44,333 nucleotides of DNA, from contig NCCY01000001.1 in NCBI GenBank assembly GCA_002279855.1, forward strand, positions 1-44,333, read 5' to 3'. Below, piece after piece: positions 1-44,333 of the stretch. The stretch is from Rhizobiales bacterium 12-68-15. GTDB lineage: Bacteria; Pseudomonadota; Alphaproteobacteria; Rhizobiales; Xanthobacteraceae. The notes under the pieces were generated by a model. The model saw nothing but the letters and a program-made list of their open reading frames with translations, had not been told where the DNA came from and made no database searches. The position numbers were made by a program, and so were the translations under genes. Every line of letters begins with the position of its first letter. The first letter of the stretch is position 1.

Positions 1-93
1 GCCTCACGCCCTACGAGTTCATCTGCAAATGCTGGACTTCAGAGCCAGAGAGATTCATCCTCGATCCAATCCAGCAAATGCCGGGACTGAACA
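1..93 (+). mobile_element. Right end of an IS481-family element (partial at window edge)
   Basis: Bases 1-93 match 18856-18948 except for one synonymous change (GAG/GAA). The stretch ends in the right inverted repeat ...CCGGGACTGAACA. Confidence 0.93.
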
Positions 94-98
94 TCTAG
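3..98 (+). CDS. IS481 transposase C-terminus (partial)
   Basis: Reads LTPYEFICKCWTSEPERFILDPIQQMPGLNI*, the same as the C-terminal part of the 17988 transposase. The TAG stop (96-98) lies outside the inverted repeat. Confidence 0.88.
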   Translation, partial: LTPYEFICKCWTSEPERFILDPIQQMPGLNI

Positions 99-120
99 TG
101 CCGTCAACCCCGCGGGCCAC

Positions 121-156
121 CCCGCGATGCCGGCATCGCGGGCCCCCGACCGGGGG
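121..156. repeat. Perfect 22-bp palindrome plus an adjacent small hairpin
   Basis: CCCGCGATGCCGGCATCGCGGG (121-142) is its own reverse complement. It is followed by CCCCCGACCGGGGG (143-156). Confidence 0.75.
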
Positions 157-350
157 TTCCTCTGCGCTGTGCTGCGGTGACGACGGCGTCCGGCCCCTTC
201 CTTGTGCAGCGGCATGCGAGTATTCCGACGGCCCCGCCCATGCCTTTGAAATCCCTCGGGGACAATCCTGCTGAAGAAAGCTGCTCTTGCTCTCCGGCAA
301 TATGCCGCATATGTCTAAGGCGTATTGCCGTTGACTGCAAGGAGGCTCTC

Positions 351-788
351 ATGTCGATTGCCATAGTCGTGGAGGTTGCCCGCAAGCTGGGAGGCCAGAG
401 CGTGCTCGGCACGGTCGTGCGCTCGCAGGCCGACCTGGCTCTCGCCGTCCGCAACAGGCTTCCCCTGTCGGCTCTTCGTGGGCTCAGCCAGGCGGGCATG
501 AGCGAGCAGGAGATCGAGAGATTCGTGATCCCGCAGCGCACCCGCCGCCATCGCGCCGACAAGCAGCAGCCGCTGACGGTCGATGAATCGGACCGGGCCG
601 TGCGCCTCCTGCGCGTGCAGTCCCTGGCCGAGCAGACCTTTGGTGATCAGGAGAAGGCCAACCGTTGGCTGCGCCGCCCGCTCACCGAGCTCGGCGGCGA
701 GACGCCGCTCGTCGTGGCGCAGACCGAGGCCGGCGCGCGCGTGATCGAGACCATCCTCGGCAAGATCGCCTGGGGCGCGGCCGCCTGA
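351..788 (+). CDS. Xre/MbcA/ParS-family antitoxin of a RES toxin-antitoxin pair
   Basis: GGAGG ribosome-binding site before ATG 351. Contains the motifs LTVDESDRAVRLLRV...TFGDQEKANRWL...LGGETP. Its stop overlaps the RES gene start (TGATG). Confidence 0.9.
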   Translation: MSIAIVVEVARKLGGQSVLGTVVRSQADLALAVRNRLPLSALRGLSQAGMSEQEIERFVIPQRTRRHRADKQQPLTVDESDRAVRLLRVQSLAEQTFGDQEKANRWLRRPLTELGGETPLVVAQTEAGARVIETILGKIAWGAAA

Positions 789-1219
789 TGCGGCTCTGGC
801 GCCTGTCGGGCCGGCAGCATGCGCAGGCGCTGGACGGCGGCTATGGCCTGCATTTCGACGGCCGCTGGAACACCGTGGGGCATGCCGTCACCTATTGCGC
901 GACATCGCCCGCGCTCTGCGTCCTCGAAAAGCTGGTCCATGTGGAGGATCCCGCGCTCCTGCCGGAGCTGGTCATGGTCACCTATGAGATCCCCGACACT
1001 GTCGAAATTGAAGACGTACCGTTGGAAGGTCTCCCGACCGATTGGCGGCGGCACGAGGCCTGGAGCCAAGAGAGGGGCGATACCTGGCATGAGGCGCGCG
1101 CCTCCTTGCTGCTGCGCGTTCCCTCGGCGATCGTACCGATCGTCGGCTCTCCCGACCTGAACGTGCTGATCAACCACAGCCATCCGACTGCGGCCGAAGT
1201 GGGCTGTTGGCTGCGCTGA
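788..1219 (+). CDS. RES-domain toxin (NAD+ phosphorylase-type family), C-terminus probably truncated
   Basis: MRLWRL...GRWN...LEKLVH...LRVPSAIVP...NVLINHSHP retains the R, E and S residues. The usual terminal F.FD.RL segment is absent. Confidence 0.85.
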   Translation: MRLWRLSGRQHAQALDGGYGLHFDGRWNTVGHAVTYCATSPALCVLEKLVHVEDPALLPELVMVTYEIPDTVEIEDVPLEGLPTDWRRHEAWSQERGDTWHEARASLLLRVPSAIVPIVGSPDLNVLINHSHPTAAEVGCWLR

Positions 1220-1256
1220 AGCCAGCAAGCCGTCTTCATCCCAAAGGCTTCCATCC

Positions 1257-1349
1257 CAGGCACTCCAAGCCTTGCGGGGCGTCGACCTCATTGTGGCGGT
1301 GACCTTCGTCAGCGAGATCGGCAACCTGAGCCGCTTCGAGAGCCCCCGA
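1257..1349 (+). pseudogene. IS110-family transposase fragment
   Basis: QALQALRGVDLIVAVTFVSEIGNLSRFESPR resembles the IS116/IS110/IS902 C-terminal domain motif. There is no start codon and the rest of the gene is missing. Confidence 0.7.
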
Positions 1350-1409
1350 GGTGGGGGTGGAAAACGTGCTCTGATCGAAACGGCTATTGGGCGTTATAAG
1401 GCGCTGATC

Positions 1410-3134
1410 GTAACCGGAGCAGATTCCGGGGCGGCTACGGTCGAGCGGCCTGCCGGATGAGATCTGGCAGGGGTGGGATTGAGGCCTGTGGGTTGATGCC
1501 GAGCCGATCGCCGAGATAGGCGAAGAACGAGACGCCGAGCTTCATTCAGGTCTTCATGAGGCCGAGGAAGACGTCCCGCGCCTGCCGTCCGGCGTCGCTC
1601 ATCGTGCCGCCGGAGATCTTGCGCTTGGTGACGAAGGCGCGGATGTCGTTCTCCGAGCCATTGGTATGCAACGGGATCTCGGGGCGCTCCAGAACCCGCA
1701 GCAGTTCGGGTTTTCGGCGATGAAGCCGCGCCAGGAGCCGGTCGAGCAGGTTGTATCCGGTTCGTGGCCGGAAGATGCGGGGTCGAATCGGGCGCGCAGG
1801 GCCGCAGCGCATCTCTTGCACGGATCCTTCTGCCAAGCCTTCAGGTCTCGATAGAACCACCAGATCAGCTGACGCACCAGCTCGACCGACTGTCGCTGCT
1901 GCGGCGTTGCCGGCACCAGCTTGTGGACGAGCCTCTCCGCATGCACCCAACACAGCGCGTGCTCGCCGACGCGGAACTGGCCGGCGCCATCGGAGACGAT
2001 CGCCGTGTCGCCCAGCAGGCCGTGGTGATGGATGGCGCCCCACAACGCACCTTCGGTGGCGATCCGTACCGGGTCCGGCGTCACGCCGAGCTGGTCGATG
2101 CCCAGCGCCGTCAGGTGCGCCTGCCATGCGGCCCCGTCCGCGAAGATCTTCTGCAGTGCGGCCTCGAGACGATCGATGACCGGTCCCGCCAGATTGCGCC
2201 CGCGCATGTAGGCCAGCGCCTCCTTGTTCACGACATGCTCGCCGTGACCGGCGCGAAGCGTGTCCAGGAACGCCGCGCGCGACTTCGAGGCACCGGTGCG
2301 GAAGGCCGTGAAGCGATCGTCGCCGATCTGCGTGGTGTAGCCGTCCGCGTGGGCGTGGCGTGCGGAGGTGTCATCCACCGTCACCCACTGTGCCGTCGCA
2401 AGGCCCGCGCGAAGCACGTCGCGATCCTCGCTCACGAACTCGTCCACGTGATCCGCTATCAGTCGCACGACCTGGCGCTTGGAGATGGCGATGCCGATCC
2501 CGGTCAGAAGAGCCGTCAGCCGCTCCGTCGTCACCTGTCCCTGCACGTGGCAGGCGAGGATGAAGCGCCGCAGGTTCGCACCCCAGCCGCCGACGATCCC
2601 CGGCGGCAGCGGCGCTACCACCCTCCCCCCCGCCGGCGTTACCCAGCGCTCGCGGCGATACCGCACGACCTCGGTGACCAGCACCAGGTCGCGAACCAGG
2701 ATCGTCTCGTACCCCTTGAAGCGCGATCCTGCCGGCACCTCCGCCGGAACGACCACCTCCCGGCTCACCTGATTGCCGTCCCGCTTGCCACCGCGCCGGC
2801 GGCGCTTGCCCTTGCCGCGCGACGGCCCTGTCGCCTTCTCCATGCCCGAAGGCTTCGACGTCTTGAACTTCGGCCGGGGCGGCAGCCCCTTCAGCGCGGC
2901 GATCTCGTCCTTGAGATCCCGGTTCTCTGCCTTCGCCGACGCAAGCTCCGTCTTCAGGCCGGCATTCTCGTCACGAAGGCTCCGAACCTCGGAAAGAAGC
3001 TCCACGACAAGATCGCGAAGCGCCCCAACCGGCCGGTCCCTGACCGTATCAGCGTCTCGTTCCGACATGGAAATCGTGAATCACGACCCCCACTTCCTGA
3101 AAAGCCCCTTCGCCCCGGAATTTGCTCCAGTTAC
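1410..3134 (-). mobile_element. IS66-family (single-ORF, ISBst12-like) insertion sequence, 1725 bp
   Basis: 24-bp terminal inverted repeats GTAACCGGAGCAGATTCCGGGGCG / GTAACTGGAGCAAATTCCGGGGCG. A 9-bp direct repeat GCGCTGATC sits at 1401-1409 and 3135-3143. Confidence 0.93.
1546..3068 (-). pseudogene. IS66 transposase with a frameshift and a premature stop
   Basis: The DDE motifs VDDT, IVSDGAGQF and HALCWVHAER are in one frame, while LHTNGSENDIR...KRKISGG is in another (shift near 1780). An in-frame TGA at 1548-1546 interrupts MKT*MKLGVSFFAYLGDRL. Confidence 0.85.
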
Positions 3135-3447
3135 GCGCTGATCGGCCGACGTCTGCGAGCCCGCTTCTTTGCCGCCCAGCAGACGGAGGTTGCCATCGGT
3201 TGTGCAGTCCTCAACCGCATGCTCGCCTGTGCACGCCTGCACTCGGTTCGCTGCAGCGCATAGAGGACGATATCAAAGACTCCATTGCGCCGCATGTCGC
3301 ATCCGTGCACCAACGCCCCCAAGTACGGTTCGTCAGACGGTGAAAAATCCGACGATGGCGTGCGCCCGAAATCATGCGCCAGGCGATGGCCGGCAAAATC
3401 CGTGGTCGTCATGAATAGGACGGGCTTGCACCTTCATCCGAAGAATG

Positions 3448-3463
3448 CTAAACGATCGTTTAG
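3448..3463. promoter_or_regulatory. Perfect 16-bp palindrome, probable TetR operator
   Basis: CTAAACGATCGTTTAG lies 16 bp upstream of the TetR start and overlaps a possible promoter (TTGCAC at 3426). Confidence 0.7.
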
Positions 3464-3479
3464 TTAGATAGGTGATGTC

Positions 3480-4073
3480 TTGACCTCGACAGCTTCGAAA
3501 CGTCAACCAAGCCGCTGGCCTGCCTTGCTGGACGCCGCGGCCATCTTCTTCGCCGAGCGCGGCTACCACGCCACCGCCATGCGGGACATCGCGCGTGTCG
3601 CGAACGTCACGCCGGGAGCGGTCTACTTCCATGTGGCGACCAAGCATGCGCTGCTCGTGGCCGTCTATCAGGAAGGCGTGGATCGCATCATCCGCCACTT
3701 CGATGAGGCGATCGCGGAGGAGTACGATCCGGTGAAGCGCTTCCGCTGCGCCATCCAGGCCCACCTTGAATCCATCCTCGATGAGAGCGCCTATGCGCGC
3801 GTCATCGTCCGCGTGCTGCCCGAGGATGTGCCGGAAGCGACGGAAGAGTTGAAGCGCCAGCGCGAGCGCTATGAGGAGCGCTTCCGCGCGCTGATCGACG
3901 GCCTCCATCTTCCTCAGGGCCGCAATCCCAAGCTGATGCGGCTGCTGCTCATCGGCGCTCTGAACTGGACCCCGGTCTGGTATCGCGGCTCCATCGGCGG
4001 CCTCGACCCTGTCGTCGATGAGATGGTCGCCTCGTTCGGCATCCAGCCCACACGAAGGACGAGCAAGAAATGA
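3480..4073 (+). CDS. TetR/AcrR-family transcriptional regulator
   Basis: N-terminal helix-turn-helix LLDAAAIFFAERGYHATAMRDIARVANVTPGAVYFH. C-terminal LIGALNWTPVWY is typical of acyl-CoA-sensing TetR proteins. TTG start. Confidence 0.92.
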   Translation: MTSTASKRQPSRWPALLDAAAIFFAERGYHATAMRDIARVANVTPGAVYFHVATKHALLVAVYQEGVDRIIRHFDEAIAEEYDPVKRFRCAIQAHLESILDESAYARVIVRVLPEDVPEATEELKRQRERYEERFRALIDGLHLPQGRNPKLMRLLLIGALNWTPVWYRGSIGGLDPVVDEMVASFGIQPTRRTSKK

Positions 4074-4516
4074 TCCATGCCGGCACGCGGCCCCTCCGTG
4101 TCCTCGTCACCAAGATCGGCCTCGACGGGCACGATCGCGGCAGCCGGATCGTTGCAGCCTATCTGCGCGACGCCGGCATGGAAGTGATCTACACGCCACC
4201 CTGGCAGACCATCCCGGGTGTCGTGAAGCTCGCCACTGAAGAGGACGTAGACGTCATCGGCATCAGCTCGCTGGCCACCGACCACCTGATCGTCCCGAAA
4301 ATGATGGAGGCGCTGCGCGCCGCGGGGCTCGGTCACGTGGGTGTCGTGGTGGGCGGCATCGTGCCGGAAGCGGAGCAGTCGGCGCTCGCCGCGGCCGGCG
4401 TCAGCCGGGTGTTCGGTCCGGGCGCCGCGCGCGAGGAGATCGTGGAGTGCGTGACGGCCCTCGGCCAGAAGTCGCGCGCGGAGCGTGTCGATGACTATTC
4501 GGAGGCAAACCCATGA
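4070..4516 (+). CDS. Acyl-CoA mutase small (cobalamin-binding) subunit, pivalyl-CoA mutase type
   Basis: DxHxxG base-off/His-on motif (GLDGHDRG), plus DVIGISSL and VVVGGIVP. Overlaps both neighbouring genes by 4 bp. Confidence 0.93.
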
Positions 4517-6192
4517 ACCAGGCCGCGGTGCAACTTCCACTCCCGGGGTTCGAGCAGGCCTCTGGCCAGTGGCGCTCTGACTATTCCCGCCAGGTGGCCG
4601 GCGAGAAGCCGGTCCGCAACCGCTCCGGCATTGAGGTTCAGCCGCTCTATTCGCCGCGCGACTGGGCGGGCGAGCGCTATCTGGATGATCTCGGCTTTCC
4701 TGGCCAATACCCCTTCACGCGCGGCATCTATCCATCCATGCATCGCGGCCGCACCTGGACCCAGCGCCAGCTCATCGGCCTCGGCACGCCGCAGGATTAC
4801 AATGTCCGGGTCCGCCGCATCATTGATGCGGGCGCCACCGCCATCAGTCTCCTGCCGTGCTGCTCGGGCTTCCGCGGCATCGATTGCGACGAGGTGGACC
4901 CGGTGCTGCTCGGCACCTGCGGCACGGTGGTGAACACCACCGACCACATGGATGCGGCGCTCGACGGGGTGCCCCTCGGCACCATCTCGACGGCCATGAA
5001 CGATCCTTCCCCGTTCACGCTTCTGGCCTTCACCCTGGGGGTGGCGCGCCGCCGCAGCATCGACTGGCGCAGCATCACCGGCACCTCGAACCAGAGCGAC
5101 TATATTTCCCATTTCATCGCCAACCACCAGTTCTACCGGCTGTCCCTGCCGGGGTCGCGGCGGGTGCTGCTGGACCACATCGAATTCTGCCGGCGCGCGT
5201 TGCCGAACTGGAATCCCCTGTCGGTAGTCGGCCAGCACATGCAGCAGGCCGGAGCGACGCCCGCCGAGACCATGGGCTTCACCTTGTCCTCGGCGATCCA
5301 GTACGCGCAGGACTGCATCGAGCGCGGCATGGACGTGGACGACGTCCTGCGCCGCTTTACCTTCTTCTTCGATATTTCGATCTCCTTCTTCGAGGAGATC
5401 GCCAAGTTTCGCGCCGGCCGACGCATCTGGGCGCGGATCGCCCGGGAGCGGCTCGGCGCGAAGGACCCCGCCTGCTGGCGCTTCAAGTTCCACGGCCAGA
5501 CCTCGGGCGTCGATCTCACCCAGCAGCAACCCTTGAACAACATCGCCCGCGTCTCGGTCCAGGCCATGGCCGGCATCCTCAGTGGGCTTCAGTCCATGCA
5601 CACGGATGCCTATGACGAGGCCATCGCCTGCCCCAGCGAGGAGACGGCGCGCATTGCCGTGGCCACCCAGAACATCCTGCGCGACGAGGCGCAGCTCTGC
5701 GCCGTGATCGATCCCCTCGGCGGTTCTTATTACGTGGAGCGGCTGACCGACCAGATGGAGGCGGAGATCGAGGCAGTGATTGCGCGGATCGACGCGGCCG
5801 GAGGCATGTACAAGGCGGCCGAGGTCGGGCTGGTGCAGACCATGATCGGCGAATCCGCGCTCGCCTTCCAGGAGCAGCTGGAGACAGGCGAGCGCAAGAT
5901 CGTTGGCGTCAACTGCTATCAGGTCGAGGAAGACCCGACCATTCCGCCCGCCGAGCGCCCGGACCCCGCGGCCATGGAGCGGCATGTGGAACGCTTCAAG
6001 GCATTCAAGCGCGAACGCAGCCAGGACGCGGTGGCACGCGCCCTCGACGCGCTGGCGCGGGCCGCCAACAGCGAGCGCGAGAACGTGTTCGAGAAGGTGG
6101 TGGAGGCGGCCGAGGCCGGCGTGACCCATGGCGAGATGGTGGGCTGCCTGCGCCGCGAGCTGGGCTTCGGCCATCCCCTAATCATCGCCTGA
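4513..6192 (+). CDS. Adenosylcobalamin-dependent acyl-CoA mutase large subunit, probably pivalyl-CoA/isovaleryl-CoA mutase
   Basis: Mutase motifs [29 protein letters not shown] and [10 protein letters not shown]. The specificity positions equivalent to methylmalonyl-CoA mutase Tyr89/Arg207 are Leu87 (WTQRQL) and Asn204. Confidence 0.9.
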
Positions 6193-6202
6193 CAGGATCG
6201 CC

Positions 6203-7198
6203 ATGGCCCCGTCCCCGTCCCCGATCCCGCTGGCGCAGCGGCTGCGCGCCGGCGATCCCCGCGCGGTGGCGCGGGCCATCAGTCTCATGGAGGAAGGCGG
6301 CAGCGCCGCCGCCGCGCTTCACGCCGCCATCCTGCCGGCGACGGGACGGGCGCTTACGATCGGCTTCACCGGCCCCCCCGGCGCCGGCAAGTCGACGCTG
6401 GTGGACGCCTTCGTGGCCGAGCTGCGCAAGAGCGGCCGTACGGTGGGGGTGGTGGCGGTGGACCCCTCGAGCCCCCTTTCGGGCGGGGCGGTGCTTGGCG
6501 ATCGCATTCGCATGGGCCGCCACACGGACGATCCGGGCGTCTTCATCCGCTCCATCGCCTCGCGCGGACATCTCGGGGGGCTCTCGCGGAGCATCCATCA
6601 TGTAGTGGACGTGCTCGACGCCGCGGGCCGCGACGCCATCGTGATCGAGACCGTGGGCGCCGGCCAGTCGGAGGTGGAGATCGTGGACGTGGCGGCGGTG
6701 CGCATCGTTGTGAACGCGCCCGGCCTCGGCGATGACGTGCAGGCCATCAAAGCCGGCATATTGGAGATCGCCAGCATCCTGGTGGTGAACAAGGCTGACC
6801 TGCCGCTTGCGCCCCGCACGGTCCGGCAGCTCAAGGCCATGCTGAGCCTGCGGCGGGAGGGTGAGGCGGACGTCCCGGTGCTGGAGACCATCGCCAGCGA
6901 GGACCGCGGCGTGGCGGAGCTGCTCGCCGCGGTGGACGCCTGCGCGACCTTGCGGCCGGAAGATGCGGCCGCCCGGCGGCGCACCCGCATCCGCCGCCTC
7001 GTCGCCGAAGGCGCGGCAGGGGAGATGCGGCGCCGCATTCTCGCCTGGGACGATGCGGCCTTCCTCGAAACGCTTGCGCGGGCGGCGCGAGGCGAGATCG
7101 ACATCGACACGGCCGCGCGCGCCGCTATGGAGGCGCAGGCCGGTGGCGTTCCACTTCCTGTCGCGGTTCCGCAGAAGGCCGATCGGAGGGCCGGATGA
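6203..7198 (+). CDS. meaB: MeaB/ArgK-family mutase chaperone GTPase
   Basis: GPPGAGKST, AVDPSSPLSGGAVLGDRIRM, IETVGAGQSE and NKAD motifs; adjacent to the mutase genes. Confidence 0.92.
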   Translation: MAPSPSPIPLAQRLRAGDPRAVARAISLMEEGGSAAAALHAAILPATGRALTIGFTGPPGAGKSTLVDAFVAELRKSGRTVGVVAVDPSSPLSGGAVLGDRIRMGRHTDDPGVFIRSIASRGHLGGLSRSIHHVVDVLDAAGRDAIVIETVGAGQSEVEIVDVAAVRIVVNAPGLGDDVQAIKAGILEIASILVVNKADLPLAPRTVRQLKAMLSLRREGEADVPVLETIASEDRGVAELLAAVDACATLRPEDAAARRRTRIRRLVAEGAAGEMRRRILAWDDAAFLETLARAARGEIDIDTAARAAMEAQAGGVPLPVAVPQKADRRAG

Positions 7199-7656
7199 AC
7201 GCGCCCGCCGATCGCGCGGAGGACCCGGCCGCCGAGGCGTGGCGCTGGGCGCGGTTCATGCTGTCGGGCGACCGGCCGGCCGGTGCCTTCGGCTTCGAGC
7301 TCGTCGCCGCCGGTCCGGGCGCGGCCGAGCTGGCGATGACGGTGCCCCCGGTGGCGCTCAACGCCTTTGGCACCTGCCATGGCGGTGTGCTGTTCACCCT
7401 GGCCGACGCGGCTCTTTCCATCGCCTGCAACAGCCGGGGCCAGCAATCGGTGGCCCAGACCTGCAGCATCGCCTTCCTGAGGCCCGTGCAGCCCGGCGAT
7501 CGGCTGATCGCCCGCGCCAGCGAGCGCGCCCGCACCGCCCGCACCGCCATCTATGACTGTGCCGTGGTCAACGGCGCCACCGGCAAGGTGGTCGCCGAGT
7601 TCCGCGGCCACTCCCGCACCATCGCGGACCACATGCCCATCGGTCCGGCAACCTGA
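7195..7656 (+). CDS. paaI: PaaI-like hotdog-fold thioesterase
   Basis: Contains LNAFGTCHGGVLFTLADAALSIACNS and VAEFRGHSR. Confidence 0.85.
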   Translation: MNAPADRAEDPAAEAWRWARFMLSGDRPAGAFGFELVAAGPGAAELAMTVPPVALNAFGTCHGGVLFTLADAALSIACNSRGQQSVAQTCSIAFLRPVQPGDRLIARASERARTARTAIYDCAVVNGATGKVVAEFRGHSRTIADHMPIGPAT

Positions 7657-7673
7657 GACGGGGCGACGCCAGC

Positions 7674-8924
7674 ATGACGGCACTGGAACAGCCGGTGATT
7701 TCCGACATCTATTTCACCGCCCGGGAGGTCATGGATCCCGAAGCGCGGGAGTGGGACCTCCTCGGCCGGCTCCCCGGCCTTGTCGCGCGCGCCATGCAGG
7801 CCCCCGGCTGGCGCCGCCACCTCGCAGGCATCGATCCGGGCGGCGTGAGGGATCGGCAGGCGCTCGCGTGCCTGCCGATCCTGCGCAAGGCGGACCTGAT
7901 GCGGCTCCAGGCGGAATGCCCCCCGCTGGGTGGGCTCGCCTGCGCGCCGGTCTCCTCCTTCAAACGCCTGTTTCTTTCCCCGGGACCGGTGGCGGAGCCG
8001 GAAGGCCATGGTCCCGACTGGTGGGGAACCGCCCGCGGCCTCCATGCCGCCGGCATGCGGCGGGGCGACATCGCCATCAACTGCTTTTCCCACCACCTCA
8101 CTCCGGGCGCCCGGTTCGTCGAGAGCGGCATGCACGCCATCGGTGCCGCCGTCATTGCGGGCGGCGTCGGCAACACCGACCAGCAGGTGGAAGCCATCTG
8201 CCGCTACGGCGCCACCTGTTATCTCGGCACGCCCGATTTTCTGAAGCTGCTGCTCGACCGGGCCGCGGAATTGGGCAAGAGCACGCGGACGCTGACGAAA
8301 GGGTTTGTCTCCGGCGCGGCGCTTCCCTCCTCCCTGCGGGCGTTGCTGTCGGCCCGCGGCGTTTCGGTCCTTCAGGGATACGCCTGCGCCGATGTCGGGC
8401 TGATCGCCTACGAGACCGTGCCGGACGACGGCTTGGTCCTCAACGAGGAGCGCCTCGTCGAAATCGTCGATCCCTCCACCGGCACGCCCGTGGAGCCGGG
8501 AGCGGTGGGCGAGGTGGTGGTCACGCGCTTCGACGCCGACTACCCGATGATCCGCCTATCCACCGGAGACCTCTCGGCCGTCAAGCCCGGCCTTTCCCCG
8601 TGCGGCAGGACCAATCAGCGGCTCGCGGGCTGGCTGGGCCGCGCCGACCAGAGCGCCAAGGTGAAGGGCATGTTCGTCCACCCCTCGCAGGTGGCCGAGC
8701 TCGCTTTGAGGTTTCCCGAGCTCGCCAATGTGCGTCTCGTGGTCCTTCGCGCACGGGAGCAGGACGCCCTGCGGCTCGATGCGGAATGCGCGAGCGCCGG
8801 TGCTGGCCTGTTGCAGGCCATCGCGCAGGCGCTGAGGGACATCACCAAGCTCGGCGGCGAGGTCCTGCTCGTGCCCCCGGGCACCCTGGCCCCGGACGGC
8901 CGCGCCATCATCGACATGCGCTGA
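7674..8924 (+). CDS. Phenylacetate-CoA ligase (PaaK)-like AMP-forming ligase
   Basis: Contains LPILRK, GTPDFL, QGYACADVG, YPMIRLSTGDLS and GRADQSAKVKGMFVHP. Confidence 0.85.
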   Translation: MTALEQPVISDIYFTAREVMDPEAREWDLLGRLPGLVARAMQAPGWRRHLAGIDPGGVRDRQALACLPILRKADLMRLQAECPPLGGLACAPVSSFKRLFLSPGPVAEPEGHGPDWWGTARGLHAAGMRRGDIAINCFSHHLTPGARFVESGMHAIGAAVIAGGVGNTDQQVEAICRYGATCYLGTPDFLKLLLDRAAELGKSTRTLTKGFVSGAALPSSLRALLSARGVSVLQGYACADVGLIAYETVPDDGLVLNEERLVEIVDPSTGTPVEPGAVGEVVVTRFDADYPMIRLSTGDLSAVKPGLSPCGRTNQRLAGWLGRADQSAKVKGMFVHPSQVAELALRFPELANVRLVVLRAREQDALRLDAECASAGAGLLQAIAQALRDITKLGGEVLLVPPGTLAPDGRAIIDMR

Positions 8925-9227
8925 GCACCGGCGGCCGGCGATCGCGAAGGCGCCCCGGTCACCCCGCCAACGCGCCAGCGCCCGGCGGACGCCTGCACTC
9001 GAACACGCAACGGGCAATCGCCCCTCGAAAGGCGCCTGCCTGCGGCTCGGCCCTGATGGGCCGCGTGCCGGCCGAGAGGTAACCTGGCGTTCCTTCTTTA
9101 CCTCCGCCGGACCCACCGGCCTGGCGACGCCTCCCAGCGCCCTCCGTGCAGTCGCCAGAGCCCGCCGGGAGAACGGCCAAGCTGGAGCAAATGGGGCAGC
9201 CAACAGCGTTCGTCGCCGACAAGCTGA

Positions 9228-9245
9228 TTGAACACTTGTTTAGTT
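9228..9245. promoter_or_regulatory. Imperfect second copy of the putative TetR operator
   Basis: TTGAACACTTGTTTAGTT compared with CTAAACGATCGTTTAGTT at 3448; about 80 bp upstream of the acyl-CoA synthetase. Confidence 0.5.
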
Positions 9246-9322
9246 CGATGGCCGCTGCTAGGCTCCCCTCCGATGGTTGAAAGACCATCCAAAATCCAAG
9301 GAAGGTCGAGGGAGGATGCAAG

Positions 9323-11302
9323 GTGGCCGACACCTACGCCGCAGACACCTTTCCCAAGCTGCTGCTCGACAATGCCGCCCGCCGCCCGGCCCGCCCCGCC
9401 ATGCGGGAGAAGCGATACGGAATCTGGAAGACCTGGACCTGGGCCGACCTCACCCGTGAGATCGAGGCGCTGTCCCTCGGCCTGAAGGTGGCGGGCATCG
9501 CGCCCGGCCAGCGCGTGGCGGTCATCGGCGTCAATCGCTCGCGCCTTTACTGGAGCATCCTCGCCGCTCAGTGCGTGGGCGCCGTGCCGGTTCCGCTCTA
9601 TCCGGACGCGGTAGCCCAGGAGATGGCTTACCTGCTCGCCCATGCGGAAGTCACCGCCGCCATCGTCGAGGACCAGGAGCAGGTGGACAAGCTCCTGTCC
9701 GTGCTCCCCGAGCTGCCGGCGCTCCGGCTCATCGCCTATGACGAGCCCCGCGGCATGCGCGATTATGTCTGCGAGGCCTGCGCGCTCACCAGCCTCGACG
9801 CGATCATGGCCTCCGGCCGGCAGGAGACTGCCGGCGCAGGCCTCAGCCGCGCCTTCACCGACTTAGTCGCCCGCACCGGGGGCGGCGACACCTCGATCAT
9901 CCTCTATACGTCCGGCACCACCGGTCGGCCGAAGGGGGCTGTCATCTCCTCCGAGCGGGCCATCAGCGCCGCCCGTCAGACGGTGGCGGCGGACCGCCTC
10001 GACGAGACCGACGAGGTGCTCGCCTATCTGCCCATCGCCTGGGCCGGTGACCACTATCTGAACTATGCCCAGGCCTTCGTTGCCGGCTTCTGCATGTCCT
10101 GCCCGGAAGAGCCGGAAACGGTGGCTATCGACATCTTCGAGATCGGCCCCACCTTCTATTTCGCGCCACCGCGGGTGCTGGAGGACCTGCTCACCCGCAT
10201 CATGATCTCCATGGAGGATGCGGGCCGTGCCAAGCGCTGGCTGTTCGACCGCTTCATGGGCGTGGCGCGGTGCTGGGGCGAGCCGATCCTCAACGGAAGG
10301 GCCGACGTGCCGCTCCACGGCCGCCTGCTCTACGCCCTCGGCGAGGCCCTGATCTACGGGCCGGTCAAGAACGTGCTCGGCTTCTCGCGCATCAAGGTCG
10401 CCTATACGGCGGGCGAGGCCATCGGGCCGGACCTGTTCGCCTTCTACCGCTCCATCGGCGTGAACCTGAAGCAGTTCTACGGCCAGACGGAAGCCTTCCT
10501 CTACATCTCGACCCAGCCCGACGGGCAGATCCGCTCCGATACGGTGGGGCCGGCGGCGCCGGGGGTGGAGATTCGCATCGTCGAGAGCGGCGAGGTGCAG
10601 TTCCGCTCGCCGGGCCAGTTCGTGGAATATCTCGGCGATCCCGTCCGCACCGCGGAGACCCTGACCCCGGACGGATTCGTGCGCACGGGCGACGCCGGCT
10701 TCATCGGCCAGGACGGGCATCTGCGCATCATCGACCGCGCCAAAGACGTGGGCCGGCTCACCGACGGAACCCTGTTCGCGCCCAAATATATCGAGAACAA
10801 GCTGAAGTTCTTTCCCAATATCAAGGAGGCCGTGGCCTTCGGCGACGGGCGCGACTTCGTTGCCGCCTTCATCAACATCGACCTCACCGCGCTCGGCAAC
10901 TGGGCGGAGCGCAACGGCGTGAGCTACGGCTCCTACCAGGAGCTGGCAGCGCTGCCGCAGGTCTACGACATCATCCGCGGCCACATCCGCCAGGTGAACC
11001 GTGATCTCGCGGCGGAGCCCGCCATGGCGGGCGCGGCCATTACCCGCTTCGTCATCCTGCACAAGGAGCTCGATGCCGATGACGGCGAGCTGACGCGCAC
11101 ACGCAAGGTGCGCCGCGCCTTCGTGCAGGAGAAGTATGCCGGCCTTGTCGCCACCCTCTACGAAAATGCCCGCGAATGCTTCGTGAGCACCGAAGTCACG
11201 TTCGAGGATGGCCGCAAGGGACGCATCGAGGCCACGCTCACCCTCGCCGAGGTCGACGATCGGGGCCCGCACCCTCACCAGCGCGAGACATTGGCAGCAT
11301 GA
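9323..11302 (+). CDS. Long-chain-fatty-acid CoA ligase-like AMP-binding protein
   Basis: YTSGTTGRPKG, YGQTE, TGDAG and IIDRAKD motifs. GTG start after a GGAGG site. Confidence 0.92.
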   Translation: MADTYAADTFPKLLLDNAARRPARPAMREKRYGIWKTWTWADLTREIEALSLGLKVAGIAPGQRVAVIGVNRSRLYWSILAAQCVGAVPVPLYPDAVAQEMAYLLAHAEVTAAIVEDQEQVDKLLSVLPELPALRLIAYDEPRGMRDYVCEACALTSLDAIMASGRQETAGAGLSRAFTDLVARTGGGDTSIILYTSGTTGRPKGAVISSERAISAARQTVAADRLDETDEVLAYLPIAWAGDHYLNYAQAFVAGFCMSCPEEPETVAIDIFEIGPTFYFAPPRVLEDLLTRIMISMEDAGRAKRWLFDRFMGVARCWGEPILNGRADVPLHGRLLYALGEALIYGPVKNVLGFSRIKVAYTAGEAIGPDLFAFYRSIGVNLKQFYGQTEAFLYISTQPDGQIRSDTVGPAAPGVEIRIVESGEVQFRSPGQFVEYLGDPVRTAETLTPDGFVRTGDAGFIGQDGHLRIIDRAKDVGRLTDGTLFAPKYIENKLKFFPNIKEAVAFGDGRDFVAAFINIDLTALGNWAERNGVSYGSYQELAALPQVYDIIRGHIRQVNRDLAAEPAMAGAAITRFVILHKELDADDGELTRTRKVRRAFVQEKYAGLVATLYENARECFVSTEVTFEDGRKGRIEATLTLAEVDDRGPHPHQRETLAA

Positions 11303-12159
11303 CGGCGCTCTTCTCCTCGACGGCCGCCGCAGGAGCGGCATCGGCCGCCCGCGCCGCCCCCGCGCCCATCGCGCGCAGCATCGCCGCCACCGCGCCGCTG
11401 CTGGAGATCCAGCGCGTCAGCCTCAGCTTCGGCGGGGTCCGGGCGCTGAACGATGTCTCGTTCGACATCCGGTCGGGCGAGATCCTCGCCATCATCGGCC
11501 CGAACGGCGCCGGCAAGACCTCGATGCTCAACTGCATCAACGGCTTCTACCGTCCCACCTCCGGCTACATCGTGCTCGACGGCGAGCGCCGCACCCAGAC
11601 CCGCCCTTGGTTCGCGGCCCGGCGCGGCATCGCCCGCACCTTCCAGAACGTGGCGCTCTTCAAGGGCATGACCACGCTCGACAACATCATGACCGGGCGC
11701 GCGCTGAAGATCCGCAGCAGCATCCTCGGCCAGCTGGTGCGCGTTGGCCCGGCCATGCGCGAAGAGATCGAGCACCGCCGCAAGGTGGAGGAGATCATCG
11801 ACTTCCTCGAGATCCAGGCCATCCGCAAGGTGCCGGTGGGCAAGCTGCCCTACGGGCTGCAGAAGAGGGTGGAGCTGGGGCGGGCGCTGGCCATGGAACC
11901 GCGGCTTCTCCTGCTCGACGAACCCATGGCGGGCATGAACCTGGAGGAGAAGGAAGACATGAGCCGCTTCATCCTTGAGGTGAACCAGACCTACGGCACC
12001 ACCATCACCCTGATCGAGCACGACATCGGCGTGGTGATGAACCTGTCCGACCGCATCGTCGTGCTCGACCACGGCTGCAAGATCGCCGACGGCACGCCGG
12101 CCGAGGTCAAGAGCGACCCGCGCGTCATCGACGCTTATCTCGGCCGGGGAGGAGCATGA
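11299..12159 (+). CDS. LIV-type ABC transporter ATP-binding protein (LivG-like)
   Basis: Walker A GPNGAGKT, LPYGLQKRVE and LLLDEP. The ATG overlaps the upstream stop codon. Confidence 0.92.
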   Translation: MTALFSSTAAAGAASAARAAPAPIARSIAATAPLLEIQRVSLSFGGVRALNDVSFDIRSGEILAIIGPNGAGKTSMLNCINGFYRPTSGYIVLDGERRTQTRPWFAARRGIARTFQNVALFKGMTTLDNIMTGRALKIRSSILGQLVRVGPAMREEIEHRRKVEEIIDFLEIQAIRKVPVGKLPYGLQKRVELGRALAMEPRLLLLDEPMAGMNLEEKEDMSRFILEVNQTYGTTITLIEHDIGVVMNLSDRIVVLDHGCKIADGTPAEVKSDPRVIDAYLGRGGA

Positions 12160-13103
12160 TGCTCGGGTTCGATCCGGCCAAGGTCGGCTTCTTTTTCGAG
12201 GTGCTCGCCTCCGGGCTGCTCTCGGGCATTCTCTACGCCCTGGTGGCGCTCGGGTTCGTGCTGATATTCAAGGCCTCCGGCGTGTTCAACTTCGCCCAGG
12301 GGGCCATGGTGCTGGTCGCCGGGCTCGCCTTGGTGCGGGCCCTCGGCTGGCTCGAGACACAGGTGCCGTTCTGGTTGGCGCTGATGCTCGCCATCGCGTT
12401 CGCGGGCGCGCTGATGACCGGCATCGCCTGGGCGGTGGAGCGCTTCGCCCTGCGCAAGCTCGTGAACCAGACCGCACTGACGCTGTTCATGGCCACCATC
12501 GGTATCACCTTCGTGCTGGAGGGCCTGGGCCAGCAGATCTTCGGGGCCCAGGTCTACAAGCTCGACATCGGCCTGCCGCGCGACAGCCTGTTCGTGCTGG
12601 AGAGCGTGTTCGACGGCGGGATCCTGCTGAACCAGCTCGATCTGTGGTCGGCCGTGCTCGCGGCCCTGCTGGTGGTGGCGCTGGCCGTCTTCTTTCAGAA
12701 GACACAGGTGGGCCGTGCCCTGCGTGCCGTGGCCGACGACCATGCGGCGGCGCAGTCGGTGGGCATTCCCCTGACGCGGGTGTGGTTCATCGTGTGGATG
12801 GTGGCCGGCTTCGTCGCCATCGCCGCGGCGGCGGTTTGGGGCTCGAAGGTGGGGGTGCAGTTCTCCCTCGTCTACGTGGCGCTCAAGGCCTTGCCGGTCA
12901 TCATCGTCGGCGGCCTCACCTCCATCCCCGGCGCCATCGTCGGCGGCCTGCTCATCGGCGCCGGAGAGAAGCTGGCCGAGGTCTATCTCGGTCCTTCCGT
13001 CGGCGGCGGGATCGAGCACTGGTTTGCCTATGTCGTCGCCCTCCTGGTCCTCCTGGTGCGCCCGCAGGGGCTATTCGGGGACCGTATCATCGAGCGGATC
13101 TGA
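12156..13103 (+). CDS. LIV-type ABC transporter permease (LivH-like)
   Basis: Hydrophobic; contains YALVALGFVLIFKASGVFNFAQG, GRALRAVADD and RPQGLFG. Confidence 0.92.
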   Translation: MMLGFDPAKVGFFFEVLASGLLSGILYALVALGFVLIFKASGVFNFAQGAMVLVAGLALVRALGWLETQVPFWLALMLAIAFAGALMTGIAWAVERFALRKLVNQTALTLFMATIGITFVLEGLGQQIFGAQVYKLDIGLPRDSLFVLESVFDGGILLNQLDLWSAVLAALLVVALAVFFQKTQVGRALRAVADDHAAAQSVGIPLTRVWFIVWMVAGFVAIAAAAVWGSKVGVQFSLVYVALKALPVIIVGGLTSIPGAIVGGLLIGAGEKLAEVYLGPSVGGGIEHWFAYVVALLVLLVRPQGLFGDRIIERI

Positions 13104-13105
13104 GC

Positions 13106-14194
13106 ATGTTCTACCGTGAGGCCGGCCACTTCCACGACAAGTACCGGGACGAGATGGCGATCTTCCAGATCCGGGAGGACCGCATCGGCATCCGCCTGCT
13201 GCTGATCGCTGCCTTTGTCGCCGTGCCGCTTCTCCACGCGGCCGGCGTGCCGCCCTTCGCCGGCGACTATCTCTTCAGCGCGGTGCTGACGCCGCTCCTG
13301 ATCCTCGCCACCGCCGCCATCGGCCTCAACCTGCTCGTCGGCTATTGCGGGCAGATCTCCCTCGGCGCCGGTGCCTTCATGGGGGTGGGGGCCTACGCTG
13401 CCTACAACGTGTCGGTCCACCTGCCGGGACTGCCGCTCCTCGCCACCTTCCTGCTGGCGGGTGCGGCAAGCGCCGTCGTGGGCCTCGTCTTCGGCATCCC
13501 CTCGCTGCGCATCAAGGGTCTCTACCTCGCGGTCGCGACGCTCGCCGCGCAATTCTTCCTGGACTGGGCGTTCCTGCGCGTCGGGTGGATCACCAATTAT
13601 TCCGCCTCCGGCTCGGTCACTGCGCCGCCCCTCGTCATCGCCGGCTGGCACGTGGACTCGCCGGTGGAACGCTATCTGCTCGCCCTCGCCGTCGCGGCCA
13701 TCGTGGCGCTCGGCGCCGCGAACCTGGTGCGGGGCAATCTCGGCCGGCAATGGATGGCGATCCGCGACATGGACATCGCGGCCGAAATCATCGGCATCCG
13801 CCCCATGCAGTCGAAGCTGACCGCGTTCGCCATCTCCTCCTTCATCCTGGGGCTCGCGGGGGCGCTGTGGGCGTTCGTCAACCTGCGCGCGTGGGAGCCC
13901 TACGCCTTCTCCATCGACCGCTCGTTCCAGCTGCTGTTCATCGTCATCGTCGGCGGGCTCGGCTCCATCATTGGCTGCTTTTTGGGGGCGGCCTTCATCT
14001 GGCTGCTGCCGCTCGCGGTCGAAGGCATCCCGCGCTGGCTCTCGATCCCCATCGCTGCGGATGCCGCGGCGAACCTGACGCTCGGCGTGTTCGGCGCGCT
14101 GATCCTCATCACGCTGATCTTCGAGCCCCACGGCCTCGCCCGCATCTGGGCCATCATGAAACACAAACTCCGACGCTGGCCCTTCCCCTACTGA
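13106..14194 (+). CDS. LIV-type ABC transporter permease (LivM-like)
   Basis: Contains GLNLLVGYCGQISLG, LRIKGLYLAVATLA, AIRDMDIAAEIIGI and EPHGL. Confidence 0.92.
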   Translation: MFYREAGHFHDKYRDEMAIFQIREDRIGIRLLLIAAFVAVPLLHAAGVPPFAGDYLFSAVLTPLLILATAAIGLNLLVGYCGQISLGAGAFMGVGAYAAYNVSVHLPGLPLLATFLLAGAASAVVGLVFGIPSLRIKGLYLAVATLAAQFFLDWAFLRVGWITNYSASGSVTAPPLVIAGWHVDSPVERYLLALAVAAIVALGAANLVRGNLGRQWMAIRDMDIAAEIIGIRPMQSKLTAFAISSFILGLAGALWAFVNLRAWEPYAFSIDRSFQLLFIVIVGGLGSIIGCFLGAAFIWLLPLAVEGIPRWLSIPIAADAAANLTLGVFGALILITLIFEPHGLARIWAIMKHKLRRWPFPY

Positions 14195-14260
14195 CCGAGG
14201 GGCAAAAGCGGAGCGCCAGAGCCGGCCCAAGCCGGCCAAACTCCAAGGGAGGAGAAGCCA

Positions 14261-15586
14261 ATGAAGAATCCCACGACGAAGTTGAGTATGCTTCTGGCGG
14301 CAGCGCTGCTGGCCCTACCGGTCGCAGCGCGTGGCGAGGAGAACGGGCAGTTCATCCCCGTTCTGTCCTACCGCACGGGGCCGTTCGCGCCAAACGGCAT
14401 CCCCTGGGCCAACGGCATCGTCGACTATTTCGAGCTAATCAACCAGCGCGACGGCGGCATCAACGGCGTGAAGATCATCTACGAGGAATGCGAGACGGGG
14501 TACGCCACCGACCGCGGCGTCGAATGCTACGAGCGCCTCAAGAACAAGGGGCCGACCGGAGCCGCGTTCGTCAATCCCCTCTCCACCGGCATCACCTTCG
14601 CCCTCACCGAGAAGGCGCCGGTAGACAAGATCCCCCTCATCACCGCCGGCTTTGGCCGCTCCGAATCGAAAGACGGCAGCGTCTTCACCTGGAACTTCCC
14701 GCTGATTGGCACTTATTGGACCGCGGCGGACGTGGCCGTGCAGTATATCGCCAAGGAATTCGGCGGTCCGGACAAGCTCAAGGGCCGCAAGATCGTGCTG
14801 CTCTATCATGATTCCCCGTTCGGCAAGGAACCGATCCCGGTTCTGGAGGCGCTCGCCAAGAAATACGACTTCCAGCTTACGCTCATCCCGGTGGCCAATC
14901 CGGGCGTGGAGCAGAAGTCGCAATGGCTGCAGATCCGCCAGCTCCGTCCCGACTATGTGGTGATGTGGGGCTGGGGCGTGATGAACCCCACGGCCATCCA
15001 GGAGGCCGCCAACGTCAACTTCCCGCGCGAGAAGATGCTCGGCTTCTGGTTCGCGGGCGCGGAGCCCGACGTCGTCCCCGCCGGCGCCCAGGCGGTGGGC
15101 TACAAGGCGCTGATGCTGCAGCACGGGGCGGGGCGCGCGCGCGTCCACGACGACCTCGACAAGTACGTCTACGGCAAGGGGCTCGGCAAATCGAACCCCA
15201 CCGATTCCAGCGGCGTGCTGTTCAATCGCGGCATGGTGGGGGCCATGCTCGGCGTCGAGGGCATCCGCACCGCCATGGCCAAGTTCGGCAACAAGCCGCT
15301 CACCGGCGAGCAGGTGCGCTGGGGCATCGAGCACCTCGCGCTCGACGAGAACAGGCTGAAGGAGCTGGGCTTCGAGGGCATGATCAGCCCCATCAAGATC
15401 AGCTGCTCGGACCACGAGGGCTCCCACACCTCCCGCATCCAGCAATGGGACGGCAAGCAGTGGAAGGTAATCTCCGACTGGTACACGGCGGACGAGACCA
15501 TGCTCGCACCCATGCTGAAGGATGCGGCCGGCCGCTACGCCAAGGAGAAGGGCATCACGCCGCGCGACTGCAGCAAGGAGTCCTGA
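14261..15586 (+). CDS. ABC transporter periplasmic substrate-binding protein (LIV/PBP1 family)
   Basis: Signal peptide followed by YRTGPFAPNG, GGINGVKI and ECETGY. GGAGG ribosome-binding site. Confidence 0.92.
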   Translation: MKNPTTKLSMLLAAALLALPVAARGEENGQFIPVLSYRTGPFAPNGIPWANGIVDYFELINQRDGGINGVKIIYEECETGYATDRGVECYERLKNKGPTGAAFVNPLSTGITFALTEKAPVDKIPLITAGFGRSESKDGSVFTWNFPLIGTYWTAADVAVQYIAKEFGGPDKLKGRKIVLLYHDSPFGKEPIPVLEALAKKYDFQLTLIPVANPGVEQKSQWLQIRQLRPDYVVMWGWGVMNPTAIQEAANVNFPREKMLGFWFAGAEPDVVPAGAQAVGYKALMLQHGAGRARVHDDLDKYVYGKGLGKSNPTDSSGVLFNRGMVGAMLGVEGIRTAMAKFGNKPLTGEQVRWGIEHLALDENRLKELGFEGMISPIKISCSDHEGSHTSRIQQWDGKQWKVISDWYTADETMLAPMLKDAAGRYAKEKGITPRDCSKES

Positions 15587-15595
15587 GCACCAGAA

Positions 15596-15630
15596 CGTCC
15601 CCCCGCATCACGCAAGTGGGGGGGGGGACG
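15596..15630 (+). repeat. Intercistronic GC hairpin containing a G10 run
   Basis: CGTCCCCCC (15596-15604) pairs with GGGGGGACG (15622-15630), just after the binding-protein stop codon. There is no U tail. Confidence 0.65.
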
Positions 15631-15710
15631 ATCCCGCCCGTCGCATCGACCCACGCGAACCGGTGCCCACTTCGCTCGAACACGCTCGAGCCGATCCAGG
15701 GAACGACGCC

Positions 15711-16544
15711 ATGACGCCACAAGCTCCCGCGGGAGATACCGCCCCGGCCATTCTCTCGGTCAACAACATCGAGGTGATCTATGACCACGTCGCGCTGGTG
15801 CTGAGGGGCGTCTCCCTCACGGTGCCGGAGGGCGGCATCGTCGCCCTCCTCGGCGCCAACGGCGCCGGCAAGACCACGACGCTGCGCGCGGTGTCGAACC
15901 TGCTCAGGTCCGAGCGGGGTGACGTCACCAAGGGCTCCGTCGTGTTCGCCGGCGAGCGGGTGGACCGCCTGACCGCCAACGACCTCGTCCGGCGCGGCTG
16001 CATTCAGGTGCTGGAGGGACGGCGCTGCTTCGGCCACCTGTCGGTGGAGGAGAACCTGCTCACCGGCGCCTATACCCGCCGGGACGGCGCGGCCGCCGTC
16101 CGGCAGAACCTCGAGGACATCTACGGGACCTTTCCCCGCCTGCGCGAGCGCCGCAAGGCGCAGGCGGGCTATCTCTCCGGCGGCGAGCAGCAGATGTGCG
16201 CCATTGGCCGCGCGCTGATGTCGAAGCCTCGCATGATCCTCCTGGACGAGCCCTCCATGGGCCTCGCCCCGCAGGTGGTGGAAGAGATCTTCGAAATCGT
16301 CCACGCCCTCAACCAGCACCGCGGCGTCTCTTTCCTGTTGGCCGAGCAAAACACCAACATGGCGCTGAAATACGCTACCTACGGCTACATCCTGGAGAGC
16401 GGGCGTATCGTCATGGACGGGCCTACAGCGGACATGCGCAACAATGAGGATGTAAGGGAATTCTATCTCGGCACCGCCAGCGGCGAGGGCCGGAACTTCC
16501 GCAACGTGAAGACCTATAAGCGGCGGAAGAGGTGGCTCAATTGA
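15711..16544 (+). CDS. LIV-type ABC transporter ATP-binding protein (LivF-like)
   Basis: Contains GANGAGKTT, LSGGEQQM and LLDEPSMGLAP. Confidence 0.92.
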   Translation: MTPQAPAGDTAPAILSVNNIEVIYDHVALVLRGVSLTVPEGGIVALLGANGAGKTTTLRAVSNLLRSERGDVTKGSVVFAGERVDRLTANDLVRRGCIQVLEGRRCFGHLSVEENLLTGAYTRRDGAAAVRQNLEDIYGTFPRLRERRKAQAGYLSGGEQQMCAIGRALMSKPRMILLDEPSMGLAPQVVEEIFEIVHALNQHRGVSFLLAEQNTNMALKYATYGYILESGRIVMDGPTADMRNNEDVREFYLGTASGEGRNFRNVKTYKRRKRWLN

Positions 16545-16739
16545 CGATGGCCCACCCGTGAGGCTTCGGGCGAAGGGCGCGGCGCGATCTGCTGGAGACC
16601 CAGGGAAAGCTCTAACGAGCGGTAGGATCGCGCGATGAAGTTGAAATGCAGGCGGGCCACACTCCAACGCCGGTGAATATGTCCGTCAACCCCCGCGGGC
16701 CGGCGTCCGGATCCCGCGTCGTGTCCGCACAGGCAGTCC

Positions 16740-17435
16740 ATGATGAACGACCCCGATCACCGCCAGCAAGCCTCGCACACCCTCTCCCGCGTAACGAAGA
16801 TGCTGGTGGATCTCGGCTGCCTGCGCCATCTTGGGCCCATCGGCCGCTATGCGCTCGGCAATGCAGTGCTGACGCTCGGCTATCCCCTGATGGTGAGCCT
16901 CAGCCCATGGCGGGAGGCACGGTCGGTCATGCGCGAATTGGCGGAGGTGGAGTCCGGGCAGGTCTCCCTCGGCGTGCGGGACCGCTTCTCGGTGGTGTCC
17001 ATAGAATCCATCCCGGGCCCACACCGCAGCATGGTCATGCCGGACCTCGGGCCGGTGTGGCCGCTTCTCCACAGCGCCATGGGCCGTGCTCATCTCGCCG
17101 CCCTGGCGCCGGCCGATCGCGACGCCCTGCTCGCCGACTTCAGGCGACGCGGATTCATATCGTCCTTCGGTCTTGCTCGGCCGGACATCTATGCCGGTGC
17201 GGTACCCCTGCGGCTGCGCTGGAACGAGGAGATCATGGCCTTGAACTGCAGCATCGCAGCGTCGCCCTCCCTGGGGCCGGAGGCGTTCACCGCCCTGATC
17301 GGCCGGAAGCTGCTGCTGACCGCGCGCGCCATCGAAGCAGCGGTGGAATTGGCCGTGCAGCCGGACGGGCTGATCACCGAGCGCGAGCTGTCACGCATCC
17401 CGCTCTCGATACGGCCCCTGCGTCCGAACCCCTGA
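16740..17435 (+). pseudogene. IclR-family regulator with apparent internal deletions
   Basis: IclR effector-domain features (MRELA...VSLGVRD, SAMGRAHLA, GAVP...ALNC) are present. Most of the N-terminal helix-turn-helix appears missing, though the reading frame is open. Confidence 0.65.
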
Positions 17436-17479
17436 CCGGAATCCGGTGGAAACGCCCGTCTCCCTCGAACACGCCGCAG

Positions 17480-17740
17480 GCACTGGCCATTGCGGCGAGG
17501 GATAATGCATCCTCGTCCATCATCGCCGCCAACGTCGCTAGGCCCGCCGTCAGGCAGAAGCGATCGAAGCTGGCGCCGACCTCCTGCCAAGCCTCATCGA
17601 CGATTGCAGCCGGCACCACGCCGGCAGATGTGGTAGCTTTCTTCATGGCGTTGCTCTCCTTCGCGGATTCAGCACCCCGAGCTAGCGGCTCAAGGCGGGC
17701 AACACCTGCTCTCCTATTTCAACATCGGCCGGGACATCCC
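17480..17740 (-). mobile_element. IS256-family 5' remnant
   Basis: ATG 17646 encodes ...EAWQEVGASFDRFCLTAGLATLAAMMDEDA, like an IS256 transposase N-terminus, and then decays. Candidate terminal repeat GGGATGTCCCGGCCGATGTTGAAA. Confidence 0.6.
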
Positions 17741-17931
17741 CCCGTCGGGGCCAAGGTGTAAAAAGGGCGGGAAGGCTTACTGAATCATAGGGCTATGGCG
17801 CAAACATAGTGCTCATCACTATCGCTCGTGGCTCACCACCAACGGCAGGAACCCTCACGTCGATCCCCAGCCACGGTCCAAGCTCTACGCAAACATCAGG
17901 CCTGGCGCCAAGGCCATCCCGCCCTGGCTGG

Positions 17932-18948
17932 TGTTTGATCCCGGGCTTTGATGGTGCAGTCTTTTCGCCGGAGTGGAAGGAGGCACTATGGGCCAGGTTC
18001 TTCACGGGAGCGCCACGACGACAGAGGCAGTGCGTCGAGCGATACAACATAGTCAAGAGAGCCTGAGGGCGCTGGCCAAGCGTTACGGGATCAATCAGAA
18101 GACGGTCGCGAAGTGGAAGAAGCGCACCTCGGTCGCTGATCTGCCGACAGGCCCGAGGGCTCCGACATCGACGGTTCTGTCGATCGAGGAAGAGGCGGTC
18201 ATCGTCGCCTTCCGCCGGCATACGCTGCTGCCGCTCGACGACTGCCTCTATGCCTTGCAGGCGACGATCCCGCATCTGACGCGCTCATCCCTGCATCGCT
18301 GCCTGCAGCGCCACGGCATCAGCCGGCTGCCGGAGGTGGAGGGCGACAAGGAGCCGAAGAGGCGGTTCAAGTCCTATCCGATCGGCTTCTTCCATATCGA
18401 TATCGCCGAGGTGCAGACTGCCGAGGGTAAGCTGTACCTTTATGTAGCCATTGATCGCACGAGCAAGTTCGCCTTCGTGCAGGTCGTCAGGAAAACAGGC
18501 CGGACCTCGGCGTCAGCCTTCCTCGTGGCCCTGATCGACGCGGTGCCCTACCGGATCCACACCGTTCTGACGGACAACGGCATCCAGTTTACCTTCCCGC
18601 CGCGCTATGCCGACGGGCCGACAGCTCGCTACATCACCCATATGTTCGACATGCGCTGCCGAGAGAACGGCATCGAGCACCGCCTGACCAAGGTGAAGCA
18701 CCCCTGGACCAATGGCCAGGTCGAGCGGATGAACCGGACCATCAAGGAAGCGACCGTCAAGCGCTTCCACTACGATGATCATCACCAGTTCGAAACGCAT
18801 CTCGCCGACTTCGTCGCCGCCTACAATTTCGGCCGGCGCCTGAAAACCCTCAGAGGCCTCACGCCCTACGAATTCATCTGCAAATGCTGGACTTCAGAGC
18901 CAGAGAGATTCATCCTCGATCCAATCCAGCAAATGCCGGGACTGAACA
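17932..18948 (+). mobile_element. IS481-family insertion sequence, 1017 bp
   Basis: TGT...ACA ends with imperfect inverted repeats TGTTTGATCCCGGGCTTTGATGG / TGTTCAGTCCCGGCATTTGCTGG. No target duplication is visible. Confidence 0.93.
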
Positions 18949-19001
18949 GGGCATCACAGGGTAAGATCCATGGATATCAAGACAATCGCTGTTCTCATTG
19001 A
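17988..19001 (+). CDS. IS481-family transposase
   Basis: MGQVLHGSATTT start; integrase-core DDE motifs FHIDIAE, LTDNG and NGQVERMNRTIK. Strong ribosome-binding site. The ORF reads through the right inverted repeat. Confidence 0.93.
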   Translation: MGQVLHGSATTTEAVRRAIQHSQESLRALAKRYGINQKTVAKWKKRTSVADLPTGPRAPTSTVLSIEEEAVIVAFRRHTLLPLDDCLYALQATIPHLTRSSLHRCLQRHGISRLPEVEGDKEPKRRFKSYPIGFFHIDIAEVQTAEGKLYLYVAIDRTSKFAFVQVVRKTGRTSASAFLVALIDAVPYRIHTVLTDNGIQFTFPPRYADGPTARYITHMFDMRCRENGIEHRLTKVKHPWTNGQVERMNRTIKEATVKRFHYDDHHQFETHLADFVAAYNFGRRLKTLRGLTPYEFICKCWTSEPERFILDPIQQMPGLNRASQGKIHGYQDNRCSH

Positions 19002-19809
19002 TACCAGTCCGTCGCGCGAAACGCGGATGGATTATGCGACCAATCTCGCGCGGCGCCACGGCGCGCACCTCATCGGAATATTCCTGCTTCCCCCGGACAT
19101 CGGCGGGGGGCTGGCTGCCTCCCATGTCCGCGGGCAAGCGGCGATCGCCAACCTTCTGCACCATCAACAAGCCCGCAAGGACGACATGATCCACGACGCG
19201 CGGGACATCTTCGAAAAGCACGCCGCCCGGCAGGATGTGCGTTGCGAGTTCCGTGTCCACGCGCCCCGCGGAGAAGATGAACGCCGCCTCGGCGCCCTGC
19301 ACGCGGATCTCGTCGTCGCTGCATCTCCGAAGGACTCCTGGCTCGACGACGGGCCGCCAGCCGATGTCGTGCAACTTGCGACCGGCGTCCCCTTCCTGCT
19401 CGTGCCGGAGAACTGGCGCAACATGGAACCGCCACAGCGCATTCTCATCGGCTGGAATGCAAGCCGGGAATCGCGCCGGGCCATCGGCGATTCCCTGCCT
19501 CTGCTGGCGCTCGCTTCATCGGTGACGGTGCTTATCGTGGATCCGCAGGCGACCATCCCCGCGGGAGAGGAGCCGGGGATGGAAGTCGCCATGTTCCTGT
19601 TGCGCCACGGTGTACGCCTGACCGTCGATCCCGTGCAGTCACACGGGCGAGCGATACCCGAGGTCATCTTGGAATACGCTGCGTCCAATGAGCACGATAT
19701 GATCGTGCTCGGCGCTTACAGTCATGCCCGCGCCCGGGAGATCATGCTCGGCGGCGTGACGCGTTCGCTCCTGGCGCAGTCGCCGATCCCTTTGCTCATT
19801 TCCCATTGA
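18970..19809 (+). CDS. Universal stress protein (tandem USP domains)
   Basis: Contains IKTIAVLID, RILIGWNASRESRRA and DMIVLGAYSHARAREIMLGGVTRSLL. Confidence 0.92.
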   Translation: MDIKTIAVLIDTSPSRETRMDYATNLARRHGAHLIGIFLLPPDIGGGLAASHVRGQAAIANLLHHQQARKDDMIHDARDIFEKHAARQDVRCEFRVHAPRGEDERRLGALHADLVVAASPKDSWLDDGPPADVVQLATGVPFLLVPENWRNMEPPQRILIGWNASRESRRAIGDSLPLLALASSVTVLIVDPQATIPAGEEPGMEVAMFLLRHGVRLTVDPVQSHGRAIPEVILEYAASNEHDMIVLGAYSHARAREIMLGGVTRSLLAQSPIPLLISH

Positions 19810-19962
19810 GCAGCAGGAGATCCGGGCAATGGTGTGAGTGGGCCTAGCCTGAGCCCTTTTTCTCCCCCGGTTCAGAAGAGAGTCCGAGGGCATAGTCGGG
19901 AGGATCATTCGCCTGCCGCCTATCGCGTACTCACAAGGTTTGCCCAGGCGATCGGCATTGCT

Positions 19963-20958
19963 TCATTCGGGTGTTTTTTTTGCGTTGTAGTGTCTTCCGA
20001 TGGCGACGATCTCGCCAGCGATGCCGCGGCGGAACAGGGAGACGGCGACGACGAAGATGACGCCCTGGATGACGAGCACCCACTCGCCCAGGCCGGCGAG
20101 GTAGTTCTGCATGGTCACGATGACCGCCGCCCCCACCACCGGGCCGAGGATGGTGCCCATGCCGCCCACCAGGGTCATCAGGATCACCTCCCCCGACATC
20201 TGCCAGGCGACGTCCGTGAGTGAGGCCAACTGGAACACCAGCACCTTGGTCGATCCCGCAAGTCCGGCCAGAGCGGCCGACAGCACGAAGGCGAGCAGCT
20301 TGTACTGGTTCACCCTGTAGCCGAGCGAGATTGCCCGCGGCTCGTTCTCGCGGATGGCTTTCAGGACCTGCCCGAACGGGGAGTGGATGGTGCGGTAGAT
20401 CACCAGGAACCCGAACAGGAAGATCGCCAGGACGAAATAGTAAAGATGGATGTCCTTCGTGATGTCAATGAAGCCGAGGAGCGCACGGCGCGGCACCGCC
20501 TGGAGGCCGTCCTCGCCGCCGGTGAACTTGGCTTGTAGGCAGAAGAAGAAGAACATCTGCGCCAGCGCCAGCGTCACCATGGCGAAGTAGATGCCTTGGC
20601 GACGGACGGCGAGCAGGCCGACGAGGAAGCTCAGCACGGTCGAGAACAGCACGCCGGCGAGGATGCCCAACTCCGGCGTGAATCCCAGCACCTTGATGGC
20701 GTGGGCAGAGATGTACGCCGAACCGCCGAAGAACATCGCATGGCCGAACGACAAGAGCCCCGTGTAGCCCAGCATCAGGTTGAAGGCGCACGCGAACAGC
20801 GCGAAGCACATCACCTTCATCAGGAACACTGGATAGACCGCGAATGGTGCGGCGAGGAGCAACGCGACTGCGATCAGCCCGAGCACCAGTGTCATCGGGA
20901 ACCTGGATGAGGTCGCGGAGGTGGTGACGGGCGCTGTGGTGGAGGAAGACGTTGTCAT
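19963..20958 (-). CDS. LIV-type ABC transporter permease (LivM-like)
   Basis: Contains GYTGLLSFGHA, GIYFAMVTLA, TGGEDG and AIRENEPRA. Confidence 0.92.
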   Translation of the reverse strand: MTTSSSTTAPVTTSATSSRFPMTLVLGLIAVALLLAAPFAVYPVFLMKVMCFALFACAFNLMLGYTGLLSFGHAMFFGGSAYISAHAIKVLGFTPELGILAGVLFSTVLSFLVGLLAVRRQGIYFAMVTLALAQMFFFFCLQAKFTGGEDGLQAVPRRALLGFIDITKDIHLYYFVLAIFLFGFLVIYRTIHSPFGQVLKAIRENEPRAISLGYRVNQYKLLAFVLSAALAGLAGSTKVLVFQLASLTDVAWQMSGEVILMTLVGGMGTILGPVVGAAVIVTMQNYLAGLGEWVLVIQGVIFVVAVSLFRRGIAGEIVAIGRHYNAKKTPE

Positions 20959-20968
20959 TGATGCGCCC

Positions 20969-21850
20969 TCACTTGGCCGTGCCGAACAGGCCGGCGGGTT
21001 TCACCATGAGCACCAGAGCCATGATGACGAAGATGACGGTGGAGGAGGCCTCGGGATAGAACACCTTGGTCAGGCCCTCGATCACCCCGAGGCCGAAGCC
21101 GGTGAGGATGGCCCCCAGGATGGAGCCCATGCCGCCGATCACCACCACGGCGAACACCACGATGATGAGGTTGGAGCCCATGGTGGGGCTCACCTGATAG
21201 GCGGGGGCGGCGAGCACGCCGGCGAGCGCCGCGAGGCCTACGCCGAAGCCGTAGGTCAGGGTGATCATGCGCGGCACGTCGATGCCGAAGGCCTGCACCA
21301 GGTCGGGCCGCTCGGTGGCGGCGCGCAGGTACGAGCCGAGCTTGGTGCGCTCGATGATGAACCAGGTGGCGAGGCACACCACGAGGGAGGCCACCACCAC
21401 GAAGGCGCGGTAGTTGGGCAGGAACATGAAGCCGAGGTTGGTGCCGCCCGGCAGGGGGTTGTTGTAGGGCAGGCCGGAGGAGCCGTACTGCCGGCGGAAC
21501 AGGCCCTCGATGATGAGGGCGAGGCCGAAGGTGAGCAGCATGCCGTAGAGGTGGTCGAGATGGTAGAGGCGGCGCAGCAAGGTGCGCTCCATCACCATGC
21601 CGATGAGCGCCACCATCACCGGCGCCACGACGAGCGCCCCCCAGAAGGGCACGCCCAGATAGTTGAGCAGCATCCAGGCCCCGAAGGCGCCCATCATATA
21701 CTGCGCGCCGTGGGTGAAGTTGATCACGTTGAGCAGGCCGAAGATCACCGCCAGCCCAAGGCTCAGCATGGCGTAGAAGGACCCGTTGATGAGCCCGAGC
21801 AGCAACTGCCCGAACAGGGCCTGAGGAGGTATTCCAAGAAGTTCGATCAT
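20969..21850 (-). CDS. LIV-type ABC transporter permease (LivH-like)
   Basis: Contains GLAVIFGLLNVINFTHG, VVVIGGMGS and KPAGLFG. Confidence 0.92.
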   Translation of the reverse strand: MIELLGIPPQALFGQLLLGLINGSFYAMLSLGLAVIFGLLNVINFTHGAQYMMGAFGAWMLLNYLGVPFWGALVVAPVMVALIGMVMERTLLRRLYHLDHLYGMLLTFGLALIIEGLFRRQYGSSGLPYNNPLPGGTNLGFMFLPNYRAFVVVASLVVCLATWFIIERTKLGSYLRAATERPDLVQAFGIDVPRMITLTYGFGVGLAALAGVLAAPAYQVSPTMGSNLIIVVFAVVVIGGMGSILGAILTGFGLGVIEGLTKVFYPEASSTVIFVIMALVLMVKPAGLFGTAK

Positions 21851-21859
21851 GACTTGCCC

Positions 21860-22579
<720 letters not shown>

Positions 22580-22580
22580 C

Positions 22581-23360
22581 TCAATGCGCTCCACCGGTGC
22601 CCATATAGGCCTCGATCACCTGCGGGTTCTTCGACACCTCCGAATAGGGTCCCTCGGTGAGGATCTCGCCGCGGGCGAGGACCGTGATGGTGTCGGAGAG
22701 GTCGGCCACCACGGACAGGTTGTGCTCCACCATCAGGATGGTGCGATTGGCCGATACCCGGCGGATGAGGTCCGCGGTGCGCGCGATGTCCTCGCGGCCC
22801 ATGCCGGAGGTGGGCTCGTCGAGCAGCAGCATCTCCGGCTCGAGCGCCAGGGTGGTGGCGATCTCCAGGGCGCGCTTGCGACCGTAGGGCAGCTCGACCG
22901 CCAGATGCCGGGCGTAGGATGTGAGATCAACGTCGGCGAGCAATTGCATGGCGCGGTCGTTGAGGACGTCGAGCGACGTCTCCGCGCTCCAGAAATGGAA
23001 CGAATTGCCCACCGGACGCTGCAGGGCGATGCGCACGTTCTCAAGCACCGTGAGATGGGGGAACGTTGCCGAAATCTGGAACGATCTCACCATGCCGAGG
23101 CGGGCGACGTCGGCCGGCTTGGTGCGGGTGATGTCGTGCCCGTTCAGGTGGATTGAGCCGCGTGTGGGCTCCAAGAACTTGGTGATGAGGTTGAAACATG
23201 TGGTCTTGCCGGCACCGTTCGGCCCGATCAGGGCGTGGATCGTGTGCCGGCGAATCCTCAGATCCACGTCCTTGACCGCAGCAAACCCCTTGAATTCCTT
23301 CGTAAGGCCGCGGGCGTCGACAATGTCGTCGCCTTTGGTCTGACTTGGTGGAGCGTTCAT
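22581..23360 (-). CDS. LIV-type ABC transporter ATP-binding protein (LivG-like)
   Basis: Contains GPNGAGKTT, LPYGRKRALE and LLLDEPT. GGAGG ribosome-binding site. Confidence 0.92.
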   Translation of the reverse strand: MNAPPSQTKGDDIVDARGLTKEFKGFAAVKDVDLRIRRHTIHALIGPNGAGKTTCFNLITKFLEPTRGSIHLNGHDITRTKPADVARLGMVRSFQISATFPHLTVLENVRIALQRPVGNSFHFWSAETSLDVLNDRAMQLLADVDLTSYARHLAVELPYGRKRALEIATTLALEPEMLLLDEPTSGMGREDIARTADLIRRVSANRTILMVEHNLSVVADLSDTITVLARGEILTEGPYSEVSKNPQVIEAYMGTGGAH

Positions 23361-23387
23361 CAATTCCTCCCCGGATCTCTTCTTGCT

Positions 23388-24593
<1,206 letters not shown>

Positions 24594-24873
24594 GGCATCA
24601 GGCCGCGCGCGGCCCCTCCTTGTCGGCCAGAAGCCGAGATCAGTGTCCGGACGTCCCGGCGCCCGTCTGGGCGAGCGCCTGTCCCAACGCAACACACCGC
24701 GGCGTTGCAGATGGGACGCACGGTAGCGGTCATCGCCCATAAGCCGACCGAAGGGCGTTCAGGGCGGCGACCATAGGAAGCCTTCGAGAGCCAGCTTTGA
24801 AAGCTGACGGGATCATCCCCCATGAGCCGATTAAGCCTTGCGTTGGCGGTTGGCGGTGAGACGCCGAGGGCGT

Positions 24874-26607
24874 TTAATGCGCGTTAGGCGCATTGTTGGC
24901 AATATGACGCGCGGCGATAAAACCAAACGTCATGGCTGGTCCGATCAGTGCTCCGCCGCCTGGGTAGCGGCCGCAGAAGATGCTGGCCCTGTCGTTGCCG
25001 ACGACATAGAGCCCGGACACCACGGAGCCGCCCGGCGTCAGGACACGTGAATACTGATCGGCCTTCAGGCCGGCAAAGTTTCCGATGTCGCCAGCATAAA
25101 CCCACACCGCGTAGAAAGGCGCTTTGGTGAGGGGCGCCACATTCGGGTTGTGAGGGTTGCTCGCATCGCCGAGGTAATATCCGTAGGTCGTCGTGCCTTT
25201 GCCGAACTCCGAATCCTTCCCGCTCATGGCGTTCTCGTTGTAGTTCGCGACCGTTTTGCCGAGCTCGTCCGGATCAACCCCGATCTGCGATGCGATCGCT
25301 GCAATCGACTCCGCCTTGTAGAGGTAGCCGGCGTCGATCAATGCTCTGGTCGATAGGAAGGGCTTCGCATAGCCGAGGCCATATTTCGAGAAGGCATTGT
25401 GGTCGCAGATCAGGAAGGCCCCGGTGGGGCGGCCGCTCTCCGGAGAGGCAATCATGCGCGCGACCAGATCATGGTAAGACATGCTCTCGTCGGCAAACCG
25501 GCGTCCATTCCGTAGCACGGCGATTACTCCGGGCTTGCCCTGATTGACCGAGTGGATGATAGCTCCGACCGTCCCATCCGGGTGGGGAACGCGGGAAATC
25601 GGCATCCAGGCTCCGGCATTTGGAATGTCCGATGTGACATAGCCCCCCGCCGACTCCGCCATGCGCGCGCCGTCGCCCACATTGCCGGGCGCGGTCAGCG
25701 AGATGTGCTCACCCTCCAGCGCAGGATGGGAATAGATCTTCGACCGGCGTTCCGTATTCTGGGCGAAGCCGCCACTGGAAAGCACCACGGCCCGCCGCGT
25801 CCTGACCCGGACAAGGCGTCCGTTGCGATTGACGATCGCCCCCGTGACCCGGCCGTTTTCGAGAATGAGCTCGGTGGCGGGTGCGAACGTCCACAGGGGT
25901 GTGCGCAGGCGAAACAGGGCGCTGGCAAGGCGGGCCACCAGGGCATTGCCGTTGACGAGCGTTTGCCCCCTGCCGTAGCGAACGGTGTCGTAACCGTATT
26001 TGAGCAGCAGGCTTGCGACCCGGATGGTCGAGCGAACCGATCGGCCAACCTTGTAGAAGTGGCTCAGGTCCGATCCTGACGAGATACCCATGCCGAAGAG
26101 GGAGAGCTCGCGTGGCAGTGGCCGCAGGCGCCGCAGCTCGGCACCGAGGATCCGAGCATTGACCGGCTCGACTTGCAGCGAGCGCCCATATGTCAAGGCA
26201 CCCGGTTGATTCGAATGGTAGTCTGGCATTTTTGTGCTGATGAAGGGGATGCCGACCTCGTTCATGAAGAAGTCGATCATCTCCAGTCCACGCGCGAGAT
26301 ATGTCTCGATCAACGCCTCATCATAGGCATTTCCCAGCTCGGCTTGCAGATAGCGACGGCAATTGTCGATATCATCTTCAACACCCGCCTTCGCCGCCAA
26401 TGAGTTGCCCGGAATCCAGACATAGCCGCCCGAGACGGCCGTCGTGCCGCCAAAGACCGGCGCCTTCTCCACCACGAGGACATCCAGGCCGGCCATCCGT
26501 GCGGTGATGGCTGTGGCCAGTCCGCCGGCACCGGACCCGACAATCAGGACATCGCACCAATGGTCGTCGCCACAGTCAACGCGGTCGCTGGCGTGTTTGT
26601 TGAACAT
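24874..26607 (-). CDS. FAD-dependent oxidoreductase, 3-ketosteroid delta1-dehydrogenase (KstD)-like
   Basis: Contains VGSGAGG, GGTTAVSGG, PDY, RFADESMSY and YPGGGALIGPAMTFG. Confidence 0.85.
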   Translation of the reverse strand: MFNKHASDRVDCGDDHWCDVLIVGSGAGGLATAITARMAGLDVLVVEKAPVFGGTTAVSGGYVWIPGNSLAAKAGVEDDIDNCRRYLQAELGNAYDEALIETYLARGLEMIDFFMNEVGIPFISTKMPDYHSNQPGALTYGRSLQVEPVNARILGAELRRLRPLPRELSLFGMGISSGSDLSHFYKVGRSVRSTIRVASLLLKYGYDTVRYGRGQTLVNGNALVARLASALFRLRTPLWTFAPATELILENGRVTGAIVNRNGRLVRVRTRRAVVLSSGGFAQNTERRSKIYSHPALEGEHISLTAPGNVGDGARMAESAGGYVTSDIPNAGAWMPISRVPHPDGTVGAIIHSVNQGKPGVIAVLRNGRRFADESMSYHDLVARMIASPESGRPTGAFLICDHNAFSKYGLGYAKPFLSTRALIDAGYLYKAESIAAIASQIGVDPDELGKTVANYNENAMSGKDSEFGKGTTTYGYYLGDASNPHNPNVAPLTKAPFYAVWVYAGDIGNFAGLKADQYSRVLTPGGSVVSGLYVVGNDRASIFCGRYPGGGALIGPAMTFGFIAARHIANNAPNAH

Positions 26608-26695
26608 GGGACGTTCTCTCGCTCTGAAGATATGATTTTTCTTGAGACATCGTTGCAGCAGCCGCGCGGCGGGGCCTCGCTTCGAATGGCGGCCC

Positions 26696-28801
26696 CTAGC
26701 CTCTGGCCCGGACGGGCCCCCGGGCAGAGGGCGGCCTGAGGAGAAGGGACAGGTCCCCGCGACGGGTGCCGGGGCCGGCGAGGGTCACGAGCGAATCGCA
26801 GTCGCTGATGAGCCGCCCGGGGTCCTCGTTCCGCGCCCAGTGAACCGGGCCACCCGCCCAGCGCGGAAAGCCGTAGCCGTTCACCAGAACCACGTCGATG
26901 TCGTCCGCATTCATCGCGGCGCCATCGGCAAGGGCAACGGCCGCCTCGTTGGCCAGAGCGAGCAGCGCCCGGCGAACGATTTCCTCGGCGGTGAAGGAAT
27001 GGCGCGTGCGCCCAGCGTCCGCCGAGGCGGCCAGAATGATGGCTTCCACCTCCGGATCGGGCGCACCGCGCGCGGGGCCATCCTTATAGCGATAATAGCC
27101 GGCTCCGGTCTTGCGACCGAGCCGTCCCATTTCGCACAGCAGGTCCGGGATGGTGACGTAACGCGCGGCCGGGTCGCGGGTGGAGGCCTGCTGCAGGCGC
27201 ATGCGCCAGGCAATGTCGAGGCCGGAGAGATCGGCCACGGCGAACGGCCCCATGGCGAAGCCGAAGGCTTCCAGGGCCTTGTCCACGTCCTGCGGAAGGG
27301 CCCCCTCCTCGAGCATGAACTCGCAGTGGCGACGATAGGCGGCATAAAGGCGGTTGCCGATGAAGCCGAACCGATTGCCGGCCACCACCGGCTGCTTGCC
27401 GAGCCGGTTCGCCAGGGCAAGACCCGTGGCGAGGGCGTCTTCAGCGCTGTCCTTGCCGCGCACTACTTCCAGCAGACGCATCACATGGGCGGGGCTGAAG
27501 AAATGCAGGCCGATCACGTCCTGCGGCCGACCCGTCGCGGCGGCGATGGCGTCCAGATTGAGATAGGAGGTGTTGGAGGCCAAGACCGCGCCGGGCTTGG
27601 CGAGGCCATCAAGGGTGCGGAACACCGCTGTCTTCACGGCGAGGTCTTCGACCACGGCCTCTGCGATGAGGTCACAGTCTGCAAGGGTGCCGAGGTCGAG
27701 GCCCGCCGTCAGGCGGGCGCTCATAGCGTTCACATCCGCTTCGGTCAGGCGTCCGGTTTCCACACGCCGGGCGATTTGGGCTTTGATGGTGGTAAGACCC
27801 CGTTGGAGCGCCGCCGGGTCTCGCTCGACCAGCACCACGGATAGATCCGTCTGGAGGGCGGCCAGCGCGATGCCCGCGCCCATGGTGCCCGCGCCCACCA
27901 CACCGAAACGGGCGAGGGGACGCGGCGGCACTTTGTTGAGGCCACCGCCGCGGGCGGCTTCGCGCTCTGCGAAGAAGAGGTGGCGGATCGCCTTTGCCTC
28001 GGGTGAAACCCTCAAGCGTTGAAAGTCGGCTCGCTCGTCGGCCAATGCCCGTGCGGCTGGCACGCTGCGGGCGGCGCGCACGTGCCGGATCGCAGCAGCA
28101 ATGTGGGGAAGGTTGCGGCCGGCCTTAAGGGCCGTTGCGGCGGCCACCTCCTCGTCGGCGCCGTCGTCGGGTACGGCACGCTCAATCACCAAGCTCTTGC
28201 GACCGGTGAGGGTAAGTGCAAGGGCCGTGGCGGCCGCGCGCAGGTTGCCCTTCGCCACCTGATCGATCATGCCGTAGCGCAAAGCCTCTTCGGCTTCAAC
28301 GCGGCGGCCGGAGCACACGAGATCGATGGCGAGGGTGGTGCCGACCATGCGGGGCAGGCGCTGGGTGCCGCCAGCGCCGGGGATCATGCCCAGCGTTGCC
28401 TCGGGCAGGGCCACCACCGTGGCGGCGGTTGCGATGCGAGCGTCGCAGCCGAGGGCCAGCTCGAAACCACCGCCTAGCGCTGCACCGTGCAACGCTGCCA
28501 CCACCGTCTTCGGGCAGTCCTCGACGGCGCGGATTACCGCCGGCAACTGAGGCTCGGCCAGTGGCAGGTCGAACTCCTTTAGATCGGAGCCGGAAATGAA
28601 GGAGCGGCCGTCACCCATGATCACAACGGCCGCAACCGAGGGGTCAGACGCTACCGCGGTCAAGGCTGCAAGTAGCCCTTCGCGCACCGCTAGGGAGCCG
28701 GCATTCACCGGTGGATTGTCGATGAGAATGACGGCGACGGCCCCCTCCCGCTCGGTGCGGACCGCGGGGCGGGGCTCGGCGGCAGGCGCTGAAGAGGTCA
28801 T
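26696..28801 (-). CDS. Bifunctional enoyl-CoA hydratase / 3-hydroxyacyl-CoA dehydrogenase
   Basis: Crotonase motifs GGGFELAL and LPEATLGMIPGAGGTQRLPR; dehydrogenase motifs GAGTMG, ASNTS and GLHFFSPA. Confidence 0.92.
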   Translation of the reverse strand: MTSSAPAAEPRPAVRTEREGAVAVILIDNPPVNAGSLAVREGLLAALTAVASDPSVAAVVIMGDGRSFISGSDLKEFDLPLAEPQLPAVIRAVEDCPKTVVAALHGAALGGGFELALGCDARIATAATVVALPEATLGMIPGAGGTQRLPRMVGTTLAIDLVCSGRRVEAEEALRYGMIDQVAKGNLRAAATALALTLTGRKSLVIERAVPDDGADEEVAAATALKAGRNLPHIAAAIRHVRAARSVPAARALADERADFQRLRVSPEAKAIRHLFFAEREAARGGGLNKVPPRPLARFGVVGAGTMGAGIALAALQTDLSVVLVERDPAALQRGLTTIKAQIARRVETGRLTEADVNAMSARLTAGLDLGTLADCDLIAEAVVEDLAVKTAVFRTLDGLAKPGAVLASNTSYLNLDAIAAATGRPQDVIGLHFFSPAHVMRLLEVVRGKDSAEDALATGLALANRLGKQPVVAGNRFGFIGNRLYAAYRRHCEFMLEEGALPQDVDKALEAFGFAMGPFAVADLSGLDIAWRMRLQQASTRDPAARYVTIPDLLCEMGRLGRKTGAGYYRYKDGPARGAPDPEVEAIILAASADAGRTRHSFTAEEIVRRALLALANEAAVALADGAAMNADDIDVVLVNGYGFPRWAGGPVHWARNEDPGRLISDCDSLVTLAGPGTRRGDLSLLLRPPSARGPVRARG

Positions 28802-30915
28802 CGGGCGTACTCCGCGACACGCACGAGTGCGTCCACGGCGACCACGCCCTCGCCCTCAGGCAGTATGAGGACGGGGTTGATCTCGGCGTCCAGCACCACT
28901 TGGTCCCTCAGAGCGGCAAGGCGAGAGACCGCGACAATGGCGTCCGTCAGAGCGTCCAGGTCACCCCTGGGCTTGCCTCGATAGCCCGCGAAGATCTTCA
29001 TCGCCCGCACCTCCTGGATCATGGCGCGAGCACCGTCACGATCCACCGGGGCGAGCCGGAGGGCGCGGTCGTGGTAGAGTTCGGTGAAGACACCGCCCGC
29101 TGCGAGAATCACGATCGGCCCCACCTGCGGGTCCCGCCGCAGGCCGATCAACGCCTCACCTAGGCCTCGCTGCATGGGCTGCACCAGGATGCGCGAAACG
29201 CTCGTGCCGGGCCGGCGTGCCTCCACCGTTCGGCGGATGTCTTCGATGGCGCGGGCAAGGGCCGCCTGGTCCTGGATGCCTAGCACGACACCGCCGACGT
29301 CTGTCTTGTGCGCAATGTTGGCGTCGAGCACCTTCGCCACGACGGGATAGGGGAAGGGCAGCTCCGGAATGTCGGTGCCCGGTGCCACGAGCGCGACCGG
29401 CGCGTGGGTGATGCCGACGGAACGAAAGAGATCGTAGGCCTCCGCCTCATCGAGCATGCGCGCGGGACCAGAAGTGGCGTAAGACGGCTCCAGCAAAGGC
29501 AGGTCCGGCCGAGGAGGGCGGCGGGAGAAGGCGGCGGCGATGACATCCCCGCAGGTTTCCGGCGACCGGAAATTCGGGATGCCGGCCGCGGCGAGGTGCA
29601 GGAGGGCATTCGGCGCGTCGGGTACGACGAAGGCGGCGAAGGGGCGTTCGTGCGTGCGAGCGGTATCCACCAGTGGCTTGACCGCCAGATCTGGCTGAAA
29701 GCGGGCGGAGGAGCCCACCGTCGCCAGCACCAGGTCGAACTCCGGCGCCTTGAGCATCACGTCAAGGGTCGCTTTCATGACGTCGTAACGGGTGCCCGCG
29801 AGAGTCAAGTCGACGATGCGGCCGTGCCCGCCATCCACGCCCGCCGCAGCGAGCCGCTCCCGGGTCGCGTCCGAAGGTGCGACCACGGACACGCCACGGA
29901 TTGCAAGCTGGTCCACGACCATGGCGGCGCCTCCGCCTGTGGTGGTCACCACCCCGACGGTCGGCGCGCGGTGGCGAGGGCTGGACGGTAATCGCTGGAG
30001 CAGGGGCAAGATGTCGATGAGCCCCTCGAAGGACTCGACCCGGGCGATGCCGCATTCGCGCAGGAAGGTGTCGGCAATGTCGTCTGCACCGGCGAGGGCG
30101 CCGGTGTGGGACACGGCAAGTTCCGCCGCCTCTGGCGAACGACCTAGCTTGTACGCGGCGACCGGCTTGCCCCGCTGCGCCGCCTGGAGAGCAAAGGCCT
30201 GCAACGTGTCAGCATGGCGCATGGTCTCGATGAAAAGCAGGTAGCCGGTAATCTCGGGATCATCGAGGGTCGCGGCGCAGATCTCGCCCATGGAGAGGTC
30301 GCTTTCCGCCCCAACCGAGACCAATCCCGCGAAGCCAACACCGCGTGCCTTGCCACGCGAGAGGAGCGCGCCGATGAGGCTGCCGGAGTGTGACCCGACA
30401 AAGACGGAGCCCACGGGCAGGTTGGGTTCGGCGAAGGCAGCGTTGGCGGTGAGAATCAGCTTTTCCTTCAGGTTGGCGACGCCGATGCTGGAGGGGCCGA
30501 GTACCCGCACGCCGTGGCGCCGCGCCACCTCCTTCAGCCACATCTCGTTGACAGCGCCTTCCGGCCCCGCTTCCGAGAAACCGCCGGCCAGGATCGTCGC
30601 CACCGGAATTCCGAGCCGCCCGCATTCCTCCACGGTGGTTATGGCCGCCTGCGTGCCGGTGAGGATGAAGGCGTGGTCCGGCACCTCCGGCAATGCCGAC
30701 AATGAGGGAAAGGCGGGCTCGCCCTGCACCGTTGCGCGAGAGGGGTTCACCGGATAGATGCGGCCGGCGAAACCCGCCCGGCGCAGAAAGGCGAGCGGGC
30801 GCGCCGCCGTCTTCGTCATATCGTCCGAGATGCCGACGAGGGCGACGGAGCGCGGATGCAGAAGGGCCTGGGCCCAATGGGGCGCTGAAGTGGAGATGGC
30901 GGGCAGGGAGATCAT
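28798..30915 (-). CDS. ADP-forming acyl-CoA synthetase (acetate-CoA ligase family, fused alpha/beta)
   Basis: CoA-binding PRSVALVG, phospho-His motif SHTGALAG, and ATP-grasp motifs HKTDVGGV and AEINPV. The start is uncertain (30915 or 30957). Confidence 0.88.
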   Translation of the reverse strand: MISLPAISTSAPHWAQALLHPRSVALVGISDDMTKTAARPLAFLRRAGFAGRIYPVNPSRATVQGEPAFPSLSALPEVPDHAFILTGTQAAITTVEECGRLGIPVATILAGGFSEAGPEGAVNEMWLKEVARRHGVRVLGPSSIGVANLKEKLILTANAAFAEPNLPVGSVFVGSHSGSLIGALLSRGKARGVGFAGLVSVGAESDLSMGEICAATLDDPEITGYLLFIETMRHADTLQAFALQAAQRGKPVAAYKLGRSPEAAELAVSHTGALAGADDIADTFLRECGIARVESFEGLIDILPLLQRLPSSPRHRAPTVGVVTTTGGGAAMVVDQLAIRGVSVVAPSDATRERLAAAGVDGGHGRIVDLTLAGTRYDVMKATLDVMLKAPEFDLVLATVGSSARFQPDLAVKPLVDTARTHERPFAAFVVPDAPNALLHLAAAGIPNFRSPETCGDVIAAAFSRRPPRPDLPLLEPSYATSGPARMLDEAEAYDLFRSVGITHAPVALVAPGTDIPELPFPYPVVAKVLDANIAHKTDVGGVVLGIQDQAALARAIEDIRRTVEARRPGTSVSRILVQPMQRGLGEALIGLRRDPQVGPIVILAAGGVFTELYHDRALRLAPVDRDGARAMIQEVRAMKIFAGYRGKPRGDLDALTDAIVAVSRLAALRDQVVLDAEINPVLILPEGEGVVAVDALVRVAEYAR

Positions 30916-31120
30916 GATACACACTGCTTGGGTGACGGATGCGGGGGCGCCCGACACCGGGTTTCATGGAAAGCGGCCAAGCCGCCGGTTCTTCTGCCTT
31001 GGCGACCCTGCCGAAGGCGTCATGTTCGCAGAAGGTGACGGGCATGCCGATGCCAGCTTGAGTGTTCCCGTCTTTTTTCGGTCTTGCCGGGCGAGAGCAA
31101 CTTCCTACTTGTCGGCCCAT

Positions 31121-31137
31121 CATGAGATTTAGTAATG
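31121..31137. promoter_or_regulatory. LysR-type T-N11-A box in the divergent promoter
   Basis: CATGA-N7-TAATG immediately upstream of the LysR start, similar to the box at 32184. Confidence 0.5.
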
Positions 31138-31144
31138 TAGTTAC

Positions 31145-32038
31145 ATGAGCGCCCGTTTACCGCCCTTGAATCCGCTGCATGTATTTGTGTGTGCGGCGCG
31201 GCATTGCAGTTTCACCCGGGCGGCAGAGGAACTCAGCGTCAGCCAATCCGCCGTGAGCCGGCAGGTTGCTGTCTTGGAGCATTTTCTGGGGTTGCGCCTT
31301 TTTTTGCGCGAGCGCCCGGGTTTGAGGCTCACTCCGAACGGGGTGCAGTATCTGGCCGAGGTGGGACCTGCTTTCCAGGCCATCGTGGACGCCACCGACC
31401 GGCTCACCCAAACCTCCGAGCGCGAACCGCTGCGCCTCCAAGTTTACCAGACCTTCATGGCCAAGTGGCTGATGCGCCGCCTCCCAGAGTTCCAGGCGCT
31501 CCATCCCGAGGTGCAGATCCGAATCAATTCCAGCGTGGTTCCGGTGGACTTCACCCGCCACCGGGTGGATGCCGCCATCCAATTGGGCAACGGTGACTGG
31601 CCAGGTATGCAAGTAACGCTCCTGTTCGGAGATTCATTCGAGCCCGTGTGCAGCCCGAAGCTCCTGGAAACCGGGCCGCCCATCGAGAGACCGCTGGATC
31701 TCCTGCGGTATCCGGTCCTGCATTCCCATTATCGCCGCCGCGACTGGGATCATTGGTTCGCCTCCCTCGGCCTCGTCATGCCGAAGGAGGAGCAGCCGAC
31801 GATCTTCCCGAGTTCGCTGCTCACCTATCAGGCGGCCGTGGACGGGCTCGGCATTGCCATGGGCCAGCCAACCATGCTGAAGACGGAACTCGACAACCGC
31901 AGCCTTGTTTGCCCCTATCCCCACTCGGTCAAGCGAGACCTCGGCTATTATTTCGTGATCCCGGAGGCCATGGGCAACCGCCGTCGCCTGCGCAATTTCC
32001 GCAACTGGCTGGTCAAGGAGGCCGGCAAGGATCGCTGA
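31145..32038 (+). CDS. LysR-family transcriptional regulator (GcvA-like)
   Basis: Helix-turn-helix LPPLNPL...SFTRAAEELSVSQSAVSRQVAVLE, then KWLMRRLPEFQALHPEV. Confidence 0.93.
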   Translation: MSARLPPLNPLHVFVCAARHCSFTRAAEELSVSQSAVSRQVAVLEHFLGLRLFLRERPGLRLTPNGVQYLAEVGPAFQAIVDATDRLTQTSEREPLRLQVYQTFMAKWLMRRLPEFQALHPEVQIRINSSVVPVDFTRHRVDAAIQLGNGDWPGMQVTLLFGDSFEPVCSPKLLETGPPIERPLDLLRYPVLHSHYRRRDWDHWFASLGLVMPKEEQPTIFPSSLLTYQAAVDGLGIAMGQPTMLKTELDNRSLVCPYPHSVKRDLGYYFVIPEAMGNRRRLRNFRNWLVKEAGKDR

Positions 32039-32183
32039 TGTCCGCTCCAAAGAGGGCTGGCCGGCGCACTCGCGAAAAGTTTTGTTCAACCCGGAGACCT
32101 GCCTGAGCGGGCGATAGACGCAATTGCCCTCCGGTGATGGACCTCAGCCGCAGCTCTACCGATTTGGAAAGCTCTGCTGGAAA

Positions 32184-32200
32184 CATGATAAAAAGTCATG
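32184..32200. promoter_or_regulatory. LysR-type box CATGA-N7-TCATG
   Basis: Inverted repeat with T-N11-A spacing in an AT-rich patch upstream of the acyl-CoA dehydrogenase arm. Confidence 0.55.
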
Positions 32201-32529
32201 CTTCTATGATATCTTTGAAGTGTTAAGTCCTTTCACTGCGGGGCAACCTTCCCCGTGACGCAGCCCGGCGAGCCCCAGCAACACGCTGATCCGGAGCGGG
32301 TCGCAGGGAGGATTGAGCTAAGCCGCAACGGTGGAGTGCTTTCGCGCCGTTCCAGGCTTATCAGTGCACCGACTCCATTCCGCGCTGGCGACCCGGCATC
32401 CCCGCCGGAACGCCCCCGACAACGTTGGCGGCAACGGGAATGTTGCGTGATCGATCCGTCGTGCGTTGTTGGTGCGGCAAACCCTCCGCGGAAAGTTACT
32501 GGACAGATTGAGACATTGGATACACCTAG

Positions 32530-33699
32530 ATGAAATTCGCAATGACCGAAGAGCAGCAGTTGTTTGCCGATTCTGTGCGGCGGTTCGCGGAAAACAACCT
32601 GCGTGAGGGGGCTCTCAAGCGTGCCCATGACCCGCGCTTTCCCTTGGATGTGGCTCGGGAACTGGCTGGACTGGGCTTGCTCGGTATCACCATTCCGCAG
32701 GGGGACGGCGGCCAGGGGGGTACCCTCATGGACGCGGTCATCGCCATTGAGCAGATCGCAGCCGTATGCCCGCGCAGCGCCGACGTGGTGCAGGCTGGAA
32801 ATTTCGGCCCGATCCGCACCTTCGCAGAATATGCCAGCGCTGAGCAGAAGCGCCGCTTCATGCCCGATCTCTTGGAGGGGCGCAAGGTCATCAGCCTCGG
32901 CATGACGGAGCCAGACGCCGGCTCCGCCCTGACTGAGTTGCGCACCACGGCGCGCGAGGATGGCGACAGCTATATCGTCAACGGCACGAAGGTGTTCTCC
33001 ACTCACAGCCCCGATGCCGACCTGTTCCTCGTGTATGTGCGCTTCGGGCCCGGCGTGAAGGGCATTGGCTCGGTTCTCCTGGAGCGCGGCATGCCGGGCT
33101 TCTCCATTGGCCAGCCCTCGCCCTTCATGAGCGGGGAGGAGTGGTGTCAGCTCTATTTCGAGGACTGCCGCGTCCCCAAAGCCAATCTGCTGCTCGGCCC
33201 CGGTGGGTTCAAGAAGCAAATCTCTGGCTTCAATGTGGAGCGCCTCGGCAATTCCTCTCGTGCCCTCGCCCTTGGTCGCTACGCCTTCAACCTCGCCCGT
33301 GACCATGCGATGACGCGGCGCCAGTTCGGTCGCGCCCTGTGTGAATTCCAGGGGCTCCAGTGGAAGTTCGCTGACATGGCGTTGAAGCTCGAGAGTGCAC
33401 AACTTCTGCTTTATCGCGCCGCTACCAATGCAGGAGAGGATGGCCTTCCGGACCCATACGAGACCGCCATCGCCAAGGCAGCCTGCAATCTTGCCGGCTT
33501 CGATGTGGCGAACGAGGCGGTGCAGATCATGGGCGGAATCGGTTACAGCCAGGAGGCTCTGGCCGAATACTGCATGCGCCGCACCCGTGGCTGGATGATT
33601 GCCGGCGGCTCGGTCGAGATCCTGAAAAACCGTATCGCGGAGCATGTCTTCGACCGCCGCTTCGACCAGCGGGCGCAACAGGCGGTGGCTGCCGAATAG
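32530..33699 (+). CDS. Acyl-CoA dehydrogenase
   Basis: Contains GMTEPDAGS, NGTKVF, RRQFG...FQGLQWKFADM, QIMGGIGY and IAGGSVEI. Confidence 0.92.
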   Translation: MKFAMTEEQQLFADSVRRFAENNLREGALKRAHDPRFPLDVARELAGLGLLGITIPQGDGGQGGTLMDAVIAIEQIAAVCPRSADVVQAGNFGPIRTFAEYASAEQKRRFMPDLLEGRKVISLGMTEPDAGSALTELRTTAREDGDSYIVNGTKVFSTHSPDADLFLVYVRFGPGVKGIGSVLLERGMPGFSIGQPSPFMSGEEWCQLYFEDCRVPKANLLLGPGGFKKQISGFNVERLGNSSRALALGRYAFNLARDHAMTRRQFGRALCEFQGLQWKFADMALKLESAQLLLYRAATNAGEDGLPDPYETAIAKAACNLAGFDVANEAVQIMGGIGYSQEALAEYCMRRTRGWMIAGGSVEILKNRIAEHVFDRRFDQRAQQAVAAE

Positions 33700-33804
33700 C
33701 AAATGCCGCGCATTCACGCGCCTTTCAAACTCATGTATTCAGAATTCGATTCTAGCGTGCACTGAGATATACCCTGTACATAATAATAAACACTGGAGGA
33801 AAGA

Positions 33805-35025
33805 ATGCGTACGATGCATTGTGTTGTCGCCATATCAGCTCTGCTCATGGCATCACCACTTAGGGCGGCAGAGCAAGATACAAAGCCAATTCGCATCGCT
33901 GTGATGAACGATCAGAGCGGCATCTACTCTGAAGTCGGAGGGCTAGGCTCCGTTGTCGCGGCTCGTCTCGCTGTTGAGGAGTTCGGGGGAGAGATCAACG
34001 GCCGCAAGATCGAAGTGGTTGGCATCGACCATCAGAACAAGCCCGACATTGCCGCGGCAGCGGCCCGCAAGGGCATCGCGGTGGACGGGTTCAATGTCAT
34101 CGCCGATGGTGCCTCGTCCGCAGCGGGCCTTGCGATCAACGAAGTGACCAAAGCCAATGACACGATCTTCATAGCGGCCGGTGTTGCGTCGACCGAGCTC
34201 ACCGGAAAGGGTTGTGGCCTGACGACCTTCCAATTTACCTACGACACCTACGCGCTGGCAAACGGAACGGCAAACGCTGTCGTAAAACAGGGTGGTGATA
34301 CATGGTTCTTTATCACTGCTGACTACGTCTTCGGCCATGCCCTTCAGAAGGAGGCGACCAAGTTCATCGAAAAGGCTGGGGGCAAGGTGGTTGGCTCGGT
34401 CAAGCATCCGACGGGAACGCAAGACTTTTCCTCATTCCTTCTGCAGGCGCAAGCCTCTCGGGCAAAGATCATCGGCCTTGCAAATGCAGGCGCGGATACC
34501 GTCAATGCCGTGAAGCAGGGCCAGGAATTTGGCCTCCTTGATGGAGGGCAAAATTTTGCTGGCCTTCTTATCTTCCTGTCTGATGTGCATGCGATGGGTC
34601 TGAAAAATGCCAAGGGCCTCCTGCTGACGACGTCATTCTATTGGGACCTGACGGAGGAGACCCGCAAGTTCTCGTCGCGGTTTGGCGCACAGATGAACGG
34701 ACGGATGCCCACCATGATTCATGCGGGCGTCTATAGCGGCGTGAAGCACTATCTGAAGGCAGTGAAGGCGAGCGGATCCGTCGATCCACGCGTGGTGGCC
34801 CGGAAGATGCGGCAGACGCCAGTCAACGACGCATACAATGCCAATGTGGAAATTCGGCCCGATGGTCGCGTCTTGCATGACATGTATCTCATGCGGGTGA
34901 AGTCGCCGGCCGAATCCAAGGGGCCTTACGATTATTACAAGGTGGTCGACAAGATTTCCGGCTCGGATGCCTTCAGGCCGCTGTCCGAAAGCGAGTGCCC
35001 GCTGGTCCAGCATTCCCAGAATTGA
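33805..35025 (+). CDS. ABC transporter substrate-binding protein (LIV/PBP1 family)
   Basis: Signal peptide followed by DHQNKPD, WFFITADYVFG and DFSSFLLQAQAS. Confidence 0.92.
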   Translation: MRTMHCVVAISALLMASPLRAAEQDTKPIRIAVMNDQSGIYSEVGGLGSVVAARLAVEEFGGEINGRKIEVVGIDHQNKPDIAAAAARKGIAVDGFNVIADGASSAAGLAINEVTKANDTIFIAAGVASTELTGKGCGLTTFQFTYDTYALANGTANAVVKQGGDTWFFITADYVFGHALQKEATKFIEKAGGKVVGSVKHPTGTQDFSSFLLQAQASRAKIIGLANAGADTVNAVKQGQEFGLLDGGQNFAGLLIFLSDVHAMGLKNAKGLLLTTSFYWDLTEETRKFSSRFGAQMNGRMPTMIHAGVYSGVKHYLKAVKASGSVDPRVVARKMRQTPVNDAYNANVEIRPDGRVLHDMYLMRVKSPAESKGPYDYYKVVDKISGSDAFRPLSESECPLVQHSQN

Positions 35026-35431
35026 TGGACTATCTCCCGGTGCCGAGCTTGGGCTCTCTTGTTCTATCCATGGGAACGTACTCCCGATGGAACAAGAAAG
35101 ACGGTGCATCGGGATGCGGGAAGAAGACCGGGCAGCGCCATTCTTCGAACTTCGGAGTGCCAGAGCGCGACGGCGCGGGCGTCGTTGAATTTCTGGGTGT
35201 TTCCAGACAGGGCGTGGCTGAAGCGCTTTTGGATCGACGGGATGGCAGTTCGTTGCGTTTTGGCCCAAGCATTCTGCAGAACCCAGTACTGGTCGATGGT
35301 CGAGCTAATGTTCAACGATAATGTTGAATAAGGTGGCGTGTTCAAGAGGCGGCTTCGGGAAGACGTGGCCTGTGGATTTCGCCGCATTGATCGATCGCCA
35401 GGGTCCGAATATTTCCCAAGGAGTACGTGAC

Positions 35432-36322
35432 ATGAAGGCAATCGGGAGCCTCGGCTTCATCGGCCTCGGCGTCATGGGTGAGCCCATGTGCGCCAACCTC
35501 GTCCGCAAGAGCCCACTGCCCGTCACCGGCACTGATTTGAAGCGCGAACCGATTGAGCGTTTGACTGCCATCGGTCTCAAACCGGCCGACACCATCGCTG
35601 GCGTGGCGCGGGCGGCGGACGTGATTTTTCTCTCCCTGCCCAGCGGCGCGCAGGTGGAGGAGGTGTGTTTCGGCCTTGGCGGCATCGCCGCCGCCAAGGG
35701 CCGGGTGCACACCGTGGTGGACATGAGCACCAGCCCGGTGAAGCTTACCCGCGAGCTCGCCGAGCGCATGGCAGCCCATGGCATTACTTTCGTGGATGCT
35801 CCCGTCGCCCGTATGCGGCAGGCGGCGAAGGACGGCACGCTCTCCATCATGGTCGGCGGCACGCCGGAGGTATTCGGGGCGGTGCGCCCGTTCCTCGCCA
35901 CCATGGGCACGGACATCACCCATTGCGGCGGTATCGGCAGCGGGCAAGTGGTGAAGGTTCTCAACAATATGGTGGTCTTCATGACCGTCAACGCGCTGGC
36001 CGAGGCCCTCGCCATCGGCCGCGCCGCCGGGGTCGATGGCGCGCTGCTGTTCGACGTGATGTCCAAGGGCTCCGCCGACAGCTTCGCCCTGCGTACGCCG
36101 GGCCTCAAATCGCTGGTACCCGATACGTTCCCAGAGCAGACATTCCCGACCGACTACGCCATCAAGGACATAAAGCTGGCCCTCGAGCTGGCGAGCCAGG
36201 GAGGCATCGACGCACAGGCAGCGAAGCACACCCGGGAGATGTTGGAGGCGACCAGCAAGGCCGGGTACGGGCGTGCCTACTATCCCGCCATGATCCGTCT
36301 CATCGAAGCCACCAAGGTCTGA
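35432..36322 (+). CDS. NAD(P)-dependent beta-hydroxyacid dehydrogenase (3-hydroxyisobutyrate dehydrogenase family)
   Basis: Contains GFIGLGVMG, VDMST, FVDAPV and catalytic KVLNN. AAGGAG ribosome-binding site before ATG 35432. Confidence 0.9.
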   Translation: MKAIGSLGFIGLGVMGEPMCANLVRKSPLPVTGTDLKREPIERLTAIGLKPADTIAGVARAADVIFLSLPSGAQVEEVCFGLGGIAAAKGRVHTVVDMSTSPVKLTRELAERMAAHGITFVDAPVARMRQAAKDGTLSIMVGGTPEVFGAVRPFLATMGTDITHCGGIGSGQVVKVLNNMVVFMTVNALAEALAIGRAAGVDGALLFDVMSKGSADSFALRTPGLKSLVPDTFPEQTFPTDYAIKDIKLALELASQGGIDAQAAKHTREMLEATSKAGYGRAYYPAMIRLIEATKV

Positions 36323-36330
36323 ACCGCGCC

Positions 36331-37734
36331 ATGGTGGATGCTGCCCCCACGATACCTCCCACTGGCGAGACGCGCGCCCTTCTCTCCTTTGTCGCCGGCC
36401 TGTCGTGGCACGACCTCGACGACGAGGTGAGACACGCCGCGTGCCGGCACCTGCTCGATACCGTCGGCGTCATGGTGGCGGGCTGCGCCGGCGACGTGGC
36501 GGCACGGCTCGACGGCGTGCTGGCTGCGGTGAGGCCGGCTGGTGCTGTTCCCGTCCCCGGCCGAACGCGTCGGGTAGATGCGCTTGACGCCGCTCATCTG
36601 GGCGGCACGGGTGCCCATGGAATCGAGCTTGATGACGGCTATCGCCAGGGCTCCGTGCATCCTGGCGTTGCCGTGGTGCCTGCGTTGCTCGTCCATGCCC
36701 ATGGCCGGCAGGTATCCGGCGTGCGCCTGCTGGAAGCGCTGGTGGCTGGCTACGAGACGGTGACGGCGGTGGCTCGGACCTGCCATCCGGACCTCCGGCA
36801 GCGCGGCTTCCACCCGACCGGCTGTGTAGGGCCGCTGGGAGCCGCGATGGCTGTCGGCCGCCTCGCAGGCCTGGACGAGGCTGGTCTCGGCCACGCCCTC
36901 GGTCTCGCCGCCAGCGGCGCCGGCGGCCTGTTTGCCTTTCTCGGCGGGGGTGGGGACGTGAAGCGCCTGCACGCTGGCCACGCCGCCCGCGAGGGGCTGA
37001 TCGCGACGCTGCTCGCGGCCGGGGGCGTTGGCGGGCCACCGGATGTGCTCGAGGCAGCGGACGGCTTTTTCCAGGCCTTCGCCTTCGGTCGCGACGCGCG
37101 GGCGCGGCGGCTCACGCTTCCTCCCGCCGCGCCATTCGGTATCACCGACTGCTACATCAAGCCCTACGCCTGCTGCCGTCATATCCAGCCGGCCGTGGAG
37201 GCACTGATGGGCCTCGTCGCCGAGCACGGCTTGAATGCGGATATAGTGGAGGCCATTGAGGTCGAGACCTACGCCATCGCCGCCAAGCACGGCGATACCG
37301 GCTGGAGCGATTTCGCCAGCGCCCAGCTCTCCTTTCCCTTCATCATGGCGCTGGGCCTCGCCCGCGGTGCTATCACCTTGTCCGATTTCACGCCGCAGGT
37401 GCGGCAGAGTCCGGCGCTGGCCGCGATCGGCGCGAGGGTCTCCGTTCGGGTCGATCCGGATCTTGACAGGCTTTATCCCGACTTTCGTCCGGCCCGGGTG
37501 ACGGTGCGCACGCTGGGCGGCACCCTCGTGCGAGAGGCAAAAGAGGCGCTCGGCTCGCGCCTCGTGCCCTTCGATGATGCGGGGCTGCACGGCAAGTTCA
37601 GCAGCCTCGTCGCGCCCGTGCTCGGGACGGAGGCGGCGGAGCGCCTCCTTGTGGAACTGCTTGCCGTGGAGGAGAGCGCGGATGTCTCTTCTCTTTTGGA
37701 ACTGGCCGCGCTACCAGCGGACGCGGTTCAGTGA
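36331..37734 (+). CDS. MmgE/PrpD-family protein
   Basis: Contains LLDTVGV, HGIELDD...SVHPG, KRLHAGHAA, IKPYACCRH and AQLSFP. Confidence 0.88.
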   Translation: MVDAAPTIPPTGETRALLSFVAGLSWHDLDDEVRHAACRHLLDTVGVMVAGCAGDVAARLDGVLAAVRPAGAVPVPGRTRRVDALDAAHLGGTGAHGIELDDGYRQGSVHPGVAVVPALLVHAHGRQVSGVRLLEALVAGYETVTAVARTCHPDLRQRGFHPTGCVGPLGAAMAVGRLAGLDEAGLGHALGLAASGAGGLFAFLGGGGDVKRLHAGHAAREGLIATLLAAGGVGGPPDVLEAADGFFQAFAFGRDARARRLTLPPAAPFGITDCYIKPYACCRHIQPAVEALMGLVAEHGLNADIVEAIEVETYAIAAKHGDTGWSDFASAQLSFPFIMALGLARGAITLSDFTPQVRQSPALAAIGARVSVRVDPDLDRLYPDFRPARVTVRTLGGTLVREAKEALGSRLVPFDDAGLHGKFSSLVAPVLGTEAAERLLVELLAVEESADVSSLLELAALPADAVQ

Positions 37735-37917
37735 GCCCGTCTGCCCATGAGGTTCCGGCCCTGCGCCACGCCTTCCTCCACGGGCGCGAAGTGCACACCT
37801 GCTGCTCGTGGTCTGCACTCGGCGGGTACGTGCGCTCCGTCACCCCGCCTGTGCCGATATCGCCAACGTGCTTCTGCCGCCTGCGGCTTTCCTCGACTGT
37901 GACTAGGACGTCTCGCC

Positions 37918-39369
37918 ATGGCTTTCGCCTATCCCGAACTGCATCTCGTTGTCGCCGGCCGCCAAGTCAAAGGAGGCGGGCGGACGACCGAGCCGGTGCT
38001 GAACCCGGCCACGGGTGCGCGCCTCGCGGACTTGCCTCTCGCGACCGAAGCCGACCTGGACGAGGCGCTGGCCGCTGCCGACGTGGGCTTTTCCGTCTGG
38101 CGGCGGGTTTCCGCAGTGGATCGGGCCAAGGTACTGAAGTGCACCGCCGACCTCATGCGCGAACGGCGAGAGTACCTTGCCTTTCTCGTCACCAGCGAGT
38201 TGGGCAAGCCCCTCGCTCAAGCGCGTCTTGAGGTGGAACAGGCCGCCGGCATGTTCGAGTGGTATGCAGAAGAGGGCAAGCGCTCTTACGGGCGGATCAT
38301 CCCGTCGCGGGCGGAGGGCACGCGCCAGATGAGCGTGCGGGAGCCCGTCGGTCCCATTGCCGCCTTCTCCCCCTGGAACGCACCCGCCATCACTCCGTCG
38401 CGGAAGATCGGCGGGGCGCTGGCGGCGGGCTGTTCGGTCATCGTCAAACCCTCGGAGGAGACCCCCGCCACCGCGCTCGCCATCGCGGGCATGCTGGAGG
38501 AGGCGGGCCTGCCGGCGGGCGTGCTCAGCATGGTGTTCGGCCATCCCGCCATGATCTCCGGCAAGCTCCTGTCGTCGCCGGTGATTCGCGGCATCACATT
38601 CACCGGTTCCACCGCCATCGGCAAGCTGCTCGCCAGTCAGGCGGTGCAGAGCATGAAGCGCATGACCCTGGAGCTTGGCGGCCACGCACCAGTGATCGTG
38701 TTCGACGACGTGGACGCGGAGAAGGTCGGCGTAGCCGCCGCAACCGCCAAGTACCGCAATGCCGGACAGGTCTGTACCTCGCCCACCCGATTCTACGTGC
38801 AGGCCGGCATCTATGAGCGCTTCGCCCGCGCATTCGAGGAAACGGCGAAGGCCATCACGGTGGGCGATGGTTTCGATCCGGCAACGGGTATGGGGCCGCT
38901 CGCCAATGCGCGCCGCGTGGAAGCTATGGAGGAGTTCGTGGCGGATGCGCGCCACCGCGGAATCCGCCTTTCCGCCGGAGGTGAGCGTTGCTGCAATGCC
39001 GGCTTCTTCTACCGGCCGACCTTGCTCACCGATTTCAGCGACGACTGCATGGCCGCGAATGTGGAGCCCTTCGGCCCGCTCGCCATTGCCCGGCCGTTCG
39101 AGACCTTCGACGAAGCAATTTTGAGCGCCAACCGCCTGCCGTTCGGCCTTGCCGCCTATGCGATGACAAACGATGTGCGCCGCGCTCATGCGGTCGCTGA
39201 AGCGATAGAGGCCGGAAACGTGATCCTCAACCACTGGACGGTCTCCTTGCCCGAAACGCCATTCGGCGGTGTGAAGGAGAGCGGCTTCGGTAGCGAGGGC
39301 GGGCTGGAGGGGCTCCAGGCATTCCAGAACACAAAATTTATCAGCACCCTTGCGCTGCAAGGATTCTGA
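37918..39369 (+). CDS. NAD(P)-dependent aldehyde dehydrogenase (succinate-semialdehyde dehydrogenase-like)
   Basis: Contains PWNAP, FTGSTAIG, LELGGHAP, NAGQVC and PFGGVKESG. Confidence 0.92.
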   Translation: MAFAYPELHLVVAGRQVKGGGRTTEPVLNPATGARLADLPLATEADLDEALAAADVGFSVWRRVSAVDRAKVLKCTADLMRERREYLAFLVTSELGKPLAQARLEVEQAAGMFEWYAEEGKRSYGRIIPSRAEGTRQMSVREPVGPIAAFSPWNAPAITPSRKIGGALAAGCSVIVKPSEETPATALAIAGMLEEAGLPAGVLSMVFGHPAMISGKLLSSPVIRGITFTGSTAIGKLLASQAVQSMKRMTLELGGHAPVIVFDDVDAEKVGVAAATAKYRNAGQVCTSPTRFYVQAGIYERFARAFEETAKAITVGDGFDPATGMGPLANARRVEAMEEFVADARHRGIRLSAGGERCCNAGFFYRPTLLTDFSDDCMAANVEPFGPLAIARPFETFDEAILSANRLPFGLAAYAMTNDVRRAHAVAEAIEAGNVILNHWTVSLPETPFGGVKESGFGSEGGLEGLQAFQNTKFISTLALQGF

Positions 39370-39422
39370 TGTTCATCAGAATCCAGGCTTCCTGGCCACG
39401 CAGCTAAAAGAACGGAGGAAAC

Positions 39423-41198
39423 ATGAATAACCTCTACACGCCGTCATTGGACCAGGCACCAGAGCAGATCGTTCAGGCCTGGCTCACCGGACTGAACTCA
39501 GCGATGCGATCCGGCGATCTCGACGCGGTACGGATACTGTTCCGTCACGATGCTCATTGGCGTGACATCGTAGCGTTGCGATGGACCCTGGGCACGATCA
39601 GCGAGAAAGATGCGATCGCGCCTGCCTTGCTCGATGCTGCCCGCGAAAGTGGTGCCCGGGATTTCCGGATCGACGAGGAGCGTGCCGCCCCGACATTTGC
39701 CGAGCGGGCGGGTGACGCGGTGGTCGAAGCGATCTTGCGTTTCGAGACGGCTGTGGGGCACGGTGAGGGGGTGGTGCGCATCAAGCGCGCCGACGCGGTG
39801 GATTCCGTCCCCCGGGCCTGGACCCTGCTGACTGCGCTGCAGAGCATCGGTGGGCATGATGAGGAAACCGTTCGCCTGAGTCGGGAGGAACCGCCTTTCG
39901 AGCGGGATTGGCATGGTCCGAACTGGCTGGACAGACGAGAGGAGGAACGGCGGTTTGCCGACCGCGATCCCGTTGTCCTGATCGTTGGAGGAGGGCACTC
40001 CGGCCTGAGCGCAGCTGCCGCACTCAAGGCGCAGGGGATTGATGCGCTGGTGGTGGATCGCATGGCGCGCATAGGCGACAACTGGCGCAATCGCTACCAC
40101 TCGCTGAAGCTGCACAACAAGACGCCCAGCAATCATCTGGCATATCTGCCGTTTCCTTCGACCTGGCCGAACTACATCGCCAAAGACAAGATCGCCAATT
40201 GGCTGGAACTTTACGTCGAAGCGTTGGACATAAATTTTTGGACGCGCACCCAGTTCGAAGGCGCGACCTATGACGAGGCGGCCGCCCACTGGTCGGCTCG
40301 CTTGCGTCTGGATGACGGCTCGCAGAGGGTGATGCGCCCGCGCCACATCATCATGGCCACCAGCGTCAGCGGCACGCCCAACATTCCAAAAATTCCGACG
40401 CTAGAGAATTTCAGCGGGGCCGTCGTGCATTCCAGCGCCTTTAGGAATGGGGCTGAGTACAAAGACAGGAATGTCTTCGTCTTTGGCACTGGCACCAGCG
40501 CGCACGACATTACCCAGGATCTGCACGGCCATGGCGCCTATGTCACCATGGTGCAGCGCAGCCCGACGGAAGTCATCAATATTGAGCCGAGCGCTCAGCT
40601 GTATGACGGCATCTTTTACGGCAAGGGGCCTTCGATCATCGACCGGGATCTGGTCAGCGCCTCCATTCCGCTGGAAGTAATGAAGCAGTCACACCGGCTA
40701 TTGACGGTGAAGGCGCGCGAGTACGATGCGCCTCTGCACAAGAGATTGCAGGAGGCAGGCTTCCGACTGGACTTTGACGAGTTCGGTTGGCCGCTGAAAT
40801 TCCGGACCCGTGGTGGCGGTTATTACTTCAACGTGGGCGGCTCCGACCTCATCGCCAACAAGGAGGTTGGGCTGCTGCAGTACCACGACATCGAGGGGTT
40901 TGAAGCCTCCGGTGTGCGCATGCGGGATGGAGGGCTCGTACCAGGCGAGCTTGTGGTTCTGGCGACCGGCTACAAAGGGTTGGATCACGTCGTGCGCACG
41001 CTGTTCGGGGAGGATGTATCCAAGCGCGTCGGCAGCATCTGGGGATTCGACGAATCCCAGGAGCTCCGCAGCATGTGGATGCGGACTGGCCAGCCTGGCC
41101 TGTGGTTCACAGGCGGCGCATTCTCCCAGTGCCGCATCTATTCAAAGTATCTCGCTCTGCAGATCAAGGCTGCCGAGTTGGGGCTTCTCCCGGCCTAG
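39423..41198 (+). CDS. Flavin-containing monooxygenase with a long N-terminal extension (type II FMO-like)
   Basis: About 180 residues precede GGGHSG. Also has GDNWRNRY, the FxGxxxHxxxF motif (FSGAVVHSSAF), GTGTSAHD and ATGY. Confidence 0.87.
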   Translation: MNNLYTPSLDQAPEQIVQAWLTGLNSAMRSGDLDAVRILFRHDAHWRDIVALRWTLGTISEKDAIAPALLDAARESGARDFRIDEERAAPTFAERAGDAVVEAILRFETAVGHGEGVVRIKRADAVDSVPRAWTLLTALQSIGGHDEETVRLSREEPPFERDWHGPNWLDRREEERRFADRDPVVLIVGGGHSGLSAAAALKAQGIDALVVDRMARIGDNWRNRYHSLKLHNKTPSNHLAYLPFPSTWPNYIAKDKIANWLELYVEALDINFWTRTQFEGATYDEAAAHWSARLRLDDGSQRVMRPRHIIMATSVSGTPNIPKIPTLENFSGAVVHSSAFRNGAEYKDRNVFVFGTGTSAHDITQDLHGHGAYVTMVQRSPTEVINIEPSAQLYDGIFYGKGPSIIDRDLVSASIPLEVMKQSHRLLTVKAREYDAPLHKRLQEAGFRLDFDEFGWPLKFRTRGGGYYFNVGGSDLIANKEVGLLQYHDIEGFEASGVRMRDGGLVPGELVVLATGYKGLDHVVRTLFGEDVSKRVGSIWGFDESQELRSMWMRTGQPGLWFTGGAFSQCRIYSKYLALQIKAAELGLLPA

Positions 41199-41443
41199 GC
41201 CAAATCCGTCGTATCGGCGGCAGACATCGTTAGGTCCTCCGGGGTCAAGACTCAACGGCACGGAAGCTATTGGATTCGAGAGCATTTCCCGATGCCTGAA
41301 TCTTCGGAGAATGTCTTTCATCTCGGTTGGATGGTCTAGTGTTGAGTTTTGGCCCCGGTGGCCGCATCGCTCTGGGGTAAGTGGCGATGTCGCCGGCCAT
41401 ACGGCGTTTCACTCCGTATTCGAAGGTTGTGAAGGAAATCGTG

Positions 41444-42379
41444 ATGGAGTCTCCTGAACTACACATCCTTGCCCATGGACTACTCTTCCCGGAGGGTCCG
41501 GTATTTTGTGCAGACGGCTCCATCATGCTGGTGGAGATTGCGCGCGGCACTGTCACCCGAATCTATCCTGACGGTACTGTTGCCGTTGTCGCCGAAACGG
41601 GCGGCGGGCCAAATGGAGCTGCGCTTGGTCCGGACGGCGCTCTTTATGTCTGCAACAATGGTGGCTTTGAGTGGCTGGAGACGCGGGATGTGCTCCGGCC
41701 GACGCTCCAAGCGTCCAATTATTCCGGTGGACGCATCGAGAGAGTCGATCTCGTCACGGGAGCAATCCGGGTCCTCTATACGTCCTGTGAGGGGCAGCCG
41801 CTGCGCGGGCCCAACGATATCGTGTTCGATACCCATGGGGGCTTCTATTTTTCGGATATGGGCAAGGTCCGAATGCATGAACGTGACCATGGCGCATTGT
41901 ACTATGCGTCCATTGATGGCACCCACATCACAACCGTTGCAGCACCGTTGCTGGCGCCAAACGGGGTTGGCCTGTCTCCCGATGGTCGGATTCTATATGT
42001 AACGGAAACAGATACGGCACGGCTTTGGGCGTTTGATATCCAGGCTCCGGGGGTGGTGCGCAAGCTACCTTGGCCCTCACCGCACGGCGGCCGGCTTGTC
42101 GCCGGGCTGGGAGGCTACCAGCGGTTCGACAGCCTTGCCGTGGATGAGGCCGGCGTGATCTGTGTCGCGACCCTCGTATCCGGCGCCATCAGCGAGATCA
42201 GTCCCGACGGGACTTTGCTCCGGCAATGGACAATGCCTGATCCTTACCCCACCAACATCTGCTTTGGTGGGGATGACCTGCGTACCGCCTATATTACTCT
42301 GTCCGGCAGCGGCAGGCTCGCCACCATGCCGTGGCCTTCAGCAGGTTTACCACTGAACTTTACCGGTCGCACCGCGTGA
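41444..42379 (+). CDS. SMP-30/gluconolactonase-family protein
   Basis: Contains FPEGP, GPND, PNGVGLSPDG, FDSLAVD and PTNICFGG. Confidence 0.9.
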   Translation: MESPELHILAHGLLFPEGPVFCADGSIMLVEIARGTVTRIYPDGTVAVVAETGGGPNGAALGPDGALYVCNNGGFEWLETRDVLRPTLQASNYSGGRIERVDLVTGAIRVLYTSCEGQPLRGPNDIVFDTHGGFYFSDMGKVRMHERDHGALYYASIDGTHITTVAAPLLAPNGVGLSPDGRILYVTETDTARLWAFDIQAPGVVRKLPWPSPHGGRLVAGLGGYQRFDSLAVDEAGVICVATLVSGAISEISPDGTLLRQWTMPDPYPTNICFGGDDLRTAYITLSGSGRLATMPWPSAGLPLNFTGRTA

Positions 42380-42515
42380 ACACGGCTCCTGACCGGAGCG
42401 AACCACGCAGTGGGGACCGCAGAAGTTCTAGGCCACGGCATCTCGCGCGCACCAATTTCGGAGCCCAAATACCAATGCGATCTACAAAGCTCGCCCACTG
42501 CCAGTTCCAGCCTTC

Positions 42516-42989
42516 ATGGAGGCCCTCTTGAGCAACGAAATTTCCTTAAAACCTCTATTTTACCTCAAACTTCGCGTCGGCGCGCACCATAATATGGGTG
42601 TGACTCCACGGGGCTATCGCCGAGTTGCCCCCGTTTCCGGCGGTCGATTTGAAGGACGCGTGTCGGGGGAGGTTCTCCCGGGTGGAACCGACTGGATCAC
42701 GCTCAATGATGATCAGTCCTGCATGCAGATTGATGTCCGCTTGCCGCTCAAGACCGACGAGGGAAGCTTGGTCATCTTGCACTATGCCGGCATACGCGCG
42801 GGAGACCCCGAGATACTGGCACGCGTTTCGAGCGGAGAGGCCGTTGACCCTGAAAGTTACTATTACTACGTGACCGGAAGCTTTGAAGCATCAGAACCCA
42901 ACCTGTCTTGGCTGAACCGGCTGGTTTGCATCGGGAAGGGATCACGACGATCAACCGGGCCGGAATACGCGTTCTTTGAGGTTGCGTGA
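42516..42989 (+). CDS. DUF3237 (UPF0311) family beta-barrel protein
   Basis: Contains GVTPRGYRRV, GGRFEG, PGGTDW, LKTDEG and FEA...WLN. The true start may be TTG 42528. Confidence 0.82.
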   Translation: MEALLSNEISLKPLFYLKLRVGAHHNMGVTPRGYRRVAPVSGGRFEGRVSGEVLPGGTDWITLNDDQSCMQIDVRLPLKTDEGSLVILHYAGIRAGDPEILARVSSGEAVDPESYYYYVTGSFEASEPNLSWLNRLVCIGKGSRRSTGPEYAFFEVA

Positions 42990-43039
42990 GCCGTCCACGC
43001 TTCATGCCGCCAATCCCTACCTATTTTGCAACGGGTTCA

Positions 43040-43067
43040 TTGACACTTCCGCTCATTCGCATATACT
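43040..43067 (+). promoter_or_regulatory. Near-consensus sigma70 promoter with no downstream gene
   Basis: TTGACA-N16-TATACT in an AT-rich patch, followed by TATAC-rich repeats up to 43096. Confidence 0.55.
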
Positions 43068-43131
43068 TCTTATACTCCACTTTATACAGTATATACGTTG
43101 TCATCATCGATGAAATCCCGCGCCGGAAGTG

Positions 43132-44234
43132 CAGGGCTGTTCAGCGCTGATTACAGAGCGCGGTATGCGAGGATGAGATCGAGGCTGAGTGCTCCGTTCC
43201 AGAGGGCTTGAGCGACGTTGGTGGTGGCGTTGTGTCGGAGGATGTTGAGAGCGAAGCTTCTGGCGCGAGCCATGATGCCGGGGTTGTGGCGGATGCGGCT
43301 GCGATCCTCGTTGCAGGAGACGTCGCGGACATAGGGGTTGCGGTTCTCGATGCCCCAGTGGCCGCGGATGATCTCGGCCCAGATGGGCGCGGCGAGGCCT
43401 TGGGCGGATGAGACGTAGAAGGAGACCTCGGCGCGTTGCGTCCACCGGCCGGTGGCGGCTTGGCGGAGCCAGGTCTGGCGCGTGACGCGGATGATGTTCT
43501 TGATGAAGGGCTGCCATTCGCTTTTGGCGAGGGCGTCGCCGACGGGAAAGACGTCGACGGTGCGCTGCTCCTGGCGGGATCGGGCGATGTCGCGCGAGGA
43601 GGCGGTGTCGCTGGGCTGGCGCCTGTCGGCGATGGCGCGGACGTCGGCGTCCAGATTGGGCTGGTTCTCCTTGAGTTGGACCAGGAGATGGTTACCGGTC
43701 TCCAGGGCGGTGGCGAAGGTTTTTTTGGGCGTGCATGGCATCAAGGGTGAACAGGCGCCCGGTCAGGCCGAGGGTGGCGATCAAATCCTGGGCGGCGGGG
43801 ATTTCGTTGCTCTTATCGTCGATCGCCAGGTGGCCGAGGATGATCTGGTCATCGCTGGCGAAGGCGCTCAGCACATGGGCCGCCTTGCGGTCGTTGAAGG
43901 CGTCAAAGCTGCCGCGCAGCGTCTTGCCGTCGATGGCCACGCAAGCAGGCTTGGCCGTGTCCCACTCGTCGTGCGCCGGTGTCGGCAATCCAGCCGCGTG
44001 CTGGCGGAACACGGTCTCGACCGCGGCCGCGTCCAGGCCGCGGAGGATGAAGCGCACCGTCGAGTAGGCCGGAGCCTTTCGCACCGATATCCCGAACGCG
44101 GCGTTCAGGCGCTTGAGGTGGGCGCGGATGAAGGCATGGACCTGACGATACGACTGCGCTCCGGCCAGCATCGCCAGCACCGTGAACAGCAGGATCGGCG
44201 CCTGCGGGTACATCTGACCCTGACCTCGACGCGG
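43132..44234 (-). mobile_element. ISAs1-family element, 5'-truncated
   Basis: Terminal CAGGGCTGTTC at 43132. The other end is replaced by IS66 sequence. Confidence 0.85.
43151..44234 (-). pseudogene. ISAs1 transposase in two frames joined at A-AAA-AAC; start codon lost
   Basis: Frame 1 has AIDGKTLRGS, KSNEIPA and TLDAMHAQK. The -1 frame has LKENQP and IRGHWGIEN...RDV...ED. An A7 run lies at 43726-43720. Confidence 0.82.
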
Positions 44235-44333
44235 AGCCGCTCCAGTGCCTGCACGACCCGGATCAGAGCCTCGACGTCGACATCGCGATCTACAAGCACC
44301 CGCCGCCCGTTCGCCGTCACGATCTCGATCCGG
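44235..44333 (-). pseudogene. C-terminus of an IS66 accessory protein (TnpA/OrfA-like), partial at window edge
   Basis: [33 protein letters not shown] resembles IS66 OrfA C-termini. It has no stop of its own and runs into ISAs1 sequence. Confidence 0.6.

What the first reader, a model, noticed from the sequence alone, without database searches (positions are those of the whole stretch)
3448..16544. Self-contained uptake, activation and rearrangement module for quaternary-carbon (pivalate-like) acids
Seen: TetR, mutase small and large subunits, MeaB, a PaaI-like thioesterase and a PaaK-like ligase, mostly with overlapping or tightly spaced start/stop codons, then an acyl-CoA synthetase and a complete five-gene LIV-type ABC transporter. 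Established: B12 acyl-CoA mutases with Leu/Asn at the two specificity positions were characterised as pivalyl-CoA mutase in Xanthobacter autotrophicus; I recall this locus as being that one or very close. Inference: the flanking genes supply import, CoA activation, proofreading and regulation, making a whole route from pivalate or larger neo-acids to isovaleryl-CoA-type products. I am not aware of those flanking genes being characterised.
Basis: partly seen in the sequence, partly recalled or inferred. Interest (0 to 1): 0.82.

Follow-up and report, generated by a model that had tools for sequence, protein, structure and literature searches.

The report
Mobile pivalyl-CoA mutase regulon with importer
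This is a near-identical copy of the Xanthobacter plasmid locus for the known vitamin-B12 enzyme pivalyl-CoA mutase, and a shared predicted repressor site suggests that the neighbouring importer and CoA ligase likely belong to the same mobile route, which would feed hard-to-degrade branched acids into leucine-type breakdown.

Summary
All 12 genes are present and intact. Window 1935-17150 is 99.4% identical to X. autotrophicus Py2 plasmid pXAUT01 (Xaut_5045-5034), so the mutase (L87/N204) is the recalled pivalyl-CoA mutase itself. The scan reported this family four times before on other DNA.

New here: a palindrome at 3448-3463 defines a TetR operator motif. It has one other window match, 97 bp before the acyl-CoA synthetase, inside a 17-base block invariant in 4 of 4 orthologous loci. 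This ties ligase and transporter to the mutase.

Corrections: only TetR-small-large-MeaB is widely conserved; the full transporter accompanies 6 of 86 Leu/Asn mutases. The PaaK-like protein lacks the canonical P-loop, is missing or frameshifted in two relatives, and is probably not the activating ligase. The module is not self-contained: downstream liu-type genes and the B12 adenosyltransferase lie elsewhere.

The block is IS-flanked, not found in the 7 other genomes of the host genus, and shared at 99% with another genus. The substrate, pivalate or a larger acid, is untested.

The parts
3448..3463 (.). Predicted TetR operator 1: perfect 16-base palindrome overlapping a likely -10 element (TTGCAC 3426-3431, 17 bases, TAAACG 3449-3454; promoter inferred, not found by the consensus scan)
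   Evidence: (31.7 bits)
3480..4073 (+). TetR-family repressor (Xaut_5045 orthologue), predicted to bind both operators
   Evidence: motif present in 73 of 74 loci with this TetR and 0 of 11 without it
4070..4516 (+). Pivalyl-CoA mutase small, B12-binding subunit (identical to Xaut_5044)
4513..6192 (+). Pivalyl-CoA mutase large subunit, L87/N204 (99.5% to Xaut_5043)
6203..7198 (+). MeaB G-protein chaperone
   Evidence: beside 81 of 86 Leu/Asn mutases
7195..7656 (+). PaaI-type hotdog thioesterase; proofreading or CoA-release role inferred
   Evidence: a thioesterase lies within 5 kb in 22 of 65 full loci
7674..8924 (+). Atypical PaaK-like protein of the generic ligase-transporter cassette; ligase activity doubtful
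   Evidence: missing in L021, frameshifted in G435
9226..9245 (.). Predicted TetR operator 2, 97 bases before the acyl-CoA synthetase; bases 9229-9245 invariant in 4 of 4 orthologous loci
9323..11302 (+). Long-chain-type acyl-CoA synthetase with intact adenylation motifs; likely the activating ligase
11299..12159 (+). LivG-like ABC ATPase
12156..13103 (+). LivH-like permease
13106..14194 (+). LivM-like permease
14261..15586 (+). Periplasmic binding protein (Peripla_BP_6); ligand unknown, nearest solved structure 4RU0
15711..16544 (+). LivF-like ABC ATPase
16740..17435 (+). IclR-family regulator remnant: 231 residues against 286 in the L018 genome, shortened in its N-terminal DNA-binding part
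1409..3135 (-). IS66-family element with 25-base terminal inverted repeats, left flank
17932..18948 (+). IS481-family element, right flank; the last 93 bases of a second copy in the same orientation form window 1-93

Best explanation
The block is a two-operon unit around pivalyl-CoA mutase, predicted to be repressed by its TetR through two operators, in which the ABC transporter likely imports a branched carboxylic acid, the 9323 synthetase likely makes its CoA ester, and the B12 mutase would turn the quaternary-carbon acyl-CoA into an isovaleryl-type acyl-CoA for the host's leucine pathway. Shown: gene content, identity to the Py2 locus, pocket residues, the two motif sites and their conservation, IS flanks, sharing across genera. 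Recalled, not read: the in vitro pivalyl-/isovaleryl-CoA activity of Xaut_5043/5044 (Kitanishi et al. 2015, J Biol Chem). Inferred: TetR binding and release by an acyl-CoA, import, activation by the 9323 ligase rather than the PaaK-like protein, MeaB loading and repair of B12, PaaI clearing stalled CoA esters, catabolic direction. The imported acid is about as likely to be pivalate itself as a larger acid that ends at a quaternary carbon.
For: 99.39% identity to pXAUT01. NCBI names 96-97% identical proteins 'pivalyl-CoA mutase large subunit'. A motif trained only on TetR upstream regions gives two sites of at least 11 bits in 44 kb, one before each operon. The second site survives retraining without six close loci (17.0 bits; 4 of 20,000 spacer shuffles reach it). 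It scores 26.7 bits before the inverted cassette of L021 and is kept in L018 and G435. In other loci the motif precedes non-orthologous ligases (L019, L020, L074, L077, L067, L073, L076, L085). All 12 genes have dN/dS 0.04-0.25 against the L018 genome, with similar dS. Ligases beside Leu/Asn mutases fall in at least five lineages. Methylcrotonyl-CoA-carboxylase-like clusters neighbour the mutase in L015, L016, L052 and G435. The host has isovaleryl-CoA dehydrogenase, an MCC-like cluster and a PduO adenosyltransferase.
Against: No activity, binding, growth or induction data were found for any flanking gene. The ligase-transporter cassette is a very common generic unit: 77 of 80 metagenome homologues show no Leu/Asn mutase in the DNA held (many contigs short). 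35 of 65 full Leu/Asn loci have no ligase within 5 kb. Site 2 alone is unremarkable genome-wide: 10 sites of at least 15 bits in 3.75 Mb, close to the 3.1 per Mb null. More distant mutase-linked cassettes (L013, L014, L079, L092) lack a site before the ligase. The synthetase is of a long-chain type, an odd fit for a five-carbon acid. No HMG-CoA lyase was found in the 82%-complete host with the one query tried.
Confidence: 0.62

Rival explanations
1. The natural substrate is a larger quaternary-carbon acid (2,2-dimethylalkanoate, terminal tert-butyl acid or 1-methyl-cycloalkane acid), and pivalyl-CoA is only the tested model or a beta-oxidation end product.
For: Long-chain-type ligase. A thiolase lies within 5 kb in 10 of 65 loci. 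Carboxylase clusters near the mutase use dehydrogenases that are not isovaleryl-CoA dehydrogenase. One such cluster, with a dehydrogenase just under the cyclohexanecarboxyl-CoA dehydrogenase cut-off (533.5 against 575.35 bits), lies beside the mutase in both G435 and the Sulfitobacter plasmid at 74-86% identity. The family is common in soil and marine genomes.
Against: Pocket motifs are nearly invariant over 86 loci, which fits one narrow specificity (the search patterns favour this). The alicyclic-type cluster was seen at only two loci and is separated from the module by IS-like genes in G435. This rival overlaps the best explanation and changes only the substrate.
Confidence: 0.3
2. The ligase-transporter operon is under the same repressor but takes up an ordinary branched or fatty acid such as isovalerate, and is not needed to use quaternary acids.
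For: Paralogous cassettes sit beside MCC-like leucine-catabolism genes on host-type chromosomes (L104, host contig C256). Most Leu/Asn loci lack the transporter.
Against: The orthologous cassette keeps the operator and co-segregates with the mutase: 13 of the 17 listed binding-protein relatives on contigs of at least 40 kb share a longest-contig length with a mutase hit (indirect; 25 of 31 members were listed).
Confidence: 0.15
3. The module runs the other way: isovaleryl-CoA is rearranged to pivalyl-CoA, and PaaI releases pivalate or the ester primes neo-branched lipids.
For: The reaction is reversible (passage in PMC10481361 on IcmF). A thioesterase accompanies 22 of 65 full loci.
Against: An importer and a ligase under the same motif point inward. 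There are no biosynthetic genes in the block. The related hcm clusters are catabolic (PMC13188929).
Confidence: 0.07
4. The two operons are chance neighbours carried by insertion sequences, with no shared function.
For: IS elements on both flanks and rearranged pieces of pXAUT01 around the block.
Against: A 17-base invariant footprint in 4 of 4 loci despite dS near 0.9 and an inversion. No site before 4 unlinked paralogues or before 76 of 77 metagenome homologues; the one hit is the TetR's own site in a spacer shared with a mutase operon.
Confidence: 0.05

Closest known systems
Pivalyl-CoA mutase locus Xaut_5045-Xaut_5034 of Xanthobacter autotrophicus Py2 plasmid pXAUT01 (CP000782.1); enzyme characterised in Kitanishi et al. 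2015 (recalled; paper not held)
   Same: Same 12 genes in the same order, 99.39% DNA identity, 24 synonymous and 27 non-synonymous differences, both operator sites identical.
   Different: Different flanks. Py2 has the coenzyme M/epoxide cluster on one side and a second mutase cluster (Xaut_5018-5021) on the other; the window has Xre-RES, IS66 and IS481. Py2's match ends inside the IclR remnant at 17150.
2-Hydroxyisobutyryl-CoA mutase (hcm) clusters, e.g. Aquincola tertiaricarbonis (PDB 4R3U, 6HDW) and Mycolicibacterium ELW1 ibc cluster 2 (PMC13188929)
   Same: Split B12 mutase plus MeaB, ligase, regulator and transporter on mobile DNA, for a tertiary-carbon acid.
   Different: Pocket Leu/Leu/Asn here against Ile/Asp/Gln (numbering I90/D117/Q208 recalled). 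TetR in place of GntR. The window's ligases are not HCL-type, although 16 other Leu/Asn loci use an HCL-like ligase.
IcmF, fused isobutyryl-CoA mutase
   Same: Also interconverts pivalyl- and isovaleryl-CoA (passage in PMC10481361).
   Different: Fused protein; the window scores 200 bits against a cut-off of 1500.
Generic acyl-CoA synthetase-LivG-LivH-LivM-binding protein-LivF-PaaK-like cassette of Proteobacteria (binding protein structure 4RU0)
   Same: Same genes; ligase homologues at 51-63% identity are common.
   Different: Here the PaaK-like gene sits before the cassette and the cassette carries the mutase operator. I found no paper giving a substrate for this cassette.

Membership tests
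Pivalyl-CoA mutase (PCM) | Separate large and B12-binding small subunits | tested here: met
Pivalyl-CoA mutase (PCM) | Leu and Asn at the two specificity positions (feature recalled) | tested here: met
   L87 and N204
Pivalyl-CoA mutase (PCM) | Orthology to Xaut_5043/Xaut_5044 | tested here: met
   99.5% and 100% identity
Pivalyl-CoA mutase (PCM) | B12-dependent pivalyl-/isovaleryl-CoA interconversion | not testable with these tools
   Recalled for the Py2 enzyme; paper not held; NCBI names close homologues accordingly
2-Hydroxyisobutyryl-CoA mutase (HCM) | Ile/Asp/Gln pocket residues | tested here: not met
   Leu87, Leu114 and Asn204 at those columns
Methylmalonyl-CoA mutase | Tyr and Arg carboxylate-binding residues | tested here: not met
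   PRK09426 413 bits against 876
Phenylacetate-CoA ligase PaaK / HCL (gene 7674-8924) | Canonical Ser/Thr-Ser-Gly-Thr-x-Gly P-loop and C-terminal catalytic lysine | tested here: not met
   SPGP-type loop in 26 of 27 family members; tail lysine in 22 of 27 but not in the window, L001 or L018; canonical loop in 17 of 17 HCL-like proteins; TIGR02155 80 bits against 646
Acyl-CoA synthetase, ANL superfamily (gene 9323-11302) | Intact adenylation motifs (P-loop, YGQTE, TGD, hinge, terminal lysine) | tested here: met
   (motif names recalled); PF00501
Acyl-CoA synthetase, ANL superfamily (gene 9323-11302) | Activity on tertiary or quaternary-carbon acids | not testable with these tools
   no close solved or named relative
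LIV (HAAT) ABC transporter | Two ATPases, two permeases and one binding protein | tested here: met
LIV (HAAT) ABC transporter | Equivalence to the amino-acid LIV-I system | tested here: not met
   All four scored genes fall below the LivG/H/M/F cut-offs and the binding protein matches no NCBIfam model
TetR regulon with palindromic operator | Conserved palindrome at operon heads that tracks the TetR gene | tested here: met
   73 of 74 loci with the TetR against 0 of 11 without (7 of those with long flanks); 12 of the 13 loci outside the training set have a site at the operon head
TetR regulon with palindromic operator | Direct binding and ligand-dependent release | not testable with these tools
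   needs a gel shift

The most novel reading that the evidence does not exclude
Pivalyl-CoA mutase is the hub of a widespread TetR regulon for breaking down larger quaternary-carbon acids (neo-acids, 1-methyl-cycloalkane or naphthenic-type acids, terpenoid remnants). It has recruited importers and ligases at least five times, and this version is now spreading between genera on IS-flanked DNA in waters and soils. It would be the missing aerobic entry route for a class of acids that beta-oxidation cannot attack, with a ready operator-based biosensor.
Probability: 0.25. Interest if true: 0.7.

Novelty: new member of a known kind. Interest (0 to 1): 0.4.

Why it matters
The enzyme is known in vitro, but I found no held paper on its role in the cell. 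The operator gives a direct way to find the natural inducer and substrate (reporter or gel-shift screen), names which ligase to assay first, and removes a likely decoy (the PaaK-like gene). Quaternary-carbon acids resist beta-oxidation, so a defined uptake, activation and rearrangement route that moves between genera matters for biodegradation and for engineering C5 chemistry. The mechanism type is already known from hcm clusters, so surprise is moderate.

Tried and rejected
The primary paper (Kitanishi 2015) and five related papers were not held, so what it says about neighbouring genes is unknown to me. Full-text searches listed nothing on the flanking genes or an operator; most subscription papers are outside the library and no supplements were seen.

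The consensus promoter and terminator scan found 0 promoters and a chance number of terminators. A genome-wide motif scan gave about the null number of sites, so no further regulon members are claimed in the host.

RNA runs were contigs only: one metatranscriptome has low-depth near-identical pieces over 3473-4996 and 9344-9710, which cannot show transcription, starts or level.

Rejected: that the PaaK-like protein is the cognate ligase; that the 12-gene order is the family norm; that the block is misassembled. Habitat labels of the four runs flagged as possible sources, and of other runs of their studies P1-P3, were not used. No fold or complex prediction was run, because neither would settle the substrate. 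My ORF caller missed genes in some loci (L012, L013, L030), so presence counts use tblastn.
Full report
What is there. The 12 genes described are present, open and in the stated order. They form two tight blocks split by a 398-base spacer: TetR, small subunit, large subunit, MeaB, PaaI, PaaK-like; then acyl-CoA synthetase (ACS), LivG, LivH, LivM, binding protein, LivF. Window 1935-17150 is 99.39% identical to Xanthobacter autotrophicus Py2 plasmid pXAUT01, genes Xaut_5045 to Xaut_5034. The large subunit differs from Xaut_5043 at 3 of 559 residues and the small subunit is identical. L87 and N204 align with Ile and Gln of 2-hydroxyisobutyryl-CoA mutase and with Tyr and Arg of methylmalonyl-CoA mutase; L114 replaces an Asp of the former that I recall as hydroxyl-binding. 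That Xaut_5043/5044 is the characterised pivalyl-CoA mutase is recalled from Kitanishi et al. 2015, which is not held. NCBI gives that name to 96-97% identical proteins. Earlier scan notes reached the same family assignment on other DNA.

How conserved the neighbourhood is. All have Leu and Asn at the two positions, though the search patterns favour this. The small subunit is adjacent in 83, MeaB in 81 and a TetR orthologue in 74. The full five-gene transporter with ACS is present in 6 (L001, L013, L014, L018, L021, L092), partly in L079; the 12-gene order is present in 2. Of the 65 loci with at least 5 kb on both sides, 30 have some ligase within 5 kb, 22 a thioesterase and 10 a thiolase, against expectations of about 6%, 1% and 3% from the host genome's gene density. 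These loci include kin and the queries came from neighbours, so the contrast is overstated. The best-matching ligase was HCL-like in 15, ACS in 5 and two other AMP-binding types in 10. So the core is TetR-small-large-MeaB and the accessory genes are swappable.

The operator. A perfect 16-base palindrome lies at 3448-3463. A weight matrix built only from regions upstream of TetR orthologues converged on AACTAAACGATCGTTTAGTT with 62 of 75 regions contributing. It finds a site of at least 11 bits in 73 of the 74 loci with the TetR and in 0 of 11 loci without it; 12 of the 13 loci outside the training set have a site at the head of the operon. In the 44-kb window it finds two sites, 3446 (31.7 bits) and 9226 (17.3 bits, 97 bases before ACS). 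Retrained without the window, Py2 and four close loci, the second site scores 17.0, reached by 4 of 20,000 shuffles of the spacer. Bases 9229-9245 are invariant in 4 of 4 orthologous loci, including L021, where the cassette is inverted and ACS dS is about 0.9, and the site is kept in G435. Four unlinked paralogous cassettes score below zero. Of 77 metagenome ACS homologues with at least 300 bases upstream, one has a site of at least 13 bits, and it is the TetR's own site in a spacer shared with a Leu-type mutase operon. Against this: a 17-bit site is no rarer than chance genome-wide, and the distant linked cassettes L013, L014, L079 and L092 have no site before ACS; three of these follow MeaB on the same strand and may be read through. 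Elsewhere the motif precedes whichever ligase the locus has. Binding is predicted, not shown. An earlier scan note, seen after this analysis, describes similar operator pairs beside B12 mutases; I did not check whether it is the same motif.

Which ligase. ACS has all adenylation motifs. In a quick tree of 90 homologues (6 short rows dropped), the 12 mutase-linked copies need six label changes, at least five forced by strongly supported branches. This fits repeated recruitment of a common cassette; 'unlinked' includes short contigs and no clade test was run. The PaaK-like protein belongs to a subfamily with an SPGP loop in place of the canonical P-loop (26 of 27 members). The window, L001 and L018 copies also lack the tail lysine that 22 of 27 keep. 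It has the highest dN/dS of the 12 genes (0.25), is absent in L021 and is frameshifted in G435. It is still under some purifying selection, so a non-catalytic or unusual role is possible, but it is a poor candidate for activation. The binding protein's ligand is unknown; its nearest structure is 4RU0. Its close relatives appear to travel with the mutase: 13 of 17 listed members on contigs of at least 40 kb share a longest-contig length with a mutase hit, an indirect measure.

Downstream route. The block holds nothing beyond the mutase. The host has an isovaleryl-CoA dehydrogenase (E 3e-205 to 4O5M), an MCC-like cluster on contig C256 and a PduO adenosyltransferase; one HMG-CoA lyase query found nothing in this 82%-complete genome. 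Carboxylase clusters closer to methylcrotonyl- than to geranyl-CoA carboxylase lie beside the mutase in L015, L016, L052 and G435, which supports a 3-methyl-branched product. Their dehydrogenases are mostly not isovaleryl-CoA dehydrogenase. One cluster shared by G435 and the Sulfitobacter plasmid has a dehydrogenase just under the cyclohexanecarboxyl-CoA dehydrogenase cut-off. With the long-chain-type ACS and the thiolases, this keeps larger substrates open.

Mobility. The block lies between two same-direction IS481 ends (1-93 and 18856-18948) with an IS66 element at 1409-3135. It was not found in the 7 other genomes of the host genus. The mutase type occurs in 8 of 400 sampled genomes of the family. 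G418, of another genus (g71), has the block at 99% while its rpoB fragment is 87% identical to the host's; the whole module is in 3 of 31 g71 genomes. G418's second contig also matches window 95-3033 and 18949-19847 at 99-100% in other places. DNA runs from freshwater, soil, groundwater and hydrocarbon studies, none marked as a possible source, hold near-identical pieces with differing right flanks. Recent transfer is the simplest reading; wrong binning of a plasmid contig is not excluded.

Literature seen. Passages of PMC10481361, PMC9974510 and PMC2847961; passages and section 7 of PMC13188929; otherwise search listings only. None describes the flanking genes, but the primary paper could.

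Verdict. A real copy of a known locus. The enzyme is known; the regulon link, the choice of ligase and the recent spread are new detail with a clear test. New member of a known kind, interest 0.4.

Noticed in passing
window 351-1219: Xre-RES toxin-antitoxin pair, 99% to G418 C2; an 81-base stretch present in three metagenome runs is missing at 1200/1201, changing the end of the RES gene.
   Followed up: partly
L199 1026-10156 (G435) and L015 3-5467: A dehydrogenase-hydratase-dehydrogenase-ligase-carboxylase cluster (with HMG-CoA lyase in G435), 74-86% identical between two unrelated hosts, lies beside the mutase in both; the first dehydrogenase resembles cyclohexanecarboxyl-CoA dehydrogenase.
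   Followed up: partly
L017 18222-24440: The same transporter-PaaK-like cassette lies on the Methylibium petroleiphilum PM1 plasmid near the Rieske oxygenase pair that I recall as mdpJK of tert-butanol breakdown; its ACS appears to be replaced by an insertion element.
   Followed up: partly
L104 and host contig C256 (L195): A chromosomal paralogue of the ligase-transporter cassette sits beside a different TetR and an MCC-like cluster, with weak matches to the same motif.
   Followed up: partly
L192 6864-9641: A different mutase (IcmF-like motif, recalled) with a MeaB domain lies next to another ACS-LIV-PaaK-like cassette.
   Followed up: no
L012 11744-28959: Sphingobium sp. YC-XJ3 plasmid carries two copies of thiolase/ligase plus TetR-mutase-MeaB, separated by IS elements, each with motif sites.
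   Followed up: partly
L023-L054 (soil Xanthobacteraceae-type loci): In 24 related loci the mutase operon is followed by an FAD-binding dehydrogenase (PRK12834), and in 11 it is preceded by ketopantoate hydroxymethyltransferase, an enzyme that makes a quaternary carbon; may be kinship only.
   Followed up: no
L001 43440-46292 and 39775-40350: Py2 carries a second split mutase with an HCL-type ligase, MeaB and an adenosyltransferase about 10 kb from this block; the window lacks it.
   Followed up: partly
window 19963-42379: A second catabolic region: LIV-type transporter, thiolase, FAD oxidoreductase, FadB-like protein, CoA ligase, LysR, acyl-CoA dehydrogenase, MmgE/PrpD, aldehyde dehydrogenase and flavin monooxygenase, with lower GC from 31 kb.
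   Followed up: no
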